From: Candidatus Woesearchaeota archaeon
GTDB taxonomy: Archaea; Nanobdellota; Nanobdellia; Woesearchaeales; 21-14-0-10-32-9
Reading direction: 5' to 3'
Assembly (NCBI GenBank): GCA_046543095.1
Contig: JBKHAC010000002.1
Location: 2,525-66,524, forward strand
Length of the DNA: 64,000 nucleotides
Shown: piece after piece, positions 1-64,000 of the stretch
How the letters are laid out: each line of letters opens with the position of its first letter
How positions within the stretch are numbered: the stretch's first letter is position 1
The notes under the pieces: model-generated
What the model was told of the DNA's origin: nothing
The model's input: only the letters and a program-made list of their open reading frames with translations
Databases searched by the model: none
Position numbers and translations under genes: made by a program

Positions 1-1
1 T

Positions 2-364
2 ACAGACTACTTGACAATAACAGAATTAGAAAATTCCTTCGATATACCAACAGATGCAGCAGACAGCATACAAAACACATTCAACCAATTCACACATCCA
101 ACAATTTATCCCGCATCATCAACAATACCTGAGAACACTTGTCACTCAACACAACTATACCAAAACGAAATACCTGGAACTGATTTTCCTGAATTGTTAC
201 TTTATGCAGATGATTCCAATTCAGTAATATTCACATCAATAATTCCCGGAAGTACAACAGGTTTCGACGGATCACTTATGGACTTCCAATTACTAGTCCC
301 TGCAAACGGAAGATTAGGACAAACAACACCAACAACATATTATTTATATGTTGAATTAGAATAA
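2..364 (+). CDS. C-terminal part of a secreted paralog-family protein. The reading frame is open to the window start, so the gene is truncated at the 5' edge.
   Basis: Ends TTYYLYVELE. Shares the FTSIIPGSTTGFDGSLMDFQLL motif with the CDS at 4523, 5377 and 8037. Confidence 0.5.
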   Translation, partial: TDYLTITELENSFDIPTDAADSIQNTFNQFTHPTIYPASSTIPENTCHSTQLYQNEIPGTDFPELLLYADDSNSVIFTSIIPGSTTGFDGSLMDFQLLVPANGRLGQTTPTTYYLYVELE

Positions 365-393
365 CTGACGAATTAGAAATGAATACTTTCTTC

Positions 394-538
394 GGCTCTG
401 TCCCAAATAACAATGAAGTGTATACTGCGCAAACCGAACAATGTTCACTAGATTTTAAATCCGAGTCCATAAAAACCAATGTTTATTTTGAGTGGTTTGC
501 TCGGCAGTATACAAAAAACAACTATTTTGGACAAAGCC
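394..538 (+). repeat. Family-1 hairpin repeat (MITE-like)
   Basis: Near-identical to 31529..31673. Terminal inverted arms GGCTCTGTCCCAAATA / TATTTTGGACAAAGCC plus TGTATACTGCGCAAACC / GGTTTGCTCGGCAGTATACA. Confidence 0.85.
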
Positions 539-593
539 CTTTCTTCAAAAACTTTAAAAACATACAAGATATTATTTTTTTAAAGGAGAGGGT

Positions 594-2399
594 TTGATGA
601 ATTTAAAAAACCAAATAATTATGCTAATTTTATTTGTAATAATAATTACAACAATAGCTATAGCCCTGAACATAAATTTAACAAATCCTACAAATCTATC
701 AACAATTAATGAAACACAAATAATATTTACATATTCAATAGATACAATAGCAGATAATTGCACATTATATACAAATGAGACAACATGGAGTGCCAAAGAT
801 ACCAAAACAAATACGCAAATAGGCGAGAACAATTTCACACAAACAATTAATACAGAAGGTAAATATTTGTGGAACGTTCAATGCACAAATTCAACAAATA
901 CATTCTGGGCAATAAATAATAATACATTCACATTAGATTTAAATGCCCCCACAATTACACTAATAAATCCCGAAAATAATTTTAAAACAACAGAAAATGA
1001 AATAGAATTTGAATATTACGTATCAGATATAGGAGGCGTAAATTCTTGTGCACTCATCATAGATTCACAAATAAACCAAACATCAAACACCATAACAAAT
1101 AATGCAAATAATTATTTTACAGCAAATCTTAAAACAGGACAATATGCATGGGCAATACGATGCACAGACACATTTTTACAAGAGCAAACAACAAATACAA
1201 GAAATGTAGAAATAGACTCAAAACTCGAATGGAACACAACAAATCTAAATTTAGGAGACGCGCCCTCAAATAATGAGGAGATAACAAAACTTACAGAACT
1301 TCGCGCAATAAATGAAAATAACCAAATAACGCTAACTTGCACAGGCAACTGCGCCGAAATAACACACGGATTTATAACTCAAAGTGCAGAAAATACCGAT
1401 ATATTTATAGAATTTGCCTGCTCATCAAATACCCCAAATAATTATACAGCGACATTTAATGCAACATCAAATGAACATGTTGAAGGAACTTTATTAACTG
1501 TTGAATGTGAAATATTTCAAGCAAGACCTGATTTGATGTTAAATAATAGTCTTATTTATTACGAGGGAGAGTTAGTCGAAGGACAAGAAATAATATTAAA
1601 AGCAGATGTTATGAATACAGGTGACGTCAATGCGAATAATGTCAACACATCATTTTTCTTAAAAAACGAATTAATAGGATATGAAATAAAAAATGTAGAT
1701 GCAGACACAAATATAACATTTCAAACCACATACGAAGTAGGTGTTGGTGATGTGTCAATAGATGTAAAAACTGATAATCAAAATAAAATATCAGAATATT
1801 TAGAAGATAATAATAATGCTACATTAAATATTAGTGTCGGTTCATGGCAAAAACTTACAGGAAACATATCAGGAAGATTTGTATTACAAGACGCGAGCAA
1901 CAACACCGTTTTTTTATGGGAAAAAGAATTACTTGACGAAAGCAATTTATTCGTAGTAGACGCAGACAGCTCAATAAACTGGAATGAATTAATTGCACTC
2001 ACAAAAGACACAAACAATAATACAAGAATGCAAGACCTAGAAATAGCGGATCAACTACTCAACACAACATCAAATTCGGATTCCATGAATAAAACATTCG
2101 CAGAAAATTTCCAAACAACAACATTTAATGTATTCGGACAAGAAATAAACCATGTACCAATATTTTACACAACGCCAGGCGAATTCAAAACAGGAATACT
2201 ATGGGATACAACTAGAGATACCAACGGATATTACGACTCTGCAGATAGAGAAGATTTAGTTTTTATAACACAAATAAAACAAGAAACACTAACGGATATA
2301 GGCATATTCGATTATGAAATAGAATTCGTCGCATCACTTAGAGAATATGCACAAGAACAAACACAAAACAGAGTATCAATATATGTAGAATTAAAATAA
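594..2399 (+). CDS. Asn/Thr-rich cell-surface protein with an N-terminal TM/signal, two ~100-aa Cys-containing repeats and a CARDB-like domain
   Basis: N-terminal hydrophobic segment. The GKYLWNVQCTNSTNTF and GQYAWAIRCTDTF motifs recur about 100 aa apart. A CARDB-like segment (PDLMLNNSLIYYEGELVEGQEIILKADVMNTGDVNANNV) follows. SD AAAGGAGAGGG lies upstream. Confidence 0.6.
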   Translation: MMNLKNQIIMLILFVIIITTIAIALNINLTNPTNLSTINETQIIFTYSIDTIADNCTLYTNETTWSAKDTKTNTQIGENNFTQTINTEGKYLWNVQCTNSTNTFWAINNNTFTLDLNAPTITLINPENNFKTTENEIEFEYYVSDIGGVNSCALIIDSQINQTSNTITNNANNYFTANLKTGQYAWAIRCTDTFLQEQTTNTRNVEIDSKLEWNTTNLNLGDAPSNNEEITKLTELRAINENNQITLTCTGNCAEITHGFITQSAENTDIFIEFACSSNTPNNYTATFNATSNEHVEGTLLTVECEIFQARPDLMLNNSLIYYEGELVEGQEIILKADVMNTGDVNANNVNTSFFLKNELIGYEIKNVDADTNITFQTTYEVGVGDVSIDVKTDNQNKISEYLEDNNNATLNISVGSWQKLTGNISGRFVLQDASNNTVFLWEKELLDESNLFVVDADSSINWNELIALTKDTNNNTRMQDLEIADQLLNTTSNSDSMNKTFAENFQTTTFNVFGQEINHVPIFYTTPGEFKTGILWDTTRDTNGYYDSADREDLVFITQIKQETLTDIGIFDYEIEFVASLREYAQEQTQNRVSIYVELK

Positions 2400-2480
2400 A
2401 AATTAAACTAATAAAAAATTTAATTTTAACTATTTATCAGATAATTTTTCTTTATCTTTTTCATCTTTTAATTTACCAGT

Positions 2481-3479
2481 CTAATCGTCTTTATTTTTCT
2501 CATCATCAGCTTTCACTTCACCAGATGAAATTTTAGTATCTTTGTTTGAATTATCAGGTTCATCAGATTTCTTTAAATCACTAAGCTGACCCTCAATTTT
2601 CCTAATCTGATCATTCAAATAACCTTGCATATTCAAACCCTTAGCAAACAAAGGATTATCATCCATCAATTTACGAAACGCCTCAGATAACATTTCAGCC
2701 TTATTTAATTTCAAATCAAATTCAAGCTGCAACTCACGCTTTGCATGCTTCAAATTAACATCTAATTTGGAATAACTATCAGATGCCAATTTAATAACTC
2801 TTTTAGCTTTCTCAATATCTTTAGAAAACCCAGTTATACTATCAGATAACTCTTTTTTAGTTACAAGAGCAGGATTTCTCGCTTCAAGCTTAGATAATTT
2901 ACTATTAATTTCTTTAATTTCTAAACCAAAATCATCAAGCTTAATCTCAAACTCATTAAACTCCTTAAACGTTTTCTGCACCTCAATAAACATAGTCTCA
3001 ATTTTATCAGCATGCTGCTCACATACAGCCTCAATTTTCTTCACAGTCATAATTTCGCGCTTTACTTCCTCATTTAATTTAAGAATCTGCTCAGCCCCAC
3101 GAAAAACCTCAATTTGAGCACGGACCTGCTTCAATTGCTCAAATAAAGCCTTCATCATCTCCTCATTACTCTCAATATTCGACCTTAACGCCTCAATTTT
3201 ACCATCAGACTTTTGCAAATCAATAGTTATCTTATCAGGCTTCACACTCTCAACAATATCAACAGCCTTAATAGCTTTAACTTCAATCCCAGAAACATTA
3301 CGATTCATATCATTTAACATACCACGAAGCTCACCTAATTGCTCAGTTAAATTACTGGAACGCTCACTTTCAGCCTTATTCATCTCAGTTAAAGACTCAA
3401 TTTTAGATTTTAAAATAGCAATATCCGCAGTTAACGCAGCATACTCTTTAGTCTCATTTACCTTAGGCTCTTCTTTCAC
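2481..3479 (-). CDS. Coiled-coil (E/K/L-rich) protein with an acidic C-terminal tail; function unknown
   Basis: Long ORF with heptad-like E/K/L periodicity throughout. Confidence 0.5.
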   Translation of the reverse strand: MKEEPKVNETKEYAALTADIAILKSKIESLTEMNKAESERSSNLTEQLGELRGMLNDMNRNVSGIEVKAIKAVDIVESVKPDKITIDLQKSDGKIEALRSNIESNEEMMKALFEQLKQVRAQIEVFRGAEQILKLNEEVKREIMTVKKIEAVCEQHADKIETMFIEVQKTFKEFNEFEIKLDDFGLEIKEINSKLSKLEARNPALVTKKELSDSITGFSKDIEKAKRVIKLASDSYSKLDVNLKHAKRELQLEFDLKLNKAEMLSEAFRKLMDDNPLFAKGLNMQGYLNDQIRKIEGQLSDLKKSDEPDNSNKDTKISSGEVKADDEKNKDD

Positions 3480-3595
3480 ATCAGCCTCATTCTCTTTCTT
3501 TTTCTTCGAAGAACTAAATAAACCTATACTAACTCACCTTCTTTTTTAATAAGTCTTATCATATTCTTTATATAAAGCTTTTGTTATTTATTTTA

Positions 3596-3738
3596 GGTTT
3601 TGTCCAGAATAATACAAATAGGTGTACTGCGCAAACCAATCGAAACTGACTTGTATGTTGAACTGAGTCTATCAAATCCCTTGTTTAATTTGAGTACTTT
3701 GCTAGGCAGTATACAAAATATAGATTCTGGACAAGACC
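3596..3738 (+). repeat. Family-1 hairpin repeat (MITE-like), divergent copy
   Basis: Shares GTGTACTGCGCAAACC ... TTTGCTAGGCAGTATACAAAA with copies at 394, 21802, 31529 and 63459. Terminal arms GTCCAGAATA/TATTCTGGAC are complementary. Confidence 0.75.
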
Positions 3739-3900
3739 TTATTTTATTAATATTAGAGCCTGAGTAAGTCCTTACGCTTACCTGAGCAAGTTTTACTCTT
3801 ATAACCATAAACAAATATATTTAAGAATTTAAATTTAGTTAGGCACTCAGAATTTATTTATTGAACATTAATATGCACATATTAAAAACTAATGTGTTTA

Positions 3901-4044
3901 TTACAAATCGGGTTTAATACCTCGCTGCTTCGCAGTGACTTCAGACTCGATTTGTAATGACAGAAAATCCGCCAGCGAAAATTCGCGTAATACTTCGCAG
4001 CTCTGCTGCGCGAGATAGCGAATTTTAGGATTTTCGTTTTATTT
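3901..4044 (+). ncRNA. Family-2 structured repeat; candidate small structured RNA gene (3 copies, all on the + strand)
   Basis: Nested stems TTACAAATCGGGT/ACTCGATTTGTAA, CTGCttcGCAG, GAAAATTCGC...GCGAATTTTC and CGCAGCtctGCTGCG. Ends in a T-rich tract. Copy-to-copy differences are tolerated only as G-T(U) pairs on the + strand. Confidence 0.45.
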
Positions 4045-4522
4045 GATATTTCGCATAAGCTCTATGTTATTTTATTAAGGGGTTTATAATTAAGGGCATA
4101 TAATTTTTATTAGGGGATTTTATAGAATACTTTAGGTTTCTGATTAGTTTTTGATAGGCAAGTTTTGTTTGATTTATGTTTATCAAAGTTTGTGAGGCTT
4201 TTACTATATTGTTATACAACTAAATTTTAATTGTTAAATATAAATTAATTTAGCTTATTGACTTTTTTTGAGTTTTAACCACGACTAAAAAAATAGAAAC
4301 TTTTATAAAGAAAAAGGTCTGGAACATATTGTTGTTTTTTATTAGAGGGTGTATCGACTAATGCTCGAAAACGAAACATTTATATATTATAGGATTTAAA
4401 TATATGAAAAGGTATATTGAAATACAATAACTTACATTAGTTTTGTTTGTTGGTGCATTACAAAAATACCGACGACAAATATAAAAATAATAAAAAAATA
4501 AAATCAAAAACCACTACGCGAG

Positions 4523-5359
4523 GTGAATCATTTGAAGAAAAAAATAACAATGCTTTTGATGACATTCATATTATTGTTTGGAGCATATTCAGTACTAGCA
4601 CAAACAACAGTTCCAGAAGCACCATCAACATTTACTGAGGAAGGCTCATCAAGACGAGACTCTGGTTTGTTGCCTGACCGCTCAATAGAAGCTATAGCAG
4701 GAAATATAACCGCACTAAATATGCACGGTAACACAGTTACAAGAACCTGGTTCGGTGTATATGGTAACGTAACAGGAACACTCGTTTTGAGCAATGGAGA
4801 AAACGATGTGATGTATGATTGGTCAGTTGCAAATCCTCGCGGACAAGTATATGCTACAAGAGCGCCTGAATTATCAGAAACAATTCTATGGAATCAAGTT
4901 GATTGCTATAACTACACAATAACTGACTTGGCAAATTATTATACAATCTCAGAATTAAACGCTGATCTTGGAATTAACCCAACACTAGATCAAGATGCAG
5001 TAAACAGAACATTTAGATACGCGGTTCCAGATCCCGTGGAACCATTGATACAACCGCCTGTGGCTCATTACCATAATGGCTTTTTTGTTGGAACAAAGGA
5101 AATTTTAGAAAATACTTGTCCTGCAACATCACTTTATAGCTCAGGTGCAAATCAAAATTGGGATAGATATCAGCAAGTATTATTATATAATGCAGGAGTT
5201 ACAGGAAATTCTAGCCTAATATATACATCAATAATTGAAGATGGTGAAGTCACAGGCTTTGATGGAACAGATATGGACTTTCAAATGTTACTCGGAGAAA
5301 ATGGTCATGATGGTGACACAGATACAACAACATATTATTTTTATGTAGAACTTGAATAG
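4523..5359 (+). CDS. Secreted paralog-family protein (Sec signal peptide, C-terminal TTYYFYVELE). The more likely start is the TTG at 4532 (MKKKITMLLM...).
   Basis: Signal peptide ...FGAYSVLA/QTT. SD CGAGGTG upstream. Conserved blocks shared with 5377, 8037 and 2..364. Confidence 0.6.
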   Translation: MNHLKKKITMLLMTFILLFGAYSVLAQTTVPEAPSTFTEEGSSRRDSGLLPDRSIEAIAGNITALNMHGNTVTRTWFGVYGNVTGTLVLSNGENDVMYDWSVANPRGQVYATRAPELSETILWNQVDCYNYTITDLANYYTISELNADLGINPTLDQDAVNRTFRYAVPDPVEPLIQPPVAHYHNGFFVGTKEILENTCPATSLYSSGANQNWDRYQQVLLYNAGVTGNSSLIYTSIIEDGEVTGFDGTDMDFQMLLGENGHDGDTDTTTYYFYVELE

Positions 5360-5376
5360 ACGAGGTGTTAAGAAAA

Positions 5377-6219
5377 ATGAAATCATTAAAATTAAGCTTA
5401 TTTTTAATAAGTATGCTATTTTTAGCAACAGCTACAAGCGCGTTTGTGGCAGTATCCGGATTTGACCCAACATACGAGGGTAATTTCTCAGATAGTGCTA
5501 ACCAACCAACAGTTATGACGCACGAGAGAGGATTTATACATGTAGTAAACATAGATAAATCACAACAAACTCCAAGATGGAAAGCATATGTCGGAAACAT
5601 CACAGGCGAACTAGCGCTAGGAGATGGAACATACTCTATTTTCAATTGGAATTTAACTACAATAACAGGTGAAATATACGCAACAAGATATAACGGAACA
5701 TTCGCATCATCCCCTCCAAATTTATCCGAGGAGTGGCCACAAGGTGATTCTAGTAACACATTACCAATATGGTCAACGATGGAATGCGCAACACAAGACG
5801 AAATAAATAATGAAACAACATTATTAAATCATAATTATGATTTAGATGTAGATGCACTTAACAGAACCTTCACAACAGGATTTACATTTCAAAACTTCGC
5901 AGTCGCAAGTAGAACTATAGATACATCAACTTGCAGAGGCACTTTTTTAAATTACAACGCAACAAATGATAACTCCGAGCAAGGCGTAGCAGGCTGGCAA
6001 CAAGTAGTACTAACAGATAGAGGAGATGGAATATCATCAGGAGCTGATTATGCACCTGACCTTATGTATGCAGCATTACTAAAAGACAGCGGACTAGGAT
6101 TTAACGGTGAAGTGTATGATTATCAAATCCTTTTACCAGAAAACGGGGATTTATCTGAGCAAAACCCTGACCCAATTCCCTACTACTTTTACATGGAATT
6201 ACTAGGTAGCGTGAACTGA
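5377..6219 (+). CDS. Secreted paralog-family protein, tandem to the CDS at 4523. The ORF track begins at the GTG at 5365; the ATG at 5377 has better SD spacing.
   Basis: Signal peptide MKSLKLSLFLISMLFLATATSA. Motifs HVVNIDKSQ, W.AYVGNITGEL.LGDG, IYATRYNG and C-terminal PYYFYMEL. Confidence 0.6.
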   Translation: MKSLKLSLFLISMLFLATATSAFVAVSGFDPTYEGNFSDSANQPTVMTHERGFIHVVNIDKSQQTPRWKAYVGNITGELALGDGTYSIFNWNLTTITGEIYATRYNGTFASSPPNLSEEWPQGDSSNTLPIWSTMECATQDEINNETTLLNHNYDLDVDALNRTFTTGFTFQNFAVASRTIDTSTCRGTFLNYNATNDNSEQGVAGWQQVVLTDRGDGISSGADYAPDLMYAALLKDSGLGFNGEVYDYQILLPENGDLSEQNPDPIPYYFYMELLGSVN

Positions 6220-6297
6220 AAACTTTTTTTCTTTTATTTTTTCTTTTATTTTTATCAATAAAGATTTTCTATAAGTATAAATGACTTAATTAGTTTA

Positions 6298-6396
6298 AAT
6301 TACGAGCGGAAGAATCCTCGCTTTTTAGCGTTAGCTAAAAAGTTAACTGAAGGTTAACCCTTTAGGGAGGGGAAGCGCCCTCTAACTTTTTCAATT
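6298..6396 (+). repeat. Family-3 hairpin-rich repeat (short form)
   Basis: GAGCGGAAGAATCCTCGC, TTTTTAGCgttaGCTAAAAA, GTTAACCgaagGTTAACC and AGGGagggGAAGCGCCCT stems. Longer copies at 39181 and 42906. Confidence 0.8.
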
Positions 6397-6722
6397 TAAA
6401 TTTATAATAAAATAATAAATCACACTATTAAACTAAACATGAATTAAGATAATAACTTAATTTATCTATATTATTTCTTAATGCTTTCAATTAATCAACT
6501 AATACTTTAAAATAACGACTTTTTCAAATTAAACACACCTTGAAAAAATTCAATAAAAACTAATGCACATATAAAAAATTTTAAAATAACAAATGCAATC
6601 AAATTTAAACATACTAAAAAAGTTCAGAAAAAGCATTAATTTAATTAATCTAATTTTGAATCTGAAATTAAACATCTCCAACAAAGGTTTATAATTTGAA
6701 ATATAAGATAAAAAAAACTAAT

Positions 6723-7718
6723 TTAAGAATTTAAAATTCTAAGCAAATCATCTTTAGATCTAGCTTCTCTGAGCTTATTTGCTAACTCATTATTGTGAAA
6801 AACATGATCAACCCAATTCGCAAAATCATTACGATGATCATTTACATGATGATAAAAAACCGCATCACTCATACTCTTAAGCTTTTCTTTAAGTTCACGA
6901 ATACTTGAAATAGTTTCACCATTTGATAGATTAAAATGCTTATTTTCATCAAGTTTATCTTCAACAAAATCAGACATCAATTTTTTTAATTCAGAAAGCT
7001 CACTTTTCAATTTACTCTCGCTTGTATCAACTTCTTTTTGAAGCAATTTAAGCTCACTTTTTTTAGTATGCCACATGTTTTCAAGAACTTTTAAAGATTC
7101 AATTTTACTATGTATTATTTGATTTAATTCATCATGATGAATGATGAAAGGGGTGCCACTATCTTCATTATCGTGAAAATCATTCAATGTATCGAATAAA
7201 TCTTTCTCAATTAAAGATTTCAATTTATTCTTTTTCTTTAAATCATCATCATTATCTTTATCAAGCAAAACTTGAAGTCTGGAGAAAAAACTATGATTAT
7301 CAACAGAGGGGGTGCTAGGTGTTAGACTTGGCTTATCATGAGTTGTTACTGCACTTGATTGAGATTGAGGTGTTTGCGCTGGCACGTTAGTTTGTTGACT
7401 TGCGGGTTCTGTTTTAGGCGCTTGCTGCAAGGGTTGTTTTACTGCTTCTTGTTCTTGCGGTTTTTGAACCGGTTCTTGAGCTTGAGGCGTTTGAGTAGAT
7501 ACATTGGTTTGTTGGCTTGCAGGCTCTGGATTAGGTGCTTGCTGCACTGGTTGCTCTACAGGTGATTCTTTTGCAGATTCAGGCTTGTTTAAACTAGGCA
7601 GACTATCAGGCACAGCAGTGACGCTAGGTGCGGGCTCTTCTTGATGTGGAAGTGCAGGTAAATGCTCGGGCACAGATTTACTTTCTGATTTTTTAGAACC
7701 TAATTTAAGTAATACCAA
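6723..7718 (-). CDS. Pro/Gln-rich low-complexity protein with a conserved C-terminal DFANWVDHV domain, paralogous to the C-terminus of the CDS at 10551
   Basis: C-terminal VFYHHVNDHRNDFANWVDHVFHNNELANKLR parallels FTKHVTEEKDDFANWIDHVLGLADIAQKLR in the 10551 protein. Contains an internal ~126-bp tandem DNA repeat encoding QQAP..EPASQQTNV.(T/A)QTPQ.Q. Confidence 0.55.
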   Translation of the reverse strand: MVLLKLGSKKSESKSVPEHLPALPHQEEPAPSVTAVPDSLPSLNKPESAKESPVEQPVQQAPNPEPASQQTNVSTQTPQAQEPVQKPQEQEAVKQPLQQAPKTEPASQQTNVPAQTPQSQSSAVTTHDKPSLTPSTPSVDNHSFFSRLQVLLDKDNDDDLKKKNKLKSLIEKDLFDTLNDFHDNEDSGTPFIIHHDELNQIIHSKIESLKVLENMWHTKKSELKLLQKEVDTSESKLKSELSELKKLMSDFVEDKLDENKHFNLSNGETISSIRELKEKLKSMSDAVFYHHVNDHRNDFANWVDHVFHNNELANKLREARSKDDLLRILNS

Positions 7719-7894
7719 TTAACAACCCACCTCTAAATATTTTTGGTCACTATTTATTTATAAATATGTCGATTTTTTCAACTTTATTTTCATTTTTTTT
7801 TCAAACTATTTAAACTATTTATTAAATTATTTTTACTTTCATGATTTATTTTCTGAATTTTATTTATTTCTTTGAATTGTTTATGTTATATGAA

Positions 7895-8028
7895 GTATAT
7901 TCGCAGTAGCGCTTTATATGACGCATAAAGATTAAAAAACTATTTGAAAATTATTTGAAATTTACTTTTAAAGCTCGAAAATTTATAATTCTCACATGTA
8001 ATTAAACTTGTTTGATTTTTCTCGTTTA
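7895..8028. repeat. Family-7 element ending in the palindrome AATTAAACTTGTTTGATT plus a T-run, located 3' of the gene at 8037
   Basis: Shares TATATTCGC(A/G)GTAGCGCTTTATATG ... CTATTTGAAAAT ... AATCAAACTTGTTTGATTTTTCTCGTTTA with 62052, 41393 and 53234. Confidence 0.7.
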
Positions 8029-8036
8029 TTTCAAAT

Positions 8037-8762
8037 TTAAATTAATTCAATATAAAAATAATATTCTTCACTCACACTCAAATTCTGATTTTCAGGCAAT
8101 ATTAACTGAAAATCATAAGTGTTATTATTAAAACCAATAGCACCATTTTGCAAGACACTCGAAAAAATTAAATTTGAATTATTATCTGATAAAATAACTT
8201 CTTCAAAATCCCTTGATGATGTGTTGTTATAAACATTTAACGCCGCAGATTTGCAAGAATCGGTTTCAATATAATTAAAAAAAGTGTAAAATGATTCGTG
8301 TTCGCTATCGCTAAATGTTCTATTAACTGAGTACTCAATTGAGGGCTCAAAACCAAGATAACTATCTTCTAAAATAATTTCAGAATTATTCGCGCATCTA
8401 ATATTATTCCAATCTAATGTGTTGCTTCGAGACGCATAAATTTTACCGCGTGTATTGTCCATTATCCAATCAAATAAACTAGTAGAACCATCTCCTAATT
8501 TAAGCCTGCCCGAAATATTACCAACATAACCTCTCCAAAACGGATTAGGCTGAGATGCCTCAATGTTTACTACATGAATATGTCCTCCGCTACTAATAAG
8601 CTCAACTCCCGGCTCGAGAGGAATAGAATAATTATCAACATACGTTATGTTTCCACCAGATGGATAAAAAGGAGAAGAGAACACATTATTAGATAAAACT
8701 AATATTGATGAAAAAAATAAAAGTGCAAAAATTAATTTCACTAAACTATTTGATTTTATCAT
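8037..8762 (-). CDS. Secreted paralog-family protein (fourth member)
   Basis: Signal peptide. Motifs HIHVVNIEASQ, W.GYVGNISGRL.LGDG, IYASRSN and C-terminal EYYFYIELI. Confidence 0.6.
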   Translation of the reverse strand: MIKSNSLVKLIFALLFFSSILVLSNNVFSSPFYPSGGNITYVDNYSIPLEPGVELISSGGHIHVVNIEASQPNPFWRGYVGNISGRLKLGDGSTSLFDWIMDNTRGKIYASRSNTLDWNNIRCANNSEIILEDSYLGFEPSIEYSVNRTFSDSEHESFYTFFNYIETDSCKSAALNVYNNTSSRDFEEVILSDNNSNLIFSSVLQNGAIGFNNNTYDFQLILPENQNLSVSEEYYFYIELI

Positions 8763-9133
8763 TTAAAATCCCTCCGCTTAGTAAAAGTAATCCAAATCGT
8801 CTGATAAGACCTTGAGAGAATCTTAGAAATATCATTAATGCTTAGAAGTTTATCTTGATATAAGTACAAAATAATATTTCCAAGAATATTGCCTTCTTTG
8901 TGTATTGCACTTAAAGGAATTTTAATTTTATGATTTTTTTTAAACTGCTTAGGATGCTTTTTTTTCGCTTTACTATACGTAATAGAGATAGTAGATTTAT
9001 CCCTTCTTGTTAAGGACGCAATTTTAGTTATGGTAAAAGACTTATTTTCTTTTAAATATTTAACCACGCTCTCAAAACAACCAAGCTCTTTTTTAAAAAT
9101 AGATACAGGGATTAAAGTTTCTTGTTCGAGCAT
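8759..9133 (-). CDS. Small HTH DNA-binding protein, translationally coupled (4-nt overlap) to the secreted-family gene at 8037
   Basis: Predicted HTH segments FTITKIASLTRRDKSTISI and LSINDISKILSRSYQTIWI. Its stop overlaps the 8762 start (ATGA). Confidence 0.45.
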   Translation of the reverse strand: MLEQETLIPVSIFKKELGCFESVVKYLKENKSFTITKIASLTRRDKSTISITYSKAKKKHPKQFKKNHKIKIPLSAIHKEGNILGNIILYLYQDKLLSINDISKILSRSYQTIWITFTKRRDFK

Positions 9134-9488
9134 TGAATCTAGTTTAGATACATTATACCCTTCTTTTTTTAAAAATTCAAAAAATAATTTGGTAAGTTCT
9201 TTATTTTCTATTTTAATTTCCCCTTCAATTAAATTTAACCAATCAAAAATGTTTTCGTGTTTTAAATCAAAATTTATTTGTTTTAAATATAAACTACTAA
9301 AAAAGTTTTATTAAATTATAAATAATATAATATTTTGTTTTATTAAATTATAATATTGTTATGTGTTTTAATATATAAAATTATCTTTTTTAACGCCGCA
9401 CTTTAGAGAAAAAACCTGATTAAAAAAGTAACATTTATATATACTTTAGACATAAATTATTTTATCATACTTTCAAAGAGGTGTTTTC

Positions 9489-9788
9489 ATGATAAAAAAA
9501 CGAGTTAATGTTCAAGCATTAGAAATGTTTATTATGTCTTTAATGGTTTTATTTGGCCTAGGAGCTATAGCAATATTATATTATGCACTACAATACCCAT
9601 ATTTAATAGATTTATCATTAATAGTTATCGAGATGCTAATAATATTAATTATAGCAGTGCTCGGACTTGCATATTTAATAATAAGAATATGGGAGCGACA
9701 CATTGTGCCCTATTCAATGGTTTCTGCAGATGAAAAGAAGAAAATAGATTCAGACGATAAAAAAAGAGCAGAAAAAATTAAAAATTAA
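9489..9788 (+). CDS. Small membrane protein (2 TM) with a K/D-rich tail
   Basis: Hydrophobic helices. SD AAAGAGGTG upstream. Confidence 0.4.
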   Translation: MIKKRVNVQALEMFIMSLMVLFGLGAIAILYYALQYPYLIDLSLIVIEMLIILIIAVLGLAYLIIRIWERHIVPYSMVSADEKKKIDSDDKKRAEKIKN

Positions 9789-9849
9789 AAATTAAAAATT
9801 AAAAAAATTGAAAAGTTTTAAAAATTAAAAAATAAGGTTTTATAACAAA

Positions 9850-10440
9850 ATGTTCAAACAAAAAAAAGCAGTTATGGGCGTAGGAATGCTACTAATATTT
9901 GTAGCGAGTATAGTCTCAGCAGCAATAGCTGCAGCACTACTTATAACATCAACAAATTTACTACAAGATAGAGCAGCTAAAGTACAACAAGACGCAACAG
10001 AAGGACTTATTAGTGGACTTGATGTAGTTTCAATATATGCAACAGGAAATATGACAACAGAGATAATATACGAATTTGAATTCATCACAAGGCTTAGAGC
10101 AGGATCAAGACCTGCACAACTAGACTCCTTAGGCCTTACATTTATACAAGGTGAAAACACAGCAACAGGATACATGAACACATCACTTATAGGCGATAAC
10201 TGCACATTTGAAAATCTTCAAGCTGAAACAGAATTTTGCGTGAATAAAATATTCGGCGATGAAAACACAGTACTTGAAAGTGGCGATATGGCAATTATAA
10301 AATACAAATTATCCAACGAATCCGCACTACCAACAGACACTCCCTTCGATATAATATTCCAACTTAGAGTCGGCTCACCTTTAATTATGGCCTTGCAAAC
10401 GCCTGATATGGTACTTAGCAGTAAGATAAGACTTAGATAA
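9850..10440 (+). CDS. flaB: Archaellin (FlaB-family) with a class III signal peptide
   Basis: N-terminus KKAVMG/VGMLLIFVASIVSAAIAAALLI followed by the archaellin-type conserved block LQDRAAKVQQDATEGLISGLDVVSIYATG. Confidence 0.75.
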   Translation: MFKQKKAVMGVGMLLIFVASIVSAAIAAALLITSTNLLQDRAAKVQQDATEGLISGLDVVSIYATGNMTTEIIYEFEFITRLRAGSRPAQLDSLGLTFIQGENTATGYMNTSLIGDNCTFENLQAETEFCVNKIFGDENTVLESGDMAIIKYKLSNESALPTDTPFDIIFQLRVGSPLIMALQTPDMVLSSKIRLR

Positions 10441-10550
10441 ATATAAACTTAATTTACTAAATAGTTTAATGAACGATTTAAAGAATAACAAACTAATATT
10501 TTAATTATTTTTAATAAAATAAAAAAAACAAAAAAAAGAGGCAAATAGTA

Positions 10551-11786
10551 TTGGGACTACTATCATTTTTAAAGAAAAAACCTAAAGAAGAAAAAAAAGA
10601 AGGGGATAACACGAATCAACTGATTGAAGATAGTTCTAAAACTCAAAATACAACACTCAAACCAGAAGAGACTAATTCTATAAGTGCAAACACGGAAAAT
10701 AATACTCAAAGTACCCAAAGTGTTCAAAATAAAGATGAACAAAATAATCAAAATACTCAAGAAGATGACTCCAACGAAGATTTCGACAAACTCGTCACAC
10801 AAATAATAACAAAACTTGAAGATATGAAAACAGGCGCAGACACAAAACTAGAAGAACTCGAGACAAAAATACAAGAACTAAACAACACAAACAAAAAAGA
10901 AGAACTAGATGCAATAAAAGAAAAAGTTGAGAAACTAGAAAACAGCCTAAAAGAATTCTCATCAATATATGAGGCAATAAGCTCACAATACAACCCACTC
11001 TTAGACGGATTCGACGAGAGAGATAAAAAACAAAACCTAAACAAAGAAGAAAAACAACAAGAAACTGCGCGAAGCATAGATGCGTCAGAAATTCAACAAT
11101 CGCCTGAAATTGAACAGAAAAACGTTACTGAACAAATAAAAGAACAAAATACGGAAATGACACAGAGCCTAAACAAACAAAATGAAGAACAACAAGTTCA
11201 AGAAGCTCAGCAAACCCAACAAGCTCAACAGTCCCAAGAAATAATCACACAAACACAAGAACACACAAAAGAACAAATACAAGAAAAGGTACAAGAAAAG
11301 GCACAAGAACAAATAGAAGAAAAGGTACAAGATAGCACCTCACAAACACAAGAAACAAATTCAGATTATAATTTAAAATACACAATATCAACACAATCAG
11401 ATCTCGACGATGACAATAACACAGAACAAATACTAGTATCAAGACACGAGAATAAAAACCAAAGCGCAGATAGAGAATCAATACTAAAGAAAAAAATAAT
11501 AGAATACATGCTTAAAGAAAAAAGAATACACTTAGAGAGATTATCAAGAACAGTAGACGGCGATAAAAAATTCTTTTTAGATAATAATAAAGCAATAGCA
11601 AATTTAATTGATTTAGTAAATATAATAAAAGACGACGAACAATCATTCACAAAACACGTAACAGAAGAAAAAGATGATTTTGCAAACTGGATAGACCACG
11701 TACTCGGACTTGCAGATATCGCACAAAAACTTCGAGGAATAAAAAACAGAGAAGAATACACGCTAACACTTCTATCTGAAATATGA
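10551..11786 (+). CDS. Gln/Glu-rich coiled-coil protein with a conserved C-terminal DFANWIDHV domain; immediately downstream of an archaellin gene
   Basis: Low-complexity N-terminus with a Q/E coiled coil. The C-terminus shares a ~40-aa domain with the CDS at 6723. Confidence 0.55.
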   Translation: MGLLSFLKKKPKEEKKEGDNTNQLIEDSSKTQNTTLKPEETNSISANTENNTQSTQSVQNKDEQNNQNTQEDDSNEDFDKLVTQIITKLEDMKTGADTKLEELETKIQELNNTNKKEELDAIKEKVEKLENSLKEFSSIYEAISSQYNPLLDGFDERDKKQNLNKEEKQQETARSIDASEIQQSPEIEQKNVTEQIKEQNTEMTQSLNKQNEEQQVQEAQQTQQAQQSQEIITQTQEHTKEQIQEKVQEKAQEQIEEKVQDSTSQTQETNSDYNLKYTISTQSDLDDDNNTEQILVSRHENKNQSADRESILKKKIIEYMLKEKRIHLERLSRTVDGDKKFFLDNNKAIANLIDLVNIIKDDEQSFTKHVTEEKDDFANWIDHVLGLADIAQKLRGIKNREEYTLTLLSEI

Positions 11787-12000
11787 ATTAAGTTAATAAC
11801 TAAACAAACAATTAAATTAATGATAAAACTAATAATTATGAAAATAAATTTTCTAAACTTCTTTAAATAATTAATAAGTGCGGACACAATTTAATAATCT
11901 ATTTTTATATTAATTGAAAAAATAACAAAATTAAATTAAAAGTATGATGGGGCGCCATATTGATGATTAAAGTCTAATAAGAAATATTGAATGCACGAAA

Positions 12001-12813
12001 TCAAGATTTATAATTATTTTTTAAATATGCGGCGACGCTTGGAAATAAATGTGTACTTCTATTATTCAATTGAATGGTAAGATTAGGATTGTCATTAAAA
12101 TTAGTTTTTAAACTGCCAGAATACTGTGAATTCGCCTGTAATTCTTTAAGCATTATACCTTCAAGAAGTAGATTCTTTAAAAAAATATGAGAAATTAAAG
12201 GCTTTAAACCTGATTCTTGTCGCTCCATAAAATCAGGCAAATTATTTGCTTCTTCTTTTTCAATATGTGATTGTCTATTTAAACCAGTATTTTCAAAATC
12301 AATTATTGTGTCTTTTGTGTATAATTTAAATCCTTCATTTTTAAGAGAAGCCGTATTTCTTACATACTCTTTATATATTTTTAAATCTATATCTAAATTT
12401 TTTAAATCTTCAATATTGCTTTTATTAGGTATGGTTGCTATATATATGTGGTCTAATTCACACTTGAGTTTATTTTCATCATGATTATAATGTGAAAAAA
12501 TCATAATGTCTTTTTTATCACCATCAAAAAAGGATAATTTACTCGAATAAAACGGCAGGACGCGTTCTTCTTTACTTCTTATAGCTTCAATAGTTAATGT
12601 TGCTTTTGCAGTTTTATCTTTTAAGAAGTCATTGTATGCATTTAAAGAAATATTTTGTTTAAAATAATTATTAATGGAGTTGGTGTTCAAATCGTTTTCA
12701 ATTATGTCAATAGGTGACTTAATCATACTTAGACATAATCCTCCAGCTAGTAGGGTTGTTTTTAGTAGAAAATCTCTTCTCGACATTTCTTTACTTGAGC
12801 TCGTCATAAGCAC
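12001..12813 (-). CDS. Tat-secreted protein of unknown function
   Basis: Twin-arginine motif SRRDFLLKTTLLAGGLCLS at the N-terminus. Confidence 0.5.
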   Translation of the reverse strand: MLMTSSSKEMSRRDFLLKTTLLAGGLCLSMIKSPIDIIENDLNTNSINNYFKQNISLNAYNDFLKDKTAKATLTIEAIRSKEERVLPFYSSKLSFFDGDKKDIMIFSHYNHDENKLKCELDHIYIATIPNKSNIEDLKNLDIDLKIYKEYVRNTASLKNEGFKLYTKDTIIDFENTGLNRQSHIEKEEANNLPDFMERQESGLKPLISHIFLKNLLLEGIMLKELQANSQYSGSLKTNFNDNPNLTIQLNNRSTHLFPSVAAYLKNNYKS

Positions 12814-12891
12814 TAGAAAAACAACAAAACTATATAAATGTTTCTATTTAGTAGTGACGAAATAATTCTTTTTGATTTTTTTGAAGTAACT

Positions 12892-14568
12892 CTACCAAAT
12901 CGTACTCATATCAGGAAGAACCATATCAACAACAGAAGGAATAGTCCAATAAAGCAAAGCAATAATCCAAATCATAATAATTAAATTAATGATGGATGAA
13001 TAATTAGACCCACCATCAATAATCTTCAAAATCCACGAAGACGTAAAAGCATGAATTATAAGCATAACCATAATAAGAACAAGAGCCACACCAAAATTAA
13101 TCTCCTGATTCATAGGCATAATAGTCTGCGCAAAATCAACAGTCATCTCATCATCAATATTCGTCGTAGAAAAAAGCTGAGACATCTTCTCAGAAATCCT
13201 AAACGTAATAAAAATAGTTAAAGACACACCAATAGTAATACCATAAAAAACACCAGTGAGACCCTGCGCGAGCTGAGCCCTAAGCTTCCTTAAAGAAAGC
13301 AAATGCTGAACATTATTACTAACAATCTCACCAATCTTTTCAGCATTACCACCAAGATAAATAGACTCAGAGAAAATCTTACTAAAATTATTAACCAAGT
13401 TACTACCAGAATCAACCGCGTAATGATACCAAGACTTAAACTTATCAGTACCAAGCCTCAAACGCCTATAAAGATTAACACTCATATCATTAATAACACC
13501 AAAATCATGCATCTGAGTAGATTTTAAAGACGAAATAACGCCCCCATTACGAACCTCAATAGCAGACCCCAAAATCCTCGCATAAACAGGAAACTGAACA
13601 TCACGCTTACGCACAATCTCTTCCTCACGAACAGCAAGAAACCCAGGATATAAAAGCGGAAGCGAACCTAAAGCCATAACAGTAATAAACGATAAAGAAG
13701 TCAAAAATAATAAACCAACAAAAAAAACACCACTAATAATCACAGCAAATTTAAACGCCTGCTCAATTTTTAACTGACCTAAACTTTTATGCGCCAAATC
13801 ATGAAAAATTTGATCACGAGGAATAAAACCTTTCACTGCAAAAATAATCACAACATCCATAACAACTAAACCAACCAAAGCATAAATGAGCAAAACATTA
13901 ACAGGCAAAGCAATTAACAAAGGCGCAAGCAAAATAGTACTCACAAGAAACGCAAAAGAAACCGAGAGCGCCATAAACAATTCTTGAATCATCTTAATAA
14001 TCTCAAGAGATTTTTTATATTCAACAGAATAATCATCAAGCACAGCACCCTGCTCATCATACAAAAAAGTATCAAGCTCCTCACCAAAATCCATGACAAC
14101 AGCGAACCTATCAAGAAAATCACCAAGAATACGAGAAGGAGTCCTCGAACCCATCAAACGACAAGAATTAACAAAACCCATATTCCAATCTTTAGACAAA
14201 TAAATAACCTTCTCAAACGTCTTACTAATCTCACCAAAAACCTTTTTCTCAGCAATCTTCTTAAATAACGCATGACGAGAAATCTTCATAGTCGCAATAG
14301 TACCTGCATAAGTAATAAAAAAATGCAAATTCTCATTAATATTTTGTTTAACAGCAGAATACTTAATTAAAGGATAACCTATAAGTCCACCCATAGTTAA
14401 TAAAATTAAAAAAATACTAAACACAAAACCAACAGGAACAATAAAAGGAATAATTAAAGAAATTAAAACAACACTACTCAAAATAGGCAAAACTAACTTC
14501 AACAAATAATCATTCAAATTCGAATAACCCACAAGTAAAATTACTTTATCAATTTTTTTAGTATTCAT
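12892..14568 (-). CDS. flaJ: Archaellum assembly membrane protein FlaJ (TadC/GspF-like)
   Basis: Polytopic membrane protein of 558 aa immediately downstream of flaI. Typical FlaJ N-terminal TM pair and cytoplasmic domains. Confidence 0.8.
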   Translation of the reverse strand: MNTKKIDKVILLVGYSNLNDYLLKLVLPILSSVVLISLIIPFIVPVGFVFSIFLILLTMGGLIGYPLIKYSAVKQNINENLHFFITYAGTIATMKISRHALFKKIAEKKVFGEISKTFEKVIYLSKDWNMGFVNSCRLMGSRTPSRILGDFLDRFAVVMDFGEELDTFLYDEQGAVLDDYSVEYKKSLEIIKMIQELFMALSVSFAFLVSTILLAPLLIALPVNVLLIYALVGLVVMDVVIIFAVKGFIPRDQIFHDLAHKSLGQLKIEQAFKFAVIISGVFFVGLLFLTSLSFITVMALGSLPLLYPGFLAVREEEIVRKRDVQFPVYARILGSAIEVRNGGVISSLKSTQMHDFGVINDMSVNLYRRLRLGTDKFKSWYHYAVDSGSNLVNNFSKIFSESIYLGGNAEKIGEIVSNNVQHLLSLRKLRAQLAQGLTGVFYGITIGVSLTIFITFRISEKMSQLFSTTNIDDEMTVDFAQTIMPMNQEINFGVALVLIMVMLIIHAFTSSWILKIIDGGSNYSSIINLIIMIWIIALLYWTIPSVVDMVLPDMSTIW

Positions 14569-14608
14569 AAAAAACCTAACTCTCTAATTTAAAAAACCCA
14601 CCTAAAAT

Positions 14609-16255
14609 TTATAATTTAAACGGCAATGTTGCCTCACCACCATGATAATAATTACGAAGAATAGACCAAACATCATAATAATTAAAAATCTTCTCCTCAA
14701 CCATACGCTTTAAAATCTTAGTACGCTTATCCAATTCAGCATAAATCTCACGAGGATCTTTAAGCCCAAGAGTCTTCGCAATTTTCTGCTCAAGAATATA
14801 ACTATTAAAAAGACCCCTAAAAATTAATTTATCATTAACACTATTCCACGTAAAAACCTCACGCGTAATAACTTTATTTGCAGGAGCATAATAACGCTCA
14901 AGCTCACTTAAAGATAAAACACGACGAACAAATTTATTACCACGATAAACAGCTTGCTGAATCAAACACAAATTCAAGTTATCAATAAAAGCAATAGGAA
15001 CATTAATAGGATCACCCGTCAAACGCTGAATCATAGTATTAACATCACCAGCGTGAAAAGTAGATATAACAGGATGCCCAGTCTGCATCGCCTGAAACGC
15101 AATAGCACCCTCCTCACCACGAATCTCACCCACAATAATATAATTAGGACGACTACGAAGAGCAGCAATAAGCAAATCCAAATAACCAACATCAGACTCC
15201 TTACCAGCCTCACGAGTAACCAAATGCTGCCAAATATCATGAGGCATAGTAACCTCGGGAGTATTCTCAACAGTAAACACCTTCGCAGTAGGCTTAATAA
15301 AAGCAGCACACGCATTAAGCGTAGTCGTTTTACCAGACGCAGTTTCTCCACAAACAAACAAATTCATACCATTTTCAAGCGAGAGCCAAATGTACGCTGC
15401 AAGATCAGCACTAAGAGTATTCCAATTAATAATCTGAGTAATAGAGACAGGAACATCAGAAAACTTACGAATAGTAAAACTAGAACCCTCAAGACTAATC
15501 TCACGACCAAAAATAAAATTCGCACGAGAACCATCAGGCATAATCGCATCAACAACAGGATGACGATCACTAGTTGGACGCTCAACACGCTCAGTAGTAT
15601 CAATAACATACTTATCAAGCTCCTTATCTGACTTAAACTCAATAGTTGTATAAATCATACCAAACACTTTATGAATAGACGTTACAACACCAACACCAGT
15701 ACAATGAATATCCTCCAAATTAGGATCACGCAAAAGAGGCTCAAGCTTACCATAACCAACACGATTCCTAACCAAGAAATATTTAATTTTCTCATATTGC
15801 AAAGACGTAAGCCTAGTTTTAGATGAAATACTAAACAAACCCTTACTCGAACTAGCACCACCAGACTCAGAAACTTCAACAACGTCATCAAGAAGCTTCA
15901 ACAAAACAGGACCAATTTCAGTAACTTTATCAGGCACAGGCTCTTTATACGCAATATCAATTAAACGCTCAACACACTCATCATAAAGCTTCTGCTCATC
16001 ATCAGTTAAAAACGGCTCAATTACGGTATAAATGGTGTCTTCAGCCGGCTTCTTTCTCAAATGAATAAAAATAGGATCACCAACAGGATAAATAAGATTA
16101 GGAAAATCCATCTTACCCATATCACGAGTAAGCGCAGGCACAAAAGTAGGCATATCCTCTTTAGAAAAACCCTCAACATACAACCTAAGATGCTCAAACT
16201 TCTTTTTAGCCTCTTCAAAATCCTTAGTAATTTCAACTTCCTTTTTCATTTTCAA
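14609..16255 (-). CDS. flaI: Archaellum ATPase FlaI (type II/IV secretion ATPase family)
   Basis: Walker A VCGETASGKTTTLNA, Walker B/Asp box and His box. 548 aa. Confidence 0.9.
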   Translation of the reverse strand: MKMKKEVEITKDFEEAKKKFEHLRLYVEGFSKEDMPTFVPALTRDMGKMDFPNLIYPVGDPIFIHLRKKPAEDTIYTVIEPFLTDDEQKLYDECVERLIDIAYKEPVPDKVTEIGPVLLKLLDDVVEVSESGGASSSKGLFSISSKTRLTSLQYEKIKYFLVRNRVGYGKLEPLLRDPNLEDIHCTGVGVVTSIHKVFGMIYTTIEFKSDKELDKYVIDTTERVERPTSDRHPVVDAIMPDGSRANFIFGREISLEGSSFTIRKFSDVPVSITQIINWNTLSADLAAYIWLSLENGMNLFVCGETASGKTTTLNACAAFIKPTAKVFTVENTPEVTMPHDIWQHLVTREAGKESDVGYLDLLIAALRSRPNYIIVGEIRGEEGAIAFQAMQTGHPVISTFHAGDVNTMIQRLTGDPINVPIAFIDNLNLCLIQQAVYRGNKFVRRVLSLSELERYYAPANKVITREVFTWNSVNDKLIFRGLFNSYILEQKIAKTLGLKDPREIYAELDKRTKILKRMVEEKIFNYYDVWSILRNYYHGGEATLPFKL

Positions 16256-16944
16256 CCAGATAAATCCACAACAATACCAATACCCGCGCGAACCTTAAAC
16301 GGCAACTCACGCTCAACATCATTAATCGCACCAAGAAACCGCTTCACCTGCAAAATATTCAAAATATTACCATACTGCTCACGCTCAAACATAACAAGAT
16401 GAACCTCAACAGTATTTTGCAAATATTTCAAAATCTCTCTATTAATAATTTCAGGCTCTACACAAAAAATAACAGTCTTACCCGAACTTGTAAGCTTTTT
16501 AAAAGCACTAATGAACTCAAAAGTCTCACTTAAATTAGACTCATTTTTCAAAACAAAATCATTAAGCGCATCAATAACAATAACCTCAGATTCCAATAAT
16601 TTTTTAGATAAAAAAATCTTCTTAATCATATCAGGCTCAAAATTAACACGACCAAGCAAAGGAAAAGTCGTAATAAATTTTAACTGACCTGCAAGAAACT
16701 CTTTACGAATATCATACTTTAAAGAATCCATTTGAGAGAGAAAACTTTGAACAGAGAGCTCAGAGCTAACATAAGAAATACTAACATTATTTTTAATCGC
16801 GCCATAAACAAAACGCTGAGCCAAAATAGACTTACCAAGACCAGCCGGACCCTCAATTAAAACAAGACTATTCTTAGGAATGCCCCCGCCAAGTTTTAAA
16901 TGAAGCTCATCACCCTCAAGCTCAATACTATAAATTTTATCCAA
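16252..16944 (-). CDS. flaH: Archaellum protein FlaH (RecA/KaiC-like ATPase)
   Basis: Walker A EGPAGLGKSILAQRF. 230 aa. 4-nt overlap with the flaI start. Confidence 0.8.
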   Translation of the reverse strand: MDKIYSIELEGDELHLKLGGGIPKNSLVLIEGPAGLGKSILAQRFVYGAIKNNVSISYVSSELSVQSFLSQMDSLKYDIRKEFLAGQLKFITTFPLLGRVNFEPDMIKKIFLSKKLLESEVIVIDALNDFVLKNESNLSETFEFISAFKKLTSSGKTVIFCVEPEIINREILKYLQNTVEVHLVMFEREQYGNILNILQVKRFLGAINDVERELPFKVRAGIGIVVDLSG

Positions 16945-17018
16945 TCTCTCCCCTCTTTTTTAAAAAATGTTTATTATAATAAAATAAATATTAATTAATT
17001 ATGATTTTTATATTAATT

Positions 17019-17477
17019 TTAAGTCGTGACAATTACACTATCGCCAACACCATTAGGTGCAACTATTCTCGCTTGATTTTTTGTGGAACTTACAAAAAAA
17101 TCAGGGACAACAACTAAAATAACTTCGCTAGGATCCCACGAAGTAGGATTACCAACACTAGTGTCAGATTCAACCGAAATCGAAAAATCATCACGCGAAA
17201 TACGCTGATTAGATAAAAAAACCTCAACTCTATCAAGCATTAAAAGCGTCTTACCAGTATTCGCTGCAGTAATCGTCGTCGTGTTCGTTTCGTTATCAAA
17301 AAAAGCAGAGGTAATAGATATGTCCGTTCTAAGCTCATCACTCAAACGATCTTTTTGAACAGCCATCGCAGCAGTAGTCTCACTAGCAAAATTACTCATA
17401 TAAAAAATAACACTAGCAGATATAGTCACAATCGCGATAAAAAACAACATGTTTGCTGCAACAGTTCCAAAACCCAT
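17019..17477 (-). CDS. flaG: Archaellum FlaG/FlaF-like protein (N-terminal TM plus beta domain)
   Basis: Position upstream of flaH. N-terminal hydrophobic helix MLFFIAIVTISASVIFY. About 150 aa. Confidence 0.55.
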   Translation of the reverse strand: MGFGTVAANMLFFIAIVTISASVIFYMSNFASETTAAMAVQKDRLSDELRTDISITSAFFDNETNTTTITAANTGKTLLMLDRVEVFLSNQRISRDDFSISVESDTSVGNPTSWDPSEVILVVVPDFFVSSTKNQARIVAPNGVGDSVIVTT

Positions 17478-17852
17478 ACTTTATAACCCCTCTTTTTTAA
17501 TAAAAAATAATCATCACTCAACAAATATAAATGTTTCTATCTTTATAAGTATTTGCCTTTAAAAAAAGACAGAGATAAAACTATTTAGAAAAATAGATGC
17601 GTAAATTAATGCGCAAAAAATAAAAGATAATTTAACAGATTTAAAACTAAACAAACAAAATAAAAAAGCCAAAGAAACAAATAAAAAAACATAAACTGAA
17701 ACTAACTTTGAAAATTAAAATAAAATTTATTGATGTACTTCTTATCGTCTAAAATTACCTCTAAACGGATTTGATGGAAAAGTTTATATATTAAATTAAT
17801 TATTTTTTGTTTAAACCCACGGGGGGTTTGCTTAAAAAAAGAGGTAGTAATA

Positions 17853-18437
17853 ATGAAAAATTATAATAAAAAAGCAGAAGTAGCTATGGGCACGCTAATC
17901 ATATTTATCGCAATGATACTGATTGCAGCAGTCGCAGCAGCTGTTTTAATTTCATCAATAGGAAGTATTCAATCTAAAGCACTAGAGACTGGGTCTGCAA
18001 CAAGACAAGAAATAGGAACAAATGTAAATGTGGTCGAAATATACGGACCGAAAGATACAAATGAATCAACAATAACAAACATAAGCATGGTTGTACGCCT
18101 CGCAGCAGGATCAGACCCAATTAGACTTAGTGATTTACTTCTAACTATTGGCGCTGAGAATTTCACAAACGAATTCACATATAATTCAACAGACCATAAT
18201 AAAGGAGGAACTGCTGGCGCATCATTTAACGTATCATACCTTCTTGAAGGAAATAACAACCAACCTGATTATCTAGTTAAAGGAGACGTTGCAAGATTCG
18301 ATTTAGAACTTGAATATGCAGTAGGAGAAGATGCGAGTTTAAGATTTACACTTATACCAAAAATAGGAACTCCCGCAATAGTGTTTGCAACAACACCTAA
18401 TGCAATAGCAAATTCAAGAGAAACTATTTTCCCATAA
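17853..18437 (+). CDS. flaB: Archaellin (FlaB-family), tandem copy 1
   Basis: KKAEVAMG/TLIIFIAMILIAAVAAAVLISS class III signal/archaellin N-terminus. Divergent from flaGHIJ. Confidence 0.85.
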   Translation: MKNYNKKAEVAMGTLIIFIAMILIAAVAAAVLISSIGSIQSKALETGSATRQEIGTNVNVVEIYGPKDTNESTITNISMVVRLAAGSDPIRLSDLLLTIGAENFTNEFTYNSTDHNKGGTAGASFNVSYLLEGNNNQPDYLVKGDVARFDLELEYAVGEDASLRFTLIPKIGTPAIVFATTPNAIANSRETIFP

Positions 18438-18653
18438 GTTTTCGATATGAACAGAGGCGCATCTTTTTTTCTTTTTTTATCTATATTTTAATCATCCAAA
18501 AAATAACAAAAAAAGCGTTATTAGTATAGATTTTAGGCTACTTAGCGCTATTTTTTAATCAAAAAATGGAAAGATTTATATACTACTACAATAAAGTATT
18601 CTGTATGCCCCTATCTCAGGGCTTAGATTTAATTAAAAAAGAGGTAGATAAAT

Positions 18654-19226
18654 ATGAGAAAAAATAATAAAAAAGGAGAAGTTGCTATGGGCACATTAAT
18701 TATATTCATAGCAATGATACTGATTGCAGCAGTCGCAGCAGCAGTTTTAATATCTTCCATAGGAAGTATTCAATCTAAAGCACTAGAGACTGGGTCTGCA
18801 ACAAGACAAGAAATAGGAACAAACATCAACACAGTAGAAATCTACGGATTTAAAGATGGTGATGATGCTACAATGACTAACTTTAGCATGGTTACAAGAC
18901 TTGCAGCAGGATCAGACCCTGTAAGACTTGGAGATTTATTATTAACAGTTGGAACAGAATCATTTACTGATGAGTATACATACAACTCAACAAATTTGAG
19001 TGCGGGCACCACATTTAATGCATCTTACTTGCTTAAAGGTGCAAACAATCAAAATGGTTATATAGTTAAAGGTGACGTTGTGAGACTTGATTTTATTTTA
19101 AGTGATACAATCGGCGAAGATGCAACAATGAGATTTACAATGATTCCAAAAATTGGAACTCCAGCAGTTGTATTTGCATCAACACCAACAACTATTGCGA
19201 ACTCTAGAGAAACAGTTTTCCCATAA
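18654..19226 (+). CDS. flaB: Archaellin (FlaB-family), tandem copy 2
   Basis: Same N-terminus as 17853. About 110 nt of 5' coding sequence is nearly identical between the two copies. Confidence 0.85.
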   Translation: MRKNNKKGEVAMGTLIIFIAMILIAAVAAAVLISSIGSIQSKALETGSATRQEIGTNINTVEIYGFKDGDDATMTNFSMVTRLAAGSDPVRLGDLLLTVGTESFTDEYTYNSTNLSAGTTFNASYLLKGANNQNGYIVKGDVVRLDFILSDTIGEDATMRFTMIPKIGTPAVVFASTPTTIANSRETVFP

Positions 19227-19455
19227 GGAAAAACAAAAAAATATTTTTTTCTTTTTTTCTTTTTTAATTTCATTAATTATTTTATTGACCAATTATTAAA
19301 CACACATTCTTCGAACTAAAAAATTTGTTATTAAAAATTATTAAATAAAATACGACAATAAGATAAACATAATAAAATAAATTAATCAAGATAAGACATA
19401 ATGTACTGATTATTTTGTTTAGTTAGTTCAATTGAGAGTTACTAAGGTCAATATT

Positions 19456-20568
19456 TTAGAATTTAAAGGTCAAAGACTTATCTTTTTTATTAATAGATAC
19501 AAACTTCTTATTAGATTTCATAACTCGCTCAAGAGCATCTAAACCCTCTTCTTTTCTAATTTTATTCGCATCATTAATCAATTTTTGAAAATCTTGATAA
19601 TTACTATAAACAAACTCGCCCTTCGCCTGATTCTCCTCGATTTTACGCTCAAACGATTTAATCATCTTTTCCTGAATATCAACTAATGAAGCCGTTTTAT
19701 CCTTCTTTTTCTGAGCAGGCTTTATAGCATCTTCTTTAATTAAAGGCGAAAGCAAATCAATACCCGCACTAATGCTCTCAACACTATCGCCGCTTTTAGT
19801 TAACATACGCGTAGGAAAAATATTATTATTTGAAATAAAAGGCTCAATTTCACTTGAAAAGAACGATTTAATCGCACCCATTAATTTCATAGTATCAGTT
19901 TTTGAAATAGTCTCAGCATCTTTATCTAGATTCGCAATAGTGATAAGCTCCTCAGCATAAACACCACCCAAACCAAACTTTGCTGCAAGCGTCTTCACAA
20001 GAGATCTATCCGAATCATTAACTATTTTTATAAGTTCATCTTCAGTTGTTAATAGAGGATTGATTAATTCAGGAGGAAATTCATAAGGCTTCCTCGCCTG
20101 AATGACCCTATCTTTAAAACGCTGACGCTCAAAAGAATTCAAAACAATCAAAGAATTATCTTCACTTTTTTTACATAAAACAACATTACCGGGCTTGAAT
20201 AATTCAACAATCAATAAATAAGAACCCTCTTTTTTTGAGAATTTAACTGTGAGAATACGCTCAAAACCCCTCTGCTCAAGCGACTCAATACGAGCATTAG
20301 TTAAATATTTACGCAAAAACATACAAAAACCAGGAGGAAGCATAGGGGCATTAAATTCTTGAGATGTTAAAGAAACAAAACTCGGCGCACAAATCCTAAA
20401 ATTATACTTCGCACCCTCTTTATAAATCCGAAAAATAATAGTGTCTTTACCAAGCTGATAAATCTTCTCGACTTTACCACCAACAAGAGTATTCAATTCA
20501 CGAACTTGAAAATGCAAAAGCGCAGATGATGTTTCATTAACCATAAATAAAAGAAAAACAACACACAT
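19456..20568 (-). CDS. NFACT-N (FbpA/RqcH/NEMF-like) domain protein, short form
   Basis: N-terminal LHFQVRELNTLVGGKVEKIYQ...FRI...NFRICAPSFVSLT...PPGFCMFLRKYLTNARIESLEQRGFERIL matches the NFACT-N consensus. 370 aa, i.e. lacks the long C-terminal half of canonical NEMF. Confidence 0.55.
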   Translation of the reverse strand: MCVVFLLFMVNETSSALLHFQVRELNTLVGGKVEKIYQLGKDTIIFRIYKEGAKYNFRICAPSFVSLTSQEFNAPMLPPGFCMFLRKYLTNARIESLEQRGFERILTVKFSKKEGSYLLIVELFKPGNVVLCKKSEDNSLIVLNSFERQRFKDRVIQARKPYEFPPELINPLLTTEDELIKIVNDSDRSLVKTLAAKFGLGGVYAEELITIANLDKDAETISKTDTMKLMGAIKSFFSSEIEPFISNNNIFPTRMLTKSGDSVESISAGIDLLSPLIKEDAIKPAQKKKDKTASLVDIQEKMIKSFERKIEENQAKGEFVYSNYQDFQKLINDANKIRKEEGLDALERVMKSNKKFVSINKKDKSLTFKF

Positions 20569-20717
20569 TATTAAATATTTACATTAATAACAATAAAAAT
20601 CAATTTGTCCCAAATAATACAAAAAAATATACGCCGCGCAAAACTACGCAAATCAAATGAAATTCAATGACAGTAATCTAATAAAAATAATTCAATAAAA
20701 ATAATTTGATAAACAGA

Positions 20718-20880
20718 CCTCATAGAAATCCTTTTCGAACCAATAAAATCTTAATGATGCCTCGCTTCGTTTTCATGTTATTTAGATATTTGAATCGAGT
20801 CTCACATACAACGGATGTTTGATCTAGAACTTAAGCAAGATAGCATTATTATTAAAATTTTAATAGAATTTCTATGAGGC
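20718..20880 (+). repeat. Family-4 ~165-bp TIR element
   Basis: Termini CCTCATAGAAATCC ... GAATTTCTATGAGG. Copies at 29905 (-), 37908 and 48043. Confidence 0.8.
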
Positions 20881-20927
20881 TAATAAAAAGTACGTGCATA
20901 GCGCAACGAGCATCTCTTCTTTAGATG

Positions 20928-21000
20928 TATTTAAAACCGAGTCTAGTGTATCACATTTATAAACACGGAGCTCGTTTAGGCGCTAGCTATGCATGCACAA
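20928..21000 (+). repeat. Family-6 element (core related to family 5)
   Basis: AAAACCGAGTCTAGT...AAACACGGAGCTCGTTTAGGCGCTAGCTA, also at 55196..55260. Confidence 0.6.
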
Positions 21001-21124
21001 TAAAAATAAAGATTTATAAATGAAAAACCATTCCTCAAAGTAAAACCGACCTTAAAACAAACTTCGTTTTAAGATAGCCGCGTGAGGTAAAAAAAATTCG
21101 CGGAGCTTCTAATTAAGCTTTGGT

Positions 21125-21724
21125 TTGGAGGAAAAACAAATGAGTGATGAAACTTTATTAATAGCAAATGACGAGTATTTAAAATCAGGAATACACATAG
21201 GAACAAAATTTAGAACAAAATACATGGATAACTTCATATACAAAACAAGACCAGACGGACTTAGCGTTCTAAACGTACAAAAAATAGACGAGAGAATAAA
21301 ACACGCAGCAAATATGCTATCAAATTACGCACCACACGAAATACTAATAGTGTGCAGACGTGAAACAGGATGGAAAGCAGTCAAATTATTCTCAGAGATA
21401 ACAGGTTCGAAACACTTCGCAGGAAGATACCCGCCAGGAGTACTTACAAACCCCTCACTTAAAAACTTCATAGAAGCAAAAATAGTACTCGTCGCAGACT
21501 CATGGCCAGATAAAAACGCAGTAGAAGACGCATTAAAAATAGGCCTACCAGTAATAGCACTATGCGATACAAACAACCAAACAAACAACATAGACCTCGT
21601 TGTGCCATGCAATAACAAAGGTAAAAAAAGCCTAGGTCTTGTATTCTATTTACTTGCAAAATTATACACAGAGAAAAAAGGAATAGAATTTAAATACACA
21701 ATTAATGATTTTACAGAAGAATAA
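21125..21724 (+). CDS. rps2: Ribosomal protein uS2 (S2/Sa)
   Basis: LLIANDEYLKSGIHIGTKFRTKYMDNFIYKTRPDGLSVLNVQKIDERIKHA matches the uS2 consensus. About 200 aa, the archaeal size. Confidence 0.85.
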   Translation: MEEKQMSDETLLIANDEYLKSGIHIGTKFRTKYMDNFIYKTRPDGLSVLNVQKIDERIKHAANMLSNYAPHEILIVCRRETGWKAVKLFSEITGSKHFAGRYPPGVLTNPSLKNFIEAKIVLVADSWPDKNAVEDALKIGLPVIALCDTNNQTNNIDLVVPCNNKGKKSLGLVFYLLAKLYTEKKGIEFKYTINDFTEE

Positions 21725-21801
21725 ATACTAAACATTTTTTTTCTTTTTTTCCACTTCTATTTTTTAATATTTCAAGATATGTTAATATCGCCTAAGAAAG
21801 A

Positions 21802-21946
21802 GACTTTGTCCCGAATAGTTGTTTTTTGTATACTGCCGAGCAAACCACTCAAAATAAACATTGATTTTTATAGACTCGAATTTAAACCCTAGTGAACATT
21901 GTTCGGTTTGCGCAGTATACAATTCATTGTTATTCGGGACAAAGCC
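21802..21946 (-). repeat. Family-1 hairpin repeat, inverted orientation
   Basis: Reverse complement aligns to the 31529 copy. Stem GTCCCGAATA/TATTCGGGAC carries compensatory changes. Confidence 0.85.
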
Positions 21947-21970
21947 AAGAAAAAAATTAATTTAAAAAAA

Positions 21971-22696
21971 CTAATCAGAACTAGTATTAGTGTCGATATC
22001 AGTGTCATGAATGCCTGTATCTCTAATTACAAAAGACACTTCTTTACCCTCAGGCAAACTCCTATGCTTTCTAATGATTGCTTTTTTTTCAGTATCATGA
22101 CGCTGAAGTTCAATTAAACATTTACTTGCATAACGCAAAATATCCCCACCAACCATATTAATTTTATTTTTATCCTCAAAATCAGCATAAACTTGATTCG
22201 TCACAATTACAGGAATTTTAAATTTACGCGCAATCTGAATTAAATTCACAAGCTGAACACCCAAATCCCTATTAACTTTAAAAACCTCCTTAGTAATGCC
22301 AATCTCAAGCCTATAGAGCATCGCGATACTATCAACAATAATTAAACCAATCTTATCAGTCACAAGATTCTTAAGCTTCTCAAAAACTTTTTTCTGCTCA
22401 GAAAAATTAGTCGGAGTTAAAACAATAACTTTCCTTAAAATCTCATCATAATTATCAGCAAGCTGCTTAATTCTCGAAATAGAAAAAGAACCCTCAGTAT
22501 CAACATAAATGACTTTTTTATCATAATTATTAACCATAGCAAGCAAACACATATTAGACTTACCAGAACCAGGAGGACCATAAATAGTTGTGATTACTTC
22601 ATTTTCATAACCGCCTTCAAGCAACCAATCCAAAATATCAGAACCAGTACTTACCTTAGTATCTTCGTTTTTCATTTTATCAAAACAAGAAAACAC
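21971..22696 (-). CDS. radB: RecA-superfamily ATPase, RadB-like
   Basis: DILDWLLEGGYENEVITTIYGPPGSGKSNMCL Walker A. About 240 aa. Walker B IIVDSIA. Confidence 0.55.
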   Translation of the reverse strand: MFSCFDKMKNEDTKVSTGSDILDWLLEGGYENEVITTIYGPPGSGKSNMCLLAMVNNYDKKVIYVDTEGSFSISRIKQLADNYDEILRKVIVLTPTNFSEQKKVFEKLKNLVTDKIGLIIVDSIAMLYRLEIGITKEVFKVNRDLGVQLVNLIQIARKFKIPVIVTNQVYADFEDKNKINMVGGDILRYASKCLIELQRHDTEKKAIIRKHRSLPEGKEVSFVIRDTGIHDTDIDTNTSSD

Positions 22697-22730
22697 GCTC
22701 TTGTTTTTTTAAGTTTCGCTAAATTTTCCC

Positions 22731-23132
22731 CTAAACTTCCGGAACAGACTCAAATAAAGATAATAACCCAGACTTAATTGAGCCTTTATCAGTAATATTA
22801 TCATGAATCTTAGGATTAATAGTCCAATGCATAGCTCTTTGAGGATTTGCAAAAAGAAAAATAATATTAACATTTTTCAAAACAGACCAATTATTAATCA
22901 ACCAATCAAAATTAACCTTGGTATTAAGACAAGAAACCCTAACATTATCTAAATTTGACGCATCCAATTCAATTAAATTATCAACACACAAATACTTATG
23001 AGTTGAACCATCCTTCATAACACAAACAATTTCTCCTTTATCCTTTAAAACATCTATTTTACTGATGCTTCGTTTAATCGAATCTTTATACCGCAAATAC
23101 GCCTCAGTCCAACCAATAATATCTAAAGTCAT
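22731..23132 (-). CDS. Hypothetical protein
   Basis: ORF only. 7-bp gap to the next gene. Confidence 0.3.
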   Translation of the reverse strand: MTLDIIGWTEAYLRYKDSIKRSISKIDVLKDKGEIVCVMKDGSTHKYLCVDNLIELDASNLDNVRVSCLNTKVNFDWLINNWSVLKNVNIIFLFANPQRAMHWTINPKIHDNITDKGSIKSGLLSLFESVPEV

Positions 23133-23138
23133 AAAATC

Positions 23139-23555
23139 TTACCTTGAATTTTTATAATAATGGTATGCAAAAGGTATTAAAAAACTTATGGTGAAAGTAA
23201 ACGCACCAAGAAACGCCAAAATAGACGTTTTATCACTAAAAACCATGAAAGATGCACTCAGAGCAATAAAATTAATTAAAGCAGTAATTAAAATAATAGA
23301 AAATAAACCCGCATGATGCGTGTGTGTAAGCTCATCCAAGTCATGAAAAAAACCTTTTAAGAAAGCACCAAGAGAGACACCCAAAATAAACAAAACAAGA
23401 TGAACATGAATTAATTTACCAAACAATAATAGCGGACTTAGTAAGAAAAGCACACAAGATATAAAAATAATAGTTAAACTTAACAAAATATAATATAATA
23501 ATTCATGAGATTTTCTCCTCTTAGACTTCACCATTAAAAACATATTATTAATCAA
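23139..23555 (-). CDS. Hypothetical membrane protein (4 predicted TM)
   Basis: Hydrophobicity pattern. Confidence 0.35.
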   Translation of the reverse strand: MINNMFLMVKSKRRKSHELLYYILLSLTIIFISCVLFLLSPLLLFGKLIHVHLVLFILGVSLGAFLKGFFHDLDELTHTHHAGLFSIILITALINFIALSASFMVFSDKTSILAFLGAFTFTISFLIPFAYHYYKNSR

Positions 23556-23652
23556 ATTATTTAAATATTTACTTTCTAAAACAACGAGTTGAATAATATA
23601 ATGATTAATTTAATTTAATTATATGATAAATAAAACAGAAATATGAAAAAAA

Positions 23653-23768
23653 GGTGGACAGCTTTCCGGATCTCCCGCCCTTGAAGGCAGTACGCACCGG
23701 AACGTGCATGTGCTTGACTTCCGTGTTCGAAATGAGAACGGGTATATCCACACGGCTTTGACCGTCCA
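23653..23768 (-). rRNA. rrf: 5S ribosomal RNA
   Basis: Reverse complement reads GGACGGTCAAAGCC...CCGTTCTCATTTCGAACACGGAAGTCAAGC...GTACTGCCTTCAAGGGCGGGAGA...GCTGTCCACC. Helix I termini pair. Matches the universal 5S loop C and helix IV/V consensus. GC-rich island in an AT-rich context. Confidence 0.85.
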
Positions 23769-23982
23769 ATACATAGGAATGCACATCCCTTTATAAAGCT
23801 TTTTCTTAAAAATAATTATCTTCAATAATGAAAATAAATTATTTTTCAGGATTTTTAAAAATTATGAAATAAATGTCTTAAATGTCTTGTTCATAATACT
23901 GCAAATATTCCACATAATTATTATCTCATCATGAACTAAAAAAATAAAAGATTTTTAAAGAAAAGACAAGTAATAAAATAAA

Positions 23983-24654
23983 ATGAACGCCGAATTAAAC
24001 GATGTTTTTATTATACTCCCAGGCTACAACGAGGAAAAACACGCACAAAATACAATTTTAGAGCTTGAGATGGAAGGATATAAAAACATAATCTTTATCG
24101 ATGATGGAAGCATGGATAAAACTGCTAATGCTGTTTTAAAAACAAACGCGACCCTATTAAAACACAAAGTAAATCTTGGCAAAGGCGCAGCAACAAAAAC
24201 AGGATGCGATTATGCAATATCTAAAGGCGCAAAGATAATAATTTTAATGGACAGCGACGGACAACACGAAGCAAAATATGTAAAAAAATTCATAAAAGCA
24301 CTAAAAAACAAAGACATAGTGTTTAGTTATAGAAAATTTGACGAGAACATGCCAAAAATGATGAAACTTGGAAACATATTCTTATCAACAGCATCAAATA
24401 TGTTATTCAATTATAAAATAAAAGACACACAAGCAGGATTTAGAGCATTTACAACAGATGCATACAAAAAAATAAGATGGCACTCAAATAATTACGCAAT
24501 GGAGAGCGAAATGATAGCAAGAGCAGCCAAACACAAACTAAAATACGACGAAATAGAAATAAAAACAATATACCACGACAAACACAAAGGAACAACACCA
24601 CTAGACGGCCCAAAAGTATTATTTAATATGATGAGATTCAAATTCTTCGATTAA
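23983..24654 (+). CDS. Family 2 glycosyltransferase (dolichyl-phosphate sugar synthase-like)
   Basis: IILPGYNEE...IIFIDDGSMDKT...DSDGQH motifs of GT-A/GT2. Confidence 0.7.
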   Translation: MNAELNDVFIILPGYNEEKHAQNTILELEMEGYKNIIFIDDGSMDKTANAVLKTNATLLKHKVNLGKGAATKTGCDYAISKGAKIIILMDSDGQHEAKYVKKFIKALKNKDIVFSYRKFDENMPKMMKLGNIFLSTASNMLFNYKIKDTQAGFRAFTTDAYKKIRWHSNNYAMESEMIARAAKHKLKYDEIEIKTIYHDKHKGTTPLDGPKVLFNMMRFKFFD

Positions 24655-24661
24655 AAAAATA

Positions 24662-27556
24662 TTAAAATAAAGGCAAAGTGCCTTTAGATTTATAAGGATC
24701 AATCCCAGTTAATGCACGAATATATTTTTGATTAGCTTTCCAAAACGCCGGAGGCCTACTATAAATTTCATCAAGAAATTTATTCTGCATATCTTTATGA
24801 TCCCCCAAATTATCTAAAAAATAATTAAACATACGAAAAATCAAGTCATCATTTTTAGATTTTGGCTCTTTACGATTTAAATAAACATTAAAATTATCAA
24901 TCCTACCAATAAGCCCTCTATCTTTAAAATTAACAGCATCAACCACGCCAAGACCAAAATTCAAACCAGTAAATTCACGAACATAAAGACCTTCAGTTTT
25001 AGCAACTAAACCAACACCCAAATACCTAATATGATCAGCAATAATATTATTAATATCGAGCATAGTATAATCAAAAGGAATCAACCCTCGACGAACAATT
25101 TTTCTGCCGCATTTATATTCTGCGCTAAAAATATAATTAGTCCTAGATAATTCAAAATCAGAAGACCCACCCAGATTATCAGAAAAATAAACATCCTCAA
25201 AAACATCACCCTCAACATTAAAACTTTTAAAAACATCCTCTACCCTGTAACGCTTACCAAATTCTAAGCCTGCCAAATCCATAAAATTTTTAATTTTATC
25301 AATCGCAACATGCAAAAAAGAATGATGCTTTGCAAGCAAATCATACTTCTCAACAAAATTAGAACTTTCAAGCATCCTCTCATGAATTAACTTCATGGAA
25401 TGATTATTTTTAATAATATCAATACCAGCATTAATAATTACGCCCGGAAAAACAAGCTCACCTGAAATAATTCCTTCAGTTTGTTTTTCACGTTTAAACA
25501 AAGAATAAATAATCTCATCAGGACTAAGCCTATCTTCAAGCTTTTCAAGATTATGCCGCAGGCTAAATTCATGCCTGAGCTTATATGTACCAAGACGCAT
25601 AAAATAATCACGAGAACCCATATCATAAAAATTTTTAACAGGATTATTATTAAAAACAGAAGGCAAAGGCTTATTTGATGCAATAGACTCAAGCACAGCA
25701 TTTTTTAAAAATAAATCCTTTACAACTCTACTTTTCACACCATCTTCAATAGTATAATCAATAATTTTCCAAATTAAATCAGGATTGCCTGAATTAACAT
25801 ATTCTTCCATTAAATTATAATCTAAAGATTTAGAAGAATTTGCAAAAGTTGCAAGCTTAAAATCTTTCAAAATAGGAATTCTATTTTCAACATACTTTTT
25901 AGTGTCAAGAATTTTTTTTGAACTTAAAGTCCAAAGATTCTTAGAATTATTTTTCTGTTTATATTGTTTAATTTTATTTTCAACACTATCAGAAATAATT
26001 CCTTGCCTATTTAAAGCAGAATCATTATTAAATTTAATTAAATGCTTTTGATCAAATTCCTCAAAATTATGACCAATTATATATTCATACTTCATAGAAT
26101 CAAAATTAAGCAAACCAATAAGATCAACCTCATCATCTGCAAAAACAAGCTCAACATTAGAATTAGTTAAAGAATTACGTTTTGAAAGATTATCTAAATA
26201 AATTGATTTTACATCATCATTTAACCAAGCATCCTTCGTCATATAAATCTTATTTTCAACCTCACTTTCAAGAACAGCCATAAAAACCCTACCAGATATG
26301 TCTCTTGAAGATTTATCGTAACCTGTAACTTCAATATCAATAACCGCAGAATTTTTTAAATAAAAATTAAAAGCACAATTAACAGCGCCTTCAAGAGACG
26401 ACACAGGCTTTTCACTTACAAAATGAGACAAAGCAGGAACTTTATTATTAATTTGACTTAAAAGAGTTTTCTTAGGATTAAACAACATATGTAACGGAAA
26501 AAAATCCCTGAGCTGACTAGTCGGACTATTCAAATTTAAAGGATCAAAAAGCTCCTCACGCGCACGCCTCAACTTAACATTTTTATCATCGTTTGATTTG
26601 ATTAAATCACCTAATGGTTTTAAACCACGATACTTCGTTTCACCAATTAAAATATCCTCACTTAGACTTTTCATAAAACTAATATTATTATTTGCAGTCA
26701 ATCTAACACAATACTTCACATCAAATTTACTTCTCCGTTTATGAACAACACCAAATTGATCAACATGATTTTTAAAATTACTCACTTCTTTTATTTTATT
26801 AAGATACTCGGATGCAGTTTTCTCAGAATCAAATTCAGGACCCTCATATATATTAATTCTAAACAAAGAAGAATCAAGCTCTTTTAATAAAGACTCCACA
26901 CATTTAACCTCGACAAATTTTCTTTTATAATTAACAGAAATATCGTCTTCAAAAACACCTCTTTCTTTAAGAGACTCAAAAAGATAATCTTTTTTAGAAG
27001 CTAATTCATCAAAATCAGGAATAATTTCAGTTCTCGCTAAAAACCTTTTTTTCGAATTACGAATAAAAATTTGTTTTTTTTTATCTTCATCCAAAAAAAA
27101 TTCTAAATTATGCCTATCTTCTCGATTACCACGATGCCAAATAAGAACAGTTTCACTGCCTTCACGATAAAAAGTACTATCATCATATTCATTTGAGAAC
27201 ACATTTTTACTACCGTACTTTTTTAATTCAAAAGAACCGTCAACGGACTCTCGAATCTTAGATAAAAGCTCACTTGGAGATTTAAAACCATATTTTTTCC
27301 AATCAATCTCAATGCTAGGCGTTATGTGATCCCACACATCCTCTTTTTCAAATAACGAAAAAGTTTCAGAATCATAATATCTAATTATAACTTCATTACC
27401 TTTATTAGCCTTAGGTAAAACTTCCAAAATTCTATATTTGTCCAATTTATCCTCAAGACCAGACTTATTAACTTTAGATAAACTATTTTTGAGTTCTTGA
27501 GCAGTATTATTAATTGAATTTTGCTTTGACATAAAAAAAAGGTAATTAAAAAACAT
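24662..27556 (-). CDS. Large (964 aa) protein with family-B-polymerase-like DEDDy 3'-5' exonuclease motifs. Polymerase motifs are not recognisable.
   Basis: Exo I AVIDIEVTGYD, Exo II YIIGHNFEEFDQKHL (cf. archaeal PolB ITYNGDNFDFAYL), Exo III IIDYTIEDGV (cf. YSMEDAKV), with PolB-like spacing. GKRYRV resembles the KxY motif. No SLYPS or DTD motifs. Confidence 0.4.
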   Translation of the reverse strand: MFFNYLFFMSKQNSINNTAQELKNSLSKVNKSGLEDKLDKYRILEVLPKANKGNEVIIRYYDSETFSLFEKEDVWDHITPSIEIDWKKYGFKSPSELLSKIRESVDGSFELKKYGSKNVFSNEYDDSTFYREGSETVLIWHRGNREDRHNLEFFLDEDKKKQIFIRNSKKRFLARTEIIPDFDELASKKDYLFESLKERGVFEDDISVNYKRKFVEVKCVESLLKELDSSLFRINIYEGPEFDSEKTASEYLNKIKEVSNFKNHVDQFGVVHKRRSKFDVKYCVRLTANNNISFMKSLSEDILIGETKYRGLKPLGDLIKSNDDKNVKLRRAREELFDPLNLNSPTSQLRDFFPLHMLFNPKKTLLSQINNKVPALSHFVSEKPVSSLEGAVNCAFNFYLKNSAVIDIEVTGYDKSSRDISGRVFMAVLESEVENKIYMTKDAWLNDDVKSIYLDNLSKRNSLTNSNVELVFADDEVDLIGLLNFDSMKYEYIIGHNFEEFDQKHLIKFNNDSALNRQGIISDSVENKIKQYKQKNNSKNLWTLSSKKILDTKKYVENRIPILKDFKLATFANSSKSLDYNLMEEYVNSGNPDLIWKIIDYTIEDGVKSRVVKDLFLKNAVLESIASNKPLPSVFNNNPVKNFYDMGSRDYFMRLGTYKLRHEFSLRHNLEKLEDRLSPDEIIYSLFKREKQTEGIISGELVFPGVIINAGIDIIKNNHSMKLIHERMLESSNFVEKYDLLAKHHSFLHVAIDKIKNFMDLAGLEFGKRYRVEDVFKSFNVEGDVFEDVYFSDNLGGSSDFELSRTNYIFSAEYKCGRKIVRRGLIPFDYTMLDINNIIADHIRYLGVGLVAKTEGLYVREFTGLNFGLGVVDAVNFKDRGLIGRIDNFNVYLNRKEPKSKNDDLIFRMFNYFLDNLGDHKDMQNKFLDEIYSRPPAFWKANQKYIRALTGIDPYKSKGTLPLF

Positions 27557-27883
27557 TTAAAACATTTTAGAAAAAATCTACTATGAAGTGGTTAAACGAA
27601 AAAGAGGTTCTGCACAGATTCTTTATCGTGCCTAAAATGATGAATAAACAGTTTCTCTATTTATTAAAATATTGATTAAAATCTCCTTAGAAGCTATGTC
27701 GTGAGAATGCCCCAAAACAAAAACTTTAAAAATACAAAGATATTCTTGTCAAATCAGTAGAACCATTTTGCAAGAACAATAATTATTTCTTAGTACCCCT
27801 TTGGAATATCATTGAGTATTGTTATTAGTGATTCTAAAACTAAAAACATCTAACACAAAGATGTTAGATGAAGGTGCAAAAAA

Positions 27884-28099
27884 ATGAGAAGACATGGCAA
27901 CCCTAGAGGGGGCAGAGAATTTAACGACAGACAAGATACAGCTGATAGAGGAAACTTTTCAGGAGGATTTAATAGAGGTCCAAGACAATCATTTAAAGCA
28001 ACATGCGCAAAGTGCAATGCTGAGTGTGATGTCCCATTTAAACCAACAGAAGGAAGACCTGTATATTGTAGAGATTGTTTTCAAAAAAACAAGCACTAA
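27884..28099 (+). CDS. Small RGG-rich zinc-ribbon protein (CxxC-x17-CxxC, VPF.P...RPVYC type), probably RNA-binding
   Basis: CAKCNAECDVPFKPTEGRPVYCRDCF. N-terminal R/G-rich region. SD GAAGGTG. Confidence 0.5.
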   Translation: MRRHGNPRGGREFNDRQDTADRGNFSGGFNRGPRQSFKATCAKCNAECDVPFKPTEGRPVYCRDCFQKNKH

Positions 28100-28130
28100 A
28101 AAAAATAAAAACAAATGAGGAAAAAATAAA

Positions 28131-28325
28131 ATGAAAGGAAACGTAAAATTTTTTAACGAAACAAAAGGCTTCGGATTTATAACCGGAGAAGATGGAAAAG
28201 ACTACTTCGTGCATCAATCAGGAATCGCAGAAGGAGCATACATAAATAATGATGATGAAGTCTCATTCGATGTTGAAACAGGCGATAGAGGACTTAAAGC
28301 AGTAAACGTACAAAAAGCTGAATAA
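28131..28325 (+). CDS. csp: Cold-shock protein (CspA family, S1-like OB fold)
   Basis: MKGNVKFFNETKGFGFI...DYFVHQSGI with RNP1/RNP2 motifs. 64 aa. Confidence 0.85.
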   Translation: MKGNVKFFNETKGFGFITGEDGKDYFVHQSGIAEGAYINNDDEVSFDVETGDRGLKAVNVQKAE

Positions 28326-28409
28326 ACAAAAAAAAACTTTTTATTTTTTATAATTTTTTTTATAAATTCTAAAAGTACAAAACTAAAAGTAATTTAGAGG
28401 TTAAATTAG

Positions 28410-29840
28410 ATGAACACAGAAAACAACAAGATGAAATTTGAAGATTTCAATTTCAGCCCGCAATTAATGCGCGCAATAAATAAACTAGGCTACAGCGAGC
28501 CAACAGAAATACAAGCAAAAACAATACCTGCAGTACTCGAAGGATCAGATGTACTCGGCGAGTCAGCAACAGGATCTGGAAAAACTCTCGCATTCGGCGT
28601 AGGTGCAATAGAGACATCAAAACCAAAACAAGGACTTCAAACATTAATATTAGTTCCAACAAGAGAACTCGCAGAACAAGTGATGACATCAATAAAAGAC
28701 TTAAATTCTGGAAAATCACTAAAACTTGTATCAATATACGGAGGCGTATCAATAAATCCACAAATGGACGCACTTAGATACTCCGAGATAGCAATTGCAA
28801 CACCTGGAAGATTAAAAGATCATATACAAAGAGGAACAATTAATTTATCAAATATAAAACTCTTAATACTAGACGAAGCAGACAGAATGCTTGATATGGG
28901 CTTTGCAGACGACATTGAAGATATAGTAAAACAATGCCCAAAACAAAGACAAACATTATTCTTTTCAGCAACATTCCCACCACAAGTAAAAACACTAACA
29001 AAAAAATACTTAAAAGTACCAGTACAGGTAAAAGTACAAAACCAAGTAGACCCAAAACTATTAAAACAAATATATTACGATGTTAGGCGAGGAGATAAAT
29101 TATCATTATTAATACACTTAATTAGAAAAGAGAGCGCAGATAAAATAATGATTTTTTGCAATACAAGAATAAATTCGGATTTAGTACAACAAAATCTTAA
29201 ATTTAATAAAATAAGCGCGGAAGCTCTACACGGCGGATTTACACAAGCAAGCAGAACAAAAGTAATAGATAAATTTAAAGAAGGAAAAAGTAAAGTACTA
29301 GTCTGCACAGATGTCGCTGCACGAGGAATACATGTTGATGACGTCACACACATATATAATTATGATATACCTAAAGACCATAATGATTATGTGCACAGAA
29401 TAGGAAGAACTGCAAGAGCTGGAAGTGAGGGACTAGTCATAAATTTACTATGTGATTTTGACCACCAAAACTTTTCAAGAGTTATGAGCAACTTTGATTT
29501 TAACATACCAAAAGTAGAGATGCCAAAAGATATGGAAAAAATAAAATTCAACGCGCAAAAAATAAGCGGCGGAGAAGACAGAGTGCAATCAGGCGGCAGG
29601 GGCGGACCTAGACGTGAAGGCGGAAGAGGCCCTAGCAGAGGCAGAAGCGATAATCGAAGCAGAGGACGTAGCCAAGGCGGAAGATATAATAGGGACTCAA
29701 GATCAGATAGCTCAAATGAAGGAAGAAGCGAACCTAGACGCGAAGGCAGCAGAAGCCCAAACAGAAGTTCCAGCAGAGGCCCAAGCAGAGGAAGTAGTAG
29801 AAGCCCAAATAGGCGCTCAGATAACCGTCCTCGAAACTAA
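28410..29840 (+). CDS. DEAD-box ATP-dependent RNA helicase with an Arg/Ser/Gly-rich C-terminal tail
   Basis: Q-motif, GSGKT, DEAD, SAT and HRIGRTARAG motifs. The C-terminal ~100 aa is RGG/RS low-complexity. Confidence 0.9.
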   Translation: MNTENNKMKFEDFNFSPQLMRAINKLGYSEPTEIQAKTIPAVLEGSDVLGESATGSGKTLAFGVGAIETSKPKQGLQTLILVPTRELAEQVMTSIKDLNSGKSLKLVSIYGGVSINPQMDALRYSEIAIATPGRLKDHIQRGTINLSNIKLLILDEADRMLDMGFADDIEDIVKQCPKQRQTLFFSATFPPQVKTLTKKYLKVPVQVKVQNQVDPKLLKQIYYDVRRGDKLSLLIHLIRKESADKIMIFCNTRINSDLVQQNLKFNKISAEALHGGFTQASRTKVIDKFKEGKSKVLVCTDVAARGIHVDDVTHIYNYDIPKDHNDYVHRIGRTARAGSEGLVINLLCDFDHQNFSRVMSNFDFNIPKVEMPKDMEKIKFNAQKISGGEDRVQSGGRGGPRREGGRGPSRGRSDNRSRGRSQGGRYNRDSRSDSSNEGRSEPRREGSRSPNRSSSRGPSRGSSRSPNRRSDNRPRN

Positions 29841-29904
29841 AAAACATCATTCTTTATTTTTTTAATTCATTTTTTATTAAATCAACAAAAAACGCTAATT
29901 CTTA

Positions 29905-30068
29905 GGCCTTATAGGAATCCTATTAAAATTTTAATAATGATGCTATCTTGCCTAAGTCATAGATCAAACATCTGTGGTGTGTGAGACTCGGTTCAAATGT
30001 CTAAATAATATGGAAACGGAGCATAGCATCATTAAGATTTTATTGGTTCGAAAAGGATTTCTATGGCG
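29905..30068 (-). repeat. Family-4 TIR element (inverted copy)
   Basis: Reverse complement matches 37908..38086. Confidence 0.8.
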
Positions 30069-30115
30069 CCAATTCTTAGAAAAGTATAAAAAGAGAACTT
30101 GTTTAAATAAAACTT

Positions 30116-30313
30116 ATGAAACAAAAAATAATACTCACATTAACATTTTTATGCCTTGCTATTGCAGGAATATTCGCAATAGGAATGGGATCAGGACTCA
30201 CAGGATTTGTCATAGCAGATGCAAGCCAAGAAATTACAGTGAACCAAATATTTTCTGCAAGCTTTCTATTTTTAGGACTTGCAATATTCGTCGTGGGACT
30301 TTTACATGATTGA
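30116..30313 (+). CDS. Small membrane protein (2 TM), tentative
   Basis: Two hydrophobic helices. Could also be noise. Confidence 0.25.
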   Translation: MKQKIILTLTFLCLAIAGIFAIGMGSGLTGFVIADASQEITVNQIFSASFLFLGLAIFVVGLLHD

Positions 30314-30406
30314 CGAAATAAAAATAAAGTCAATAAAAAAAAATATTATGTTAATATATAAAAGAGAAGACTAATAAAAAAAACATAAGAAAAAACAATT
30401 GAAAAA

Positions 30407-31480
30407 TTAATTCTTATTAGTATCAAACGGCTCAAGGAAAGTACTAAGCTGACGATTAACCATAAGAAAAGTAGTCCGTTTACTAAATTCTCTCAAATTC
30501 CTTGCACCAATATAAGTACCAGTACTTCTAAGCGACCCAAGAATTTCATGAACAAAATTAGCAACATCCCCTTTATACGGAACCTCAACAGTCCTGCCCT
30601 CACTTGCACGATGCTCATCAACTTTACCATAATACTTATTCATCGCAGTAGCTGAACTCATACCAAAATGCTCCTTAAACTTCAAACCACTACGCTCAAT
30701 TAAAGCGCCACCGCTCTGATCAAAACCTGCAAACATAGACCCAATCATAACAAAATCAGCACCACCACAAAACGCCTTCGCAATACAAGACGGACTTATA
30801 ATGCCACCATCACTCATAATCCTACCTGAACCATTATTCTTACTAATGCCATGCGCAGCATCCGCGCACTCAATTACAGCACTAAGCTGAGGATAACCAA
30901 CACCAGTCTGCCTCCTCGTTGTACACGCAGAACCACTACCAATACCAATTTTAACAATGTCAGCACCTTCAAGAAGTATTTGTTCAGTTATTTCATTAGT
31001 TACAACGTTACCTGCAATAATTATGTGCTCAGGACAAATACTTCTAAGTTCCTTAACTTTACCAGTGAACCGCTCAAGATACGCATTAGGCACATCAAGA
31101 CAAATAAAACTAAATTTATCAAGAAGACCACGCTCTTTCATAATTTTTAATTTATCAAAATCTTCATCACGAATACCAAGACTATATGCAATATAATCGG
31201 GACTATTATAAGACTTAAAAAAAACCTCGAGTTCATCAGCAGAATAAAATTTATGCAAAGCAGTAATAATTTTATGCTTAGACAATGTTTTCGCCATCTC
31301 AAGCGTACCAGATGTTGCCATATTCGCAGTAATTATAGGAATGCCAGACCATTTTTTTGGTGAGTGCAAGAATGTGAATGTTCGCTCAAGCACAACATCA
31401 CGCCTTGATGTAAGCGTACTACGCTTAGGCCTTATTAATACGTCAGAAAAGTCTAGTTTTACTTCATTATCAATTCTCAT
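30407..31480 (-). CDS. guaC: GMP reductase (IMPDH/GuaC family, TIM barrel)
   Basis: Near-colinear with bacterial GuaC: MRI..E.KL.F.DVLIRPKRSTL.SR.DV.LER.FTF...GIGPGSVCTTR..TGVGYPQLSAVIECADAAHG. No CBS insert, which argues against IMPDH. Confidence 0.8.
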   Translation of the reverse strand: MRIDNEVKLDFSDVLIRPKRSTLTSRRDVVLERTFTFLHSPKKWSGIPIITANMATSGTLEMAKTLSKHKIITALHKFYSADELEVFFKSYNSPDYIAYSLGIRDEDFDKLKIMKERGLLDKFSFICLDVPNAYLERFTGKVKELRSICPEHIIIAGNVVTNEITEQILLEGADIVKIGIGSGSACTTRRQTGVGYPQLSAVIECADAAHGISKNNGSGRIMSDGGIISPSCIAKAFCGGADFVMIGSMFAGFDQSGGALIERSGLKFKEHFGMSSATAMNKYYGKVDEHRASEGRTVEVPYKGDVANFVHEILGSLRSTGTYIGARNLREFSKRTTFLMVNRQLSTFLEPFDTNKN

Positions 31481-31528
31481 ATTGTTTAATTAATTTGTTT
31501 TATTATATTAAACTTTCTCCTAAAATAT

Positions 31529-31673
31529 GGCTCTGTCCCAAATAACAATGAAGTGTATACTGCGCAAACCGAACAATGTTCACTAGATTTTAAATCCGAG
31601 TCCATAAAAACCAATGTTTATTTTGAGTGGTTTGCTCGGCAGTATACAAAAAACAACTATTTGGGACAAAGCC
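31529..31673 (+). repeat. Family-1 hairpin repeat (reference copy)
   Basis: 145 bp with imperfect long inverted arms and an internal palindrome GAACAATGTTC. Confidence 0.85.
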
Positions 31674-31782
31674 TAAAATATACAAAACGTAACTATCGCA
31701 TAATAGAAACTTTTAAATAAACGTTCAAATTAACAAGTTTAATTAAAGCAATTAAACAAAAATGAAGCTTTAAAGATTAAAA

Positions 31783-32241
31783 ATGAACTATCCTAATCTA
31801 AATTACATCGTTGAAGCATTATCTAACACATATTCTGTGTCACAAATAGGACAAATTTTTTCAGAATCACTTACAAGACGCAAATTAGACTCGATTGCTT
31901 ATTTTAACAGAGAAAATGTACAAAATAATGTAAAAGTAAAAAAAGTACAAGGAAAAGTAATATCAAATCTAAAAGCAGAACTAATAGTCGCAACATTTAA
32001 GCCATACACTTTTTCGAACACAGATTTCAGAGTACTAAAATTCCCAAATGAAAACTCCTTACTTGGATGCGTGAAAACAGCAATAGATCTAAAAGGAGAA
32101 GATGCATTTGAGGATATAGGTCAAGCAGTACTTAAAGGATCTGAGATATACTTAATGAAAGAACCACTTGCAAAATATATGAATTCATTCCAATTCAAAG
32201 AATACACGTCAATACAAGCAGAGCTACAAAAAATACATTGA
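31783..32241 (+). CDS. Hypothetical protein
   Basis: ORF, with coding-strand A-richness consistent with genuine genes here. Confidence 0.35.
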   Translation: MNYPNLNYIVEALSNTYSVSQIGQIFSESLTRRKLDSIAYFNRENVQNNVKVKKVQGKVISNLKAELIVATFKPYTFSNTDFRVLKFPNENSLLGCVKTAIDLKGEDAFEDIGQAVLKGSEIYLMKEPLAKYMNSFQFKEYTSIQAELQKIH

Positions 32242-32251
32242 GGAAATAAAG

Positions 32252-33769
32252 ATGAGGTATCAATATAAAATAGCAGATACTAATATTTTTTTAATAGATC
32301 CTATAGTCGCACTATATGGTTTTGGCCCAAAAGATCAAGACACAGTTAATCACTTAATAATACCATCAAAAGTATTAAACGAGATGGACAAATTTAAAAC
32401 AGAACAGTACACTGAGCGAGGTTACAATTCAAGAGTATTTTCAAGAGAATTAAAAAAAATAACACGCGAAAAAGGAGCCTTAAGCGAACCGGTAAAACTA
32501 AGAGACAATTATTTTCTACAAGTATCTTTTGAATCAACACCCGTACCATTTACAAAGGACGAACTAATAAATGATGATTACATAATAGGCACAGCAAAAT
32601 ATTATGCAGAAAATCACTCAAATGAGAATGTTGAATTAATTACGAATGACGATTTGGTATACATTAAAGCAAGCTCTCTTGGAATTAATGTTTCTGATTG
32701 GATAGGTGCTCGAGCAGTATCAAGTATTGAAGAAAGTTATAAAGGATGGAGAACAGTTCGTGCGCCAAAGCACATATATAACAACTTAAAAGATGGCGCG
32801 TTAGATATAACAAACACGAAAATTGAAGGATTAGAAGACATTATGCCAAACGAATATATTTTATTTGTAGATGAAAATTTGCCTGAAAGTTACGAAGTAC
32901 CTATATTTAACAGCAAAAATGAAAACTCGACAGATTTCGCATTAGCAAGATACGTATCAAACATTAAAAGTTTTGAGAATGGATGTATTGTTCACGTGAA
33001 TCCAAGAAGCGCAAATAATTCATCGGTTTTATCTATAAAATCAAGAAACTACGAACAAGCATTCGCACTTGACGCACTACTAAACCCGAATATAAAACTA
33101 GTCAATCTCATAGGAATGGCAGGAACAGGAAAGACGCTACTTTCACTTGCTGCAGGAATAAACATGCTAAATATGGAAGATGAATCTAAATCAAAACAAT
33201 ATGATAGAGTGATTGCAACAAGAATGATGATATCTTCAGGAGGCCAAGAACTCGGAGCACTACCAGGGGATATAGGTGACAAAATGGATCCTTACATGGA
33301 ACCAATATATGATAATTTAAAACCAGAAATGTTTAAAAAATTCATTGATAAGAATGGAAACGCAGAACCTAGAAAAACTAAAGTTTTGCTCGAACAAAAA
33401 AAAGAAGAAATAAATGAGATATATAAGATGAATGCATTTAAAACCCATTTATTAAATAATGACAAATTAGTAATACAACCACTACAAGCAATGAGAGGCA
33501 GAAGCATAGACGGGGCTTTTTTTATAGTGACAGAAGGACAAAACCTATCGCCTTCAGAAATAAAAACAATTATTACACGAGCAGGAGAAAACACAAAAAT
33601 TGTTGTTGAAGGAGACCCAGACCAAATAGATAAAAAAGGACTAACAGATGTAATAAACGGGCTAATGCATGCATCAGAAAAATTTAAAGAACAAGAAATC
33701 TCAGCTACAGTGAAATTATTTCAAGGAGAACGAAGCGAACTTGCAACACTTGGCGGAAAACTATTATGA
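32252..33769 (+). CDS. PhoH2-type protein: N-terminal PIN domain fused to a PhoH-like ATPase
   Basis: PIN-like N-terminus (acidic residues in IADTNIFLIDP). Walker A LIGMAGTGKTLLSLAAG. Walker B FFIVTEGQNL. Confidence 0.7.
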   Translation: MRYQYKIADTNIFLIDPIVALYGFGPKDQDTVNHLIIPSKVLNEMDKFKTEQYTERGYNSRVFSRELKKITREKGALSEPVKLRDNYFLQVSFESTPVPFTKDELINDDYIIGTAKYYAENHSNENVELITNDDLVYIKASSLGINVSDWIGARAVSSIEESYKGWRTVRAPKHIYNNLKDGALDITNTKIEGLEDIMPNEYILFVDENLPESYEVPIFNSKNENSTDFALARYVSNIKSFENGCIVHVNPRSANNSSVLSIKSRNYEQAFALDALLNPNIKLVNLIGMAGTGKTLLSLAAGINMLNMEDESKSKQYDRVIATRMMISSGGQELGALPGDIGDKMDPYMEPIYDNLKPEMFKKFIDKNGNAEPRKTKVLLEQKKEEINEIYKMNAFKTHLLNNDKLVIQPLQAMRGRSIDGAFFIVTEGQNLSPSEIKTIITRAGENTKIVVEGDPDQIDKKGLTDVINGLMHASEKFKEQEISATVKLFQGERSELATLGGKLL

Positions 33770-34090
33770 ACATATTTTAAAGAATTAGACTAAATTGATA
33801 CTTTGTTTTTTTCTCACCAAATAATTTTTCAGTATTTTTATAATATGTTTTTATAGTAGAAAAATAAAACTGAGGATTATTTGCAATATGCACAAATAAA
33901 AAAATATTTACGCGCACTAGATAAAGATGAAAATAATCGACTCAAAAACCCTGAATTTTTATCAAACAAAGTATCAACAATACAATTTGTAAACAAAATA
34001 AGATCAAAAACATACGAGGCAATGTCTGAGAGATATTTTTAATAAGAAAATTAAAAAACAAAATCAGATAAAATAAAAATACACAAAAAA

Positions 34091-34450
34091 ATGAGCATAG
34101 AAAAGATAATAAAAAAAACAATGACTACGCTGAGCGCAGTCGCATTAATTAGTGCAACCTTTTACGCACCAAGACTCAACACCCAAACATACACAGGAAA
34201 AATAAATATGGTAGGTGCATCAATAGAGACTGTCGAGCAAAATCCATCGCTAAAAAAATACCAAGTATTCACAACACAAAAAAATGGCGAAGTTAAAGTT
34301 ATGGATAATAAAGACACATATATGGGACTAAAATTTAATTCAAAAGAAATAAACAATGAGCTTGAACGAGAAAAAACCTACGAGTTCACAACATACCAAA
34401 TACCCTTCACACGAAATAGAAACATACTACGCGCCAAAGAAATAAAATAA
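34091..34450 (+). CDS. Small secreted/membrane-anchored hypothetical protein
   Basis: N-terminal signal-like helix. Confidence 0.35.
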   Translation: MSIEKIIKKTMTTLSAVALISATFYAPRLNTQTYTGKINMVGASIETVEQNPSLKKYQVFTTQKNGEVKVMDNKDTYMGLKFNSKEINNELEREKTYEFTTYQIPFTRNRNILRAKEIK

Positions 34451-34455
34451 CTTCT

Positions 34456-34782
34456 TTAAGATTTAAATTTTTTATCATATAAATTTTTTGCAGAAAAGTA
34501 AGATTCTTTAATTAACGGAAAAAAAGTTTTTGCATCAGATGAATTAGGCAAAAATAATAATTTTGATGAATCCATTAAATAAATTCTATGAACAGAAGTT
34601 AAATTAAGCTGATTGTAACCTTGTTCGTATTTGTTTTTTGATTTATACAAATCCTCAATTTCAAATTTAAGAATGCCTTTAGTTAAACACTCATCAAGAC
34701 AATACAAAAAGTTTTCTAATTCGCCTTCAGCGCCAGTAATTTCAATTCTATAATTCTCAGTATCAATAAGTTCATTTAACAT
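34456..34782 (-). CDS. Hypothetical protein, 2 nt downstream of hef (probably co-transcribed)
   Basis: Its start lies 2 nt after the Hef stop. Confidence 0.35.
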   Translation of the reverse strand: MLNELIDTENYRIEITGAEGELENFLYCLDECLTKGILKFEIEDLYKSKNKYEQGYNQLNLTSVHRIYLMDSSKLLFLPNSSDAKTFFPLIKESYFSAKNLYDKKFKS

Positions 34783-34784
34783 TT

Positions 34785-36974
34785 TTATTTATCAACCTCA
34801 TACTCCGCGTCAACAATTTCTTTAATTCTTTGCGCCTTTTTTTGACCAATAAGATCAACAATTTGCAAATCAGATGCACTAGCATTAATAACATTTTTTA
34901 CAGATTTAAAATGCTCAAGCAAACTAGGTGCGAGCTTCGAGCCAACACCAGGCAAACTTGATATAATATATTCTTGAAGCTCCCTATTAGAAAAAGGCTT
35001 TGACTGATGCATCTGAAAATCCTGCACATCAGGACTCTGCTCCTTGTTTGCAACAAAAATCAAATACGCAGCAGTATCTTTAGGATTCTTCGTAAAAATA
35101 ATAGGAATCTTCATAATACTTGTTAAAGTATAAATCATGCCACGAATAGCATTAGGATGAATTTTACGCTGAGCATAAACATCCTCATCGCCCTCAACAA
35201 TAAAAAAAGGCTTATGATATTGCTTAAGCTCCCTTGCCTGACTCAAAAGCCTACCATCAATGATACTATCAACAAAATCCTTAACAGTTTTATATTCAAC
35301 CACGACGTTTTCAGTTAAATGAAAATCACCAATACTCAAACTCTTAAGCTCAAGACTCGCACCCATATTCATCAAAGACTTCATAACACTCGAGCCCTTC
35401 TCACGAAAATCAACAAGAATAGAAACAGGCTTTTGATCAAATTCAACAATAGTTTTCTGTTCGCGCCTATCCATCGCAGAAACTTTATCTTTAATATTTT
35501 TAAGCACGCGATACATACGTTTCTCTTTATGATGTGCAACCCAACGATTACTCTCATCACGAGTATTGCTCGTAACTAAAACAACAACTCGCCCAGCCTT
35601 ATGACGACCAGTCCTACCACGACGCTGAACAGTACGAATCGCACTCGGAACAGGCTCATAAAATAAAACAAGATTAACCTCAGGAATATCAAGACCTTCC
35701 TCACCAACACTAGTTGCAATAAGACAAGAAAATTTATCTTCTTTAAATTGTTCAATCATAAGCTTCTGATTTTTCTGCGAGAGACCACCCACGTTCTTTT
35801 TTTTAGCCTGACCAGTAAATACCTCGCATTTAATAAAATTAGCATCAAGTACACTTTTAAGCTTAATACCAGTATCACGAAACTGAGAAAAAATAATTAT
35901 TTTAGATGCAGGATCACGCTCAAGCTCATCTAAAATGAGAGATTTCACAGCATCAATTTTAGGATGCTGAAAATTAGACTCTCTAAGCGCTCTTGCAGCA
36001 ATTAAAGCAGACCTAAAATTAACATCGCGAACAAGATTTTTAACAGCTTTCGTATTAGATGTTAAAGCCTGCTTTTCAAGACCCTCAAGATACTCAATTA
36101 AAGGAGCCACATCTTGAGTTTCAATTAAATCCTGCGCATGCTGAACCTTCAGAGATTCACTTAAAAGACTAATAGTTTTCAAAACCTCAAAATCACGCTC
36201 ACCAGCAGAAACTCTACTGTGAAGCTCAGATATTAATTTCAAAAGACTTGTTTTTGAATAAGTTAAATTATCTTTTGATACAAACCCTAGTTTTGATGCT
36301 TCCTCAAGTTTTGATACAAAACACTTATCAAGAAACATTTTCACACGTAGTAAGTCCTCAGGTAATTCAACTTTTATATAATCAATATTAATATCTTGAA
36401 CATACGGCGCAACATCAGCATCATCCACGCTACGATACTCAAGATCCTCAATTGAGAGATTCAAACAAACATTCAAAATAGTCTCCTCATCAGAACCAGG
36501 ACTTGCAGTAAGACCTAAAATCCTAGGATGATTTGCATCTTCCATATATTTTTTTGCAAGATACACATAAGAATAATCCCCAACAGCTCTGTGAGCCTCA
36601 TCAAAAACAATAACTGACACATCTTTTAGAGAAATTCTACTACTAATAACATCATTTTCAAAACCTTGAGGCGTACTTACAAATACGCTGTTATTTTCCC
36701 AAAGTTCTTTTCGTTTAGATGGAGGGGTACTGCCTGAAAAACTAGTGCATGTGCCTAAAAATTCAATTAAAGTTTTTTCATGTTGCTCAACTAAAGGCCT
36801 TGTTGGCGCGAGAAAAACAACTTTAGATTTAGGATATAAAGCAAGCCTGTGCTTTATTAACATGGCGGCGATAGCTGTTTTACCAAGTCCTGTAGGGATT
36901 ACAGCAAGAGTATTTTTAGAGGATGCAGTACCTAGAATAGATTCTTGATAAAGCCTCAATTTAATGCTTGACAT
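34785..36974 (-). CDS. hef: Hef: SF2 helicase fused to an ERCC4/XPF-family nuclease and HhH2 (archaeal FANCM/XPF homolog)
   Basis: N-terminal IPTGLGKTAIAAM, DEAH and QRRGRTGR helicase motifs. C-terminal ERCC4 block GDFHL...ELK. Terminal HhH2 LPGVGSKLAPSLL. Confidence 0.85.
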   Translation of the reverse strand: MSSIKLRLYQESILGTASSKNTLAVIPTGLGKTAIAAMLIKHRLALYPKSKVVFLAPTRPLVEQHEKTLIEFLGTCTSFSGSTPPSKRKELWENNSVFVSTPQGFENDVISSRISLKDVSVIVFDEAHRAVGDYSYVYLAKKYMEDANHPRILGLTASPGSDEETILNVCLNLSIEDLEYRSVDDADVAPYVQDINIDYIKVELPEDLLRVKMFLDKCFVSKLEEASKLGFVSKDNLTYSKTSLLKLISELHSRVSAGERDFEVLKTISLLSESLKVQHAQDLIETQDVAPLIEYLEGLEKQALTSNTKAVKNLVRDVNFRSALIAARALRESNFQHPKIDAVKSLILDELERDPASKIIIFSQFRDTGIKLKSVLDANFIKCEVFTGQAKKKNVGGLSQKNQKLMIEQFKEDKFSCLIATSVGEEGLDIPEVNLVLFYEPVPSAIRTVQRRGRTGRHKAGRVVVLVTSNTRDESNRWVAHHKEKRMYRVLKNIKDKVSAMDRREQKTIVEFDQKPVSILVDFREKGSSVMKSLMNMGASLELKSLSIGDFHLTENVVVEYKTVKDFVDSIIDGRLLSQARELKQYHKPFFIVEGDEDVYAQRKIHPNAIRGMIYTLTSIMKIPIIFTKNPKDTAAYLIFVANKEQSPDVQDFQMHQSKPFSNRELQEYIISSLPGVGSKLAPSLLEHFKSVKNVINASASDLQIVDLIGQKKAQRIKEIVDAEYEVDK

Positions 36975-37080
36975 TTAGTTGATAAATGCACTGGAATTTA
37001 AAAACATAATGGGTGCTTGTCTAGTGTAAATAAAGAGTTACTTCTTTTTAGTGGTTAAAAAAAGAAAGATTTAAATAAAT

Positions 37081-37878
37081 ATGTTTATTAAATACTTTAA
37101 TATGACAAATTTTTTTCAAAAAAGCAAAAAAGATCTAATATCAATAATAGCAGGAGCTAGCTTATTTTTAAATGTTGCGTGCATGCAAAATAAAAACATT
37201 TCTCAAATATATGAACTGCCAATTCAACAAGAAATAGATATAGAAGAAAATAAAATATTGTATGATGTAATAAACCAAACTCTAGGAGAATTCAAAGAAT
37301 ATGATTTAATCAAAGAAATAGATTTTTATAACGACAGAATATTGTGGGGCTATGTTGATGGAGATAGCACTCTACAAAATTTCACATTAGGTCTAAACAA
37401 GTACAGCGCACTTAAAAAAGATAAAACGCCAACTAACAACTTTATTTATACACTAATTCACGAGCAAGGACATTTAATTTCCTTAAATTCAAATCAAGTA
37501 ACTCCATATTATGATGCCGATATATGCCCAACACTTGAGTTGCCTGAAGGCTGCCTCAAACAAAATTCATATTTATACGATTTTTATAAAGAATTCTGGC
37601 AAGACGAACACGCCCAAAAAAATTATCTTGAAAATAATACAAATTCCTTAAAATTTAATATATTTCATTTTAAAAACAGAAAAAATTTCTTGAATGCTAA
37701 CGCATCAACAAATATCACAGAGGATTTCGCAGAAAGCTTCACACACTACGTACTTGATATAAGTGTCAATGAAAAACACAAATCATATCAAAAAATAACC
37801 TTCTTCGACAAATATGATGATTTAAAAGATATGAAAGAGAGAATACAACAAAATTTATCTAAATTTATAGAAAAATAA
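37081..37878 (+). CDS. Secreted/lipoprotein-like putative zinc metallopeptidase (HExxH)
   Basis: N-terminal signal with Cys (LFLNVAC). HEQGH motif (LIHEQGHLISL). Confidence 0.4.
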   Translation: MFIKYFNMTNFFQKSKKDLISIIAGASLFLNVACMQNKNISQIYELPIQQEIDIEENKILYDVINQTLGEFKEYDLIKEIDFYNDRILWGYVDGDSTLQNFTLGLNKYSALKKDKTPTNNFIYTLIHEQGHLISLNSNQVTPYYDADICPTLELPEGCLKQNSYLYDFYKEFWQDEHAQKNYLENNTNSLKFNIFHFKNRKNFLNANASTNITEDFAESFTHYVLDISVNEKHKSYQKITFFDKYDDLKDMKERIQQNLSKFIEK

Positions 37879-37907
37879 AATAAGCCAAAAATAATATTAT
37901 CAAAAAG

Positions 37908-38086
37908 GTCTCATAGAAATAAGGCCTCATAGAAATCCTTCTCGAACCAATAAAATCTTAATGATGCTATGCTCCGTTTCCATATTATTTAGACATTTGA
38001 ACCGAGCCCTACACACCACAGATGTTTGATCTGAGACTTAGGCAAGATAGCATCATTATTAAAATTTTAATAGGATTTCTATAAGA
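37908..38086 (+). repeat. Family-4 TIR element, with a duplicated left terminus
   Basis: GGTCTCATAGAAATAAGGCCTCATAGAAATCC ... GGATTTCTATAAG. Confidence 0.8.
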
Positions 38087-38132
38087 TCATCAAAAACCAA
38101 AATTTAAATACTAAAAAAACTTTTTAAAAAAA

Positions 38133-38522
38133 ATGTTACTCGGAATACAACTACTCGGAATTGTGTTTATAGTAATAATGCTATACTTTACATATTTAAA
38201 TTACAAAAGACACAACTACGGATCAAGAAGCTTCATATCATGGCTTATAATATGGATTATGGGATTTATAGTGGTATTGTTCCCACAAACATTATATAAC
38301 ATCATGGATGCAGTAAGCATAGATAGAACACAAGACTTCTTCTTCATAGGTGCATTTGTCATATTATTTATGGTGGTGTTTAATATGTATGTTACAATAA
38401 AAAAAACACACGCCAAAGTCGAAAAACTCGTACGAGAGATAGCAATAAAAAACCCAGAGCGAAACACACAAACAAAAAATACAAATAAAAACAAGAAAAA
38501 AACTAAATTTGAGAAAAAATAA
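38133..38522 (+). CDS. Small membrane protein (3 TM) with a basic tail
   Basis: Hydrophobicity pattern. Confidence 0.4.
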   Translation: MLLGIQLLGIVFIVIMLYFTYLNYKRHNYGSRSFISWLIIWIMGFIVVLFPQTLYNIMDAVSIDRTQDFFFIGAFVILFMVVFNMYVTIKKTHAKVEKLVREIAIKNPERNTQTKNTNKNKKKTKFEKK

Positions 38523-38548
38523 AATAAATAACTAATCAATTCTTAAAA

Positions 38549-39034
38549 TTAATCACCTAATTGACGAATATCTGCAACAACAGGACAAGACAATTTCTTA
38601 ATATCACCAACTTTAAGCTTAAATAAAGAATAAATAGTGCCACCCCCAACCAAAACAACCTCGTCATCAGATAAATCACAATCAATAACAAACCTCGCAG
38701 AGTAACCAAAAGGAGGAACGCCACCTGCAGGATAACCAACAAAACTCAAAACATCATCAAAACTAATCAAATCAAGTTTGCCAGAGCCAAAAACATCCTT
38801 GACTTTACTTTTCCGCACACGCTCAGTACTACGAATAATTGCAGAATAAACAACATTCTCTTTGTCTTTAAACAAAATAGTCTTAACAATCTTACTCAAA
38901 TCAAGCTTTGATGCTGAGGCTGAACTCTTCGAATCTTTAACAGATTCCTCAAAGACTATTAATTCAGCATTTATGTCTTTGTCTTTTAAAATCTTAAGTA
39001 ATTTATCTTGAGACATAAAAATAAACAAAAACAT
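38549..39034 (-). CDS. YbaK/ProX-type aminoacyl-tRNA deacylase domain protein
   Basis: GYPAGGVPPFGY...VIDCDL...VLVGGG matches the YbaK/ProRS-associated editing domain. Confidence 0.65.
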   Translation of the reverse strand: MFLFIFMSQDKLLKILKDKDINAELIVFEESVKDSKSSASASKLDLSKIVKTILFKDKENVVYSAIIRSTERVRKSKVKDVFGSGKLDLISFDDVLSFVGYPAGGVPPFGYSARFVIDCDLSDDEVVLVGGGTIYSLFKLKVGDIKKLSCPVVADIRQLGD

Positions 39035-39180
39035 AAAATATTAAAAATTTTATGAAACTAAAACATATTTAAATTAACACAAAATAGCGCACCTCACAAA
39101 ACAAGATACTTCAAAAATACATTGAGCACTGAGACTAATGGCTCTAAAGTTCAAAGGAACAAATATATTTGTATAACTTA

Positions 39181-39370
39181 AATTACGAGCGGAAGAAATC
39201 CTCAATTTTTTTGCGCGGGGCAAAAAAATGTTACCTTTAGGCTTCAGATTTTTTCTCTCTCTAATTTGCCAAAGTTAAAGCGGAAGAAATCCTTGATTTT
39301 TAGCGTTAGCTAAAAAGTTAACCGAAGGTTAACCCTTTAGGGCGGGGAAGTGCCCTCCAACTTTTTCAAT
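39181..39370 (+). repeat. Family-3 repeat, long form (duplicated head module plus a TTTTTTTGCgcgggGCAAAAAAA hairpin)
   Basis: Aligns with 42906..43097 and with 6298..6396 over its 3' 100 nt. Confidence 0.8.
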
Positions 39371-39488
39371 TAAGCAGTATTAATTTTACACAGCACTAAA
39401 ATATTATAACACAAATTAAAAAAAATTTTATTTCTAGAGCCTCTAATATTAGCAAAATATAAATATGCGGCCATCTTCCTAAACAATT

Positions 39489-40043
39489 ATGATTGACGAA
39501 TCAATAAAACTTACTGAAAACGAGAAAAAAGTATTAAAAGAACTAACTGACAAAGGAAGAATAACAGATACTAAACTCGCAGACTCAATGGCAATAACTC
39601 AACAAGCAGTATACCAAATAAGAAACAGACTCGAAAGTCTAGGGATAATAGAAGGATATGAACCCATATTAAATTTAAAAAAAATAGGAATAAAAATAAT
39701 ATGGGTTATAGGAATAGAAATACTACCTGAGATGTGGGAAAACTTAAAGGAACACGAAATAACAAAAAGATTACAAGAAATACCTCACACACTAAAAATA
39801 ATAAGATTGCCATCATCAGATATATCATATATTATAATACTAGGACTAAAATCCATAATTGAACGAGAAACACTATCAGCCCAAATAGAAACAAAACTAG
39901 CCAAAAAAATAAATATAGTCTGGTCATACACAACATCATGTGATAACTACATAGAAAAAAATAAAACAAACTGCATAGACTACGCAACGAGCAAAAAAGA
40001 ATTTAACTATACTAAACTAATCGAAAAATTAAACAAAAAGTAA
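39489..40043 (+). CDS. HTH transcription regulator (Lrp/AsnC-like N-terminal wHTH)
   Basis: LKELTDKGRITDTKLADSMAITQQAVYQIRNRLESLGII. Confidence 0.5.
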   Translation: MIDESIKLTENEKKVLKELTDKGRITDTKLADSMAITQQAVYQIRNRLESLGIIEGYEPILNLKKIGIKIIWVIGIEILPEMWENLKEHEITKRLQEIPHTLKIIRLPSSDISYIIILGLKSIIERETLSAQIETKLAKKINIVWSYTTSCDNYIEKNKTNCIDYATSKKEFNYTKLIEKLNKK

Positions 40044-40064
40044 CATACAAAAAAATACAAATAA

Positions 40065-40097
40065 CTATTTGTAATATACAAGAAACAATTTTTAAAC
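40065..40097 (+). promoter_or_regulatory. Duplicated 33-bp promoter-proximal module (family 8), 35 bp upstream of pcm
   Basis: Identical CTATTTGTAATATACAAGAAACAATTTTTAAAC at 41664..41697, 51 bp upstream of the 41748 gene. Contains a TATA-like TAATATAC. Confidence 0.5.
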
Positions 40098-40131
40098 TTC
40101 TACCACCTAAATAATACTTGGAGGCAAATTA

Positions 40132-40730
40132 ATGCGAGAAGAATTCGTAAAAAAACTACAAGAAAAAGGAGTAGCAAAAAATCCAAGAGTTGCAGCAGCA
40201 CTAAAAGACACAAACCGCGCAGACTTTATGATAACAGGCGACCCAGAACAAGATGAACCACAAAGAATTTACGCAGGACAAACAATAAGCCAACCATACA
40301 CAGTAGCGTTCATGCTAGACTTATTAAGACTCAAACCCGGACAAAAAATATTAGATGTCGGAAGTGAAAGCGGATGGACAACCACTCTTCTCGCACACAT
40401 AACAGGAGAAGAAGAAAATGTAATAGGTGTAAAAATAGAACCAGAACTCGTATCATTTGGACAAAACAATTTAAAAAAAATACCTTTTTGAAAATACAAA
40501 AATAATCAAAGCAACTACAAACACATACGGCGCGCCAGAATACACATTATACAACAGACTACAACTATCTGCCGCGGCAACAGAAGAAGCAATACAAATA
40601 CTATTAAAACAATTAAAATCAGATGGAATAGTAGTAGAACCCTTAGGCCAAGAAATACTAAAAATAACAAAAGAAAAAAGAGAAAGATGGCGAAGTTTTA
40701 GTTTTGTACCACTCAAAAAAATAAATTCAT
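40132..40730 (+). pseudogene. pcm: Protein-L-isoaspartate O-methyltransferase with a +1 frame break at an A8 run (40481..40488). Intact if the run were A7.
   Basis: N-terminal part ends ...NNLKKIPF* at 40491. The next frame continues YLFENTKIIKATTNTYGAPEY...GIVVEPLG...FSFVPLKKINS, matching the PCMT C-terminal half. Confidence 0.6.
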
Positions 40731-40751
40731 AAAACAACGAGGTAAATAAAC

Positions 40752-41078
40752 ATGACCAATAAAAAAAATACAGGAATATTAACCATAATTAAAGAAACCC
40801 TAAAACAAATAATAAACTTGATGTTAGATGACATTTTAGACAAAATAAATAACAAAACAGAAATCATGATAAAAAAAACAGAACACAAAATCCTGAAACT
40901 ACAAAAAAAACTACTAAAAAACATGACAGCATACACCCTAACAATAATAGGGGCTTTTTTTTTAATACTCGCATTTCTATTTTTCTTAATAGAATATGTG
41001 ATGCTAAGCAAAACAATATCATTCTTAATTACAGGAATGATAATAATAATCACAGGGTTTTTAATAAAAAAACTCTGA
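40752..41078 (+). CDS. Small membrane protein
   Basis: Two C-terminal TM helices. SD-like AACGAGGTAAAT upstream. Confidence 0.4.
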   Translation: MTNKKNTGILTIIKETLKQIINLMLDDILDKINNKTEIMIKKTEHKILKLQKKLLKNMTAYTLTIIGAFFLILAFLFFLIEYVMLSKTISFLITGMIIIITGFLIKKL

Positions 41079-41095
41079 TGAGGAGGTAGAAAAAA

Positions 41096-41371
41096 ATGGC
41101 AAATAAGAAAAAAGAAGAATTAAGAAAACAATTATATGACAGAGTAGACGCGCTAATAGATGAAACCGAAGATATAACAGAACGTGGAAAAAACATCGCG
41201 GAAAATATACATGAAAAAATACACGAAACAAAAAAAAACATATACGACGCACGAGAGAGAACAGACAAATACATACAAGAAAAACCCGAACAATCAGTAC
41301 TAATCGCAGCAGGCGTAGGCGCAGCAATAGGCGCAATAATCACAGCAACTATTATGAGACGACGAAACTAA
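41096..41371 (+). CDS. DUF883/ElaB-YqjD-like tail-anchored protein
   Basis: Coiled-coil N-terminus and a C-terminal TM helix ending RRRN. SD GAGGAGGTAGAAAAAAATG. Confidence 0.45.
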   Translation: MANKKKEELRKQLYDRVDALIDETEDITERGKNIAENIHEKIHETKKNIYDARERTDKYIQEKPEQSVLIAAGVGAAIGAIITATIMRRRN

Positions 41372-41392
41372 CTATTTTTTAGGTTATATAAA

Positions 41393-41480
41393 GTATATTC
41401 ACGGTAACGCGTTCATATAATACAGAAAAATCAAACTACTATTTGAAAATTTAATCAAACTTGTTTGATTTCTCTGGTTA
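41393..41480 (+). repeat. Family-7 element with the AATCAAACTTGTTTGATT palindrome, 3' of the gene ending at 41371
   Basis: GTATATTCACGGTAACGCGTTCATATAA...CTATTTGAAAATTTAATCAAACTTGTTTGATTTCTCTGG. Confidence 0.7.
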
Positions 41481-41747
41481 ACTTTTCAAAATCTTTATTA
41501 AATTACAACAGAAAGGAGTCTTGTTTTTTGTTGTTAGATGAGAATATAATTTATATGAATTGAGAACTTGTTTAAGTGATAATCATTTAAAGAGGAAAGA
41601 TAGTATTCTCTGTTTTTACAAGTTTCTCGCGCCGTATACTTGATTACAATTAAATTTAATTATATATTTGTAATATACAAGAAACAATTTTTAAACATTT
41701 GTTTACATATTATATTTATGATTTAGTTAACTGGAGGAGGTTATTTT

Positions 41748-42035
41748 ATGAAATACTTGTTAATTTTTGGAGCGCTTTCTTTACTTTTTTTGGCGGGTTG
41801 CACTCAGAGTATCAATGATATTAAAAACGAAGACAAAATAGGAGATCGCGTAGTTGTTAGGGGTGTTGTTGACTCATCTATTAAAATAGGTGATTTGTCA
41901 GGTTTTGTCTTAGTTGATGATAGAGACGAGTCTATTGCAGTGGCAAGTGATGATTTGCCTGCTGAAGGTGAGAACGTTATTATTCGTGGTGTTTTAATGA
42001 GAGACGCTATTTTTGGATATTATATCCAAAATTAA
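41748..42035 (+). CDS. Small lipoprotein (LAGC lipobox) with an OB-fold-like domain
   Basis: MKYLLIFGALSLLFLAGC. G/T3-rich codon usage, atypical for this window. Confidence 0.5.
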   Translation: MKYLLIFGALSLLFLAGCTQSINDIKNEDKIGDRVVVRGVVDSSIKIGDLSGFVLVDDRDESIAVASDDLPAEGENVIIRGVLMRDAIFGYYIQN

Positions 42036-42083
42036 TTATTAAATATTTTTTTAAATTAATTCAAGTAGAAGAAGGTGTTTTAT

Positions 42084-42218
42084 ATGGAGATTGGTTTATT
42101 TATAAGTCCTGTTATTACAATTATCACAGGGATTTTGATCTTAATATTTCCTAATTCGTTAAGATTCTTAGTCGGTGGTTATTTGATTTTAATAGGTATT
42201 GTTAATTTGTTATTTTAA
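42084..42218 (+). CDS. 44-aa two-helix membrane peptide (DUF3096-like)
   Basis: MEIGLFISPVITIITGILILIFPNSLRFLVGGYLILIGIVNLLF. SD GAAGGTG upstream. Not in the ORF track (below its length cutoff). Confidence 0.4.
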   Translation: MEIGLFISPVITIITGILILIFPNSLRFLVGGYLILIGIVNLLF

Positions 42219-42228
42219 GCTTTAGGAG

Positions 42229-42462
42229 GTGGTTTATTTGCCTTACAAAAAGGTTTCGAGTTTGCCTGAGCAAGTAAAAGATAATTTGCCCAAACACGCG
42301 ATGAAGATTTACAAAGAGGCTTACAATAATGCATTCGAACAATATAAAGATCCATCAAAAAGGAAAGGCGACGCATCTAGAGAAGAAGCGGCGCACAAAG
42401 TTGCTTGGGCTGCTGTTAAGCAGAAATATGAAAAAGAAGGTGATAGATGGGTAGAGAAATAA
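42229..42462 (+). CDS. ChaB-family protein
   Basis: LP..VKDNLPKHAMKIYKEAYNNA...EEAAHKVAWAAVKQKYEKEGDRW matches the ChaB consensus. SD TTAGGAGGTGG. Confidence 0.6.
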   Translation: MVYLPYKKVSSLPEQVKDNLPKHAMKIYKEAYNNAFEQYKDPSKRKGDASREEAAHKVAWAAVKQKYEKEGDRWVEK

Positions 42463-42488
42463 TTTTTTTAATTTTTTTATTGGTTTTA

Positions 42489-42632
42489 TTACAAATTGAG
42501 TTTAATACCTCGCTGCTTCGCAGTGACTTCAGACTCGATTTGTAATGACAGAAAATCCGCCAGCTAAAATTCGCGTCAGTACTACGCAGCTCTGCTGCGC
42601 GAGATAGCGAATTTTAGGATTTTCGTTTTATT
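42489..42632 (+). ncRNA. Family-2 structured element, copy B, ending directly at the SD of the gene at 42642
   Basis: Same stems as 3901..4044. Outer stem TTACAAATTGAGT/ACTCGATTTGTAA has a T-G wobble. Confidence 0.45.
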
Positions 42633-42641
42633 GGAGGTGAT

Positions 42642-42887
42642 ATGATGGAACCATATACAAATATACAACATGTCGTTCCCGCAGATGGTAAGTGGGGCGT
42701 TAGGGCTGAGAATAGTGAGCAACCATCTAAACTATTTGATTTGAAGATGAGTGCGATATCTCATGCGTTTGATATTACAAAAAAGCATGAGGGGGGACGA
42801 GTGGTTGTTCATCGCGAGGATGGCTCTTTTGAAAATGTTAATATAACTGAAGATACATCCAAGTTAATGACTATTTTGAGGTCTTAA
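42642..42887 (+). CDS. DUF2188-like small protein
   Basis: VVPADGKWGVRAENSEQPSKLFDLKMSAISHAFDITKK...VVVHREDGSF pattern. SD GGAGGTGA. Confidence 0.5.
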   Translation: MMEPYTNIQHVVPADGKWGVRAENSEQPSKLFDLKMSAISHAFDITKKHEGGRVVVHREDGSFENVNITEDTSKLMTILRS

Positions 42888-42905
42888 TTTTTTCTTTTTT
42901 TCTTT

Positions 42906-43097
42906 AAATTACGAGCGGAAGAAATCCTCAATTTTTTTGCGTCAAGGAAAAAAATGTTGCCTTTAGGCTTCAGATGTTTTCCCTCACTAATTTGCTAAAG
43001 TTAGAGCGGAAGAATCCTCGCTTTTTAGCGTTAGCTAAAAAGTTAACCGAAGGTTAACCCTTTAGGGGGGGGAAGTGCCCTCTAACTCTTTCAATTT
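42906..43097 (+). repeat. Family-3 repeat, long form; a partial extra copy at 43141..43215
   Basis: Aligns to 39181..39370. Confidence 0.8.
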
Positions 43098-43405
43098 TTG
43101 TCAAGATTCTTTTTTATTATCTTATGTCGTCTATTTATGTATAGAATAATTCTTAATTTTTAGCGCTAGCTAAAACAAAGTTAACGTTTTAAGGAAAAGC
43201 GCATCTAACTTTTTAAAAGTTCTTCATAGTTTAGTTTAATTTAAAAGCATTATACTAAAAAGACTTCGGTTTTTCTCGCATCCTTAAAATTCGCCGTTTA
43301 AGAAAGTGTTCAGTCATACCTCGCGCTTTAGCTTGGGATTGAACACTTTCGACAAATTGTCATAAGTTTAGAAAAAATATGCTCGCAATTTAATAAAAAA
43401 ATCAT

Positions 43406-43765
43406 TCAAATAACTAAATTCATACGAAGCGTAGCATACCTTAAAAGCTCACGCAAAACAACTTGCTCACCTGCACTCAAACTCTTCGATAACTCTTTTA
43501 CTTTAATGAAAAAAAACTTATCACGATTAACCCAAATCTGAGTTTTATCACCATTAAAATCATGAAAAAAAGCAACACTACTCTTTTTCTCCTCAAGAAC
43601 AAGAAGAATCTCACCAAGCTCAACATCACTCATCTTAACTTTCTTCCAAGACCAAGAACTACCAATGTTTTTACCGAACTCAAAATAAAATTCACACCGC
43701 TCATTAAGATAAGCCTTTAAACAATTATCTTTACCAAAAAAATCACGACCAAAAATTTTCTTCAT
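43406..43765 (-). CDS. Hypothetical protein
   Basis: ORF only. Confidence 0.3.
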   Translation of the reverse strand: MKKIFGRDFFGKDNCLKAYLNERCEFYFEFGKNIGSSWSWKKVKMSDVELGEILLVLEEKKSSVAFFHDFNGDKTQIWVNRDKFFFIKVKELSKSLSAGEQVVLRELLRYATLRMNLVI

Positions 43766-43857
43766 AAAACAAAATAAATAATAAATAGTTTAAAAAACAT
43801 TTTAGCACAAATGTCTAGTGCTCAAAGATTTTGAGGCATAAAATTTAGAGCACCAAT

Positions 43858-45651
43858 ATGTATATAAAGTTAGACCAAATCCTAAAATATATGGAAAATG
43901 AAAAAGAGATATGGAATTTAAACGATTTACTCAAAGAGCAAAGCGAAGAAGAAATAATTACACACGTACAAGAATTAAAAAAAGAAATAATATTAAAAAA
44001 AAACAAACTCGATGACGCAACACCTACACTCATCCTTGAAATTATAAAATTAAATGAAGAACTTGAAATAGAATTATCAAATATATTTTCATACTATTCA
44101 CTTAGAACTTATGCAAACATACATGATGAGGAAGCAAACGCGAAACTAGATTATTACACACAAATCGCGACCGAGATAGATAATGAAACAATGTTCTTCG
44201 AACTATGGCTGATAAAACTCGACGATGATAAAGCACAAGAATATTTGAACGCACCTGAACTTCGCGAATATAAAAAACACATTAAAGATTTGATAAAATT
44301 AAAACCTCACACAAAAACAGAGGAAATAGAAAAAATACTCAACATAAAAAACATAACAGGAAGAGACGCATTCTCAAATATATACGATTTAATTACAGCA
44401 TCATTTAAATTCGAATTATTTGATGAAAAAAAATTAACACAAGAAGAAATAACAGCGAAGTATTCAGATAAAGACCCAACTGTACGAGAAGCAGCATATA
44501 ACTCAGTTCTTAGCGTATACAAAGAAAACAGCACCACACTACACGAAATATACAAAAACATAGCACTAGGATGGTCTGGTGAAAAAATAAAAATAAGAAA
44601 CTACAAAAACGCTATACACCCAAGAAATCACGCAAACGACTTAACTGAGGAAGTAGTACAAAATATGCTCGAGGTTATACGAGAAAATAAACATATATTC
44701 CAAGAATACTTCAAATTAAAACAAAAATTTCTCGAAAAAAAAGGACAACCACACAAATACTCAAGATATCACATTTACGCACCATACAACGTGGAGAGAG
44801 AATACACATATGCTGATAGCAAAAAACTAGTGCTCGAAACATACAGAGAATTCGACGAAGAATTCTACCAATACGCAAAAAAAATATTTGATGAAAAACA
44901 CATACACTCACACCCTGAGAAAGGAAAGAGAAGCGGAGCATTCTGCCACGCACCAAACAACAAGATGACGCCATATATATTACTCAATCACACAAACAAA
45001 TTAAGAGATATATTTACAATGATGCACGAACTCGGACACGCAATACACGACATATACACATATAAAAACCCAAACACCTTACACCACCCAGTACTGCCAC
45101 TCGCAGAGACAGCATCAATATTCGGCGAGACAATACTTACAAAAAAATTAATAGAAACAACACAAAACGAAGATGAAAAAGCAGCACTATTAATGCATGC
45201 ACTAGACCATTACTACGCATCAATACTTCGCCAAGCATACTTCGTAATCTTCGAAGAGATAGCACACAAAAAAATAACAGAAGGAGTTACAAAAAAAGAA
45301 CTAGACGATATATATTACGAATTACTCAAAGAACAATTCGGAGACATGGACGTCCCAGAACTATTCAAATGCGAATGGAACTACATACCACACATACACC
45401 ACACGCCCTTTTACTGCTACGCATACAGCTGGGGGAACCTATTAGTACTCGCACTATACGCCGAATACGAAAAAAATCCAGAATTTAAAGAAAAAATAAA
45501 AAACATACTCAAAGCAGGAGGTACAAAGGATACGCTCGACATACTAAAAGAGGCAGGAGTAAATGCCGAACAAAAAAAATTCTGGGAAGCAGGATTTAAA
45601 ATAATACAAGAAGAATTAGATGAGTATAAAAAAATAATAGAAAAATTATAA
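43858..45651 (+). CDS. pepF: Oligoendopeptidase F (M3B family zinc metallopeptidase)
   Basis: HELGHAIH zinc motif at the M3 position. About 600 aa. Overall colinearity with PepF. Confidence 0.8.
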   Translation: MYIKLDQILKYMENEKEIWNLNDLLKEQSEEEIITHVQELKKEIILKKNKLDDATPTLILEIIKLNEELEIELSNIFSYYSLRTYANIHDEEANAKLDYYTQIATEIDNETMFFELWLIKLDDDKAQEYLNAPELREYKKHIKDLIKLKPHTKTEEIEKILNIKNITGRDAFSNIYDLITASFKFELFDEKKLTQEEITAKYSDKDPTVREAAYNSVLSVYKENSTTLHEIYKNIALGWSGEKIKIRNYKNAIHPRNHANDLTEEVVQNMLEVIRENKHIFQEYFKLKQKFLEKKGQPHKYSRYHIYAPYNVEREYTYADSKKLVLETYREFDEEFYQYAKKIFDEKHIHSHPEKGKRSGAFCHAPNNKMTPYILLNHTNKLRDIFTMMHELGHAIHDIYTYKNPNTLHHPVLPLAETASIFGETILTKKLIETTQNEDEKAALLMHALDHYYASILRQAYFVIFEEIAHKKITEGVTKKELDDIYYELLKEQFGDMDVPELFKCEWNYIPHIHHTPFYCYAYSWGNLLVLALYAEYEKNPEFKEKIKNILKAGGTKDTLDILKEAGVNAEQKKFWEAGFKIIQEELDEYKKIIEKL

Positions 45652-45655
45652 AAAA

Positions 45656-46408
45656 TTAATTTAAAGAAACACCAACTTTTTCAAGATTAATAATATTTAC
45701 AGATTCAATTTGCTCCTCGAGCTCACTAAACGTCAAAAACATCAAACTAATAGAATTCAAAAGCAAAGAATACGAAAAAAAAGCCATGAATTCATCATAA
45801 TCTTCAAATTTAACCTGCCAAGAATTTGCAATCTCAAAAAAATTATCAGAACCAAAACCCGCACGAAGAGCCAAACGAACATTGCCTGCAAGATCTTTAA
45901 AATAAGAATCAATTTCTCTAACATCCTTGCACGCAGCTAATAGAGCTCTAGCCTCCTCAACATTATATGCCCAACTAGTCATAAATTTATAAAAATCAGA
46001 CTCTAATTCAGTTTTCAAAAATAATTCCTGCGCATTAAAACGCTTAAAAGACTTATCCATTAAAGAATTAAACAAGTTATGAAATTCGAATAGCCTACCA
46101 ATGTTATTGAATAATGCAGAATTACCGGATCTCACTTTAATCCAACCACTCAATTCATCCAAATAAGAAATAGTCTTATCAAGACCCTTACGCACAAGAT
46201 CTAAATAAGGCCCCTCATTTTTATGAGCACGCCTCAAAAGACGCAAACCCTCTTCACTCGATACATCTTCAGATAATAACTTAGCACCCTCAATCAAATC
46301 ACTCGAAACAGATGTTCTAACATCAAGAGACCTAAATAAATGCTGCCTAAATTCATTAATCATAACAATTTTCGATTCAATAGTAATTTTAAGATTTTCA
46401 TCGTCCAT
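45656..46408 (-). CDS. Hypothetical protein
   Basis: ORF only. Confidence 0.3.
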   Translation of the reverse strand: MDDENLKITIESKIVMINEFRQHLFRSLDVRTSVSSDLIEGAKLLSEDVSSEEGLRLLRRAHKNEGPYLDLVRKGLDKTISYLDELSGWIKVRSGNSALFNNIGRLFEFHNLFNSLMDKSFKRFNAQELFLKTELESDFYKFMTSWAYNVEEARALLAACKDVREIDSYFKDLAGNVRLALRAGFGSDNFFEIANSWQVKFEDYDEFMAFFSYSLLLNSISLMFLTFSELEEQIESVNIINLEKVGVSLN

Positions 46409-46528
46409 AAATAAAAAAACACTCAGACTTATTTTATAAATTTATCGAAGAAAAAAATAATTTTTTTCACACCACTAATTATTCTAAGAAAAATAATTTA
46501 AAGAAACAACAATTCTTAAAAAAAATAT

Positions 46529-47542
46529 ATGAAAGCAATACGCACAGAATTAAAAAATGCAGAGAGAGTAAAAAAACAATTAATAGATAAAAAACTCCTC
46601 AACACAAAATATAGAATAAAAAAAGAACAAAATCACCTAATATTCCCCGTGACAGATTCTTTTAATTTAGACGGATACGAAACAATAGATGCAGAATTTG
46701 ACGAAACAAATAATACTGAGCGAGACCTAAAAAAATTACTTGAGAAAAAATTAACGCCTGAAGAACTAGAAAAACTAAAAACAGCATTCGACACAGTAGG
46801 TGATATCGCAATACTTGAAATCGACGATGATCTTCGCATAAAAGAACAATTAATAGCAAAAACACTCCTCGAGAGCCACCAAAACATAAAAACAGTACTC
46901 AGGAAAGATGACAAACACGACGGCGAATTTAGAACACAAAAAATGATGTGGCTTGCAGGAGAGAACAAAAAAGAAACCACGCATAAAGAGAATGGCGCAA
47001 TAATAAAAGTAAACGTCGAGGAAGTATATTTCTCACCGAGACTTTCAAATGAGCGAAGAAGAATAGCAAACCAAGTCAAAGAAGATGAGGAAATACTTGT
47101 AATGTTTTCAGGTTGCGCACCATACCCTTGCGTCCTTTCAAAAAACACAAAAGCAAAACACATAACAGGAATAGAACTAAATCCAAAAGGACACGAATAC
47201 GGACTTGAAAACATAAAATTAAACAAACTAAAAAATGTCATATTAATCAATGGAGACGTCAAAGAAGTATGCCAAAACCTTAATAAAAAATACGATAGAA
47301 TACTCATGCCACTCCCAAAAAACGCAGAAGACTTCCTCGACGCAGCACTAAAAGTCTCAAAACAAGGAACAATCATTCATTTCTACAATTTCTTGCATGA
47401 AGATGAATTTAATGAAGCTGAGAGAAAAGTACAAAATGCATGTACAAAATGGGGATTTGAATACAAAAAAATAGAACTCATAAAAGCAGGACAACAATCA
47501 CCCCACACATATAGAATATGCCTCGATTTCAAAGTAGAATAA
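46529..47542 (+). CDS. trm5: tRNA (m1G37) methyltransferase Trm5/Taw-like (Met-10+ domain)
   Basis: ILVMFSGCAPYPCVLSKN...ITGIELNP...NGD Rossmann/Met-10+ motifs. 337 aa. Confidence 0.7.
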   Translation: MKAIRTELKNAERVKKQLIDKKLLNTKYRIKKEQNHLIFPVTDSFNLDGYETIDAEFDETNNTERDLKKLLEKKLTPEELEKLKTAFDTVGDIAILEIDDDLRIKEQLIAKTLLESHQNIKTVLRKDDKHDGEFRTQKMMWLAGENKKETTHKENGAIIKVNVEEVYFSPRLSNERRRIANQVKEDEEILVMFSGCAPYPCVLSKNTKAKHITGIELNPKGHEYGLENIKLNKLKNVILINGDVKEVCQNLNKKYDRILMPLPKNAEDFLDAALKVSKQGTIIHFYNFLHEDEFNEAERKVQNACTKWGFEYKKIELIKAGQQSPHTYRICLDFKVE

Positions 47543-47650
47543 AACCCATTAAAACATAAATAAAACATAATGATGGAACACTAAACTAGAAAAAGATAAC
47601 AAAAAGAAAAAAAGAAAAAAAATAAATTCTCAAAAAAATTCAAACTAAAT

Positions 47651-47950
47651 TCAAGCCAAGTTATTCAATTCAGACTGAACAATCCCTGGAGTTATTATAC
47701 TAATAAACAAAAATAAAACAAACCACAAAACAGTGTTATCATCTTTTTTAACAAACTTAGAGAACGCCTCACTATATTTATAGAGCCAATAAATATTCAC
47801 AAAAGGAATAATCAAAAGCCAAGCAGTAGGAATATTCGCACCAAGACCATTCATCTCAGTTTTGGTTGAAACATACCAATAAATACCATATATGCCAAAA
47901 GTTATAAAAGTGTACAAATATACCAACAAAATATTTCTTTTCTTTACCAT
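47651..47950 (-). CDS. Small membrane protein (3 TM)
   Basis: Hydrophobicity pattern. Confidence 0.35.
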
Positions 47951-48042
47951 TCTCTAAAGCCTCCTTATATGCGCATACGCACACAAATTATTTATCCAAC
48001 TTTATTTATAACCTCTCGACTTTAAAAATATTTCTTTTAATC

Positions 48043-48208
48043 GGACTCATAGAAATCCTTTTCGAACCAATAAAATCTTAATGATGCTATGCTCCGTTTC
48101 CATATTATTTAGACATTTGAACCGAGCCCTACACACCACAGATGTTTGATATATGACTTAGGCAAGATAGCATCATTATTAAAATTTCAATAGAATTTCT
48201 ATAAGGCC
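48043..48208 (+). repeat. Family-4 TIR element
   Basis: GGACTCATAGAAATCC ... GAATTTCTATAAGGCC. Confidence 0.8.
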
Positions 48209-48303
48209 ATTTAATTAGCTGCAGGCAAAAATCTTGCAGGACGCAACAATCATAACTCGCAATTTAATAATATTTAAATAAACAGGGTCCAACCCCAATA
48301 ATA

Positions 48304-49017
48304 ATGGCAGAGATAAAAGTAACATACGAAACCCTCTTCGACCTCCTGCGCAGAGAGAAAGGACGAGGAGATTTACAACAATTAGATGCCGAATTCTATG
48401 AAGATGTTAAAGAATATATCGCTGAGAAAAAAAAATCACTCCAAATAACTACATCTAGAGGCGAGAGAGAAAAAACAAACATACAACTCAAAAACGTCAA
48501 AAAAATACTCCGAGAACTATACGAACTTCGAGAAAAAAAAATAATAAGCATAGCATCAAGTAAAGTAAAAACACAATCAAACCTAATAGATACAAGCAAA
48601 CTACTCACCTCAGAAAAAAAATTATTTGAAGATGCCTGCGAATTATTTCAAAAATACAAAGAAGAAATACTAGAAAATATAACAAACGATGAACAAACAC
48701 GAAACTACTACTCAGACGAAAAACAAGAATACACTCCAGAAACAAAAACTACAACTGAGAATAAGCACACCCACGAAAAACAAGAAGATAAACGAAGCGT
48801 GAACGAGACTCAAAAAAATATAGAAAAACAAGATATGACAAAAGAACAAATAATTAACGAAAACGAAATCACAAACATAAAAATATTAAACGACCTACCA
48901 AGATTCTTAGGAGTCGATAAAAAAATATACGGACCCTATAAAAAAGGAGACGAAACACAAATGCCCTACGGAACAGCAAAATTATTACTCGATAAAAAAA
49001 GAGCACAAAAGATATAA
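48304..49017 (+). CDS. GINS-family protein (Gins51-like A domain plus C-terminal B domain) with a low-complexity linker
   Basis: N-terminal YETLFDLLRREK...LQQLDAEFYEDVKEYI. C-terminal LPRFLGVDKKIYGPYKKGDETQMPYGTAKLLLDKK resembles the Gins51 B domain. Confidence 0.4.
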   Translation: MAEIKVTYETLFDLLRREKGRGDLQQLDAEFYEDVKEYIAEKKKSLQITTSRGEREKTNIQLKNVKKILRELYELREKKIISIASSKVKTQSNLIDTSKLLTSEKKLFEDACELFQKYKEEILENITNDEQTRNYYSDEKQEYTPETKTTTENKHTHEKQEDKRSVNETQKNIEKQDMTKEQIINENEITNIKILNDLPRFLGVDKKIYGPYKKGDETQMPYGTAKLLLDKKRAQKI

Positions 49018-49223
49018 TTATTCTTCATCATCTTCATCAAAAAAAGAAGCCAAATTCTTACTACCAATCTTCGCCTTATAACTAATATCAGCCATACTCA
49101 ATCTAAAACAAAACACTATATAAACACTATGGTTCTTGAAAGGCACCAAACAAAGAATTACAATAGACAAATATTTAAAAAAAAAGAAAAAATTAAACTC
49201 CGAAAAACAAGTAAAAAACTAAT

Positions 49224-49307
49224 TTACTTCTTTTTCTTTGCTGCTTTCTTAGCTGGAGCTTTTGCTGCAGGTTTAGCTGCTTTCTTAGCTGTTTTTTTTG
49301 CTGCCAT
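49224..49307 (-). CDS. Candidate 27-aa Lys/Ala-rich basic peptide (MAAKKTAKKAAKPAAKAPAKKAAKKKK)
   Basis: GAGGTG SD lies 8 nt upstream of the ATG. A local GC-rich patch that codes Ala. A + strand ORF (49129..49314) overlaps it. Confidence 0.3.
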   Translation of the reverse strand: MAAKKTAKKAAKPAAKAPAKKAAKKKK

Positions 49308-49584
49308 AATATAAACACCTCAAGAAACGCTTGTAATTTAATTATTTAAATAATTTTTGTTTTTTAACCAATAAAAACGTATCAAAACTGATTAAACGAA
49401 ATAAAACTAAATAAAAACCATTTAAAATTGTTTAAATTTTTTTAAAACAAGTTTAAACATTAAAAAGACGTATTAAGCGTTTAAATAAACAAAAAAAGAC
49501 CAAAAAAATCTTAAAAATCAAAAAAAAAAACAATTTTAAACTTTTTAAAAAAAACAAGTCTCAAAATATGATGCATTTATAAAT

Positions 49585-49980
49585 TCAATCAACAAAACCC
49601 TGTTTATACTCTTTAATTAAACTATTCAAACCATTAAAGAATTCATATTTTTGCTTTTTACGAGAAAAAAAACCAAGATCTTTCGAAACAAAAACAGAAC
49701 TCGCAACATAACAAAGATCCACAAGCTTTTTAGAGTCATCTTGATTTATTGCCCTAGAAAACGCAGAAGAATAATTGTTTACAAGATACTCTTTTATTTT
49801 ATAATGCCCTGATTTTTGATACGCAGGATGCATCAAAACTAACCGTTCAAATTCAAAGAAAACATCATCTAAACTACTAACAGGACCTGAAACACCCTCA
49901 TAATTAAAACTTTCCTGTGAAAACATACTTATTTTTCTTAAATGATCATAATCTACATTAAAAACAGAGTTTTTAGCCAT
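49585..49980 (-). CDS. Hypothetical protein
   Basis: ORF only. Confidence 0.3.
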   Translation of the reverse strand: MAKNSVFNVDYDHLRKISMFSQESFNYEGVSGPVSSLDDVFFEFERLVLMHPAYQKSGHYKIKEYLVNNYSSAFSRAINQDDSKKLVDLCYVASSVFVSKDLGFFSRKKQKYEFFNGLNSLIKEYKQGFVD

Positions 49981-50194
49981 AAGAATAAATAAACAAAAAA
50001 AAACAAATTTAAAACTTACTCAAAAAAAACCGAAAAAACCACGAACAAAATTAAAAATATGACTTTTAAAAATTATAATTGTTTTATAATATCTTCACAT
50101 CATAAAATCTTTTTATGATACAACCGAGTCTTAAATATGATACTTAGGTGCCAGCTACACATGCACAAAAATCAGGTCTTGCCTAGAATGGTGC

Positions 50195-50320
50195 AAATAT
50201 GTATGCTGCACAAATTAATAAAGCCAGAATTGTTTATTAAAACGAGGTTATTGAAACCAATATTTGAGTTCAGTGGTTTGCCAAACAGTATACAAAATAC
50301 AGACATTCTAAATAAGCACA
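50195..50320 (+). repeat. Degenerate family-1 repeat copy in the leader region upstream of rpl1
   Basis: GAAACCAATATTTGAGTTCAGTGGTTTGCCAAACAGTATACAAAATACAGAC aligns to AAACCAATGTTTATTTTGAGTGGTTTGCTCGGCAGTATACAAAAAACAAC. Confidence 0.55.
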
Positions 50321-50403
50321 AAAATCAATAAGATTTATAAATCAAAACCTATTCCTAGTGAACTAGACCCGCAAGTAACTACTTGATGTAGGAGGGAAAA
50401 AGC

Positions 50404-51054
50404 ATGAAAAAAGAATCATTAATAAAAGCAATTGAAGATTTGCGAAAAGCAGAAAATAAAAAGAAATTCGCACAATCATTTGATTTAATAGTAAATCTAA
50501 AAGACTTAAACTTAAAGAATCCTGAAGAACAAGTTGATTTCTTCACAAACTTGAAATATTCTTCATCTAAAGTTAAAGTTGCAGCACTTGTCGGACAAGA
50601 ATTAAACGATGCAGCACAAGTATGTGATAAAGTAATAAAACAAACAGAATTTGACGCATATAAAAAAGATAAAAAACTTGCAAAGAAACTCGCATCAGAA
50701 TATGACTTCTTCATAGCGCAAGCAGACATAATGCCAAAAGTAGCTCAAACATTTGGACGAGTACTTGGAACAAGAGGAAAAATGCCAAATCCAAAACTTG
50801 GAACAATCCTCCCAGGAAAAGCACCAGTTGAACCAGTATACAAAAAATTACAATCAACAGTAAGACTCTCCGCAAAAAAAACACCTGTTCTACAAATAAA
50901 AATAGGAACAGAGAAAATGAAAGATGAAGAAATAATAGATAATGCACTCATTATATATGATCAAATAATTCATCATTTACCAAAAGAGAGATCTAATGTA
51001 AAAAATGCTATGCTCAAACTTACAATGAGCAAGCCAATAAAACTCGAAATATAG
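50404..51054 (+). CDS. rpl1: Ribosomal protein uL1
   Basis: Colinear with uL1 (..FAQSFDLIVNLKDL.., ..GTRGKMPNPKLGTI..). Confidence 0.9.
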   Translation: MKKESLIKAIEDLRKAENKKKFAQSFDLIVNLKDLNLKNPEEQVDFFTNLKYSSSKVKVAALVGQELNDAAQVCDKVIKQTEFDAYKKDKKLAKKLASEYDFFIAQADIMPKVAQTFGRVLGTRGKMPNPKLGTILPGKAPVEPVYKKLQSTVRLSAKKTPVLQIKIGTEKMKDEEIIDNALIIYDQIIHHLPKERSNVKNAMLKLTMSKPIKLEI

Positions 51055-51055
51055 G

Positions 51056-51922
51056 TTGATTATCATGACTGAAAAAATTCAAGCACACGTATCAGACGCA
51101 AAAACAAAAGTAGTAGCGGAATTCGTAAAATTAATACAAGAACACCCAGTAGTTGCAATTGTAAATGTAGAAAACTTACCTGCAAGACAACTCATGCATA
51201 TGAGGCACTCTCTTAGAGGAAAAGCACACTTGCAAATGACGAAACACAGACTCTTAAAATTAGCATTAGAGCAATCTGGAAAAAAAGATATAACAAAACT
51301 TGTAGAACATTTTAGAGGAATGCCTGCGATGCTATTCTCAAAAGAAAACCCGTTCACATTATTTAAAATATTAAAGAAAAGCAAATCCTCAGCTCCAATA
51401 AAAGCAGGACAAACAACGCCAAAAGACATATTAGTTAAAGCAGGCGGAACAGGATTTGCACCAGGACCAATCATAGGAGAACTCGGATCCTTCGGCATAA
51501 AAGCAGGAATTGACGGCGGAAAAGTCTCAATAAAAGAAGACAAAATAGTCGCAAAAGAAGGAGATGTAATAAATGCAAAACTAGCAGGAATTCTGCAGAG
51601 ACTAGAAATACACCCAATGGAAATAGGACTAAACCTAACTGCAGCATATGAAAACGGAGACATACTCACAAAGAATGTACTCGACATAGACGAAGACGCA
51701 TTCCTAGACTCAATAAAACAAGCACACTTAGATGCATTTAAATTAACACTATCACTTGCAATACCTACAAAAGAAAACATAGTTATGCTATTGCAAAACG
51801 CACATAAAGATGCAAATGCACTAGCAATAGAGCAAATGATAATGACTGACAGCAATAAAGAGCAAATACTTGCAAAAGCAGAAGCTCAAGCAAAAAGTCT
51901 GAAAAACAAAACAGGACAATAA
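51056..51922 (+). CDS. rpl10: Ribosomal protein uL10 (P0)
   Basis: Directly follows rpl1. 288 aa with the archaeal P0 N-terminal domain and an Ala-rich tail. Confidence 0.85.
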
Positions 51923-51951
51923 AGACCCAAATTAATGGAGGAATTAAAAAA

Positions 51952-52251
51952 ATGGAATACATATATGGTGCAATGTTACTACACAAAGCAGGACAAAAAG
52001 TAGATGAAGCTTCACTAAAAAAAGTACTCGAAGCTGCAAACGTCAAAGCAGACGACGGAAGAATAAAATCCTTAGTCGCAGCACTCGACGGCGTAGATAT
52101 AGACGAAGCAATCAAATCAGCAATAGTTGCAAGCGCAGCAGCAGCTCCAGCAGCAGCAGCTCCAGCAGCAGCTCCAGAGAAAAAAGAAGAGAAAAAAGAA
52201 GAGCCTAAAGAAGAAGAAGCAGCAGCAGGCCTTGGCGCACTCTTCGGATAA
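51952..52251 (+). CDS. rpl12: Ribosomal stalk protein P1 (aL12)
   Basis: [11 protein letters not shown]... with an A/P/E hinge and C-terminal [12 protein letters not shown]. Confidence 0.9.
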
Positions 52252-52303
52252 AAAAACCTTTTTTTAATCTTTTTTTAAATAATTAAAAAAATAGTGAACA
52301 ATC

Positions 52304-53191
52304 ATGACTGAAAATATTGAAACAAAAGAAATAGCTCAGAAAATAAAGCAAACAGAAACAGAAGTAAGCGCACTAAAAGAGAAATTATCCTCTTTAAACA
52401 CAGAAAAAGAAGCTTGGTTTGCAAAAAAAGGAACATTCTCAGACGCTATAAAAAAAAATATAGCAGAAATAAAAGAGCTAAAAATAAAAAGAAACGAGCT
52501 CACAACAAAAGTAAAAACACTAAAACGAGAGCGAGACGAATTAAACAAAGAAATATCAGACAATGTTAAAGTCATAGTAAAAGAAAAAAAAGACGCAGGA
52601 CCCATACCTGAGATAAAAGGAAAAAAAATAAGTCCAGGTAAAATAAAAAAAGAAATAGAACAAATAGAATTCAAATTACAAACAGAACCAATGGGCTTTG
52701 AAAAAGAACAAAAACTCAGAAAACAAATAAAAGCACAAGAAAAAATACTACACGAATTCGAAGGACAATTCAAAGCAACAAAAGAACTACGCGAAGTCTC
52801 AAACAAAACATCCTCACTTAAAAAAACAGCGAACGGAATACACAAAGAAATACAAGATGTTGCACAAGAGAGTCAAGACATACACGAAAAACTAATAACA
52901 AAATCAAAAGAAGTAGATGACCTCAAAGAAAAAGAAGAGGAAGCATACAAAAAATTCTTAGAACTCAAAGAAGAATTCAACAAACTAAACACAGAATTAC
53001 AAGATAAACACAAAGTATTCTTCGAGAGCAAACAAAAAAACAAAGAAACAAAAGTACAAGCCGCAAAGAAAAAAGCAAAAGAAGATGAGAAAACACTAAA
53101 AGAAAAAGCAAAAGAAGTCGAAGAAAAAATAACAAAAAGAAAAAAACTCACAACAGAAGACTTACTCATCATGCAACGCGGAACAAAATAA
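52304..53191 (+). CDS. K/E-rich coiled-coil protein downstream of the stalk operon
   Basis: Continuous heptad-like charge pattern. Strong coding-strand A bias. Confidence 0.45.
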   Translation: MTENIETKEIAQKIKQTETEVSALKEKLSSLNTEKEAWFAKKGTFSDAIKKNIAEIKELKIKRNELTTKVKTLKRERDELNKEISDNVKVIVKEKKDAGPIPEIKGKKISPGKIKKEIEQIEFKLQTEPMGFEKEQKLRKQIKAQEKILHEFEGQFKATKELREVSNKTSSLKKTANGIHKEIQDVAQESQDIHEKLITKSKEVDDLKEKEEEAYKKFLELKEEFNKLNTELQDKHKVFFESKQKNKETKVQAAKKKAKEDEKTLKEKAKEVEEKITKRKKLTTEDLLIMQRGTK

Positions 53192-53273
53192 CTTTATTTT
53201 TTATTTTTAATAAATTTTTTAACTTCTATTATTAATCAAACTTGTTTGATTTTCTTGAAAATAAAAAAAAATA

Positions 53274-54140
53274 TTAAGATTTAAGATTATTTAATAAATC
53301 AACAACAAAAGACATAGACCCATCATTTACAATAACAATATCAAATTTAGACAAATACAAACCAAGCTTCTCCCCAACATTATCATTTAAAAAACCAATC
53401 TTCAAAACAACATCCAAATTAGAATCATCAACCATACTAATATCATCTAAAGAATCACCAAGCAAAATAACACAAGACCTATCACGAATTAAATCTAAAT
53501 ACATCTCATCCTGAATTAAACACTCAGACTTATTCATAAGATGAATAACATCTTCCTTGTAGCCAGTAGCAAAACCCTCGCTATTAAAGTCAAAAGTATT
53601 AGATAAAACATGAACATTACCAAAAAACAAACCATCTTTTTTCAAATAACCCTCAATTAAATTACCAATACCCGCCGAGAAAATAAGCAAAGGAATATCA
53701 TTATCAGACAAAAAACGTAAAACATCATCTGCGCCCTCACGAAAAACGTTAGGATATTTAACCAAAATATCATCAATAATACTCTTATGCATGCCACACT
53801 CAACAAATAATTTTTCATGAGTCTCCCACCACGCCTGCATCATCTTAAACCTAAAATCATAATCAAGAGATAAATCAAGCTCAATAGGATTATACTTATT
53901 GTACAAAGCAAACGCGCGAGAAGGATAATCCTCAGATAAATAACCACCCTCACGAATCAAACCAATAGCTGACGGAATCTTCTTACCAGAAATAAAACAT
54001 TTAGTTAAAGTCCTATCAAAATCAGATACAACGTGCAACTTAGAAAAACCACGAGACTTAATCTTATCCAGTTTATCTTTAAGCAAAACCTCGTCCTTGA
54101 AATAAATATTAGTCACAAAAACAATAAACAAACACCTCAC
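53274..54140 (-). CDS. HAD-superfamily hydrolase, pyrimidine 5'-nucleotidase (UMPH-1)-like
   Basis: Motif I HVVSDFDRTLT. Later IFSAGIGNLIE and GDSLDD HAD motifs. Confidence 0.45.
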   Translation of the reverse strand: MRCLFIVFVTNIYFKDEVLLKDKLDKIKSRGFSKLHVVSDFDRTLTKCFISGKKIPSAIGLIREGGYLSEDYPSRAFALYNKYNPIELDLSLDYDFRFKMMQAWWETHEKLFVECGMHKSIIDDILVKYPNVFREGADDVLRFLSDNDIPLLIFSAGIGNLIEGYLKKDGLFFGNVHVLSNTFDFNSEGFATGYKEDVIHLMNKSECLIQDEMYLDLIRDRSCVILLGDSLDDISMVDDSNLDVVLKIGFLNDNVGEKLGLYLSKFDIVIVNDGSMSFVVDLLNNLKS

Positions 54141-54167
54141 TTAAATAATTTATTAAAATAAAGTTGT

Positions 54168-54294
54168 GGACAAAATTTTTTGGTAATACCACGAACTTCG
54201 AGCATTATTTGGTTCGTGGTGCCGAGTCTATTTAATTCGTGTTTAAATCCATATTGCTCGTTTAGGTATTACCAACTTTTTATATCCTTTACTA
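54168..54294 (+). repeat. Family-5 TIR element
   Basis: GGTAATACCACGAACTTCGAG ... CTCGTTTAGGTATTACC. Copies at 55265, 57523 (head) and 58228 (tail). Confidence 0.75.
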
Positions 54295-54504
54295 ATAACG
54301 TGAAAATACCAAAAATCACTTTTGCGTAACAAAACCCAAGAAGAACTAACGCAAATTTCTACAATCTTATTTTTCTCGTGAAGTACCAATTAAAATCATA
54401 ATCGCCACTGACACAGTAAAGCAAAAAACCCAAGTTATAATAAAAACTCAAAGTATAAATAAAACAACAAATTACCTAAAAAAATAATAAGGAGGATGAT
54501 ACAA

Positions 54505-54969
54505 ATGTTAAAGGAAGGAGATATCGCACCAAGTTTTTCACTCAAAGACCAAAACGGAAAAGTACATACACTAAAAGATTACACAGGACAAAAAATAGTA
54601 CTATATTTTTATCCAAAAGATAACACACCAGGATGCACAAAAGAAGCATGCGCATTTCGCGATATATACGAAGAATACAAAAAAAATAATATACTTGTTC
54701 TAGGCATTAGCAAAGACACAGAAAAAAGCCACAAAAATTTTGCTGAAAAACACAATTTACCATTTAATTTACTTATAGACGAAAACCGAGACATACTAGA
54801 AAAATACGGTGCGTGGACAAAAAAAAGTCTATATGGTAAAATGTTCATGGGGATACAAAGAATAACCTATGTTATAGATGAGAAAGGCCACATACTCAAA
54901 GTATACCCAAAAGTAAAACCTGAAGATCACGCAAAACAAATACTTAAAGACATAGGAATAAATACATAA
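54505..54969 (+). CDS. bcp: Peroxiredoxin Bcp/PrxQ
   Basis: YFYPKDNTPGCTKEACAFRD peroxidatic Cys motif. SD AGGAGG 9 nt upstream of the ATG at 54505 (the track starts at 54496). Confidence 0.85.
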   Translation: MLKEGDIAPSFSLKDQNGKVHTLKDYTGQKIVLYFYPKDNTPGCTKEACAFRDIYEEYKKNNILVLGISKDTEKSHKNFAEKHNLPFNLLIDENRDILEKYGAWTKKSLYGKMFMGIQRITYVIDEKGHILKVYPKVKPEDHAKQILKDIGINT

Positions 54970-55036
54970 AACTACAAGGATAAAAAAACAATTTTTCTAA
55001 CAATACCTGCATAGCGTAGACGAGCAAAGAGTTTTA

Positions 55037-55180
55037 TTACAAATTGGGTTTAATACCCCGCTGCTTCGCAGTGACTTCAGACTCGATTTGTAATGACAGA
55101 AAATCCGCCAGCGAAAATTCGCGTCAGTACTCCGCAGCTCTGCTGCGCGAGATAGCGAATTTTAGGATTTTCGTTTTATT
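55037..55180 (+). ncRNA. Family-2 structured element, copy C
   Basis: Outer stem TTACAAATTGGGT/ACTCGATTTGTAA (two G-T wobbles). Inner stems conserved. Confidence 0.45.
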
Positions 55181-55195
55181 TCGTTTTTAAAACCG

Positions 55196-55260
55196 AGTCT
55201 AGTTAAAACGTGTTTGTAAACACAGGGCTCTTTTAAGCGCTAGCTACTCTCTACTTTTTA
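55196..55260 (+). repeat. Family-6 element
   Basis: Matches 20928..21000. Confidence 0.6.
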
Positions 55261-55264
55261 GCAA

Positions 55265-55395
55265 TGGACAAAAGTTTTTGATAATGCCACGAGCTTCGCA
55301 TATTATTTAGTATATGGCACCGAGTCTATCGAATTCGTATTTGAATTCGTATTGCTCTTTTAGGCATTACCAACTTTTTATGTCCTCAACTATTT
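55265..55395 (+). repeat. Family-5 TIR element (intact reference copy)
   Basis: GACAAAAGTTTTTGATAATGCCACGAGCTTCGC ... GTATTGCTCTTTTAGGCATTACCAACTTTTTATGTCCTCAACTA. Confidence 0.75.
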
Positions 55396-55451
55396 AGGGG
55401 CAAAACTTAAATAATACTTAGAGATTATATTGAATAAATAAGGTGATACAA

Positions 55452-56129
55452 ATGAAAAAAATAATTATGATAATAAGCCTTGTAGCATTACTTTTAGTCG
55501 CAGCATGCACACAAGACAATGCACAAGAAAACAACGAATTATCAGAGGATGTACTTTCTCAAGATGATAACTTAATAGAAATAGGAAATGAAAACCAAGA
55601 AGAAGAATTACCAGAAATAGCGGCAACAGCTAACGGCGATATAATACTCACAGAAGAAGTTCTCAGCTTCCAATCACAAATGATGATGCAAGGAGTACAA
55701 CTAAACTTAGATGACGCATTAACAGAATTAATTAACAGACGACTTATTATACAAGAAGCAAAAAATAGAGGATATGAAGTTACAATACAAGATGTAAAAG
55801 ATTTATTCTTAAAACAAGGATTTGAAGAAGAACAACTAAAAGAAACAATAGACTCGCAAGGAATGAACTACGAAGAATTCCTAGAAAGCCAAATGGATGA
55901 TACACTATTCATATTATTACTTGAAGAAGAAAAAGAAAAAGTAGAAGTTACAGATGAAAATGCACAAGCATTCTACGAAGAAAACAAACATTTACTTGAA
56001 GAAAATGTAACCTACGAAGAAGTAGAACAAGAAATATACGATATATTAAAAGAACAAGAATCAATGGAAGCATTAACAGAAATACTAAATGAAGCACTAC
56101 TCACAGCAGAAATAGAAAAATTCATTTAA
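55452..56129 (+). CDS. Lipoprotein with a SurA-N-like chaperone domain
   Basis: Lipobox LLVAAC. Acidic helical body resembling SurA N-terminal/PpiD-type domains. SD AAGGTGATACAAATG. Confidence 0.4.
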   Translation: MKKIIMIISLVALLLVAACTQDNAQENNELSEDVLSQDDNLIEIGNENQEEELPEIAATANGDIILTEEVLSFQSQMMMQGVQLNLDDALTELINRRLIIQEAKNRGYEVTIQDVKDLFLKQGFEEEQLKETIDSQGMNYEEFLESQMDDTLFILLLEEEKEKVEVTDENAQAFYEENKHLLEENVTYEEVEQEIYDILKEQESMEALTEILNEALLTAEIEKFI

Positions 56130-56712
56130 ATATTTTTTTTTCAATTTTTTTTTCAACAAATAAAAACATCAAATCCTGATATACACTAAAAATTCTTTTA
56201 CCCTCAAGCTTAGACTTAAGAACACGCTCAATCTCAGAGTAATACCACTTAATATTATCATAAGAACCATTAAGAGAAGACCAAACATCAATACCACTAT
56301 CCAAGTCCTCTTTAATAGATAAAAGAGTAGAAACCTTATCAGCACAAAAAACTAAAAGTTCATCAGAACTTGCACCCTCAAGCTTCGCAATTGCTCCTCG
56401 TTTACGTTCAAACCACGACATTTTCAAATCAGATTTAGAGAAATTAACATTATTTTTTGACTCAGTACAAAATTTAACCAACTTAAAAACACGATCCCCA
56501 AAATCAGCCCTAAGCTCACTTTCAGAATAATTAGTATCCTCCAAAGTATCATGCAAGATGCCTGCACAGATAACCTCAACATCATCAGTCTCATACATTA
56601 AATACTTAGCAGCATCAAGCAAATGAACAAAATAAGGCGCACCAGACGCCTTACGACGCTGACCATTATGAAGCTCATAAGCCTTACTAAACGCTTTTAA
56701 AATCAAATCCAT
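56122..56712 (-). CDS. HD-domain (p)ppGpp hydrolase-like protein (SpoT/Mesh1 small alarmone hydrolase type)
   Basis: HGQRRKASGAPYFVHLLDAAKYL...ICAGILHDTLEDT matches the RelA/SpoT HD hydrolase signature. 196 aa, single domain. Confidence 0.6.
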   Translation of the reverse strand: MDLILKAFSKAYELHNGQRRKASGAPYFVHLLDAAKYLMYETDDVEVICAGILHDTLEDTNYSESELRADFGDRVFKLVKFCTESKNNVNFSKSDLKMSWFERKRGAIAKLEGASSDELLVFCADKVSTLLSIKEDLDSGIDVWSSLNGSYDNIKWYYSEIERVLKSKLEGKRIFSVYQDLMFLFVEKKIEKKIFK

Positions 56713-56774
56713 AATATGAAACTGAATAAAACTTGCAATTTAAATTATTTACTAAATTATATTCATAAAAAATA

Positions 56775-57470
56775 TTAATCCCACAAAAATTCTTCAAGAT
56801 TAAAATCATTCTCAAATTGCATCTTCGCAATATTAGAAATAAAACTCGGCTCAAAATCAGAATTAAATACAGACTGATTAACACCACCTTCAAGCAAGAT
56901 ATCATATGAAATCTCAACACAATTGTTAAATAACATATTATATTCCCTATTTTTCTCAAGTAAAGATAAATCAAAATTAGAAAATTCCTCAAAAGACATA
57001 TTTTGATTATCTAAATAATCTAAAAAAAAAGACTCAGCCTTAACAAAACTAGAACTAAAATTACCACGAACAAGCAAAGCAGAATCAAAAGGCGCATGAT
57101 AGTTCTGAAAAGAACCACTTTCTGCAAGCCACAAATTAAACGCATCCAAACCAGACATAGCAAAAGACGGAACCTCAACAAAAACAACTTTTTTTAACTG
57201 CCAAGAAAAATAATACCAAGAATTATTATGCTCAAGTAAAAGAGTAGTATGACCAAAACCAAGCGCACCACTAGACGCAGTTAAAATAACAGCACGATTA
57301 TTCTTAGATGATTCAAATTCATTTATAAATCTAATTTTATCATCTGACATATTCAAATCATCAAAAAATAAAGGCCTAAACGCCAAAGCACCAACACTTA
57401 AGGAAATAATAACAAATACCAATAATAAAATAAAAAACCTAAACCTTCCACTTTGCCTATATTTAAGCAT
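56775..57470 (-). CDS. Hypothetical membrane-anchored protein
   Basis: N-terminal TM helix. ORF only. Confidence 0.3.
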   Translation of the reverse strand: MLKYRQSGRFRFFILLLVFVIISLSVGALAFRPLFFDDLNMSDDKIRFINEFESSKNNRAVILTASSGALGFGHTTLLLEHNNSWYYFSWQLKKVVFVEVPSFAMSGLDAFNLWLAESGSFQNYHAPFDSALLVRGNFSSSFVKAESFFLDYLDNQNMSFEEFSNFDLSLLEKNREYNMLFNNCVEISYDILLEGGVNQSVFNSDFEPSFISNIAKMQFENDFNLEEFLWD

Positions 57471-57522
57471 AAACCTAAGAATAAACAGCTTAAAATATAA
57501 ATTTTTTCATAAATTAGTCACA

Positions 57523-57640
57523 GACAAAAGTTTTTGATAATGCCACGAGCTTCGCATATTGGTTGGTTTGTGGCGCCGAGCATGTTGAATTCGTGTTTAA
57601 ATTTGTATTGCCCGCCAGAGGCTCTCTTAATTTTAAAAAC
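57523..57640 (+). repeat. Family-5 element head, interrupted at 57612..57622
   Basis: Matches 55265..55375, then diverges at CCGCCAGAGGC. Confidence 0.7.
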
Positions 57641-57667
57641 AATGATGCTTTTCAAACAAAGAATTAT

Positions 57668-57997
57668 TCACATTCGAAAACCAAACTTCTTTAAGTCTTC
57701 TTTTAATTTGTCAATTACATGTTGTTGATTATTTTTTTTGCTTAATGCCACGAACTTTATTATCAAGTTTTTTAATTCTTCTTTTGTAATTATGTGTTTC
57801 TTTGAGTCTTGCACTATAAAGTAAAATCTAAACGATTTTAATCTTTCTTCCCTTATAACAATGTTCGTGATTAAAGTCACAAAATCCCCATCAGCTGGAC
57901 TTGTTAATGCTAATTCGTTTACTAATATTTTAGCTTCTGTTTTAGAAGAATGTTTTTTTAATTCTTTAATAAATTGTTTTGAGAATTCAACTACCAT
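57668..57997 (-). CDS. RelE/ParE-superfamily toxin
   Basis: FSKQFIKELKK...KILVNELALTSP...FRFYFIVQD pattern typical of RelE/ParE. Overlaps the upstream antitoxin ORF by 7 nt. Confidence 0.55.
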   Translation of the reverse strand: MVVEFSKQFIKELKKHSSKTEAKILVNELALTSPADGDFVTLITNIVIREERLKSFRFYFIVQDSKKHIITKEELKNLIIKFVALSKKNNQQHVIDKLKEDLKKFGFRM

Positions 57998-58185
57998 TTT
58001 TCTATTTCTTTTAGTGCTTCGTCTAATGATAAAGTATCTGAACTAAAGAATACTTGAGCATTTAATCTAGTAATTTCGTGATTATATAATCTATTCAGAA
58101 CCGCGTCCCAACTCTCTGATTTGTTAGCAATTTGTCTAAGTTTATCTCTTGTTTCTTGTTGTACAGGGATTGTTGTTAATGACAT
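57991..58185 (-). CDS. Antitoxin-like small protein (64 aa)
   Basis: Immediately upstream of and overlapping the toxin gene. Size and acidic C-terminus typical of type II antitoxins. Confidence 0.5.
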   Translation of the reverse strand: MSLTTIPVQQETRDKLRQIANKSESWDAVLNRLYNHEITRLNAQVFFSSDTLSLDEALKEIEKW

Positions 58186-58227
58186 CTTATAACCTTATAA
58201 TTTGCTTATATTTATATATTTTTCGCT

Positions 58228-58273
58228 TCTAGTCTCCGCCAGAGGCATTACTAATTTTTTATGTCCTCAACTA
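58228..58273 (+). repeat. Family-5 element tail (resumes after CCGCCAGAGGC at 58236..58246)
   Basis: CCGCCAGAGGCATTACTAATTTTTTATGTCCTCAACTA matches the 3' end of 55265..55395. Confidence 0.7.
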
Positions 58274-58333
58274 AAGTATAAATGTCACAAAATCCACGAA
58301 ACCTTTTTTAATAAACAAAAAATCCCCAATTAT

Positions 58334-59131
58334 ATGTTATATATGATTGGAATAGGACTTGGATGCGCACAAGATATAACACTAAAAGGACTTCGCGCAA
58401 TAAAAGAATCAGATCATGTTTTCTTTGAAACATACACATCAATAACACGCGCCAAAGAAGAATTAGAACAAATGACAAATAAAAAATTCATCGACGCAAA
58501 CAGAGACCTCGTAGAAAGTTGTGCGGAGGAAATAATAAATAAAGCAAAAAATGAAACAGTATCATTTCTCGTCATAGGCGATGTTTTCGGCGCAACCACA
58601 CATACAGATTTATACTTACGAGCAAAAAAAGAAAAAATAGAGATAAAAATAATAAACAACGCATCAATACTTAACGCTGCAGGAAATACAGGTCTCGAAT
58701 TATACCGATTTGGACAAACAACAAGCATAGTATTTGACGATGCAGGTTGGATGCCCAACGCGCCTTATAATGTAATAAAACAAAACAAAGAACGCGGCCT
58801 ACACACATTATGCCTACTTGACATAAAAACAGCAGAACCCTCAATAGATGACTTAAAGCGAGGAATAAACAAACCCCAACCACCAAGATTTATGACAATA
58901 AAAAAAGCAATAGAAATACTCGAAAAACTCGAAGAAAAAAACCAAGAAAACATACTTGATGCAAATACACTCGCAATAGGTATAGCCCGCATAGGACTTG
59001 AAGATGAAACAATAATTACAGCACCACTTAGCAAACTTAAAGAAAAAGACTTCGGCGCACCACTACACAGCCTAATAATCCCAGGAAAACTACACGAAAT
59101 AGAAGAAGAGATGATAAACCAATTCAAATAA
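58334..59131 (+). CDS. dph5: Diphthine synthase (Dph5)
   Basis: MLYMIGIGLGCAQDITLKGLRAIKESDHVFFETYTS matches the Dph5 N-terminus. About 265 aa. The track ORF start at 58202 is an upstream in-frame extension through the repeat. Confidence 0.85.
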   Translation: MLYMIGIGLGCAQDITLKGLRAIKESDHVFFETYTSITRAKEELEQMTNKKFIDANRDLVESCAEEIINKAKNETVSFLVIGDVFGATTHTDLYLRAKKEKIEIKIINNASILNAAGNTGLELYRFGQTTSIVFDDAGWMPNAPYNVIKQNKERGLHTLCLLDIKTAEPSIDDLKRGINKPQPPRFMTIKKAIEILEKLEEKNQENILDANTLAIGIARIGLEDETIITAPLSKLKEKDFGAPLHSLIIPGKLHEIEEEMINQFK

Positions 59132-59201
59132 AAAAAACACATTTTTCAACCAAAACGTTTATTAATAAAACAGCTATTCTGCTAAAAGAAGGGTAATTTC
59201 A

Positions 59202-60158
59202 ATGAGAAGAACTCAAAGACAAAAACAAAAAACAAAAAAAACACAGATAAAAACAAAAAATGTTAAAGAAAAAAACACAGACAGAATTTCTTTTTACGAC
59301 AAAAATTATAAACAACTAATAATCATACCAATGCTCTTATTACTCGTTGCAATAATTCTAATAACAGTGAAAGTAGTAAATGAAGGAGAATTCTTAAATA
59401 AAGGCATAACTCTTAGCGGAGGCGTCGCAGTCACAGTAATACATGAGGATATAGATAAAAATTTACTTAGAGACCAACTCGAATTAGAATTTCCAAGCCA
59501 CCAAATAAATGTTCGGTCACTTGAAGATGCCGGGCGACGAATAGGCGTACTTGTTGAAACAAATATGCCGCCTGAAAATACGGAAGAAGTTTCAAGATTT
59601 GATTCAATAATAAGAACACAAACAAACGCAGAAAGCGCAGACGTTAGCACGGAGACAATAGGCTCATCACTTGGACAAGCATTCTTCAGACAAACAATAT
59701 TAGCAGTACTAATCGCATTCATATTCATGGGCATAGTAATATTTGCTTACTTCAAATCATTAGTGCCAAGCTCACTTACAATACTATCGGCATTCTCAGA
59801 TATAATAATCACACTTGCAATAGTAAATGTACTAGGAATAAATATTGGAACAGCAGGAATCGCAGCATTCCTCATGCTTATAGGATATAGCGTTGATGCT
59901 AACATAGTTCTAAATATGAGAACACTTAAAGGAACAAATGGAACAATACCTGAGAGAATACGAAGCGCAATGGGCACCGGACTTACAATGAGCATCACAA
60001 CACTAGTTGCAATAACAGTAGCATTTATAATCGCAGAGTCAGCAGTACTCAAAGAAATCATGCTTATAATGATGATAGGACTTATAATAGATGTATTAAA
60101 CACATGGATACAAAACGCAGGACTACTAAGATGGTACCTTGAGCGAAAGAAAAACTAA
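59202..60158 (+). CDS. secF: Protein-export membrane protein SecF
   Basis: LIGYSVDANIVL motif. 6 TM. Archaeal secF-secD order. Confidence 0.8.
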   Translation: MRRTQRQKQKTKKTQIKTKNVKEKNTDRISFYDKNYKQLIIIPMLLLLVAIILITVKVVNEGEFLNKGITLSGGVAVTVIHEDIDKNLLRDQLELEFPSHQINVRSLEDAGRRIGVLVETNMPPENTEEVSRFDSIIRTQTNAESADVSTETIGSSLGQAFFRQTILAVLIAFIFMGIVIFAYFKSLVPSSLTILSAFSDIIITLAIVNVLGINIGTAGIAAFLMLIGYSVDANIVLNMRTLKGTNGTIPERIRSAMGTGLTMSITTLVAITVAFIIAESAVLKEIMLIMMIGLIIDVLNTWIQNAGLLRWYLERKKN

Positions 60159-60174
60159 CAATCAGGATTAAAAA

Positions 60175-61806
60175 ATGACAAAAATCAAACAAATATTCAA
60201 AAACAAAAGAGTAATAATACTAATAATAGCATTAATTCTTGCAGTAATATTTATAAGACCCGTATTTGATGACGGCGTCGCAATAAGATCAGTTAGAGAA
60301 GATAGCGCAGCAGCAGAAGCAAGCCCACAGAGAATACCAAACCCCGGACCAAATATAAGACCAGTAAATAGAGAAGTAATAGTTGCAATAGATAATCAAA
60401 AAATAAACGATGAACAAGACTATTATGCAGCAATAGACCAAATAGTTCCAGGACAAACATTTGCAATACAAACAAATAAACAAACATACTACTTAACACA
60501 AAAACTAATTAACCAAACAACAATAAATGAAAACGGCGAAGAAACACAAGAAGAAGTATACCAAGAAATAGGATTAAACATATATCCAAGACCAAAAAAC
60601 AATATACAAAAAGGACTTGACCTTGAAGGAGGTACAAGAGTACTACTAGAACCCCAAGGACAAATCACAACAGAAGAACTTGACATGACAGTTCGAGGAA
60701 TGGAACAAAGATTAAACGCATTCGGACTTAGCGATATAAGTGTTAGAAGTACAACAGACCTTTTTGGAGGCATATTCATATCAGCAGAAATACCAGGCGT
60801 AAATGAAGACGAAGTCACAGAATTATTATCCTCCCAAGGAAAATTCGAAGGAATGGTCGGAGATACACCTGTATTCATAGGAGGCTCAAGAGATATAATA
60901 TTTGTATACACAACAGGAGAAAACTCACGCATTACAAGATGCGAAGGAGAAGCAGGGTCTTATTTTTGCGCATTTGAATTCACAATAACACTAAGCCAAG
61001 ACGCAGCGAAAAGAATGGCAGATGCCACACAAAACTTAACAGTAGTCGGAGTCGGACAACAAGCATACTTATCAGAGAATATAACACTAATGCTCGATGG
61101 CGAAGTAATGGACGAACTTAGAATATCAGCAAACCTCCAAGGACAAGTACTCACAAGAATAAGCATAACAGGAGGCAGAGAAGGCACAACAGAAAAAGAA
61201 GCAAGAACAAACGCCATGCAAGATATGCGAAACCTACAAGCAATACTCTCAACAGGAAGCCTACCAGTCAAACTCGAAGTTGTAAAAACAGACTCAATAA
61301 GCCCCGCACTCGGAGCAGGATTCATACAAAATTCATTACTCGCAGGACTATTCGCAATAATCGCAGTTAGCGCAATAATTGCAATAAGATACAGAGAATG
61401 GAAAGTTACAATACCAATAGTAATAGCAATACTATCCGAAGTAATACTAATACTAGGATTCGCAGCACTAATAGGCTGGAGAATGGACATTGCAGCAATC
61501 GCAGCAATAATAATCGCAGTAGGCTCCGGAGTCGACGATCAAATAGTAATAAGCGACGAAACACTCAAAAAACAAAAGAAAACAAAAAAAGACGAAATAG
61601 ACTCATGGAAAAAAAGAGTAGCAAGAGCATTCTTCATAATATTCGCAGCATACGCAACACTCGTCGTCGCAATGATACCCTTATGGTTTGCAGGCGCAGG
61701 ACTGCTCAAAGGATTCGCACTCACAACCGTCGTAGGAGTCACAATGGGCGTCCTAATAACAAGACCAGCATTCGCAGCAATACTCGAAATAATCGTTGAT
61801 GAATAA
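60175..61806 (+). CDS. secD: Protein-export membrane protein SecD
   Basis: Large extracytoplasmic domain, then a TM bundle with ALGAGFI and GSGVDDQIVI motifs. Confidence 0.8.
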   Translation: MTKIKQIFKNKRVIILIIALILAVIFIRPVFDDGVAIRSVREDSAAAEASPQRIPNPGPNIRPVNREVIVAIDNQKINDEQDYYAAIDQIVPGQTFAIQTNKQTYYLTQKLINQTTINENGEETQEEVYQEIGLNIYPRPKNNIQKGLDLEGGTRVLLEPQGQITTEELDMTVRGMEQRLNAFGLSDISVRSTTDLFGGIFISAEIPGVNEDEVTELLSSQGKFEGMVGDTPVFIGGSRDIIFVYTTGENSRITRCEGEAGSYFCAFEFTITLSQDAAKRMADATQNLTVVGVGQQAYLSENITLMLDGEVMDELRISANLQGQVLTRISITGGREGTTEKEARTNAMQDMRNLQAILSTGSLPVKLEVVKTDSISPALGAGFIQNSLLAGLFAIIAVSAIIAIRYREWKVTIPIVIAILSEVILILGFAALIGWRMDIAAIAAIIIAVGSGVDDQIVISDETLKKQKKTKKDEIDSWKKRVARAFFIIFAAYATLVVAMIPLWFAGAGLLKGFALTTVVGVTMGVLITRPAFAAILEIIVDE

Positions 61807-61811
61807 AAAAA

Positions 61812-62021
61812 ATGACAATAAAAATAGATCAAGAAAAATGTTGCTATAAAGACGGCAAATGCACAAAATGCACATGCAAAGGACAATGCAAAGGATGCGT
61901 TGAAGCATGCCCTGCAGGCGCACTCACAAGAAAAAATACAATAGAAATAAACCAAGACGCATGCATAAACTGTGGAGCCTGCGTCGATGCATGCAAATAC
62001 GGCGCAATCAAACTCGAATAA
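61812..62021 (+). CDS. 2x[4Fe-4S] ferredoxin
   Basis: Cys clusters including CxxCxxC ... ACP and CINCGACVDAC. Confidence 0.8.
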   Translation: MTIKIDQEKCCYKDGKCTKCTCKGQCKGCVEACPAGALTRKNTIEINQDACINCGACVDACKYGAIKLE

Positions 62022-62051
62022 AAAACCAGTTCTTTTTTATGTCATATAAAT

Positions 62052-62139
62052 TATATTCGCGTTAGCGCTTTATATGCCACACAAAAATCAAACAACTATT
62101 TAAAAAATTTAATCAAACTTATTTGATTTTTCTCGTTTA
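62052..62139 (+). repeat. Family-7 element with the AATCAAACTTATTTGATT palindrome, between the ferredoxin and the U32 gene
   Basis: TATATTCGCGTTAGCGCTTTATATGCCACACAAAA ... AATCAAACTTATTTGATTTTTCTCGTTTA. Confidence 0.7.
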
Positions 62140-62198
62140 ATAAAACGTCAATAAAAACAACAAAACATATTAAACAAAAAGTATTACCAAATATTAAT

Positions 62199-63449
62199 AT
62201 GCCTAAAAATTCTAATAAAAAAATAGAACTCCTAGCGCCAGCAGGCTCATGGGAATCATTACGTGCAGCAATACAAGCAGGAGCCAATTCAGTTTATTTC
62301 GGCGTAGACAAACTCAATATGAGAGCACGCGCAGCAAACAATTTCAAAATAAGCGATCTAAAAAAAATAATGACACTTTTACACACAAATAACCTGAAAG
62401 GATATTTAACGCTAAATATTGTCGTTTACGATGATGAAATAAAAGATGTAAAAAAAACACTAACAGCTGCAAAACGCGCAGGAGTTGATGCAATAATCGC
62501 ATCGGATTTTGCAGTAATAACAGAAGCAAAAACACAAGGACTTAACGTACATCTTAGCACACAAGCAAATATATCAAATACCTGTGCAGTAAAATTTTAT
62601 TCAAATTACGCTGACGCAGTCGTACTTGCCCGCGAACTCACACTTGATAAAATAAAAAAAATAAATACAGAAATAAAAAAATTAAATATTACAGGTCCCT
62701 CAGGAAAACTAGTTGAAACAGAAGTATTTATACACGGAGCTCTATGTGTTGCAATATCAGGAAAATGCTACATGAGCCTCGCAACATACGGACACTCAGC
62801 AAACAGAGGCGACTGCCTTCAAACCTGCCGACGAAAATACAAAGTACATGACGAGGAAACAGGAAATGAACTTATAATTGATAATGAATATGTGATGTCA
62901 CCTAGTGATTTATCAACAATAACAATTCTTGACAAAATTATAAGTGCAGGCGCACATATTTTAAAAATAGAAGGCAGAGGCCGAAGCCCGGAATACGTGT
63001 ATGAAGTCACAAAAACATACAGCGACGCACTCAAACTCATAAAAGAAAAAAAATACACAGAAAAAAAAATAAACGAGCTACAAGAGAGACTCAAAAAAGT
63101 ATTCAACCGCGGATTCTGGGAAGGAGGATACTACCTAGGCGCAAAAATAAACGAATGGTCCAAAGTATACGGCTCAAAAGCCACACAAACAAAAAGACTC
63201 GTCGGCAGAGTTATGAATTATTACACAAAACAAGAAGCAGCAGCAATCGTAATCGAATCAACACCAATAAAAAAAGAAGACATACTCATAATAATGGGAC
63301 CTACAACAGGAATAATTCAATTTACAATAGATAAAATACTACTTGAAGGCAAAACAGCAAACGATGCTAAAAAAAACCAAATAATATCAATAAAAACACC
63401 AACAAAAGTTCGACGAAATGATAAAGTTTACGTAATTAAGCAAAATTAA
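62199..63449 (+). CDS. Peptidase U32 family protein (PrtC/YhbU/RlhA-like Fe-S enzyme family)
   Basis: ELLAPAGSWESLRAAIQAGANSVYFG... U32 N-terminal signature. 416 aa. Confidence 0.8.
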   Translation: MPKNSNKKIELLAPAGSWESLRAAIQAGANSVYFGVDKLNMRARAANNFKISDLKKIMTLLHTNNLKGYLTLNIVVYDDEIKDVKKTLTAAKRAGVDAIIASDFAVITEAKTQGLNVHLSTQANISNTCAVKFYSNYADAVVLARELTLDKIKKINTEIKKLNITGPSGKLVETEVFIHGALCVAISGKCYMSLATYGHSANRGDCLQTCRRKYKVHDEETGNELIIDNEYVMSPSDLSTITILDKIISAGAHILKIEGRGRSPEYVYEVTKTYSDALKLIKEKKYTEKKINELQERLKKVFNRGFWEGGYYLGAKINEWSKVYGSKATQTKRLVGRVMNYYTKQEAAAIVIESTPIKKEDILIIMGPTTGIIQFTIDKILLEGKTANDAKKNQIISIKTPTKVRRNDKVYVIKQN

Positions 63450-63458
63450 TGATAAATC

Positions 63459-63603
63459 TGCTCCGCCCCAAATAACAATGAAGTGTATACTGCGCAAACC
63501 GAACAATGTTCACTAGATTTTAAATCCGAGTCCATAAAAACCAATGTTTATTTTGAGTGATTTGCTCGGCAGTATACAAAAAACAACTATTTGGGACAAA
63601 ACC
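63459..63603 (+). repeat. Family-1 hairpin repeat
   Basis: Near-identical to 31529..31673 (a few substitutions). Confidence 0.85.
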
Positions 63604-63693
63604 GATAAATTCAAATCTTTAAAAATAATTTTTTACTTAAAAATAGTTAAGGTCTTAGAAAGATTTATATAATATTTATCAATCAAAAAAAAT

Positions 63694-64000
63694 ATGAGTG
63701 GAAACTACGTCGTTTTATCTAATCTTCAATTCTTAGAACCAAAAATTACGGCGGCAATATCGGCTCAACTAAAAAATGCAGATTTTGACGGCATAATACT
63801 AAACGGAGACTTCTCAGGAGACTTATATGTTGAACAATCACATAAATCAATAAAAATGAGAATAAAACAAGAAAAAAAATACAAAGGCTGGATAAAAAAA
63901 CAAACACAAAAAGAAGATTATAAATTAGAACTATCCATGCATGATTTCGAATTACCTTTATTATACCAAGAAAGACGAATGATGACAAGTAAAGAAAAAA
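63694..64000 (+). CDS. Partial N-terminus of a putative calcineurin-like metallophosphoesterase. Open to the window end.
   Basis: MSGNYVVLSNLQF...DGIILNGDFSGD resembles the metallophosphatase motifs I/II. No stop before 64000. Confidence 0.35.
   Translation, partial: MSGNYVVLSNLQFLEPKITAAISAQLKNADFDGIILNGDFSGDLYVEQSHKSIKMRIKQEKKYKGWIKKQTQKEDYKLELSMHDFELPLLYQERRMMTSKEK

Follow-up and report, generated by a model that had tools for sequence, protein, structure and literature searches.

How did a pair of small toxin-antitoxin (TA)-like genes come to lie inside an intergenic repeat of a Woesearchaeote, and what do the short direct repeats on either side of it represent? The locus is part of a 64-kb stretch of DNA (64,000 nucleotides) that was analyzed as a whole and is called the window here. 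The window contains three copies of a 127-nt palindromic intergenic repeat, family-5, every one on the + strand, and the third copy is split by an insert. The features of the region are as follows, with the basis of each in parentheses.

54169..54294, + strand: family-5 copy 1, intact (alignment of the three copies)
55267..55392, + strand: family-5 copy 2, the intact reference, an imperfect palindrome (alignment; DNA fold z of -4.1 to -4.5)
57523..57611, + strand: 5′ part of family-5 copy 3, its head and the body as far as the insertion point (three-copy alignment)
57612..57622, + strand: left direct repeat CCGCCAGAGGC (exact match search)
57623..57667, - strand: 3′ untranslated stretch from the toxin stop codon to the left repeat (T-run inside; alignment of downstream flanks)
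57668..57997, - strand: toxin candidate, 109 aa (RelE/ParE-fold core, residues ~1-70, plus two C-terminal helices)
57991..58185, - strand: antitoxin candidate, 64 aa (open reading frame; overlaps the toxin start by 7 nt)
58186..58235, - strand: stretch with putative promoter and operator roles (conserved boxes)
58236..58246, + strand: right direct repeat CCGCCAGAGGC (exact match search)
58247..58273, + strand: 3′ tail of family-5 copy 3, ATTACTAATTTTTTATGTCCTCAACTA (alignment)

The original prediction, that an 11-bp direct repeat brackets 613 bp and that this cassette interrupts a pre-existing family-5 repeat, was confirmed on both points. CCGCCAGAGGC occurs in the window as two exact copies (57612-57622 and 58236-58246), against 0.07 expected from shuffles, and no further match was found in the 64 kb on either strand with one mismatch allowed. 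Because the flanking bases differ on either side, the repeat is exactly 11 nt long. It encloses 613 bp (57623-58235), giving a unit of 624 bp with one repeat, and the 613 bp consist of the small gene pair and its control regions. Once the 624 bp are taken out, copy 3 aligns with copy 2 over its full length (106/127 identical, including all of the first 37 nt). The mismatches were concentrated at the 11-mer, where copy 2 reads CTC-TTTTAGGC and copy 3 reads CCCGCCAGAGGC. It had been allowed that the 11-mer might be ordinary family-5 variation; the core is absent from copies 1 and 2 (CTCGTTTAGGT and CTCTTTTAGGC). In a distant relative, GCA_041642595.1 (loci L094/L095), the neighboring genes dphB and the 222-aa gene are only 139 bp apart. 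The proposed comparison with related genomes yielded a locus free of the gene pair, but one from which family-5 is also absent. Rfam was searched with the window (gathering threshold) and with 54.0 to 58.5 kb (E ≤ 1); neither family-5 nor the cassette matched an RNA family, and the sole match was a 5S rRNA at 23653-23769.

Judged by its sequence, the 11-mer is the 3′ end of tRNA-Thr, comprising the 3′ strand of the T-stem and the 3′ strand of the acceptor. With its neighbors (57611-57623), the left repeat reads CCCGCCAGAGGCT, the exact tRNA-Thr 3′ end including the discriminator U; we infer the match to the source genome's own tRNA-Thr from other organisms. In a structure-aware scan of metagenome contigs, 13 tRNA-Thr(GGU/CGU) genes ended exactly in this 13-mer, and these genes take in five of the six tRNA matches on contigs of at most 33% G+C. 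Further small cassettes, again with this 11-mer at their boundaries, are carried by metagenomic tRNA-Thr genes that have this ending. Extra copies of the tRNA 3′ 11-mer accompanied 5/12 tRNA-Thr genes versus 3/36 other tRNAs. Within the window, neither ARAGORN nor Rfam detected a tRNA gene, and a tRNA-Val gene just past the window end has no extra 3′-end copies in the window. The direct repeats of the cassette copy the 3′ part of a tRNA gene (11 nt, and 13 nt at the left copy). However, what lies upstream of the left repeat is family-5 rather than a T-arm, and a location at a tRNA gene itself is seen in two relatives, L339 and L068, but not in the window. Beyond the shared core, the likeness of family-5 to tRNA trailers or to the 121-nt "empty" spacer of locus L310 was no better than that of shuffles, and we do not claim that family-5 is tRNA derived. 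We read the 11-mer as acting like an attachment-type repeat, not as a variant of family-5 or the result of a random duplication.

This role, suggested originally from the duplication, was supported by other genomes, at least four of which tie the cassette family to tRNA-Thr genes or their 3′ fragments. The closest relative is L339, whose toxin is 85% identical; here a complete tRNA-Thr(GGU) gene begins 74 nt past the toxin stop codon, where the window has its left repeat. The flanking repeat of L339 is an imperfect tRNA trailer of ~57 to 75 nt (79 to 85% identical) with only GCCT in addition, so that these flanks look more like homology-driven (Campbell-type) insertion than like exchange at a short core. 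The downstream flanks align as aattaagAGAGCCTC in the window, aataagaAAAGCCTC in L339, and aagaagtGGAGCCTC in L091. Positions 57623..57667 of the window are homologous to the stretch between toxin and tRNA-Thr in these relatives and therefore resemble a tRNA trailer.

Locus L091 belongs to another Woesearchaeote (contig CAYRYB010000002.1, SONG20-1 scaffold_3). The boundaries of its cassette are the same, and on either side lie GCCTACGGCGG and GCCTCCGGCGG, the 3′ end of the contig's own tRNA-Thr(GGU); at the position of the window's left repeat the locus reads GGAGCCTCCGGCGG, and at that of the right repeat, upstream of the promoter, GCCTACGGCGG. Eight such sites bound an array of seven single-gene units of 0.5 to 1.1 kb, with genes on both strands, 6.6 kb from the tRNA gene. 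Core orientation is uniform across the seven consecutive units, and the repeated unit includes ~40 nt of trailer-like sequence beside the core. A Pacearchaeote locus, L068, carries in order a tRNA-Thr(GGU) gene, a promoter, a 68-aa gene, a 112-aa homologue, and then TAGGTCGAGGCT, which matches 11/12 of the tRNA 3′ end; the orientation of this distantly homologous pair relative to the tRNA is the opposite one. In L291, tRNA-Thr is followed after 1.08 kb by a 15-nt repeat, and in L310 a 19-nt repeat follows after 121 nt, with a third copy 1.9 kb farther on. Unit sizes across genomes were 611, 624, 631, and 651 bp. Such flanks are not the rule: most homologous TA loci have no flanking repeat. A search around ~70 TA homologues found repeats only at L024 and L081 besides the window, L091, and L068. 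The L024 repeat (~130 nt) is not a tRNA and is absent from Rfam, and no repeat was found at L003/L011, where tRNA-Thr(CGU) lies 500 bp from the pair. The tRNA-Thr gene of a further locus, L285, encodes CCA.

The cargo had been predicted to be an antitoxin and a RelE/ParE-like toxin, and the two genes do form a credible antitoxin/toxin pair. They have the layout of a type II TA operon: small, codirectional, antitoxin first, overlapping by 7 nt, and with a putative promoter of their own. The 64-aa and 109-aa genes were kept together in every locus inspected while their genomic contexts differed, and both are under purifying selection (pN/pS of 0.12 to 0.23; 0.14 to 0.23 for the antitoxin). The 109-aa protein is RelE/ParE-like by fold only. 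It has the compact alpha/beta fold of the superfamily, with N-terminal helices on an antiparallel sheet of three to four strands, and no match was found for it in Pfam, NCBIfam, or PADLOC. None of its 38 homologues matched RelE/ParE Pfam-type families (ParE_toxin, RelE, YoeB, HigB, and similar), nor did a profile search detect any PDB sequence. It differs from RelBE modules, including aRelE-aRelB of Pyrococcus horikoshii (PDB 1WMI), both in lacking sequence likeness to any RelE/ParE Pfam family or PDB chain and in having two extra C-terminal helices, which bear an invariant SKKNxQQ motif. Invariant R57 and Y59 on the central strand, together with the SKKNxQQ helix, are candidate functional residues. 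On the antitoxin side, 15/19 homologues matched PF02697 (VapB_antitox) at E ≤ 0.01 (best, 4.6e-6) and 17/19 matched DUF7557. The window antitoxin itself stayed under the curated cutoffs of both families (PF02697, E = 1.9e-3, 19.4 bits against a cutoff of 27.9; DUF7557, E = 7.5e-4). Its AF2 monomer model (pLDDT of 55.7) was too poor for a fold search; at this low confidence, helices at residues 10-23 and 26-35 after an extended N terminus are compatible with a strand-helix-helix arrangement.

Upstream of the pair, an A/T-rich, TATA-like box (TATATAAATATAAG) lies at 58205-58218, and three WTATAAG direct repeats (58205-58211, 58194-58200, and 58186-58192) end at the antitoxin ATG. The arrangement ATATAAATATAAG....TTATAA..TTATAAG was invariant in six loci from different genomes, and we infer promoter and operator functions for 58186..58235 from these motifs. 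The toxin-candidate family is small (78 clusters among 1.84 billion) and is found almost only in MAGs labeled Woesearchaeota, Pacearchaeota, or Nanoarchaeota; the other labels were several "uncultured Methanosarcinales," one Euryarchaeota, and two bacterial. Viral contigs scanned with the toxin profile contained no relatives, so there is no evidence of a virus carrying the pair.

Elements that integrate into tRNA genes classically use the 3′ end of the gene as their attachment core. We consider it fairly probable that the 624-bp unit is an integrase-less cassette that uses tRNA-Thr 3′ ends as att cores, is recombined by an enzyme supplied in trans, and occupies a secondary site in the window. 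It would be a miniature integrative cassette made up only of a promoter/operator, an RHH-type antitoxin, and a RelE-fold toxin. At the ancestral locus, the toxin gene may have stood tail to tail with a tRNA-Thr(GGU) gene, and the cassette would have taken along 13 nt of the tRNA gene together with its trailer. Recombination between cores would release a 624-bp circle bearing one core, with the predicted junction AAGAGAGCCTCTGGCGGAGACTAG (longer form, ...TTAAGAGAGCCTCTGGCGGAGACTAGAAG...) and the predicted empty site ...GTATTGCCCGCCAGAGGCATTACTAAT.... In the window, the circle would have landed at a copy of the core within the palindromic intergenic repeat. Reciprocal exchange would fit these junctions, with a circle reading ...AGTCT-CCGCCAG-AGGCT-CTC... 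and a target reading ...ATTGC-CCGCCAG-AGGCA-TTAC.... Around CCGCCAG, the reconstructed circle junction has 5-nt inverted arms (AGTCT and AGGCT), which are too short to carry weight. Excision and insertion would presumably be catalyzed by a tyrosine-type recombinase encoded elsewhere. No integrase or recombinase is present in the cassette, and none was seen within 20 kb around the L091 array or as a domain in the other cassette proteins; a regular-expression scan for tyrosine recombinases in all window ORFs of at least 150 aa, a weak test, returned nothing. Scans of viral contigs for the reconstructed circle junction (CTCCGCCAGAGGCTC) and for TCCCGCCAGAGGCT gave only chance-like matches, none at tRNA-Thr. 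As for the cargo, the toxin may act like RelE, cutting mRNA on the ribosome, the antitoxin would neutralize it and repress the promoter through the WTATAAG repeats, and the pair could stabilize the cassette or its array by postsegregational killing.

Could the pair have arisen in the same way beside tRNA-Thr and then been moved with no dedicated recombinase, by general homologous or microhomology-mediated recombination? A fragment, circular or taken up by transformation, could have inserted by a Campbell-type event, or a cassette array elsewhere in the genome could have been the donor in gene conversion; either would leave the 11-mers as retained edges of homology. The trailer-plus-GCCT repeat of L339 is exactly what a single-crossover homologous insertion would yield, trailer-like sequence is part of the repeated unit in L091, and no recombinase gene was seen near any cassette. 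However, 11 bases are very short, and the two repeats in the window share nothing beyond them. The repeats of L068, L291, and L310, 11 to 19 nt long with sharp ends at the tRNA 3′ end, show a site-specific pattern, and seven L091 units with the same short core in the same orientation are hard to obtain from random events. We regard this explanation as unlikely, if worth keeping in view. A nonautonomous transposon or MITE-like element with an 11-bp target-site duplication would also leave fixed short direct repeats around a small insert free of mobility genes, and the target is itself palindromic and MITE-like. Yet no terminal inverted repeats pairing the two cassette ends were found, nor is the duplication one of arbitrary sequence. 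Four independent genomes have the tRNA-Thr 3′ end as the flanking repeat; the L091 cassette and the distant L068 homologue are flanked by tRNA-Thr sequence of their own genomes, and in L339 a whole tRNA gene stands at the left-repeat position. This reading is strongly disfavored, and we give it very little credence.

It is also quite improbable that the unit is an integron-type cassette in which family-5, or the ~55-nt units of L091, act as attC-like sites for an IntI-type integrase, as in the archaeal integrons reported from Nanoarchaeota. L091 does have arrays of single-gene units with a conserved repeat between them, family-5 can be folded into an imperfect hairpin whose length resembles that of attC, and among the annotated cargo of integron cassettes, archaeal as well as bacterial, TA pairs are the most common (PMC9668308). 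Against this, the element in common is the tRNA 3′ end and not a hairpin, the insertion point is internal to family-5 rather than terminal, the cassettes bring putative promoters of their own and lie on both strands, and no IntI was seen in the neighborhoods. A crude scan for R″/R′ boxes (RYYYAAC...GTTRRRY) with a stem, again a weak test, gave no candidates in the L091 array or in the window at 53 to 59 kb. The least probable explanation considered is movement linked to reverse transcription, the repeat acting like a primer-binding site complementary to the 3′ end of mature tRNA-Thr. It draws on five of the eight L091 sites, which read TGGAGCCTCCGGCG, the complement of ...CGCCGGAGGCU-CCA, where CCA is not encoded by the tRNA gene. 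These five copies are paralogues, however, and amount to one observation; CCA is missing from the repeats of the window, L068, L291, L310, and L339, no reverse transcriptase was seen, and processed transcripts would lack the putative promoters that the cassettes have.

An integrase-less cassette with tRNA-Thr 3′-end cores shares features with several known systems. Integrative elements with tyrosine integrases that target tRNA 3′ ends include genomic islands, proviruses, and archaeal integrated plasmids (Islander, PMC4383910). As in those elements, the direct repeats copy the tRNA 3′ end, the tRNA is intact at one end while a displaced 3′ fragment marks the opposite end (L068, L291, and L310), and several insertions can be stacked at one tRNA. 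The units described here differ in being 0.5 to 1.1 kb long, with one gene or one TA pair and no integrase, and in that the window copy lies away from a tRNA gene and the seven-unit L091 array 6.6 kb from one. Integrons and integrase-less attC clusters have been described in archaea (Ghaly et al. 2022, PMC9668308). Like their cassettes, the units form arrays of single-gene, recombinase-less modules with a repeated recombination site between them, and TA pairs, thought to stabilize arrays, are frequent cargo. In contrast, the boundary is a short tRNA-derived core plus trailer and not a folded attC with R and L boxes, the units carry their own putative promoters in either orientation, and neither IntI nor attI was seen. 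The CIMEs (cis-mobilizable elements) described in Firmicutes, several kilobases long, are decay products of ICEs. They likewise are bounded by att sites, lack a recombination module, build up in tandem at tRNA 3′ ends, and take their integrase from another element, whereas the units here are far smaller, archaeal, and apparently built around single accessory genes. CIMEs and other att-flanked, trans-mobilized elements without an integrase have been reviewed (PMC5704250).

The results connect the cassette with a pool, not described before, of tiny cassettes that lack an integrase and lie at or near tRNA-Thr genes in these small archaea. More tentatively, and with considerable doubt, this pool may reflect an integron-like system of gene capture in Woesearchaeota and Pacearchaeota. 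The tRNA-Thr 3′ end with its trailer would take the place of an attC hairpin as the recombination site for promoter-bearing single-gene cassettes of 0.5 to 1.1 kb. These could assemble into arrays (seven units in L091) and occasionally enter look-alike sites such as family-5, with the recombinase gene at another place in the genome or carried by a virus or plasmid and the TA pair stabilizing the array as in Vibrio superintegrons. The toxin, for its part, represents a narrow new branch of RelE-fold toxins defined by the C-terminal SKKNxQQ helix. Other MAGs can be searched with two keys, a tRNA 3′-end fragment repeated at ~0.5- to 1-kb spacing and the circle and empty-site junctions.

DPANN archaea are host-dependent organisms with tiny genomes, and their gene exchange is believed to be intense; to our knowledge, almost nothing has been established about how they acquire accessory genes. 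If the proposed mechanism is true, single-gene integrase-less cassettes that join at the tRNA-Thr 3′ end and are able to form arrays would provide these archaea with a concrete route of gene gain, and would represent a second, independent answer to the problem that integrons solve in bacteria.

The 11-mer CCGCCAGAGGC was found at 57612-57622 and 58236-58246 (0.07 expected from shuffles), and the window contained no third copy even with one mismatch allowed; as originally predicted, this direct repeat bounds the insert. The two copies share these 11 nt and nothing further. The interrupted sequence, family-5, is an intergenic repeat with three copies in the same orientation (starts 54169, 55267, and 57523, all inside 4.1 kb). 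It is an imperfect palindrome whose two ends, head GACAAAAGTTTTTGATAATGCC and tail GGCATTACCAACTTTTTATGTCC, pair with each other (DNA fold, z about −4). Removing the 624 bp gave a full-length alignment of copy 3 to copy 2 (106/127 positions identical), in keeping with the prediction that a pre-existing repeat had been split. Copies 2 and 3 are identical over their first 37 nt, and their differences concentrate at the 11-mer, where copies 1, 2, and 3 read CTCGTTTAGGT, CTCTTTTAGGC, and CCCGCCAGAGGC, respectively. Of the three, only copy 3 carries this core: either copy 3 was of an intact-core subtype, in which case the versions in copies 1 and 2 could be C-to-T decayed forms, or these 7 bases were rewritten by the insertion.

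The intergenic region that holds the cassette is flanked by two divergent genes, one of 231 aa on the minus strand (56775-57470) and, on the plus strand, dphB (to 59131), which encodes diphthine synthase. The conserved dphB promoter block tttattaaaaaaggtttc lies outside family-5. In a distant relative (GCA_041642595.1), dphB lies only 139 bp from the 231-aa gene's orthologue (47% identity), with both family-5 and the insert absent between them. Repeat and cassette were therefore both added to an older intergenic region. The window derives from a Candidatus Woesearchaeota metagenome-assembled genome (MAG); its proteins also occur on another NCBI contig and on contig CAYWYM010000010.1 of GCA_964462285.1, an assembly in which locus L001 shows a single mismatch to the window across an overlap of 16,333 bases. 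Family-5 copies 1 and 2 (54169-54294 and 55267-55392; spacing, 1098 nt) flank a peroxiredoxin gene (54496-54969). Because relatives L093 and L096 show the direct order HD_4, 294-295-aa gene, L10/L1, with nothing between, three genes within 53274-56129 (a 228-aa gene and those for the peroxiredoxin and a UMPH-1 nucleotidase) are lineage-specific additions. Their junctions hold family-5 copies, and family-5 itself may mark cassette boundaries. The window (31.8% G+C) contains many further families of intergenic repeats of 70 to 190 nt (examples are listed below), none of which contains the core; one copy (55031-55180) adjoins family-5 copy 2. ARAGORN detected no tRNA gene in the 64 kb. Elsewhere, tandem paralogous genes of 220 and 192 aa (17775-18434 and 18648-19223), similar in their C-terminal halves, contain a 300-nt repeat (81% identity, 801 nt apart).

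Features of the window and cassette
391, 3593, 31526, 63456: intergenic repeat family
20696, 37903, 48023: intergenic repeat family
3895, 42483, 55031: intergenic repeat family
6296, 39271, 42996: intergenic repeat family
7877, 41375, 62033: intergenic repeat family
23653-23769: 5S rRNA
58185..57991, minus strand: 64-aa ORF, antitoxin candidate, overlapping the 109-aa ORF by 7 nt
57997..57668, minus strand: 109-aa ORF, toxin candidate

The toxin candidate had 99 homologues, nearly all 107 to 113 aa long, in a collection of 5.8 billion proteins, and when 1.84 billion cluster representatives were searched in full with an HMM, only 78 clusters emerged, indicating a narrow family. Its predicted kinship with RelE/ParE held by fold only; searches of Pfam, NCBIfam, PADLOC, and PDB sequences gave no match. 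A family-specific feature is the final pair of helices, with their invariant SKKNxQQ motif. We conclude that, within the RelE/ParE fold, the protein represents a new, narrow branch. The antitoxin candidate gave a poor monomer model and sub-threshold matches to VapB_antitox (PF02697) and DUF7557, to which 15/19 and 17/19 of its homologues, respectively, match (best E around 5e-6). Judged from pN/pS values of 0.12 to 0.23 against four relatives, both genes are under purifying selection. These features and the 7-nt overlap bear out the predicted toxin-antitoxin (TA) module; a type II pair is well supported, its toxin activity being presumptive. The block ATATAAATATAAG....TTATAA..TTATAAG 5′ of the antitoxin ATG is invariant in six genomes and is predicted to comprise a TATA-like promoter and operator repeats.

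Homologous TA pairs lie in unrelated gene neighborhoods in different MAGs, as expected of mobile cargo. On a 764-kb Pacearchaeote contig (L068), a tRNA-Thr(GGU) gene ending in ...TCGGTCGAGGCT is immediately followed by a promoter, a 68-aa gene, a 112-aa toxin homologue, and TAGGTCGAGGCT; this unit spans 611 bp from the tRNA end to a fragment of the same tRNA. The closest relative, L339, whose toxin is 85% identical, has a complete tRNA-Thr(GGU) gene 74 nt beyond the toxin stop, in tail-to-tail orientation. Multiple alignment placed that gene exactly at the window's left repeat and at an L091 (Woesearchaeote) site (window, aattaagAGAGCCTCTGGCGG; L339, aataagaAAAGCCTCCGCCGAGATTTGAAC...; L091, aagaagtGGAGCCTCCGGCGG). 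A structure-aware metagenome scan (acceptor 5′ strand, T-stem, then 11-mer) recovered 13 tRNA-Thr(GGU/CGU) genes ending in CCCGCCAGAGGCT, the exact 13-mer formed by the window's left repeat and its neighbors; on contigs of ≤33% G+C, 5/6 tRNA hits were such genes. Two of the 13 contigs carried extra cores 3′ of the tRNA: in L291 a 15-nt repeat ends a 1.08-kb unit of two genes, and in L310 a 19-nt repeat lies 121 nt after the tRNA, with a third copy another 1.9 kb on. The 121 nt in L310 (86-206) between the tRNA gene and the 19-nt repeat, which copies the gene's 3′ end perfectly, are noncoding; this empty unit is either a minimal noncoding insert or a scar left by the loss of a cassette. Among the low-G+C loci compared, extra nearby copies of a gene's own 3′ 11-mer accompanied 5/12 distinct tRNA-Thr genes versus 3/36 other tRNAs, a count that is indicative only because the loci were sampled non-neutrally.

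A class I SAM methyltransferase gene (240-244 aa) is the first after the tRNA-Thr(GGU)-linked repeats on the unrelated contigs L068 (3296-4018) and L310 (314-1048). More distant TA homologues at two other loci lie between other direct repeats: one of ~130 nt ending in the perfect 26-mer ACGATGCCAAGAGTGGATGGTCGGCC (L024, 2520-2645 and 3240-3365), a repeat that corresponds to no tRNA or Rfam family, and one of 35 to 60 nt resembling a duplicated gene start (L081, 2349 and 3317).

A second Woesearchaeote (L009, L012, and L091) contains a cassette with the window's boundaries (toxin 75% identical), flanked by GCCTACGGCGG and GCCTCCGGCGG, each matching the window repeat at 10/11 positions. Eight sites with this motif, all in the same direction, lie in L091 in the interval from IMPDH to a tRNA synthetase gene and bound seven units of 491 to 1091 bp. 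Each unit holds, on one strand or the other, a single gene or the TA pair (NUDIX, Bro-N, a TA pair, and four unknowns). A 45-nt duplicate, made up of 21 nt of the tRNA-Thr 3′ end and about 21 nt from the trailer, occurs at the last site (13009) and at 19652; between its copies lie 6.6 kb (two tRNA-synt_1b genes, aldehyde dehydrogenase, APH-type kinase, and cytidylyltransferase); apparently housekeeping genes thus separate the array from the tRNA. Within the array (7122-13009; SONG20-1 scaffold_3 / CAYRYB010000002.1), 5/8 sites read TGGAGCCTCCGGCG, which is complementary to the tRNA-Thr 3′ end with CCA included. The tRNA gene on this contig has TTG, not CCA, after its 3′ end, and the repeats of other genomes lack CCA; these sites may reflect a donor lineage with a CCA-encoding tRNA-Thr gene or an RNA-templated step.

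By sequence, then, the window's 11-mer is a fragment of the tRNA-Thr 3′ end. The evidence from L091, L068, L339, and the metagenome scan rules out family-5 variation as well as an arbitrary sequence duplicated at the target site, and accords with the suggested attachment- or recombination-type site; tRNA 3′ ends usually serve as the crossover core when elements integrate into tRNA genes. On its left, the cassette retains 13 nt of tRNA and the 45 nt up to the toxin stop, a remnant of an L339-like ancestral arrangement of tRNA-Thr plus trailer. At the left junction the target's left arm meets the cassette's right arm, and at the right junction the converse; this fits reciprocal exchange between a putative circular cassette (...AGTCT-CCGCCAG-AGGCT-CTC...) and a presumed target (...ATTGC-CCGCCAG-AGGCA-TTAC...). 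The cassette ends showed no terminal inverted repeats, and a crude test of the L091 array and of 53-59 kb of the window gave no attC-like R″/R′ hairpins. The cassette has no room for a recombinase gene, and none was seen nearby. The best-supported reading is an integrase-less mini-cassette mobilized in trans by a presumed recombinase, with the TA pair perhaps acting as its stabilizer. The main rival, homology-driven insertion without a dedicated enzyme, gains from the L339 flanking repeat, which consists of 57 to 75 nt of trailer plus only GCCT, and from the trailer-like ~40 nt accompanying the L091 core.

It is textbook knowledge that elements integrate at tRNA 3′ ends and leave displaced 3′ fragments (Islander, PMC4383910), mobile elements are documented to leave partial tRNA fragments (PMC9897764), and Archaea, including Nanoarchaeota, have integrons with TA cassettes (PMC9668308). 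A trans-mobilized cassette resembles integron cassettes and cis-mobilizable elements, but the core here is tRNA derived. In the literature we found no description of promoter-bearing, integrase-less single-gene units of 0.5 to 1.1 kb with tRNA-Thr 3′-end cores, arrayed and occasionally dispersed. Taken together, these results support the small mobile or recombined TA cassette originally proposed within family-5 and sharpen it by identifying its core as tRNA-Thr. Tentatively, and at rather low probability in our judgment, DPANN archaea may possess an integron-analogous cassette system based on tRNA-Thr.
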